Part shown: positions 1 through 13,979 of the stretch, piece after piece | Layout: each line of letters opens with the position of its first letter | Numbering within the stretch: position 1 is the first letter of the stretch | Origin: Candidatus Tenderia sp. | GTDB lineage: Bacteria > Pseudomonadota > Gammaproteobacteria > Tenderiales > Tenderiaceae | Assembly: GCA_031416075.1 (NCBI GenBank) | Contig: JANOSY010000049.1 | Coordinates: 1-13,979, forward strand | Reading direction: 5' to 3' | Length of the DNA: 13,979 nt | Position numbers and translations under genes: made by a program | Notes under the pieces: model-generated | Database searches by the model: none | What the model was told of the DNA's origin: nothing | What the model saw: the letters and a program-made list of their open reading frames with translations, nothing else

Positions 1-89
1 ACCTGAGCGATGCTTAATCCTTGATCGACTACCATGCGTGCGACTTCCAGTTTGAATGCGGGTTCGTAATGTTTGCGTTGCCTGCTCAT
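1..89 (-). CDS. IS3-family transposase OrfA, N-terminus (partial)
   Basis: Manual translation gives MSRQRKHYEPAFKLEVARMVVDQGLSIAQ, a typical HTH_Tnp_1 start (RK.Y...FK.E..R.V...G.S...). Confidence 0.85.
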   Translation of the reverse strand, partial: MSRQRKHYEPAFKLEVARMVVDQGLSIAQ

Positions 90-153
90 TGGTGTTTCCT
101 CTCCATGTGAATAATAATCCTATCGAGGTGTTCGTTTTTATTAAACCACTACA
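1..153 (-). mobile_element. IS3-family insertion sequence, left end (partial; continues past the window start)
   Basis: The minus strand from 153 reads TGTAGTGGTTTAATAAAAACGAACACC, an IS3-like 5'-TG terminus. It is followed by an RBS (GGAGAGG) and an OrfA start at 89. The IS110 coding sequence begins abruptly at 154. Confidence 0.85.
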
Positions 154-545
154 GTCTACGACATCCGCGTCCAGCGGCTCTCCCGTCAGGATGAGCAAGT
201 GGTGCGACTGATGGAGATGCCGGGGTTGGGTCCACTGAACTCCACCGCCTTCATCGCTGCAATAGGCGATCCACGCCACTTCCCCTCTGGGCGCTGCTTC
301 TCGGTGAGCATCGGGCTTACACCCCATGAGCACTCCAGCGGCGACAAGCAGCAGTTGTTCGGGATCTCCAAACGGGGCGACCGCTACCTGCACACCTTAT
401 TGATTCACGGTGCACGCAGTGCGTTGCGTTGCGTTGTGCGGAGGGTAAGGATGACCGCCTGCTCCAATGGGCTATCAAACTCAAAGAAGCCAAAGGCTTC
501 AATGTCGCCGCAGTATTTGGCGATATAAAAAATACCGCATCGTTA
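154..545 (+). pseudogene. IS110-family transposase, C-terminal fragment (interrupted, frameshifted)
   Basis: The frame from 154 reads VYDIRVQRLSRQDEQVVRLMEMPGLGPLNSTAFIAAIGD...IGLTPHEHSSG...ISKRGDRYLHTLLIHGARS, matching Transposase_20 motifs. A frameshift at (GCGTT)3, 421-435, leads into RCAEGKDDRLLQWAIKLKEAKGFNVAAV. The 3' end is degenerate and its coordinate is approximate. Confidence 0.85.
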
Positions 546-577
546 GCAGTGCATCATACCCTACTCGTCACGTCTAA

Positions 578-1478
578 GAGCCTATCCGAAATCTTTTTCC
601 CCTCTCCTCAAAAGTAGTACGAGGAAAGCAAGGTTGACAAGCTGGAGGCTGGTGTTGAGTTGCCGTTCGCAGTTTTTCCAGAGCCTCCGGCATTTTTCAA
701 GCCAGGCAAAAGAGCGCTCAACCACACACCGCTGTGGTATTACGGCACCAAAAGTAGGCGCCTCTAGGCGAAGGTGTGCAGCTCATTACGTTTGGCAATT
801 TCTACCGAGGCACCCAGTATTTCAGTCACGCCCTCTGCAAAGGGTTGGCCGGTATAACCGCCATCGGCAAGGACATTCGTCACGGCCGATAATGAGCTTT
901 TGTACGCTGTAAAAGCTTCCAATGCCCCTTTTCTATCGGTCACATCGGCGGTGGTGACGGCTATGGCATGAGGCAATCCTTGGGTATCAACGGCGATGTG
1001 ACGTTTAATGCTCGATACCTTTTTGCCTGCGTCATAGCCTTTCTGTTCTGTTCTGTTCTGTTGTGTCGGTGTTTTTCACGCTCTGGGCATCAACGATCAG
1101 GAATGTCGTGCGTTCGTTGCGCCCATGGCTGAGTCGGGCCTCTCCAACCACATTTTTTTAAAGCCTGCTCCAGCAGGCTTGGCTCGTCTCCCGATGGCTT
1201 TTCTTTCCATAGCTTGAAGTAGTGATACACCGTGCTTTTCGCGGGAAACTCACCAGGCAACATGTCCCATTGACAGCCACTTTTGAGCAAATACAAAATC
1301 GCACAAAATACTTCGTATAAATCTACTTGCCGTGGCTTTGTCTTCTTTCTGGCACTTTACAATAGCGGCAAAATCCGTGCAAACTGCTCCCGACTTACAT
1401 CGCTTATGTAGCTCTTCTTTCTCATCCTCATAGCTTGAAATAACTTGCATCAATTTTCAAAAGATTTCGAATAGGCTC
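578..1478 (-). mobile_element. IS5-family insertion sequence (IS1031-like ends), 901 bp, complete ends but inactive
   Basis: Terminal inverted repeats GAGCCTATCCGAAATCTTTT (578-597) and GAGCCTATTCGAAATCTTTT (reverse complement of 1459-1478) match at 19/20. A TAA target duplication lies at 575-577 and 1479-1481. Confidence 0.92.
582..1425 (-). pseudogene. IS5-family transposase pseudogene
   Basis: Reconstructed as MRKKSYISDVSREQF..LL*SARKKTKPR..GCQWDMLP..ALKK / ..LIVDAQSVKNTDT.. / KGYDAGKKVSSIKRHIAVDTQGLP..ELHTFA / VIPQRCVVERSFAWLEKCRRLWKNCER..*. Lesions are a TAA stop at 1357-1359, a (TTCTG)4 expansion at 1041-1060 and a 23-bp insertion near 744-769. An A7 slippage site lies at 1153-1159. 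Confidence 0.9.
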
Positions 1479-1583
1479 TAAGATCAAAAGTGCCAATATC
1501 GACTTTTCTGCCTCGTCCAACTCTTTAATCATTATGGCCTCGGGTTGTTGTTCTTTTGTTTATTAATATCACGTCGCTATATT

Positions 1584-1615
1584 CCGCGCGGACACAAAAA
1601 GCATGCCCACTCCAC
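1584..1615 (-). repeat. Degenerate REP-like palindromic element downstream of def
   Basis: The minus strand reads GTGGAGTGGGCATGCTTTTTGTGTCCGCGCGG: an imperfect hairpin (GTGGGCAT/GTGTCCGC with G-U pairs) preceded by a GTAG-like tetranucleotide (GTGG). Single copy in this window; could also act as a terminator. Confidence 0.4.
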
Positions 1616-1669
1616 ATAGCTGCATCAGGTCATCTAGCAGCTATTGGCGTAGAGTGCAACGTGGACACC

Positions 1670-2179
1670 TTACCCCTGCTGCTGATAAACCTTGCGCCGG
1701 AACAGGTCGTTACGGCGGCTGACAAGCCGGTCTAAAAAGAGCAAGCCATCAAGATGATCAAGCTCATGCTGAATCGCCCGCGCCTCGAAACCGCTGGTTT
1801 TGAGACTCTGTTTTTCGCCCTGGGCATCCCGGTACTCCAGGGTAATGGTCTCGGCGCGCATCACATTGCCGGTAAAGTCGGGTACCGACATGCACCCCTC
1901 GCGCCCTTTGGCGTAGCCGTTGTATTCAACAATTTCGGGGTTGATCAGCACCAGATAGCCGTGGTGTTCGAGCTTCGGTTTGCTCGACACATCCACCAGG
2001 GCGATGCGCTGAAAGCGCCCCACCTGCGGCGCAGCGATGCCGACACCACCGGGACCACTACGCATGGTCTCCTCAAGATCGACCAGGAACTGGTGCAACT
2101 CGGCATCAAACAGCGTGACGGGTTCGCTGAGCTGCTTCAGCCGCTCATCGGGATAGGTAAGGATCTCCAACTTCGCCAT
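1670..2179 (-). CDS. def: Peptide deformylase
   Basis: All three PDF motifs are present: GVGIAAPQVG, EGCMS and HELDHLDG; 169 aa. Confidence 0.96.
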   Translation of the reverse strand: MAKLEILTYPDERLKQLSEPVTLFDAELHQFLVDLEETMRSGPGGVGIAAPQVGRFQRIALVDVSSKPKLEHHGYLVLINPEIVEYNGYAKGREGCMSVPDFTGNVMRAETITLEYRDAQGEKQSLKTSGFEARAIQHELDHLDGLLFLDRLVSRRNDLFRRKVYQQQG

Positions 2180-2184
2180 TACTT

Positions 2185-2706
2185 TTACCCAATCATCGTT
2201 TCAATAGGGGTGAGTTTGGCGTCGATCCCCTCTTTGATTACTATCTGCAAGGCCGACTCCAGCGCCGCAATCCCCTCGCCCGCCACACCGTCGATATGCA
2301 TGATGTAGATCGGCTTCGCCTCAGTGCCACCGACATCCGAATCGAGATTGACGATATTGAAGCCCGCCTCGGCCAGCGCGCCAGTCACATGGGCGACGAT
2401 GCCGGGACGATCAGCGCCATAGACGGTGATCTGCACATCCGGTTCCACATGGTGATGCAGATCACCATCCATCTTGTCGATGTGAATGTGCAGCCCCATA
2501 GAGTCAGCCACGGTAGAAAGCAGCCCTTGCAGTGATTTGACGGTGCCGTCGTGGCGCACCATCATCATGATGGTGAAGCTGTCACCCATGCGGATCATGG
2601 AGGCTTCGCCCAGATTGCAACCACCGTCGTAAAGGGCTTGGGTAACGTGGGCGACAATGCCGGGACGGTCTTTACCAACCAGGGATAGGATGTACCAGTG
2701 AGACAT
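2185..2706 (-). CDS. Tandem ACT-domain protein (GcvR-like / amino-acid-binding)
   Basis: Two ACT repeats, GKDRPGIVAHVT and GADRPGIVAHVT. Start set at ATG 2706 because AGGAG lies 5 nt upstream. Confidence 0.88.
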   Translation of the reverse strand: MSHWYILSLVGKDRPGIVAHVTQALYDGGCNLGEASMIRMGDSFTIMMMVRHDGTVKSLQGLLSTVADSMGLHIHIDKMDGDLHHHVEPDVQITVYGADRPGIVAHVTGALAEAGFNIVNLDSDVGGTEAKPIYIMHIDGVAGEGIAALESALQIVIKEGIDAKLTPIETMIG

Positions 2707-2726
2707 AACCACTCCTCAAATATTAA

Positions 2727-3479
2727 TCAATTTTTTGCAATCCAGATCAACGACGCCATCCGGCCTGTCACCTCGTCACGCCGGTATGAGTAGAACCGTT
2801 CCGCGTCACTGTAGGTACAATCGCCGCCACCATAGACCGCAACCACCCCCAGCGCCGCCAGCCGCTGCCGCGCCAGCTGATAGATATCTGCCAGCCAATA
2901 GCCGTCGGCCACTGGTTTAAATGCCAGATGGGCATCCGCATGGTGGGCAATAAAGGCGTCGCGCACCTCATCCCCCACCTCAAAAGCAGCGGGGCCGATG
3001 GCCGGGCCAAGCCAGACCAGCAGCTCGGCGGCGGCCACCCCCATGCTCAATACAGTCGCCTCGATCACCCCATCCAGCAGGCCGCGCCAACCGGCATGGG
3101 TTGCCGCCACTACGCTGCCCTGACGATCACACAACAGCAGTGGCAGACAGTCTGCTGTCATCACCGCACACACGGTATTGGGTAACCGGGTAAAACTGGC
3201 GTCGGCAACAGGATGCGCAGCCGTTGACGCCGCATCCACTACTACGGTGCCATGCACCTGCTGCAGCCAGAGTGGCTCACCGGGCAGCTGTTGCTGTTGA
3301 GACAGGCGGCGGCGATTCTCAGCCACCGCCTCTGGCAGATCACCCACATAGCCCGCCAGATTAAGGCTGGCATAGGGCAGCTGGCTAACACCCCCTTGCC
3401 GGGTAGTGACCCCGGCACGCACGGCGGCGGGGGCTGGCCAGTCGGGTACCATCCACCCTACAACGGTTTGATCACTCAT
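2727..3479 (-). CDS. pgeF: Peptidoglycan editing factor PgeF (YfiH; purine nucleoside phosphorylase/laccase-like family)
   Basis: Motifs WLQQVHG, TADCLP, HAGWRG, LGPAIGP and FYSYRR..TGRM; usual position after rluD. ATG 3479 has a GGAG RBS and overlaps the rluD 3' end. Confidence 0.95.
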   Translation of the reverse strand: MSDQTVVGWMVPDWPAPAAVRAGVTTRQGGVSQLPYASLNLAGYVGDLPEAVAENRRRLSQQQQLPGEPLWLQQVHGTVVVDAASTAAHPVADASFTRLPNTVCAVMTADCLPLLLCDRQGSVVAATHAGWRGLLDGVIEATVLSMGVAAAELLVWLGPAIGPAAFEVGDEVRDAFIAHHADAHLAFKPVADGYWLADIYQLARQRLAALGVVAVYGGGDCTYSDAERFYSYRRDEVTGRMASLIWIAKN

Positions 3480-4431
3480 TATCGGCTCCATCCTTCTGCA
3501 ACAGGGCGGCCAGCTGCTGCATATCCTCAGGCAGTGCCGCCTCCCACTCCATCATCTCACCACTGCTGGGGTGTTCCAGCCCCAGGCGGGCGGCATGCAG
3601 CGCCTGACGTTTAAAGTTACACAGCGTATCCGCCAGCGCATCGCTGCAGTCGGGCGGCAACCGCAACCGCTGGCCATACACCTGATCACCCACCAGCGGG
3701 TAGCGGATGTGGGCCATGTGCACACGTATCTGATGGGTACGGCCCGTCTCCAGATCGACCCGGATATGGGTATGAAGGCGAAACCGCTGCATCACCCGGT
3801 AGTGGGTCACCGCATGTTTGCCACTCTCCACCACCGCCATCCGTTTGCGGTCCACCGGGTGGCGTGCAATCGGGGCATCAACTGTCCCCCCTGCAGTCAT
3901 CACCCCACAGGCAACCGCCTGATACTGCCGCTTCATTACCCGTGCCTGCAGAAGATCCACCAGATGTTTCTGTGATTTAAGATTACGTGCCACCGCCAGC
4001 AGGCCACTGGTCTCTTTATCCAGCCTATGTACAATACCCGCACGTGGTACCTCGTTGAGTTCCGGGGCGTGATGCAACAGGGCGTTGACCAGGGTGCCGT
4101 CATAGTTACCCGCCGCCGGATGCACTACCATGCCGGCAGGTTTGTTGACAATGATGATATGCTCATCCTCATAAACGATGGAGAGTGGGATATCCTCCCC
4201 CTGCCAGCTCACCTCCTCTTCAGAGGTCGCCTCCAGTTCAATCTGCTCGCCCCCCTCCATTTTATCTTTGGCGCGCCGTTGTTTACCATTGACCAATACT
4301 TGGCCGGCCTTGATCCACTGCTGCAGACGGGCGCGTGAATAGTCCGGGAACAGTTGGGCCAGGACCTGGTCCAACCGCTGCCCTGAATAATCGGCAGGGA
4401 CTGTAATTGTTAAATATTCTGAAGATGGCAT
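3472..4431 (-). CDS. rluD: 23S rRNA pseudouridine(1911/1915/1917) synthase RluD
   Basis: S4 domain (RLDQVLAQLFPDYSRARLQQWIK), VNKPAGMVVHP, catalytic HRLDKETSG, GRTHQIRVH and RQALHA. The start at ATG 4431 is preferred but uncertain. Confidence 0.96.
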   Translation of the reverse strand: MPSSEYLTITVPADYSGQRLDQVLAQLFPDYSRARLQQWIKAGQVLVNGKQRRAKDKMEGGEQIELEATSEEEVSWQGEDIPLSIVYEDEHIIIVNKPAGMVVHPAAGNYDGTLVNALLHHAPELNEVPRAGIVHRLDKETSGLLAVARNLKSQKHLVDLLQARVMKRQYQAVACGVMTAGGTVDAPIARHPVDRKRMAVVESGKHAVTHYRVMQRFRLHTHIRVDLETGRTHQIRVHMAHIRYPLVGDQVYGQRLRLPPDCSDALADTLCNFKRQALHAARLGLEHPSSGEMMEWEAALPEDMQQLAALLQKDGADNE

Positions 4432-4479
4432 TGGTTTCTTTACAAAACAGGGCAATATGTCGCACGAAAAGGGGTAACC

Positions 4480-4529
4480 ATGCTAACAGATTTCAATCCG
4501 CCACCCCCTCACAAATATAGTGGCATACT
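4480..4529. promoter_or_regulatory. Putative divergent extended -10 promoters (rluD operon / BamD-family operon)
   Basis: TGtTAGCAT on the minus strand (4488-4480) and TGgCATACT on the plus strand (4521-4529). No clear -35 boxes. Confidence 0.3.
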
Positions 4530-4567
4530 AGCGTGATGCTGATTCACCATTGATGGTTATGTTAAAT

Positions 4568-5848
4568 ATGCAGATACGCAGACAGCTACTCGCCTTACTC
4601 CTTGCAGCAGGCTTAAGTTTGACCAGCCATGCCGCCGATGAAGGGATTTTGGCCGAGTACAGCTATTACGAAACGGGCAAGATTGAGCTCAATGCCGGAA
4701 ACTATCAGCAGGCGATCACCCATTTTACCAACCTGCAGAAGCGTTACCCCGACAGCCCCTACATCCCTCAGGCGCTTTTAGAGTGTGCCTACGCCCACTA
4801 CAAACTGGGACAGGCGGATGATGCCATTGGGCTACTCCAGGGATTTTTAACTGCCGAGAACAAACATCCACATAAGCCCTACGCCTTTTACCTTGCCGGT
4901 CTGGCCAAGTATCAGGAGGCCCTTGGGCGCATAGAGAACGCCAAGACCAACGAAGATGAAAACAGCGCCCGTGCCAGCACCCAGCAGGCTATCGACTACT
5001 TTGGCCAGCTGGTGGATAAATTTCCTGGCAGCCAATACAGCGATGATAGCCGCAAAAAAACCACCTACCTGCTGGAAAAACTGGTCACTCATCGCATCAA
5101 GCTGGAGGAGCTGAACGCCAGCCGCAGCCGTTTAAAACAGATTCAGGTTGAAAGCGATCAGGCCATTGTCTGGCTGCTCAAACAGCCCGCCGACCAGTAC
5201 ACCCTACAGCTGGTACGCAGCCCCGACTACGACACCGTCTTTATGATCTCACTCCAGTACAAACTGGAAAAAGAGGCCATCATCATCGAAACCGTGGGAG
5301 AAGAGGGCAAATTTTTCACCCTCTTTTATGGTGTCTATCCCAGCAAGGGCGAGGCACTCCTGGCAGGCAGCAATCTGCCCGGTGCCATTCTTGAGGCCCA
5401 GCCACTGGTACGTGAGCTGGCCTCCGTGCAGACAGAGATTACGGGGGATGTATCCCGCAAGACCGCAGACAACCCATCAGAAGAGTCCGTCACTGAATCA
5501 GTCCGCACCACAGCGTCAACACCTACAAGCAACATCCAGATCCCCACTGAACTCTGGTTAATGTCCCAAAACCCCATGGCCTACACCGTTCAGTTAATGG
5601 GTTCAGGCAGCGAGCGCGCCGTACATGCCTTCATTAACGAACACAATCTCGCAGACCAGACCACCTACTATCGCAGCATGCGCAAAGATGGCAGCAGCTG
5701 GTACTCATTGCTGTACGGTAGTTATATCGATAAATCGGCAGCCATCGAATCGGCACAACAGATGGGCATCGCCCTTGGCATTGAGCAGCCCTGGATCAGG
5801 CGCTTTCAGGGTGTCCAGAACGAAATCGAAAGCAGCAACAAACCGTGA
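4568..5848 (+). CDS. BamD/YfiO-like TPR protein fused to two DamX-type SPOR domains; signal peptidase I-type signal peptide
   Basis: Signal MQIRRQLLALLLAAGLSLTSHA|A has no Cys. BamD-type TPRs (YP.SPY..QA.LE.AYA.YK; YA.YL.GLA; F..LV..FP.SQY..D) are followed by two SPORs (WLLKQPADQYTLQL at about 5171-5440; WLMSQNPMAYTVQL..WYSLLYGSY..PWIRRF at about 5555-5830), separated by an S/T/E-rich linker. The start could be slightly upstream (4553/4559). Confidence 0.85.
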   Translation: MQIRRQLLALLLAAGLSLTSHAADEGILAEYSYYETGKIELNAGNYQQAITHFTNLQKRYPDSPYIPQALLECAYAHYKLGQADDAIGLLQGFLTAENKHPHKPYAFYLAGLAKYQEALGRIENAKTNEDENSARASTQQAIDYFGQLVDKFPGSQYSDDSRKKTTYLLEKLVTHRIKLEELNASRSRLKQIQVESDQAIVWLLKQPADQYTLQLVRSPDYDTVFMISLQYKLEKEAIIIETVGEEGKFFTLFYGVYPSKGEALLAGSNLPGAILEAQPLVRELASVQTEITGDVSRKTADNPSEESVTESVRTTASTPTSNIQIPTELWLMSQNPMAYTVQLMGSGSERAVHAFINEHNLADQTTYYRSMRKDGSSWYSLLYGSYIDKSAAIESAQQMGIALGIEQPWIRRFQGVQNEIESSNKP

Positions 5849-6813
5849 ATAGCCACCTGTATAGATTGGCCTCACTCTTTCTCAGTGCCGTTCTGCTCAG
5901 CGGATGTATTACCGTTCCCTTCACACCATTGCCAGAGCCATGGTCGGCAGAACATTATTACGATGCGGCCCGTCAGGCACAGGCCAGCGGCGACTACAGT
6001 GATGCATTAAAACAGCTGGCCGATCTTAAACAGCGCCACCCAGAGAACCCATACGCCAGGCTGGTGGCCATTGAGAGCAGCTATGCCCACTACCAGAGCG
6101 GAAACTATCTGGCGGCCATCCACTCAGCAGATCAACATATCGCCGAGCAACCCGATACCAGTAGCCTTGACTACGCCTGGTACCTGAAGGGGATCGCCCA
6201 CCTCAAACTCACCCACCAGAACGGCCACTTTGATGCCAACAACAGCCGTGCTGCCTACCAGAGCTTTGCAACGCTGGCACAAACGTTTCCGGCAAGCCAA
6301 TACCGGAACGAAGCGCTGCAACAGCTCCAGCCACTCCGTCTCCAGCTGGCTGACCACGAACTCGAGACCATTCATGCCCTGTTGCAACAGGGCAACCAGT
6401 CAGGGGCCCGCGAACGTGCCGCCTATCTAGCCAAAAACTATCCCGATACCGCTGCCGCCAACGCTGCTCTGATCATTCTGCATAGTGACAACCATAACAA
6501 GACAGTCAGTCAGCAGCACACAACGTGGCTGCTACAACAGGCACCTGACCACTACACCCTCCAGATGGCTGGCACCAGCGACCAAGAACGGCTTGAGACA
6601 CTGATCGCCCGTGCGCCTGAACAGCTCATCTGGTTTCAGCGCCCGGCACAGCGGCGGCTCTGGTATACCCTGCTCTACGGCCATTACGGCAGTGCTGCCG
6701 AAGCAGAGGCGGCCATACCCGCACTCAAAGCGCTCTTTGCCATTGATGAAGCGTGGGTGCAACCATTTGCAGCCTTGCAAAAAAACCTTCTTAATGCTGA
6801 TGATGGCCACTGA
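5845..6813 (+). CDS. BamD-like lipoprotein fused to a C-terminal DamX-type SPOR domain
   Basis: GTG start overlaps the upstream stop (GTGA). Lipobox LLSG|C; WSAEHYY, SLDYAWYLKG, FPASQY, LADHE and NYPDT; SPOR WLLQQAPDHYTLQM..WYTLLYGHY..AWVQPF at about 6526-6795. Confidence 0.87.
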   Translation: MNSHLYRLASLFLSAVLLSGCITVPFTPLPEPWSAEHYYDAARQAQASGDYSDALKQLADLKQRHPENPYARLVAIESSYAHYQSGNYLAAIHSADQHIAEQPDTSSLDYAWYLKGIAHLKLTHQNGHFDANNSRAAYQSFATLAQTFPASQYRNEALQQLQPLRLQLADHELETIHALLQQGNQSGARERAAYLAKNYPDTAAANAALIILHSDNHNKTVSQQHTTWLLQQAPDHYTLQMAGTSDQERLETLIARAPEQLIWFQRPAQRRLWYTLLYGHYGSAAEAEAAIPALKALFAIDEAWVQPFAALQKNLLNADDGH

Positions 6814-6890
6814 TGCTGCGACAACCCCAACCCAGCTATGCTAGGCTACGGCACCTTTAACCTACACCATTCACAACACCGAAACAGACA

Positions 6891-7646
6891 ATGTCACTGA
6901 TAAAATCACTTACACCGCTGCTGCTCATCACCCTTTTGTTAGGTGGTTGCGCCACTGCCGATCTCGACTCCACCAAATGGGCCGCTGAGCGCTTTTACAA
7001 CGAAGCCAAACACGCCCTTGACAACAACGACTACGAAATCGCCATCAAACGCTACGAGGATCTGGAGATCCACCACCCCTTCAGCCCCTATACCCAGCAG
7101 GCACAGCTTGAGATCGGCTACGCCTATTACAAATACGATGAGCCGGACTCCGCCATCGCCGCTGCCGACCGCTACATCAAACTCTACCCCCGCGCTGACA
7201 ACGTTGACTACGCCTACTACCTGCGGGGTCTGGCCAGTTTTGAACGGGGCCTCAGCACACTCGATCTGGCCCTCGGGCTGGATATCACCAAACGTGAACC
7301 CAAGGCCGCCAAAAATGCCTTTATCTACTTTGAAGAGCTGATTAAACGTTATCCTGACAGCCGCTATGGTGATGACGCCAAGCGGCGGATGGTTGACCTG
7401 CGCAACCGCCTGGCAGCCTATGAACTGCACGTCGCCCACTACTATATGCGCCGTGGTGCCCACCTCTCCGCCGTCAACCGTTGCAAAAACATACTGGAAA
7501 ACTACCCACAAACCCCCTCCGTCCCCGATGCACTCGTGACGATGGCAGAGGCCTACCAGCAGCTAGGCATTCACGATCTGGCTAACGATACACTCCAGGT
7601 AATACAACTCAACTACCCTGACAAAATCAGTGCAATGCAACCCTAA
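6891..7646 (+). CDS. bamD: Outer membrane protein assembly factor BamD (ComL/YfiO)
   Basis: Lipobox LLGG|C and a full five-TPR pattern including PFSPYTQQAQL, VDYAYYLRGL, YPDSRY and RLAAYELHVAHYYMRRGAHLSAVNR; 251 aa; located at the rluD-divergent locus. Confidence 0.95.
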   Translation: MSLIKSLTPLLLITLLLGGCATADLDSTKWAAERFYNEAKHALDNNDYEIAIKRYEDLEIHHPFSPYTQQAQLEIGYAYYKYDEPDSAIAAADRYIKLYPRADNVDYAYYLRGLASFERGLSTLDLALGLDITKREPKAAKNAFIYFEELIKRYPDSRYGDDAKRRMVDLRNRLAAYELHVAHYYMRRGAHLSAVNRCKNILENYPQTPSVPDALVTMAEAYQQLGIHDLANDTLQVIQLNYPDKISAMQP

Positions 7647-7657
7647 GGAGAACCGTT

Positions 7658-8182
7658 ATGTGGGACTTTTTTGAAACCGTACGCCACCGCCACTCCGTGC
7701 GTTGTTACCAGAGTGATATGCCGGTAGAAAAAGAGAAGTTGCACGCCATCCTGGAGACGGCCTGTAGCGCCCCCTCCGCTGGCGACCTGCAAGCGTATAA
7801 AATCATCGTTGTCAGCAATCAGGAGAAACGTCAGGCACTTGCCGATGCCGCTGAAGGACAGGCATTTATCTCCGCAGCACCCATCGCACTCATCTTCTGT
7901 GCCGAACCACAACGTTCAGCCACACAATACGGTGAACGGGGCCAGACTCTCTACGCCATCCAGGACACCACCATTGCAGCCGCCTACGCCCAGCTCGCCG
8001 TTGTGGCTGCGGGTATGGGTTCCACCTGGGTCGGTTATTTTGATGAGGAGAAGGTCCGCGACATTCTCCAGATTGAAAGCACACTGACACCCATCGCCAT
8101 GCTCAGCCTCGGCTACCCGGCTGAACTGCCAGAGCCAACCACACGTCGCCGACTCGATGAGATTGTCAGCCAAGTTGAATAA
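7658..8182 (+). CDS. Nitroreductase family protein
   Basis: RHSVRCY, APSAGDLQ, QDTTIAA, GMGSTWVGYF and LSLGYP; AAGGAG RBS overlaps the bamD stop. Confidence 0.93.
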   Translation: MWDFFETVRHRHSVRCYQSDMPVEKEKLHAILETACSAPSAGDLQAYKIIVVSNQEKRQALADAAEGQAFISAAPIALIFCAEPQRSATQYGERGQTLYAIQDTTIAAAYAQLAVVAAGMGSTWVGYFDEEKVRDILQIESTLTPIAMLSLGYPAELPEPTTRRRLDEIVSQVE

Positions 8183-8188
8183 AATAAA

Positions 8189-8229
8189 AACGGCCATCCC
8201 TGAACAAATAGCGATGGCCGTTCTCTTTT
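8189..8229 (+). terminator. Rho-independent terminator (possibly bidirectional)
   Basis: Perfect 10-bp stem AACGGCCATC (8189-8198) / GATGGCCGTT (8213-8222), followed by CTCTTTT and preceded by an A-tract, right after the nitroreductase stop. Confidence 0.8.
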
Positions 8230-8486
8230 CAAACCACTCAATCTACAGTATCAGAGACACCTATAACTCATGCGTACTCCGCGCCTGCTAAGAGCTACTT
8301 AATGCATCCAGCGCATACACCCAAAGTATAATTAAACTAATTAATCAGATCATCACTGCCATCATTCACAGCATACAAATAGCTATCTTTGGTATAAAAA
8401 TCGCAAACCAACCGTAAAATCAAACAATTACATCCATTGCCATCCCCCCAGCTCTTATATCTATACTATATGCTTAATTTCATTAA

Positions 8487-8505
8487 TTTCTGTCTTGACT
8501 GAAAT
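8487..8505. promoter_or_regulatory. Palindromic operator copy 1 (putative GbsR/MarR site)
   Basis: TTTCTGTCTTGACTGAAAT is a near-palindrome, 18/19 identical to 9080-9098, and overlaps the -35 box. Confidence 0.75.
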
Positions 8506-8523
8506 AACAGAATATTCTATATT
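8495..8523 (+). promoter_or_regulatory. Sigma70 promoter of the regulator gene (probably leaderless)
   Basis: TTGACT (8495-8500), 17-bp spacer, TATATT (8518-8523). The ATG begins 7 nt after the -10 box and there is no Shine-Dalgarno sequence. Confidence 0.7.
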
Positions 8524-8529
8524 GACCAC

Positions 8530-9063
8530 ATGAAACTGAATCCAGTCGCACAACGCTTCATCCTGCATTGGGGTGAAATGGGCTCCAAGTGGGGAGTCAA
8601 CCGAACGGTGTCCCAAATCCACGCCCTGCTCTATCTGTTTGGCAAACCCATGCCAGCCGATGAGATCACCGAGACGTTGGAGGTCGCACGCTCCAATGTG
8701 AGCACGAGCCTCAAGGAACTCCAGAACTGGAACCTGATTCATGTGGTGCACGTGATGGGAGACCGCCGCGATCACTTCGCCACCTCAGTCGACGTGTGGG
8801 AACTCTTCCGCACAGTGGTGCGCGAGCGCAAAGAGCGCGAATTCGACCCCACCATTGGCGTTCTAAAGGATTGCCTGACCAATGATGATCTAAGCAAGGA
8901 AGACGCCGCAGCGCAACAGCGCATCAAGGAAACCCTGGCATTGATGGAAGCTTTGTCTACCTGGGGCGAACAAATGCTGCGCCTGGAACCCACCACGCTG
9001 ATGAACGTGATGAAACTGGGAGCCAAGATCCAAGGATTACTCGCCCCCAAAAAGGAGGGTTGA
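8530..9063 (+). CDS. GbsR/MarR family transcriptional regulator
   Basis: FILHWGEMGSKWGVNRTVSQIHALLY, wHTH ADEITETLEVARSNVSTSLKELQNW, GDRRDHF. Confidence 0.92.
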   Translation: MKLNPVAQRFILHWGEMGSKWGVNRTVSQIHALLYLFGKPMPADEITETLEVARSNVSTSLKELQNWNLIHVVHVMGDRRDHFATSVDVWELFRTVVRERKEREFDPTIGVLKDCLTNDDLSKEDAAAQQRIKETLALMEALSTWGEQMLRLEPTTLMNVMKLGAKIQGLLAPKKEG

Positions 9064-9079
9064 TTTTTTTGCCCATTTG

Positions 9080-9107
9080 TTTCTGTTTTGACTGAAATGT
9101 CTGAAAT
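9080..9107. promoter_or_regulatory. Palindromic operator copy 2 plus an extra half-site
   Basis: TTTCTGTTTTGACTGAAAT followed by GTCTGAAAT, immediately before the AAGGAG RBS of the next gene. Confidence 0.75.
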
Positions 9108-9120
9108 AAGGAGAAGTTAA

Positions 9121-9588
9121 ATGACCACCGCCTACCCTTTGACCATCTACTTCGATGCTTCATGCGCGCTATGCAATAGCGAGATGCAAACCATCAAACT
9201 GCACGACAGCGAAAATGTCCTGACTCTAATCGATTGCTCTGGGCCTGATTTCGACGATGGTCCTTTCCAACCTGAGGGCATAACCCGTGATGCCATGATG
9301 AATTGCCTGCACGCCCAAGATGCATCTGGCCAATGGCTGAAGGGTGTCGCCGCATTTGAGGTGATTTACCGCACAGTGGGAATGACTTCAATCGCGAAAT
9401 TCTGGGGTCATCCACTAACCCGCCCCATAACCGAACGCGTCTATCCGTGGGTAGTCCGACACCGCCATATTTTGTCTTCTCTGGGACTACACCAAGTATT
9501 CGCCCTCTGGAGCCGACGCGCCGCACAAGCAGCCAACCGACGCAGCCAAAGCTGTAAAGACGGCCGCTGCACGATTCCCCATCCATAA
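9121..9588 (+). CDS. DCC1-like thiol-disulfide oxidoreductase (DUF393)
   Basis: N-terminal IYFDASCALC (DxxCxxC), G..AF, and Y.WV.RHR; strong RBS. Confidence 0.88.
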   Translation: MTTAYPLTIYFDASCALCNSEMQTIKLHDSENVLTLIDCSGPDFDDGPFQPEGITRDAMMNCLHAQDASGQWLKGVAAFEVIYRTVGMTSIAKFWGHPLTRPITERVYPWVVRHRHILSSLGLHQVFALWSRRAAQAANRRSQSCKDGRCTIPHP

Positions 9589-9629
9589 ACCCAACTCTCG
9601 GCAATCGACTTTCATTTAGAGGAAGACAC

Positions 9630-11063
9630 ATGGACATCATGAACTGGGTTCTAAGCCTGTTAATTGCGCAGGGAATACTGGGTGCCATTGATACGATTTA
9701 CCATCACGAACTCACGGTCGCCTTGCCGCGCCGTCCCGGTGCCAAGCTGGAACTGTCGATTCACGCAGTTCGCGCTCTGTTATATGGCGTTGTATTCGCA
9801 TCGATCGCCAACGTTGAGTTTCATGGCGGATGGGTAACCGCAATCGTCATATTGGTTGCGATTGAAGCCGGACTGACCTTGTGGGACTTTGTCGTCGAAG
9901 ACAACAGCAGAAAACTCCCCGCAACGGAACGCATGCTGCATACGGTTCTGGCTATCAATGGCGGCGCTCTATTCGGCCTTTTTGCCTGGCAATTGGCTCA
10001 TTGGTGGGGACTTCAAACCGCACTGGTAACGGTCGACTATGGTTGGCAAGGCATTACCCTGACTATCTTCGCGATAGGCGTGGCTGCGTCAGGGATTCGT
10101 GATGGCTTGGCTGCATTAAATCTCGGGAAAACCATCGCCGCGCCAAATCCTTTCCTGGGCCAAGCGCATCAGCGATATCTGGTAACCGGGGGCACGGGAT
10201 TCATTGGCGAAACCTTGGTCAACCAATTGCTGGACGCCGGGCACGAAGTGACAGTTTGGGCGCGCGATCCTTTGCGCGCAGCATATTTGTTCGATGGCCG
10301 GGCACGCATCATCCGTGATGTAGCCCTGCTTGACTCATCTGAACACTTCGACACCGTCATCAATCTGGCTGGAGCGCCGGTAGTCGGGCCACGATGGAGT
10401 GCTCGACGCAAGGCACAGTTATTGTCCAGCCGATTGGAGACCACGCAATCATTGCTGAGCTGGTTTACCCAAGCCAAGTTTAAACCTGCGACCTGGATAC
10501 AAACATCAGCGATTGGTTACTACGGCGTTCGAAAATCCAGTGAAACACTGAATGAAAACAGCGCAAAAGGCACAGGCTTCATGGCTGATCTCTGCACGCG
10601 CTGGGAAGACACCGCCCAGGCTGCAGATCAACTTGGGGCACGACGCGTCACCCTCCGGTTTGGTCTGGTATTTGGGCCAGGCGGCGCACTGCCTGCATTG
10701 TTACTCCCATATCGCTTGGGATTCGGGGGCCGCCTGGGTGATGGCCAGCAAGTGATGAGCTGGATTCATCGTGACGACCTGCTCACACTCATAGCCCAGG
10801 CAGTTCAAGATGATCGCATGCAAGGTACCTATAACGCGGTTGCACCAGAAGCGATCACCCAAACCCAATTCGCTAAAACGGCGGGCCAAGTCTTGGTGCG
10901 TCCTGTCTGGCTACATGTTCCGGCGGCGTTAATCCGTGGGATGGCTGGCGAAATGGCCCAGCTGTTTGTTGATGGTCAACGTGTGATCCCTCAACGCCTG
11001 CTGAAGCAGGGTTTCCAGTTCCGTCACCCAACGCTATTAAGCGCACTCCGTGATTTAAGATAA
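9630..11063 (+). CDS. TIGR01777 family NAD(P)-dependent oxidoreductase/epimerase (YfcH-like) with N-terminal membrane domain
   Basis: About 165 aa of hydrophobic helices, then LVTGGTGFIG, VINLAGA, SAIGYYG, SWIHRDD, YNAVAP and the DUF1731-like GQRVIPQRL...GFQF. Confidence 0.9.
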   Translation: MDIMNWVLSLLIAQGILGAIDTIYHHELTVALPRRPGAKLELSIHAVRALLYGVVFASIANVEFHGGWVTAIVILVAIEAGLTLWDFVVEDNSRKLPATERMLHTVLAINGGALFGLFAWQLAHWWGLQTALVTVDYGWQGITLTIFAIGVAASGIRDGLAALNLGKTIAAPNPFLGQAHQRYLVTGGTGFIGETLVNQLLDAGHEVTVWARDPLRAAYLFDGRARIIRDVALLDSSEHFDTVINLAGAPVVGPRWSARRKAQLLSSRLETTQSLLSWFTQAKFKPATWIQTSAIGYYGVRKSSETLNENSAKGTGFMADLCTRWEDTAQAADQLGARRVTLRFGLVFGPGGALPALLLPYRLGFGGRLGDGQQVMSWIHRDDLLTLIAQAVQDDRMQGTYNAVAPEAITQTQFAKTAGQVLVRPVWLHVPAALIRGMAGEMAQLFVDGQRVIPQRLLKQGFQFRHPTLLSALRDLR

Positions 11064-11072
11064 GGCCGAGCC

Positions 11073-11630
11073 ATGAGCAAACTTTACCCACACCTATTAG
11101 GCGATGCGTTTCATCAGTTAGCGCCCATGCTCCAGAGATTTCACACGGAGATGGAACTGCCGTGGCATGGCAAAGTACAAGTCATCTGGAACCCGCGCCC
11201 TGCGCTCCGTCAATTTCTCAAACTTGGAGGTCTTCCTAGAGAAACTGCCTCACAACCCATCACCGTCTGTGTGACCGAGGCAAACAATAGTGAAATCTGG
11301 AAACGGCAGTTTGGAAAACAAGTCATGGCGTCCAGGCAAAAAATCAGCAAGGACTCGATACAGGAAGGTTTTGGGCCAGTGGCTCTCATACTCGATACGT
11401 TTGTAGACAAAGGTGCACTCATACAAACCTGTCTACGTAGTCGGCTCTTGGGTATACCGCTACCTCGCCCGTTAGAGTTCCGGGTTACTGCGCGCGAATG
11501 GGAGCAGGATGAGTGCTTCCACTTCGATGTGGGAATCGCCTGGGCGAATGTTTCGCTCATTCGCTATGTCGGTTGGCTTCGCCCCCAACCCCTATCGACA
11601 TCATGGGCACGCTCGAACAACGCTGTTTAA
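11073..11630 (+). CDS. DUF4166 domain-containing protein
   Basis: LY..LLG.AF..L.P.LQRFH, EIWKRQFG, LLGIPLP, FHFDV and LIRYVGWL pattern; typical neighbour of this regulator cluster. Confidence 0.75.
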   Translation: MSKLYPHLLGDAFHQLAPMLQRFHTEMELPWHGKVQVIWNPRPALRQFLKLGGLPRETASQPITVCVTEANNSEIWKRQFGKQVMASRQKISKDSIQEGFGPVALILDTFVDKGALIQTCLRSRLLGIPLPRPLEFRVTAREWEQDECFHFDVGIAWANVSLIRYVGWLRPQPLSTSWARSNNAV

Positions 11631-12049
11631 TTCATACGAATATGGAAACGGCTTTCCAGGCCACACAAGACTATTCCCTCCGCAGCGACTGGGACCCTTT
11701 CACCAAAGCGATCGAACGAACTGCTGACGGGCAGGTTTTAGTTAAGGCCTGGCATGGCATGTCAATGCCGGTTGAATACGTTTCCTGGCACCCGCCAATG
11801 CGCGCAGCGATCCGCATGGTGCATGGGCCCCGCATGCTCGAACGCTTCGCGGGCACCTGGAGTTTCACAGAACACACACCCGACATCGTCGAATTTCGTT
11901 TTCGTTACACGATGCGAGCAGCCCGCCACTGGCGGTGGCTCGAGCCTTTGATGCTAATCTATTTCAGGATAGAAACTCGACGCCGGTTGAATGCTTTAAA
12001 ACACTATCTGAATCCTGCCGACATCCACATAGATAAGTCATGCGGATGA
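11603..12049 (+). CDS. SRPBCC / polyketide cyclase-like (START-fold) protein
   Basis: AF..TQDY..R..WDPF, EYVSW.PP..AAI.MV.GP..L..FAGTW.F, FRY. ATG 11603 chosen; it overlaps the DUF4166 end by 28 nt. Confidence 0.75.
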   Translation: MGTLEQRCLIHTNMETAFQATQDYSLRSDWDPFTKAIERTADGQVLVKAWHGMSMPVEYVSWHPPMRAAIRMVHGPRMLERFAGTWSFTEHTPDIVEFRFRYTMRAARHWRWLEPLMLIYFRIETRRRLNALKHYLNPADIHIDKSCG

Positions 12050-12085
12050 TGTTCGCTTACACGTTTTGACAGGCACTCATTGAAC

Positions 12086-13844
12086 ATGACCAAGCTTTAT
12101 TTACTGGCGGGCAATGGCAGCGCATCCGATTGGTGGGACGACGTCACGCCTCACTTTCAACATTACCAACCCATCCCAATTGAATTACCGGGTTTTGGCA
12201 GCAATACGAGCCCGCCGTGCGATCGCCTGGCTGCCTACGCCGAGTCATTGTTTGAGGCAACCGAAGCGGGCCATGCTATTTTGGCGCTGCACATATCGAA
12301 GCAGCAACCCAAGGCTTTGTCGCGCATAGCAAAAGCGGTCGACTTCGCCTAGCGGAAAAGGCTGGCTTACCTGTTCCTGCGATGTGCACGGTAAAGCACA
12401 GTACCGACCCACAACTCCCAGACTTACTATCAACCTCAGCCCCCGATGGTTGGGCCGTCCGCTCATCGAGCTATCAAGAAGATCAAGCTGACACCGCGAA
12501 TGCTGTCCTCAGTACCACCTACCTGCGCCAGCCCAGCGGCGATGTGCCGATGCGCGTTGAAACACTCCATGCAGCTGGTGTCGAGGAGATCGTGGTGCAA
12601 CGCTTCATCGTTCCCCGCGTATCAGGCATTGCCTTTACACGTCATCTGTCGGCCGAAATCGAATGGGTTAATGGCCACCTCGAGTCTCTGGCCGATGGTC
12701 GTGTCACGCCACACCGCACGATACTGTCACGGCTCGGCGCCGCCTGGGGCGACGACACATTTGAAACCATTCAAGGGTTAACCCGCGATGCACTCTGGGA
12801 GTTTCTACAAAGTGTGTTGTGTACATTTCATTATGTACACGGCGATATCGAGTGGGCTTGGGACGGCGAACAATTGTGGTTGCTGCAGTATCGACCCATC
12901 AGCCACTACCCCTGGCGCCGGCATCTGACCGCAGCCAACATAGCTGAAATTTTGCCCCCGCAACCCAGTCGGCTGGTTGAATACGCGCAGCGACGTGCAG
13001 CAGCATTCCCGCAGTCATGGCCAAATGGGATACCCGTGTCTTGCAAGACAACGAGCCCTTTACCGCGCTTTGTGGCGATGCGTCCTATATCAACAATGAT
13101 TTATTTCTGGCCCGGCTCGCCGACTGGGGCCTGCCGGCGAGCCGGTATTCAGACGAGATCGGCGGCGGCACGCCCACCTTGCCATGGAACCCCCTGAAGC
13201 TTCTGCGCTCACTTCCCTTGTTTTCACGCATGCAGCGCAATAGCCGACACCAACTAAAGTACCTGGAAAGTGACCTGCGCCGCTTCGACCAGGAATTACA
13301 TAAATTGGCTGCCGCCAACACAAATGGTCAACAACTTGCTGACTGGTTTGTCCGTTTTTATGTTTTCGTCGTGCAAGGCAACCTCATTATTTCCACTGCA
13401 CTTGCGAGTAGTGGCGGCGATGGGCTCGGCCGCCCACCTACCGTCTACGCCGATTTTTCTAACAAACCACACCGACTTCCTTGGGAAACCGACCCAGCCA
13501 CCTCTCGCCCAGCGCAATCTGCGCTTCCAATACAAGCTTTCCCAGTTTGGCCTGCCGGAGTAAAACTTGCCCATAAGCTCTCACTGCCTGGCATGCGGGG
13601 CTATCACTTGCAGGTCCGCGAGTGGTATCGAGACAATCTGATGCGGATATTTTTCCGCCTACATCACGCGTTTAGTGAACAGGATCGGCAACACTGGTTT
13701 TCACCTCACGCATCGCCGCGCGATCGGGGAAACAGCTTCTGGCAAGACGGACACGCAAGCCACGAACAGGCTACTGGCTTTATCATTTACCCCGGTAATG
13801 TTGAGGGTGTTCTCGGTCAAGACATCCTGCTGGTCGAAACACTA
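12086..13844 (+). pseudogene. Alpha/beta-hydrolase + PEP-utilizing (PPDK/PEP-synthase-like ATP-grasp) fusion, pseudogene
   Basis: Three reading frames join into one protein. Hydrolase start LYLLAGNG..ELPGFG; out-of-frame junction near 12280-12292 into SKSGRLRLAEKAGLPVP..WAVRSSSYQED..VVQRFI..SGIAFT..DIEWAWDG..LWLLQYRPI; frameshift near 13000; cut at ILLVETL by an IS before the phospho-His motif. Confidence 0.82.
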
Positions 13845-13979
13845 GTGTACTGTAACAAATAGTATGATCATATATAATAGCGCTACTCCTTCCTTATTTT
13901 CTGGTGCGCTGACTATGCCTGTCCCCGTTGCTATCTCACTCACAGAAGAAGAACGCCAAGAATTTCATCGCTGTTGTCG
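13843..13979 (+). mobile_element. IS630-like insertion sequence, left end (partial)
   Basis: Abrupt switch at TA (13843-13844) to AT-rich GTGTACTGTAACAAATAG. An ORF from ATG 13915 reads MPVPVAISLTEEERQEFHRCC, resembling IS630 transposase N-termini. The other end is outside the window. Confidence 0.65.

What the first reader, a model, noticed from the sequence alone, without database searches (positions are those of the whole stretch)
4568..7646. Tandem triplet of BamD-family genes, two fused to SPOR peptidoglycan-binding domains: candidate septum-targeted BAM accessory system
Seen: three co-oriented BamD-like genes occupy the rluD-divergent position (BamD-2xSPOR, lipoprotein BamD-SPOR, canonical BamD). 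The first two are coupled by a GTGA overlap and all are intact. Established: bamD is normally one gene divergent from rluD, and SPOR domains (DamX, DedD, FtsN, RlpA) bind amidase-denuded glycan at the division septum. E. coli OMP insertion is biased to midcell and modulated by peptidoglycan. Inference: duplicated BamD TPR scaffolds acquired SPOR domains that tether BAM or its substrates to septal peptidoglycan, hard-wiring OMP assembly to division. I do not know of a characterised BamD-SPOR fusion, but I could not search.
Basis: partly seen in the sequence, partly recalled or inferred. Interest (0 to 1): 0.88.

Follow-up and report, generated by a model that had tools for sequence, protein, structure and literature searches.

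The report
BamD paralogs fused to SPOR domains
Next to the normal outer-membrane assembly gene bamD, this uncultured bacterium carries two extra BamD-like genes fused to cell-wall-binding SPOR domains; they belong to an uncharacterised paralog family also seen in several related bacterial families and may link outer-membrane protein assembly to the dividing cell wall.

Summary
Divergent from rluD lie three intact, co-oriented BamD-family genes. The first (4568-5848) has a signal peptide, the N-terminal BamD TPR half and two SPOR domains. The second (5845-6813) is a lipoprotein with a nearly full BamD TPR domain and one SPOR. The third (6891-7646) is canonical BamD. All three exceed the curated BamD HMM cut-off, the SPOR domains pass HMM, fold and key-residue checks, and the GTGA overlap is real.

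The genes are not recent local duplicates. SPOR-bearing proteins fall outside the canonical BamD group in both trees. A lipoprotein BamD-SPOR gene sits directly upstream of bamD in at least 7 of about 232 sampled gammaproteobacterial families. At least 46 clusters (50% identity) exist in public protein data, machine-named "BamD". I found no paper on them.

Function is inferred. Most likely these are TPR scaffolds fixed to denuded, septal peptidoglycan, co-expressed with BamD and acting with or beside BAM. Neither BamA binding nor septal targeting was shown: the complex prediction gave no verdict. I class this as a new variant of a known kind, of moderate to high interest.

The parts
3472..4455 (-). 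rluD (23S rRNA pseudouridine synthase), divergent from the BamD-family cluster
   Evidence: NF008385 459.8 bits against a cut-off of 351. Pfam PseudoU_synth_2 plus S4.
2727..3491 (-). pgeF/yfiH-type gene (Cu-oxidase_4) downstream of rluD. This is the usual neighbour and serves as context only.
   Evidence: PF02578 258.8 bits.
4568..5848 (+). Gene 1 ('S2 type'): exported BamD-N-half protein with two SPOR domains. It is 426 aa from the ATG; protein P0001 is numbered from the upstream TTG at 4550.
   Evidence: dN/dS 0.125 against the 96%-identical relative.
4568..4633 (+). Predicted Sec signal peptide of gene 1 (…TSHA|AD). There is no lipobox cysteine.
   Evidence: Read from the sequence. The Cys column is kept in only 14% of S2-type relatives. 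The cleavage site is my reading; no predictor was run.
4634..5182 (+). BamD-like TPR region of gene 1. It matches the N-terminal part of the BamD model only; the C-terminal repeats are missing.
   Evidence: YfiO profile 7-152 of 203. The PDB BamD match covers query 7-185. The model shows helices at 29-211. Foldseek's best hits are BamD chains, E 5e-7.
5183..5449 (+). SPOR domain 1 of gene 1, a divergent copy
   Evidence: DamX SPOR 2lfv E 3.8e-7. The DamX Q351 equivalent is present, but Leu stands at the W416 position. The model has a beta-alpha-beta-beta-alpha-beta fold at 217-289. No nonsynonymous change against G003.
5450..5551 (+). Low-confidence linker between the two SPOR domains
   Evidence: pLDDT below 50 at residues 307-331. 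This stretch varies in length among relatives (alignment A2).
5552..5845 (+). SPOR domain 2 of gene 1
   Evidence: PF05036 35.6 bits. DamX 2lfv E 9.5e-5 with both the Q351 and W416 equivalents present.
5845..5848 (+). GTGA start/stop overlap between gene 1 and gene 2, suggesting translational coupling
   Evidence: The same 4-nt overlap occurs in two same-genus genomes (L019, L020).
5845..6813 (+). Gene 2 ('S1 type'): lipoprotein with a BamD-like TPR domain and one SPOR, 322 aa (P0002)
   Evidence: Lipobox LLSG-C21. dN/dS 0.29.
5932..6507 (+). BamD-like TPR domain of gene 2 (residues about 30-221)
   Evidence: TIGR03302 149.8 bits. E. coli BamD 5d0o_D E 2.2e-19. AlphaFold mean pLDDT 90.8. Foldseek top hits are BamD chains with target-normalised TM-score 0.72-0.79. 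R191 aligns with E. coli BamD R197.
6508..6810 (+). SPOR domain of gene 2
   Evidence: PF05036 38.8 bits. DamX 2lfv E 1.9e-6 with the Q351 and W416 equivalents present. The model has a beta-alpha-beta-beta-alpha-beta fold at 237-307.
6891..7646 (+). Gene 3: canonical bamD, a lipoprotein (LLGG-C20) of 251 aa (P0003)
   Evidence: TIGR03302 273.5 bits. PDB BamD chains E 2.4e-67 (9pxg_D) and 1e-47 (E. coli). It groups with the canonical BamDs in both trees. dN/dS 0.11.

Best explanation
The cluster encodes the housekeeping BamD plus two members of an old, uncharacterised BamD-paralog family whose C-termini carry SPOR peptidoglycan-binding domains.

Gene 2 is an outer-membrane-type lipoprotein with 4-5 BamD-type TPRs followed directly by a SPOR domain. 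Gene 1 is an exported, non-lipidated protein with only the N-terminal BamD TPR half plus two SPOR domains. It is translationally coupled to gene 2.

Most likely mechanism, inferred rather than shown:
- The SPOR domains fix these TPR scaffolds to amidase-denuded glycan, that is, septal or newly split peptidoglycan.
- The conserved N-terminal BamD-like TPR surface binds a client or partner. In BamD that region handles OMP beta-signals.
- The proteins, expressed together with BamD, therefore act as wall-anchored accessory factors that concentrate or hand over BAM clients, or BAM itself, at division sites. They do not replace BamD.

Shown here: the domain make-up, family membership by HMM and fold, the age of the paralogy, conserved synteny with bamD, and purifying selection.

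Inferred: peptidoglycan binding, septal targeting, and any contact with BAM or OMP substrates.
For: Domains and family:
- BamD subfamily HMM scores are above the curated cut-off for all three genes, with SPOR hits above the Pfam cut-off.
- Both paralogs find BamD chains as their best PDB sequence and fold matches, and both find DamX SPOR.
- The models show the TPR helices and beta-alpha-beta-beta-alpha-beta SPOR folds.
- Equivalents of the DamX residues needed for septal localisation (Q351, W416; PMC6895207 passages) are present in 2 of the 3 SPOR domains.

Synteny:
- A BamD-SPOR gene lies directly upstream of bamD, on the same strand and divergent from rluD where rluD is in view. This holds in 14 of 17 genomes of the window's family. 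It also holds in 10 genomes of 6 further families out of 300 class-level genomes scored.
- The gap to bamD is 114 nt or less in 20 of 23 loci, measured from longest ORFs.
- In the window, no terminator-like site lies on the + strand between the genes.

Age and selection:
- No fusion groups with its own genome's BamD. The 22 canonical BamDs of 8 families form one group (SH-aLRT 92), and the 2xSPOR type is one clade (100) (the larger FastTree agrees).
- dN/dS against a 96-97%-identical relative is 0.125, 0.29 and 0.11 for genes 1, 2 and 3.

Conserved positions:
- Both paralog types keep nearly all positions conserved in canonical BamD in TPR1-3.
- The lipobox Cys is kept in 85% of single-SPOR paralogs, and the R197 equivalent in 63% of them, including R191 of gene 2.
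- The own BamA keeps the glutamate of the VRRExRQMEG motif (E371, invariant in 19 BamAs). I take it to be the E. coli E373 salt-bridge partner of BamD R197. The salt bridge itself is from PMC6529637 passages.

Precedent: peptidoglycan-binding modules associate with BAM elsewhere, namely Pal in Caulobacter and RmpM in Neisseria (PMC2797634 passages).
Against: - No experiment or expression data bear on function.
- The single-SPOR paralogs have lost several positions that are highly conserved in canonical BamD in the C-terminal TPR4-5 region. Y185 is kept in 13%, R188 in 15%, A190 in 2%, L215 in 30% and Y222 in 28%. The 2xSPOR type lacks that region altogether. From recall, this is the half of BamD that docks on BamA POTRA5, BamC and BamE, so stable incorporation into BAM is doubtful.
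- The paralogs evolve faster than BamD. Within the genus, TPR identity is 64% for gene 2 and 76% for gene 1, against 82% for BamD.
- Adjacency to bamD could partly be a relic of tandem duplication.
- Looser TPR+SPOR architectures without a clear BamD signature are common in other phyla, so a generic 'TPR scaffold on septal wall' role unrelated to BAM is plausible.
- SPOR domain 1 of gene 1 has Leu at the DamX W416 position.
- The conserved TPR positions are largely structural residues (A, Y, P, L, G), so they say little about ligand specificity.
Confidence: 0.42

Rival explanations
1. The gene-2-type lipoprotein is a true alternative BamD subunit. It docks on BamA POTRA5 at the BamD site, through an R191-E371 salt bridge, and forms a second, wall-tethered BAM population at the septum.
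For: - TIGR03302 149.8 bits, a lipobox, and 9 TPR helices superposing on E. coli BamD at 2-3 A rmsd.
- The R197 equivalent is kept in 63% of this type, and BamA E371 is invariant.
- Synteny with bamD is conserved.
- Pal and RmpM are precedents for wall-anchoring BAM modules.
Against: - Other BamD-conserved positions around the R197 helix and in TPR5 are lost (Y185, R188, A190, L215, Y222), and the last BamD helix and tail are replaced by SPOR.
- The canonical BamD is always retained beside it, so it does not substitute for BamD.
- A competitor for the single BamD site on an essential machine would need regulation, for which there is no evidence.
Confidence: 0.18
2. The paralogs have left BAM biology. 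They are septal-wall-anchored TPR scaffolds for cell-wall or constriction machinery, functionally like CpoB, NlpI, LpoA or other SPOR proteins. They remain next to bamD only because they arose there.
For: [quoted passage not shown]
- TPR+SPOR clusters with little or no YfiO signal are common in other phyla.
- The C-terminal BamD-specific positions are lost and the paralogs evolve faster.
- Extra unlinked BamD-like/SPOR paralogs of 413-561 aa lie elsewhere in related genomes.
Against: - The TPR parts score as BamD, not CpoB. YbgF model TIGR02795 gives 49.9 and 19.2 bits against a cut-off of 90.1. CpoB model NF008068 gives 25.7 bits for gene 1 and no hit for gene 2.
- Tight same-strand linkage to bamD is kept across 7 families despite deep divergence.
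- BamD-conserved TPR1-3 positions are kept.
Confidence: 0.3
3. The extra genes are decaying or functionless tandem duplicates, or an assembly artefact of a metagenome bin.
For: The genome is a 95-contig assembly, and the contig start carries IS fragments.
Against: - The ORFs are intact, with dN/dS of 0.125 and 0.29.
- The same arrangement occurs in a 96%-identical genome and a named MAG record (L018, L029), in other genera and in 6 other families.
- Near-identical DNA is held by runs of several studies.
Confidence: 0.02

Closest known systems
[quoted passage not shown]
   Same: - The TPR fold and family: TIGR03302 and PF13525 are above their cut-offs, and Foldseek's top hits are BamD chains.
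- A lipobox in gene 2.
- The position divergent from rluD.
- An R197 equivalent in gene 2.
   Different: - The C-terminal helix and tail are replaced by SPOR domain(s).
- Gene 1 has only the N-terminal half and no lipid anchor.
- Several BamD-conserved TPR4-5 positions are lost.
- The paralogs fall outside the canonical BamD group in both trees.
- A canonical BamD is encoded alongside.
SPOR-domain division proteins DamX, DedD, FtsN and RlpA
   Same: - The C-terminal SPOR domain, with the beta-alpha-beta-beta-alpha-beta fold and the DamX Q351/W416-type residues.
- RlpA is also an outer-membrane lipoprotein (recalled).
   Different: - The known SPOR proteins are inner-membrane bitopic proteins (FtsN, DamX, DedD) or a lytic transglycosylase (RlpA).
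- None of them carries a BamD-type TPR domain.
- Two tandem SPOR domains occur in gene 1.
Peptidoglycan-anchoring modules of BAM: Pal in Caulobacter crescentus, RmpM in Neisseria (PMC2797634)
   Same: The same idea: an outer-membrane-associated, wall-binding protein linked to the BAM machinery (passages).
   Different: - Those are separate OmpA-like-domain proteins that bind ordinary peptidoglycan and were found by co-purification.
- Here the wall-binding domain is SPOR, specific for denuded glycan in studied cases, and it is fused to a BamD paralog.
- Association with BAM is unproven here.
CpoB (YbgF) and other envelope TPR scaffolds (NlpI, LpoA)
   Same: Periplasmic TPR proteins that coordinate wall synthesis with outer-membrane constriction. 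There is weak TPR similarity to CpoB (6g5s_A E 0.0016).
   Different: CpoB/YbgF HMMs are far below their cut-offs. The genome has its own CpoB elsewhere (C14, 123.2 bits), and it roots outside the BamD family.

Membership tests
BamD / YfiO (TIGR03302, PF13525) | Score above the curated family cut-offs | tested here: met
   TIGR03302 gives 111.1, 149.8 and 273.5 bits against a cut-off of 81.4. PF13525 gives 99.5, 125.4 and 224.6 bits against 25. The enterobacterial equivalog NF008119 (cut-off 363) is met by none of the three, not even the canonical copy (205.6 bits).
BamD / YfiO | Full five-TPR domain, i.e. whole model length | tested here: not met
   - Gene 3: profile 5-199 of 203.
- Gene 2: profile 5-197 of 203, but only 9 helices before SPOR, and the tail is replaced.
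- Gene 1: profile 7-152 of 203 only.
The feature is met for gene 3, nearly met for gene 2 and not met for gene 1.
BamD / YfiO | N-terminal lipobox (outer-membrane lipoprotein) | tested here: met
   Gene 2 has LLSG-C21 and gene 3 has LLGG-C20. Gene 1 does not meet this feature: its signal ends ...TSHA|AD with no Cys. The Cys is kept in 85% of single-SPOR relatives and 14% of 2xSPOR relatives.
BamD / YfiO | Groups with canonical BamD orthologs in a tree | tested here: not met
   Gene 3 groups with the canonical BamDs. Genes 1 and 2 fall outside that group with the other SPOR-bearing proteins. Support for the canonical group is 96 (FastTree local) and 92 (SH-aLRT), so it is good but not decisive.
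BamD / YfiO | Arginine equivalent to E. coli R197, which forms the salt bridge to BamA E373 | tested here: met
   Gene 2 has R191 and gene 3 has R197. The column is aligned for gene 1 (R194) but lies in a region with no real homology, so that case is inconclusive. The role of the residue is from PMC6529637 and PMC10945584 passages.
BamD / YfiO | Binds BamA POTRA5 and is part of the BAM complex | tested here: inconclusive
   One complex prediction (BamA 266-428 with gene-2 residues 30-222) returned no verdict. A biochemical test is not possible with these tools.
SPOR domain (PF05036) | HMM score above the gathering cut-off | tested here: met
   38.8 bits (gene 2) and 35.6 bits (gene 1, second SPOR) against a cut-off of 21. 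The first SPOR of gene 1 is not reported by Pfam but matches DamX SPOR at E 3.8e-7.
SPOR domain | beta-alpha-beta-beta-alpha-beta (RNP-like) fold | tested here: met
   DSSP of the AlphaFold models shows it at gene-2 residues 237-307 and at gene-1 residues 217-289 and 345-418. Foldseek hits DamX SPOR 2lfv at E 5e-4 with target-normalised TM-score 0.68.
SPOR domain | Glycan-binding residues (DamX Q351 and W416 equivalents) | tested here: met
   Q and W are both present in the gene-2 SPOR and in the second SPOR of gene 1. The first SPOR of gene 1 has Q but Leu instead of W. The residue roles come from PMC6895207 passages.
SPOR domain | Binds denuded glycan and localises to the septum in an amidase-dependent way | not testable with these tools
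   This needs sacculus binding and localisation experiments.
CpoB / YbgF | Score above the family cut-offs | tested here: not met
   TIGR02795 gives 49.9 and 19.2 bits against a cut-off of 90.1. NF008068 gives 25.7 bits for gene 1 and nothing for gene 2, against a cut-off of 383. The genome's real CpoB is on another contig.

The most novel reading that the evidence does not exclude
BamD-SPOR lipoproteins are genuine auxiliary BAM subunits. Through their BamD-like TPR domain (R191 to BamA E371) they dock on BamA or on BamD-bound clients. Through SPOR they pin a sub-population of BAM to amidase-processed septal glycan. This would hard-wire outer-membrane protein insertion to the division site in these bacteria. 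The exported 2xSPOR half-BamD would act as a wall-bound receptor that captures OMP beta-signals and passes them on. If so, this is a protein-encoded version of the peptidoglycan control of BAM that E. coli achieves without such a subunit.
Probability: 0.2. Interest if true: 0.85.

Novelty: new variant of a known kind. Interest (0 to 1): 0.62.

Why it matters
How outer-membrane protein assembly is coupled in space to cell-wall growth and division is an open question. In E. coli, insertion is biased to midcell and BAM is inhibited by mature peptidoglycan (review passages), but no dedicated coupling protein is known there.

A conserved family in which a BamD-type scaffold is physically fused to a septal-wall-binding domain, and encoded in front of bamD, is a natural candidate for such a coupler. 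It gives directly testable constructs: SPOR localisation, BamA/BamD pull-downs and beta-signal binding.

It also matters for annotation. These genes are machine-named "BamD" in public data, which hides the fact that some genomes carry two or three distinct BamD-family proteins.

Tried and rejected
1. Complex prediction of own BamA POTRA4-5 (alignment A3, residues 266-428) with the gene-2 TPR domain (A1, residues 30-222) gave no verdict, score 0.00. I use it neither for nor against binding.

2. Expression. No RNA holder is listed for the stretch.

3. BamC replacement idea. BamC (PF06804) was not found in the own genome, which is 99.98% complete. It was found in 178 of 300 class-level genomes. 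Among the 12 fusion-bearing genomes I could read in that output, it was present in 4 (G047, G258, G128, G307). That is 2 of 7 families, so there is no clear link and I dropped the idea.

4. Phylum-level scan with the fusion profile at E<=1e-85 found 0 of 201 genomes. The window's own genome does not reach that threshold either, because its match is split in two. The scan therefore shows nothing. For the same reason, the class-level count is a floor.

5. Naming the lineage or carriers failed. The protein searches returned no organism names for the fusions. The genome-collection scan gave one record titled only 'MAG: Gammaproteobacteria bacterium'.

6. I had recalled BamP of the Flavobacterium BAM complex as a wall-binding subunit. 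The paper's text has no occurrence of 'peptidoglycan', so I dropped that comparison.

7. BamD substrate-site residues (R49, N60, Y62, D204; PMC10945584) do not discriminate. The window's own canonical BamD also differs at R49 and Y62 (my reading).

8. Promoter and terminator scans gave nothing above shuffled expectation. Rfam and tRNA scans of the window found nothing.

9. Supplementary files of papers were not consulted. They are closed and may hold BamD interface residue lists or architecture tables.

Full report
WHAT IS THERE

The window carries rluD-pgeF on the minus strand (3472-4455 and 2727-3491). Diverging from rluD are three + strand genes.

Gene 1 most likely starts at the ATG at 4568 and ends at 5848. 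Gene 2 runs from 5845 to 6813, and its GTG start overlaps the TGA stop of gene 1. Gene 3 runs from 6891 to 7646 after a 77-nt gap.

Pfam and NCBIfam place all three in the BamD family:
- PF13525: 99.5, 125.4 and 224.6 bits.
- TIGR03302: 111.1, 149.8 and 273.5 bits against a curated cut-off of 81.4.
- The CpoB/YbgF models stay far below their cut-offs.

Pfam SPOR is found at the C-terminus of gene 1 (35.6 bits) and of gene 2 (38.8 bits), against a cut-off of 21. A second, more divergent SPOR sits in the middle of gene 1. It is seen by the DamX model (two stretches), by a direct match to the DamX SPOR structure 2lfv (E 3.8e-7), and in the predicted structure. In the whole 3.49-Mb genome only these three loci pass the BamD cut-off.

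ANATOMY

Gene 3 is an ordinary BamD. It has a lipobox (LLGG-C20), matches the full length of the model, and hits solved BamD chains at E 2.4e-67 and 1e-47.

Gene 2 is a lipoprotein (LLSG-C21).
- Its AlphaFold model (mean pLDDT 90.8) has nine TPR helices (35-217) running straight into a beta-alpha-beta-beta-alpha-beta SPOR domain (237-307).
- Foldseek ranks E. coli BamD chains first, with target-normalised TM-score 0.72-0.79 and rmsd 2-3 A.

Gene 1 has a Sec-type signal (…TSHA|AD) and no lipobox cysteine.
- Only the N-terminal part of the BamD model is matched: profile 7-152 of 203, and BamD chain residues 1-180.
- Then come SPOR 1, a disordered linker and SPOR 2 (model pLDDT 81.4).
- Its best fold matches are again BamD chains, then DamX SPOR.

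On the SPOR residues: passages of Alcorlo et al. 2019 (PMC6895207) name DamX Q351 and W416 as needed for septal localisation. Pairwise alignments to DamX show both residues in the gene-2 SPOR and in SPOR 2 of gene 1. SPOR 1 of gene 1 has the Gln but a Leu at the Trp position.

IS IT A LOCAL ODDITY?

No.
- A word-indexed search found few close relatives, all carrying both Pfam domains. Two of them are named BamD or YfiO by JGI.
- An exhaustive phmmer scan of 1.84 billion cluster representatives gave 2199 hits at E<=1e-3.
- Of the 150 best, 46 carry both a BamD-like TPR part and at least one SPOR, by my phmmer domain mapping. Over all 179 proteins stored at that point, the figure is 64.

In genomes, the window's order contains one family of 17 genomes.
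- A single-SPOR BamD-like gene lies directly upstream of bamD in 14 of them.
- The extra 2xSPOR gene is present in the window's genus and three or four further genera. The largest genus has only the doublet.

Among 300 scored genomes sampled evenly across the class (about 232 families), 11 gave full-length single-frame matches to a profile of 38 fusions. These came from 7 families, including one genome from the window's family. Each has a canonical bamD next to the fusion on the same strand.

I fetched the loci of the ten genomes from the six other families. All ten show rluD, divergent, then a lipoprotein BamD-SPOR gene of 348-445 aa, then bamD. One of them has an additional SPOR-less BamD-like gene.

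This count is a floor. The window's own gene 2 was matched in two pieces, and 553 weaker rows were not listed.

The Atlas searches point to looser TPR+SPOR clusters in Planctomycetota, Gemmatimonadota and other phyla, with YfiO hits on 22-53% of members in some. I treat those as leads only.

HISTORY

I built two trees of the TPR parts, both rooted with the genome's own CpoB.

The first is a FastTree of 194 rows, a sample biased towards hits to gene 2.
- 73 of the 75 SPOR-bearing rows, together with nine rows without a detected SPOR, fall in one group of 82 (support 92).
- Some of those nine are short enough to be truncated.
- That group is apart from a canonical BamD group of 72 rows (support 96) that contains gene 3.

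The second is an IQ-TREE (quick search, mixture model) of 54 rows taken only from genomes.
- The 22 canonical BamDs of eight families form one group (SH-aLRT 92).
- No fusion groups with the BamD of its own genome.
- The 2xSPOR type is one clade (100) nested among single-SPOR fusions.
- The fusions are not resolved as a single clade with this root, and several have long branches.

I therefore claim only that the duplication predates the divergence of these families. I do not claim a single fusion event.

All three window genes are under purifying selection against a 96-97%-identical relative. dN/dS is 0.125, 0.29 and 0.11, based on small counts of 7-14 nonsynonymous differences.

WHAT THE CONSERVATION PATTERN SAYS

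I took positions conserved in at least 70% of 109 canonical BamD rows and asked what the paralogs keep.
- Both paralog types keep almost all such positions in TPR1-3.
- Single-SPOR paralogs keep the lipobox Cys in 85% and the arginine equivalent to E. coli R197 in 63%. Gene 2 has it as R191.
[quoted passage not shown] R197 also lies near an OMP-binding site (PMC10945584 passages).
- The own BamA keeps the corresponding glutamate, E371, which is invariant in 19 aligned BamAs.

Against this, single-SPOR paralogs have largely lost Y185, R188, A190, L215 and Y222. The 2xSPOR type lacks everything beyond about position 190.

So the part shared by all three proteins is the N-terminal TPR half, which in BamD handles substrate signals. 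The C-terminal half is the part that has diverged or been lost. From recall, that half docks BamD on BamA, BamC and BamE.

MECHANISM

The best-supported reading has three elements:
- The SPOR domains anchor these proteins to denuded glycan.
- The gene-2 product spans from the outer membrane (lipid anchor) to the wall. In other families a 40-100-residue linker separates the TPR and SPOR parts, which fits a tether.
- The gene-1 product is a soluble, wall-bound partner made in step with gene 2, through a start/stop overlap that is conserved within the genus.

Tight linkage to bamD across seven families argues for a role connected with BamD. Precedent exists: wall-binding modules associate with BAM in Caulobacter (Pal) and Neisseria (RmpM).

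Whether the TPR part contacts BamA, BamD, OMP clients or something unrelated is not shown. The one complex prediction gave no verdict and is not used as evidence.

My odds:
- 0.42: wall-anchored accessory acting with or beside BAM.
- 0.30: a BAM-independent septal scaffold.
- 0.18: a true alternative BamD subunit.
- About 0.02: artefact or decay.
- The remainder is unassigned.

COMPARISON AND NOVELTY

These proteins are BamD-family members by HMM and fold, but not BamD orthologs. They fall outside the canonical group in the trees, the domain is incomplete, and for gene 1 there is no lipid anchor. The C-terminal domains are SPOR domains by every test that can be run here.

No paper describing a BamD-SPOR fusion or a BamD paralog of this kind turned up in full-text searches. 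The terms were:
- BamD + 'SPOR domain'.
- BamD paralog, BamD-like, BamD homolog and BamD2.
- SPOR + YfiO.

The hits I opened did not mention one. Subscription-journal papers and supplements were not searchable. I therefore class this as a new variant of a known kind: an unstudied, moderately widespread paralog family.

The window's own contribution is the three-gene form with the 2xSPOR half-BamD. It is interesting chiefly because it offers a concrete handle on how BAM activity is coupled to septal peptidoglycan.

LIMITS
- Taxon names are hidden. The lineage is an uncultured gammaproteobacterium, and near-identical DNA is held by sediment metagenome runs of at least two studies.
- The distribution figures are floors.
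- The trees have modest support at the key node.
- All functional statements are inference.

Noticed in passing
window 1-1650: The contig start holds only transposase fragments and no intact gene. They are an IS110-family Transposase_20 piece (199-528 +), a DDE_Tnp_1 piece (764-976 -, below the Pfam cut-off) and a DUF4096 IS4/5 piece (1090-1296 -). GC here is lower, at 0.48-0.49.
   Followed up: partly
window 12382-13862: Two overlapping + strand ORFs in different frames (12382-13197 and 13017-13862). The first has only a short PPDK_N (PEP-utilising enzyme) hit. This may be a frameshifted or degraded gene, or a sequencing error.
   Followed up: no
own genome (G000), whole: BamA, BamB and BamE are present, but BamC (PF06804) was not found in a 99.98%-complete genome. 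BamC was found in 178 of 300 class-level genomes. There is no clear link with carrying the fusion.
   Followed up: partly
L047 (G010:C1:390029-391447), L048 (G008:C57:150-1835), L049 (G009:C148:729-1970): A further, unlinked type of larger BamD-like lipoprotein (413-561 aa) with weak SPOR-like C-terminal parts lies elsewhere in genomes of the same family. These form their own clade (SH-aLRT 97). The window's genome showed no such copy.
   Followed up: partly
L041 (G208:C2, locus 2044-6129): Another family has its own triplet: rluD, divergent, then a SPOR-less BamD-like lipoprotein (273 aa), then BamD-SPOR (426 aa), then bamD. The SPOR-less copy is sister to the fusion beside it (SH-aLRT 99), which suggests repeated local expansion of the paralog.
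   Followed up: partly
window 7658-11630: Downstream genes look unrelated to the cluster: a nitroreductase, a MarR-type regulator, a DCC1-like thiol-disulfide oxidoreductase, an epimerase/DUF1731 protein with an N-terminal membrane part, and DUF4166.
   Followed up: no
L045 (G005:C63, locus 3074-5299): One genus of the family has the 2xSPOR gene directly before bamD with no single-SPOR gene between them. The two paralogs can therefore occur independently. That genome is 88% complete.
   Followed up: no

Follow-up and report, generated by a model that had tools for sequence, protein, structure and literature searches.

BamD is one of only two essential subunits of the BAM complex, and it is usually viewed as a single-copy, five-repeat lipoprotein. 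The locus described here raises the question of what a shortened relative of this protein might do beside the canonical gene. Within the window (the whole stretch of 13,979 nucleotides that was analysed), three genes of the BamD family share a locus, and two of them are fusions with SPOR domains, which bind septal peptidoglycan. The first of these genes, which we call P1, encodes a 426-residue protein (positions 4568 to 5848, forward strand) that is a conserved, previously unstudied BamD variant with, by prediction, three of the five repeats, no apparent lipid anchor, and two SPOR domains. Although P1 has no apparent lipid anchor and lacks the half that docks POTRA5, selection acts on it as strongly as on bamD.

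P1 heads a conserved bamD cluster

The three BamD-like genes stand in tandem beside a divergent rluD gene (3472 to 4455, reverse strand; Pfam PseudoU_synth_2 and S4), which provides a conserved synteny anchor. P1 comes first and is followed by P2 (5845 to 6813, forward strand; 322 residues), a lipoprotein (lipobox LLSGC) with BamD-like TPR1-5 and one SPOR domain (YfiO, 125.4 bits over profile positions 5 to 197 of 203; SPOR, 38.8 bits), and then by the canonical bamD (6891 to 7646, forward strand; 251 residues, lipobox LLGGC; YfiO, 224.6 bits; TIGR03302, 273.5 bits). P1 (TGA stop codon, 5846 to 5848) and P2 (GTG start, 5845) share 4 nt, an overlap that is kept within the genus (same in L009 and L010), and no terminator-like site was found between P1, P2 and bamD, which counts as weak evidence. 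Pfam annotation of the window revealed no divisome or amidase gene.

The arrangement of rluD opposite P1, P2 and bamD recurs in relatives. P1-type genes were present in 9 of 17 genomes and in five of the six genera of one uncultured gammaproteobacterial order; at all nine loci P1 heads the bamD cluster, and its frame is intact in each of these carriers across the five genera. Thirteen further orthologs share 43 to 97% identity. Each of P1 and P2 can occur without the other: P1 stands alone in genus g6 (G016), and P2 in genus g5. The one near-closed genome among the relatives (G008, 2 contigs) carries only P2. Beyond the order, TPR+SPOR fusions adjoined bamD at 5 of 11 inspected loci, such that full-length BamD-like/SPOR lipoproteins beside bamD occur there too. 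That P1 adjoins bamD might be no more than a leftover of tandem duplication.

The BamD likeness of P1 ends within the fourth repeat

The TPR region of P1 (residues 23 to 180; 4634 to 5107, forward strand) comprises BamD-type TPR1-3 plus the first helix of TPR4, as indicated by YfiO, TIGR03302, the AlphaFold (AF2) model and the match to 2yhc. Pfam YfiO matched residues 38 to 190 (numbered from the TTG at 4550) with 99.5 bits, covering profile positions 7 to 152 of 203, as compared to 5 to 197 in P2 and 5 to 199 in BamD. The subfamily model TIGR03302 scored 111.1 bits, above its cut-off of 81.4, while the equivalog NF008119 gave 71 bits, far under its threshold of 363. BamD chains in the PDB aligned with P1 residues 32 to 186 only, and the E-values of the domain matches of P1 were all far beyond chance. 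The early end of the profile match is a property of the whole group: It fell at 141 to 164 of 203 in seven of seven P1-type cluster representatives, versus 180 to 200 in all 37 other TPR+SPOR fusions tested. P1 is a BamD-family derivative and a real gene under selection.

The AF2 model of P1 had a mean pLDDT of 78, with values above 90 across most of residues 30 to 170, and displayed seven helices (23-42, 46-59, 66-79, 83-90, 103-124, 128-151 and 158-205; TPR1-3 plus one), after which strands and the beta-alpha folds of the SPOR domains begin; the model contained no TPR4B or TPR5 helices. Its best structural match was Escherichia coli BamD (2yhc; Z 17.0, rmsd 1.9 Å, 130 aligned residues), with model residues 29 to 172 paired to chain residues 11 to 154 of 209. 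P1 is thereby below five TPR motifs by profile, by helix count and by superposition alike. An earlier note on this DNA had placed the end of the similarity where LEKLVTHRIKL of P1 stands opposite RNRLAAYELHV of BamD, and both a three-way alignment and the stop of YfiO at position 152 reproduce this endpoint. Likewise, its claim that TPR4-5 and the arginine therein are replaced by the SPOR region agrees with profile, alignment, AF2 model and 2yhc: The region of the R197-equivalent arginine is missing from P1 in the alignments, and the superposition on BamD that the note had proposed showed that TPR4-5 are not retained.

The top Foldseek match of P1 was 3tgo, and the half retained in P1 corresponds to the part of E. 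coli BamD that has been crystallised together with the N terminus of BamC. The TPR domain of YbgF/CpoB (2xev_B) matched nearly as well as BamD (Z 16.0, rmsd 2.0 Å). Because TPR folds are generic and YbgF/CpoB is structurally almost as good a match, the assignment of P1 to BamD rests on sequence profiles. In the ESM Atlas, the matches were all generic clusters of other phyla, either SPOR or TPR+SPOR, and the TPR+SPOR ones bore no BamD label.

Two predicted SPOR domains take the place of the missing repeats

A hinge (residues 181 to 205; 5108 to 5182, forward strand), modelled as a continuation of the last helix with pLDDT below 50 at residues 182 to 186, leads into SPOR1 (residues 206 to 295; 5183 to 5452, forward strand), a divergent DamX-like domain that occupies the place of TPR4B-5. 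SPOR1 matched the DamX SPOR structure 2lfv (E = 4.2e-7 over 87 residues, about 205 to 291) as well as the DamX SPOR region NF008153, and its model adopts a beta-alpha-beta-beta-alpha-beta fold. Against Pfam SPOR it scored 12.6 bits, under the cut-off of 21, so that glycan binding can be expected of SPOR1 with less confidence than of SPOR2. After a disordered linker (residues 296 to 325; 5453 to 5542, forward strand; pLDDT below 50), SPOR2 (residues 326 to 426 plus the stop codon; 5543 to 5848, forward strand) passed the same cut-off of Pfam SPOR (PF05036) with 35.6 bits as part of the full protein and 29.3 bits when scored by itself, over residues 344 to 417 (numbered from the TTG at 4550). 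That P1 would be anchored on peptidoglycan, as had been suggested, is a reasonable reading of two SPOR domains, by domain identity only. As to the idea of coiled-coil oligomerisation through helix 158-205, we note that the distal part of this helix is the hinge, which is modelled with low confidence and leads into the segment that usually precedes a SPOR domain.

P1 is predicted to be exported without a lipid anchor

The open reading frame of P1 starts at TTG 4550 or ATG 4568 and stops at 5846 to 5848; the alternative in-frame starts (4550, 4553 and 4559) add MMVMLN at most. From the ATG, the N terminus reads MQIRRQLLALLLAAGLSLTSHA|ADEG, where the signal peptide (residues 1 to 22; 4568 to 4633, forward strand) has a hydrophobic core of only ~12 residues followed by a predicted SPase I site, S-H-A|A, as called by the -3/-1 rule only. 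The small residues at -3 and -1 are retained in orthologs. A PROSITE-style lipobox pattern found no match in P1 from any possible start, while it matched both neighbours (LFLSAVLLSGC in P2 and LLLITLLLGGC in BamD). The sole cysteine of P1 is C73 (numbering of the 426-residue protein), and none is encoded in the open frame upstream as far as the preceding stop. The signal sequence is thus predicted to be of the Sec/SPase I type without a lipid-anchor cysteine. This bears out the earlier reading of an SHA|A end lacking a lipobox cysteine, and an alternative start that would supply a lipobox was likewise sought and not found at any of the P1 starts. Export by the Tat route was considered and rejected, given that the RR of MQIRRQ is not conserved (ILKQ in P0003, IRLL in P0011) and that the signal peptide spans only ~22 residues; judging by these features, the Sec route is more likely.

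Among the 13 close orthologs, none has a cysteine in the first 60 residues. Two of the nine genome-borne P1-type genes, from two other genera, do carry a lipobox-like cysteine (AVTMLFIGSGC in G007/P0018 and IAICLAIGLGC in G006), so the predicted loss of lipidation is lineage-specific and not clade-wide among P1-type proteins. The description of P1 as non-lipidated accordingly stands for P1 in its own genus and fails for the clade at large.

P1 is under purifying selection and has lost BamD-invariant residues

In four within-genus pairs, the dN/dS of the whole P1 gene was 0.12 to 0.22, as compared to 0.11 to 0.15 for bamD in the same pairs; purifying selection is as strong on P1 as on bamD. By region, values were 0.125 to 0.14 for the TPR, 0.21 to 0.24 for SPOR1, 0.07 to 0.15 for SPOR2, and 0.75 to 1.5 for the linker, whose amino acid identity within the genus is 19 to 27%.

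Even inside its retained repeats, P1 has lost residues that are invariant in BamD. Upon aligning 22 P1, 14 P2, 33 BamD and 29 outside fusion sequences, we found six positions at which P1 departs from a residue that BamD, P2 and the other fusions keep almost without exception: P98N, D104P, R/K110A, R169L, N170E and E176R. At the conserved Y-E glutamate of helix 7, E occurs in 94% of BamD and 100% of P2 rows, while 68% of P1 rows have R. Since P1 is without residues kept in every other BamD-like group, it may have left the functional context of BAM. The substrate-contact residues of E. coli BamD (R49, N60, Y62 and G65) correspond to Q47, K58, Y60 and S63 in P1. In the R49 column, Q accounts for 73% of the P1 and 45% of the BamD sequences; the four columns vary among the sampled BamDs too and are therefore uninformative for P1.

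In a free maximum-likelihood tree, P1 formed its own clade on a stem branch of 0.82 substitutions per site, nested with 17 outside TPR1-5+SPOR fusion proteins (SH-aLRT 98). AU tests rejected neither a P1+P2 clade (p = 0.454) nor a clade of P1 with the BamDs of the order (p = 0.342). As both clades remain standing, we make no claim on whether BamD, P2 or an outside fusion was the donor of P1, which forms a long-stemmed clade of its own and is not simply the neighbouring BamD in trimmed form.

Possible contacts with BamA, BamC and substrates

BamD binds POTRA5 of BamA (PMC8292188). P1 had been described as lacking the BamA-binding half, which fits the POTRA5 contact, the region for it being missing, but goes too far for BamA as a whole: A preprint reports a contact between POTRA2 and the N-terminal side of BamD (bioRxiv 10.1101/2024.10.31.621230), so some residual BamA contact of P1 is possible. 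A complex prediction of the P1 TPR (residues 23 to 205) with POTRA1-5 of BamA from its own genome (residues 24 to 412) scored 0.00 and gave no answer, speaking neither for nor against such a contact. As for substrates, the N-terminal half of BamD contacts their internal signal (PMC10945584), and going by Germany et al. this site is the most that P1 could keep. BamC (PF06804) was detected in none of the five genomes of the genus, including the window's own (99.98% completeness), and within the order's 17 genomes it exceeded the cut-off in two only, G001 and G016. A role of the fusions as a replacement of BamC was discarded, as BamC coexists with P1 in G001 and G016 and was present in two of five fusion-bearing genomes outside the order.

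A proposed role of P1 and its alternatives

We propose that P1 is exported and cleaved to become soluble in the periplasm, where its two SPOR domains would tether it to amidase-processed ("denuded") glycan strands, mainly of septal peptidoglycan. There, TPR1-3 would act as a protein- or peptide-binding adaptor, without the place that BamD has in the core of BAM. P1 could keep segments of clients, or a partner associated with BAM, at the septum, thereby coupling the assembly of outer-membrane proteins to places where new cell wall is made. One paper describes the binding of SPOR domains to denuded septal glycans (PMC12772221). The architecture of P1 together with its cell-wall tethering, read from domain identity, we regard as very probable. 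Its BAM-linked role is much less certain and stays tentative; it is the most likely role on account of the ancestry of P1 and its conserved operon with P2 and bamD. Taken as a whole, a soluble, SPOR-tethered TPR1-3 adaptor linked to BAM is the best explanation, to which we give slightly less than an even chance.

Among the alternatives, it is doubtful, if well worth considering, that P1 is a BAM-independent scaffold for the divisome or for peptidoglycan remodelling, with the TPR re-used as a generic septal platform and the SPOR domains giving the targeting; its partners might be amidases, amidase activators, synthases or Tol-Pal, by analogy with CpoB, NlpI and WthA/LbcA-type TPR proteins. The six changed positions and the loss of TPR4-5 would fit such a scaffold, as would the structural closeness to YbgF/CpoB (Z 16.0 against 17.0), a sub-threshold match to tol_pal_ybgF (49.9 bits), the TPR+SPOR clusters of other phyla without a BamD label, and the periplasmic TPR hubs for peptidoglycan turnover and division that are documented in PMC12772221. 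However, the profiles favour YfiO/BamD (99.5 bits; TIGR03302, 111.1 against a cut-off of 81.4) and not YbgF (49.9 against 90.1), P1 heads the bamD cluster in all nine P1-bearing genomes, and the window is free of divisome and amidase genes. Retained membrane attachment of P1, whether by a signal anchor that stays uncleaved, by a hidden lipobox or by a stable complex with the lipoprotein P2, is quite unlikely: While the 4-nt overlap with P2 suggests coupled synthesis and P1-type proteins of two other genera (G007/P0018 and G006) have a lipobox-like cysteine, the genus has no cysteine before residue 73, the hydrophobic core has only ~12 residues and is followed by S-H-A|A, and G016 has P1 without P2.

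The earlier note had also raised a BamC decoy, which is weakened by the finding of PF06804 in 0 of 5 genomes of the genus and only 2 of 17 of the order. More broadly, a soluble N-terminal half of BamD that titrates BamC or outer-membrane protein (OMP) substrates away from BAM is very improbable, even though the retained half is the part of E. coli BamD that is crystallised with the BamC N terminus (3tgo, the top Foldseek match) and the one by which BamD touches the internal signal of its substrates (PMC10945584). A positive function at a defined place would explain the purifying selection and the tandem SPOR domains better than pure titration, and the E. coli substrate-contact positions vary even among the BamDs sampled (Q in 45% at the R49 column). 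That P1 is a functionless, decaying duplicate might be read from its being shorter than BamD and from its long stem branch (0.82 substitutions per site), but the dN/dS of 0.12 to 0.22, with folded domains far under the linker, effectively refutes this, in line with the intact frame in nine of nine carriers from five genera and the 13 more orthologs at 43 to 97% identity.

The preferred adaptor reading might be extended to P2. OMP insertion peaks at division sites, and components of BAM have been found to bind peptidoglycan (PMC9242858). P1 and P2 together could form a septum-targeting extension of BAM, in which SPOR domains bring BamD-derived receptor modules to denuded division-site glycan; P2 would be the lipidated member able to dock BamA, and P1 the free, bivalently tethered binder of clients or partners. 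We consider this extended version unlikely as it stands. If it were true, the coupling of OMP assembly to division would be hard-wired in protein architecture, whereas E. coli achieves it indirectly via the maturation state of peptidoglycan. If P1 and P2 act with BAM at all, they would provide a direct molecular link from OMP assembly to the division-site cell wall, a connection known to date only through a regulatory effect of peptidoglycan maturation (PMC9242858). If there is no link to BAM, P1 would instead show that a soluble adaptor for the periplasm can be made out of half a BamD.

Relation of P1 to known proteins

Like BamD (YfiO/ComL; PF13525, TIGR03302), the essential BAM lipoprotein, P1 has homologous TPR1-3 with the TPR scaffold residues, and its gene sits in the bamD locus by rluD. 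Unlike BamD, it is without a lipobox, TPR4B-5 and the R197-equivalent arginine, has Arg for the Y-E glutamate plus five further changed invariant positions, and adds two SPOR domains. With the unnamed BamD-like TPR1-5+SPOR lipoproteins (P2; representatives P0024-P0043 and others) it shares a BamD-type TPR, a C-terminal SPOR domain and a locus between rluD and bamD; it differs from these by its shortened TPR (full YfiO in 37 of 37 of them), its two SPOR domains (one in each of six fusions checked) and, within the genus, the predicted absence of a lipid anchor. A strict lipobox is present in 30 of the 37 P2-type fusions, the rest having mostly a near-lipobox cysteine or an incomplete N terminus. 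Our literature search found no paper on this family of BamD-like TPR+SPOR fusions.

DamX, DedD and FtsN are anchored in the inner membrane and RlpA is a lytic transglycosylase lipoprotein, with one SPOR domain each. SPOR1 of P1 resembles the DamX SPOR and SPOR2 is a standard Pfam SPOR, such that binding to denuded septal glycan would be expected as in these four proteins; the BamD-type TPR module of P1 is absent from these E. coli SPOR proteins. CpoB (YbgF), a TPR protein of the periplasm that coordinates septal peptidoglycan synthesis and Tol-Pal, resembles P1 in having three TPR repeats and in being Sec-exported and non-lipidated (predicted for P1). P1, however, scores under the TIGR02795 cut-off (49.9 versus 90.1 bits) and has no N-terminal coiled coil, and CpoB has no SPOR domain. 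RmpM has an OmpA-like peptidoglycan-binding domain and no TPR. This peptidoglycan-binding BAM accessory of Neisseria is non-homologous to P1, but is a precedent for a protein that, as P1 would be, is both peptidoglycan-binding and BAM-associated. The same preprint mentions RmpM as an alternative subunit (10.1101/2024.10.31.621230).

Automated annotation calls such proteins "BamD", as seen in the NCBI label of the P1-type protein P0019 (MBI3772521.1), and inferences on BamD copy number or essentiality from annotation would consequently be wrong for these genomes. No RNA run was listed for positions 4450 to 7700 of the window; the 20 runs that were listed, from metagenomes of sediment, freshwater and drinking water, were of DNA or had no recorded type.

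A truncated BamD paralog heads the bamD cluster

Three consecutive BamD-family genes lie on the plus strand of the window: P1 (4568–5848; 426 aa counted from the ATG at 4568, the first possible start being a TTG at 4550), P2 (5845–6813; 322 aa), a lipoprotein (LLSGC) that combines a complete BamD-like TPR1-5 with a single SPOR domain, and the canonical bamD (6891–7646; 251 aa). The P1 stop and the P2 start overlap by 4 nt, no terminator-like sites were found between P1, P2 and bamD (weak evidence), and the position of P1 at the head of the cluster is conserved. Divergent from these genes are pgeF (2727–3491) and rluD (3472–4455), both on the minus strand. The whole genome holds five YfiO matches: P1, P2, bamD, and two weak ones within one unrelated 301-aa frame, with no further strong match. 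It encodes one BamA, plus a BamB and a BamE, and no detectable BamC. A nitroreductase-family gene (MWDFFETVRHRHSVR..., 7658–8182, +) lies directly 3′ of bamD, and since such a gene also directly follows bamD in 9 of 12 relatives' loci examined, the synteny block reaches beyond bamD.

As the earlier note had proposed, the similarity of P1 to BamD ends early. The Pfam YfiO match covers profile positions 7–152 of 203 (99.5 bits), compared with 5–197 for P2 and 5–199 for BamD, and alignments of PDB BamD chains to P1 are confined to residues 32–186. An AlphaFold2 model built with 14 orthologs (mean pLDDT 78, >90 over most of residues 30–170) displays seven helices (23–42, 46–59, 66–79, 83–90, 103–124, 128–151 and 158–205), followed by a beta-alpha-beta-beta-alpha-beta domain at 211–283, a disordered stretch (296–325) and a second domain of the same topology (339–412). 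The top superposition, on E. coli BamD 2yhc (Z 17.0, rmsd 1.9 Å, 130 residues), pairs model residues 29–172 with chain 11–154 of 209. P1 has neither TPR4B nor TPR5, and with them it lacks the counterpart of arginine R197 of E. coli, in agreement with the proposed replacement of TPR4-5 by a SPOR region. All of Foldseek ranks 1–27 contain BamD (26 BamD chains or BAM complexes, and a BamA-BamD fusion); the DamX SPOR domain comes next, at rank 28. The second SPOR domain (SPOR2) is above the Pfam threshold (35.6 bits); the first (SPOR1) is under the cut-off (12.6 bits) and matches the DamX SPOR structure (E 4.2e-7 across 87 residues).

Predicted loss of lipidation is restricted to some lineages

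The P1 N-terminus reads MQIRRQLLALLLAAGLSLTSHA|ADEG. Its open frame contains no Cys back to the preceding stop, so that no alternative start yields a lipobox; the only Cys is C73, and P2 and the bamD product both match a PROSITE-style lipobox pattern that P1 does not. Likewise, none of the 13 P1 orthologs from a word-indexed search has a Cys within the first 60 residues. The view of P1 as non-lipidated is supported for the window's protein, but not as a clade-wide trait: the pattern fits the P1-type proteins of two genomes, G007 (also database protein P0018; AVTMLFIGSGC) and G006 (IAICLAIGLGC), and is absent from the other seven genome-borne copies. The genes for these two proteins with a lipobox-like Cys lie at locus L041 1976–3328 (FIGSGC; G007) and locus L015 frame -1..1222 (IGLGC; G006). 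The predicted loss of lipidation among P1-type proteins is lineage-specific, and, because orthologs of two other genera keep the Cys, the pattern suggests that the TPR4-5 truncation preceded the lipidation loss seen in the window's genus.

P1 is constrained and altered beyond its truncation

The 13 orthologs share 43–97% identity and are all 421–445 aa long. In four within-genus pairs, dN/dS (Nei-Gojobori) was 0.12–0.22 for P1, 0.16–0.30 for P2 and 0.11–0.15 for bamD. Constraint inside P1 was strongest in the TPR region (0.125–0.14) and SPOR2 (0.07–0.15) and intermediate in SPOR1 (0.21–0.24), while the linker was near neutral (0.75–1.5). By these ratios, P1 is a real gene under selection.

We compared 22 P1, 14 P2, 33 BamD and 29 outside-fusion rows (other TPR+SPOR proteins) column by column; sequence columns were the sole basis for judging how well the groove surface is conserved. 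The reading of P1 as a truncated BamD paralog holds for the missing tail, but the retained part is also changed, at six columns where the other groups show 85–100% conservation: P98N, D104P, R/K110A, R169L, N170E and E176R, the last being the column of the conserved Y-E of BamD. Several altered positions fall within helix 7, whose packing partner in BamD is the TPR4B that P1 lacks, and the conserved set peculiar to P1 includes K38, H100, Y115 and Y144. On this column evidence, P1 is more than BamD without its tail. P1 forms one clade (SH-aLRT 99) with a long stem, placed among the outside fusions in a free tree (SH-aLRT 98); by AU tests both P1+P2 (p 0.45) and P1 with the order's BamD (p 0.34) remain acceptable as clades.

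A scattered fusion family, with P1 as a derived form

The order to which the window genome belongs has one family and six genera, represented by 17 species-level genomes. Nine of the 17 carry P1-type genes, defined by a truncated TPR and two SPORs. Every one of the five genomes of the window's genus has such a gene (in one case cut off at the edge of a contig), and four other genera contribute a single genome apiece, with one copy spanning two contigs. P2-type genes occur in 14/17, and bamD was seen at 16/17 loci. One genus (eight genomes) carries P2 and bamD only, and G016 has P1 and bamD without P2. When 1.84 billion cluster representatives were searched exhaustively, 34 proteins scored below 1e-30. 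Among 44 candidate fusions selected by length and match pattern and then run through Pfam, the YfiO profile ends at 141–164 in all seven P1-type representatives and at 180–200 in the other 37, of which 30 carry a strict lipobox pattern; the rest have mostly near-lipobox Cys motifs or an incomplete N-terminus. In a class sample of 300 scored genomes, 250 match a fusion query at E ≤ 1e-25 (a tally that takes in three unpublished genomes, one match apiece), and only 12, including G000 and G015, have at least two matches. Eleven outside-order loci were inspected, five with rluD divergent from a fusion-bamD pair and six with rluD divergent from bamD only. From these searches and loci, full-length BamD-like/SPOR lipoproteins beside bamD form a scattered and recurrent family, apparently undescribed, and P1 is a derived form, so far found only in the order and metagenomic relatives. 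The P2 type is the more widespread (14/17 order genomes, 37 further cluster representatives, 5/11 outside-order loci); P2 keeps Arg at the E. coli R197 column and the conserved helix-7 Glu, and could be an alternative, peptidoglycan-tethered BamD. In the class sample, G307:C76:9899-11848 holds two adjacent fusion-like matches, one with an internal TAG; the fusion gene may have been duplicated in tandem here, or one copy may be broken.

Full-text literature searches turned up no description of SPOR-fused BamD paralogs. The domains of P1 are already known; the novelty lies in how they are combined and in the disappearance of both the lipid anchor and the half that docks on BamA. Because the NCBI name of P0019, a 483-aa P1-type protein with two SPORs and a truncated TPR, is 'outer membrane protein assembly factor BamD' and P1 passes TIGR03302 (111.1 bits vs a cut-off of 81.4), genomes with P1-type genes may appear to hold two or three BamD genes.

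Possible roles of P1

BamD is described as having five TPRs and binding POTRA5 directly (PMC8292188), its N-terminal TPRs touching the OMP internal signal and its C-terminal ones (R197, D204) the beta-signal (PMC10945584). SPOR domains are reported to bind denuded glycan strands produced by septal amidases (PMC12772221), and division sites to be the peak of OMP insertion, with peptidoglycan bound by BAM components (PMC9242858). P1 would be exported and its signal peptide cleaved; its two SPOR domains, on flexible linkers, would keep it on septal peptidoglycan, where it would display a BamD-derived TPR1-3 surface, the POTRA5 site of BamD being closed to it. Given the ancestry of P1 and the persistence with which it is found beside P2 and bamD, we tentatively favor a role linked to OMP assembly. 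The main rival is a septal scaffold comparable to CpoB or WthA that works independently of BAM, and we rate it only slightly less likely; it is favored by the loss of BamD-invariant residues and by the generic nature of TPR folds, the P1 model scoring Z 16.0 against the YbgF TPR and 17.0 against BamD.

The suggestion that P1 acts as a BamC decoy fared worse: BamC (PF06804) was found in 0/5 genomes of the genus and over the cut-off in only 2/17 of the order, so such a role cannot be general. Its presence in those two genomes and in 2/5 outside genomes carrying fusions also rules out the fusions as BamC substitutes.

Other features of the window

Short transposase fragments at the contig 5′ end (199–528, +; 764–976, −; 1090–1296, −), among them an IS110-family piece (Transposase_20, 109 aa) and an IS4/5 DUF4096 piece (67 aa), look like broken insertion-sequence remnants. 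Two long plus-strand ORFs, 12382–13197 and 13017–13862, overlap by ~180 nt in different frames; the Pfam match of the former is limited to a short PPDK_N (PEP-utilising, ATP-binding), the latter has no Pfam match, and together they may represent a gene for a PEP-utilising-enzyme-like protein that is frameshifted or otherwise unusual. In the region 9630–12049 (+), an NAD-dependent epimerase/DUF1731 protein with a ~170-aa hydrophobic N-terminal extension is encoded; genes for a regulator of the MarR type and for a DCC1-like thiol-disulfide oxidoreductase lie 5′ of it, and DUF4166 and SRPBCC (Polyketide_cyc2) genes 3′ of it.
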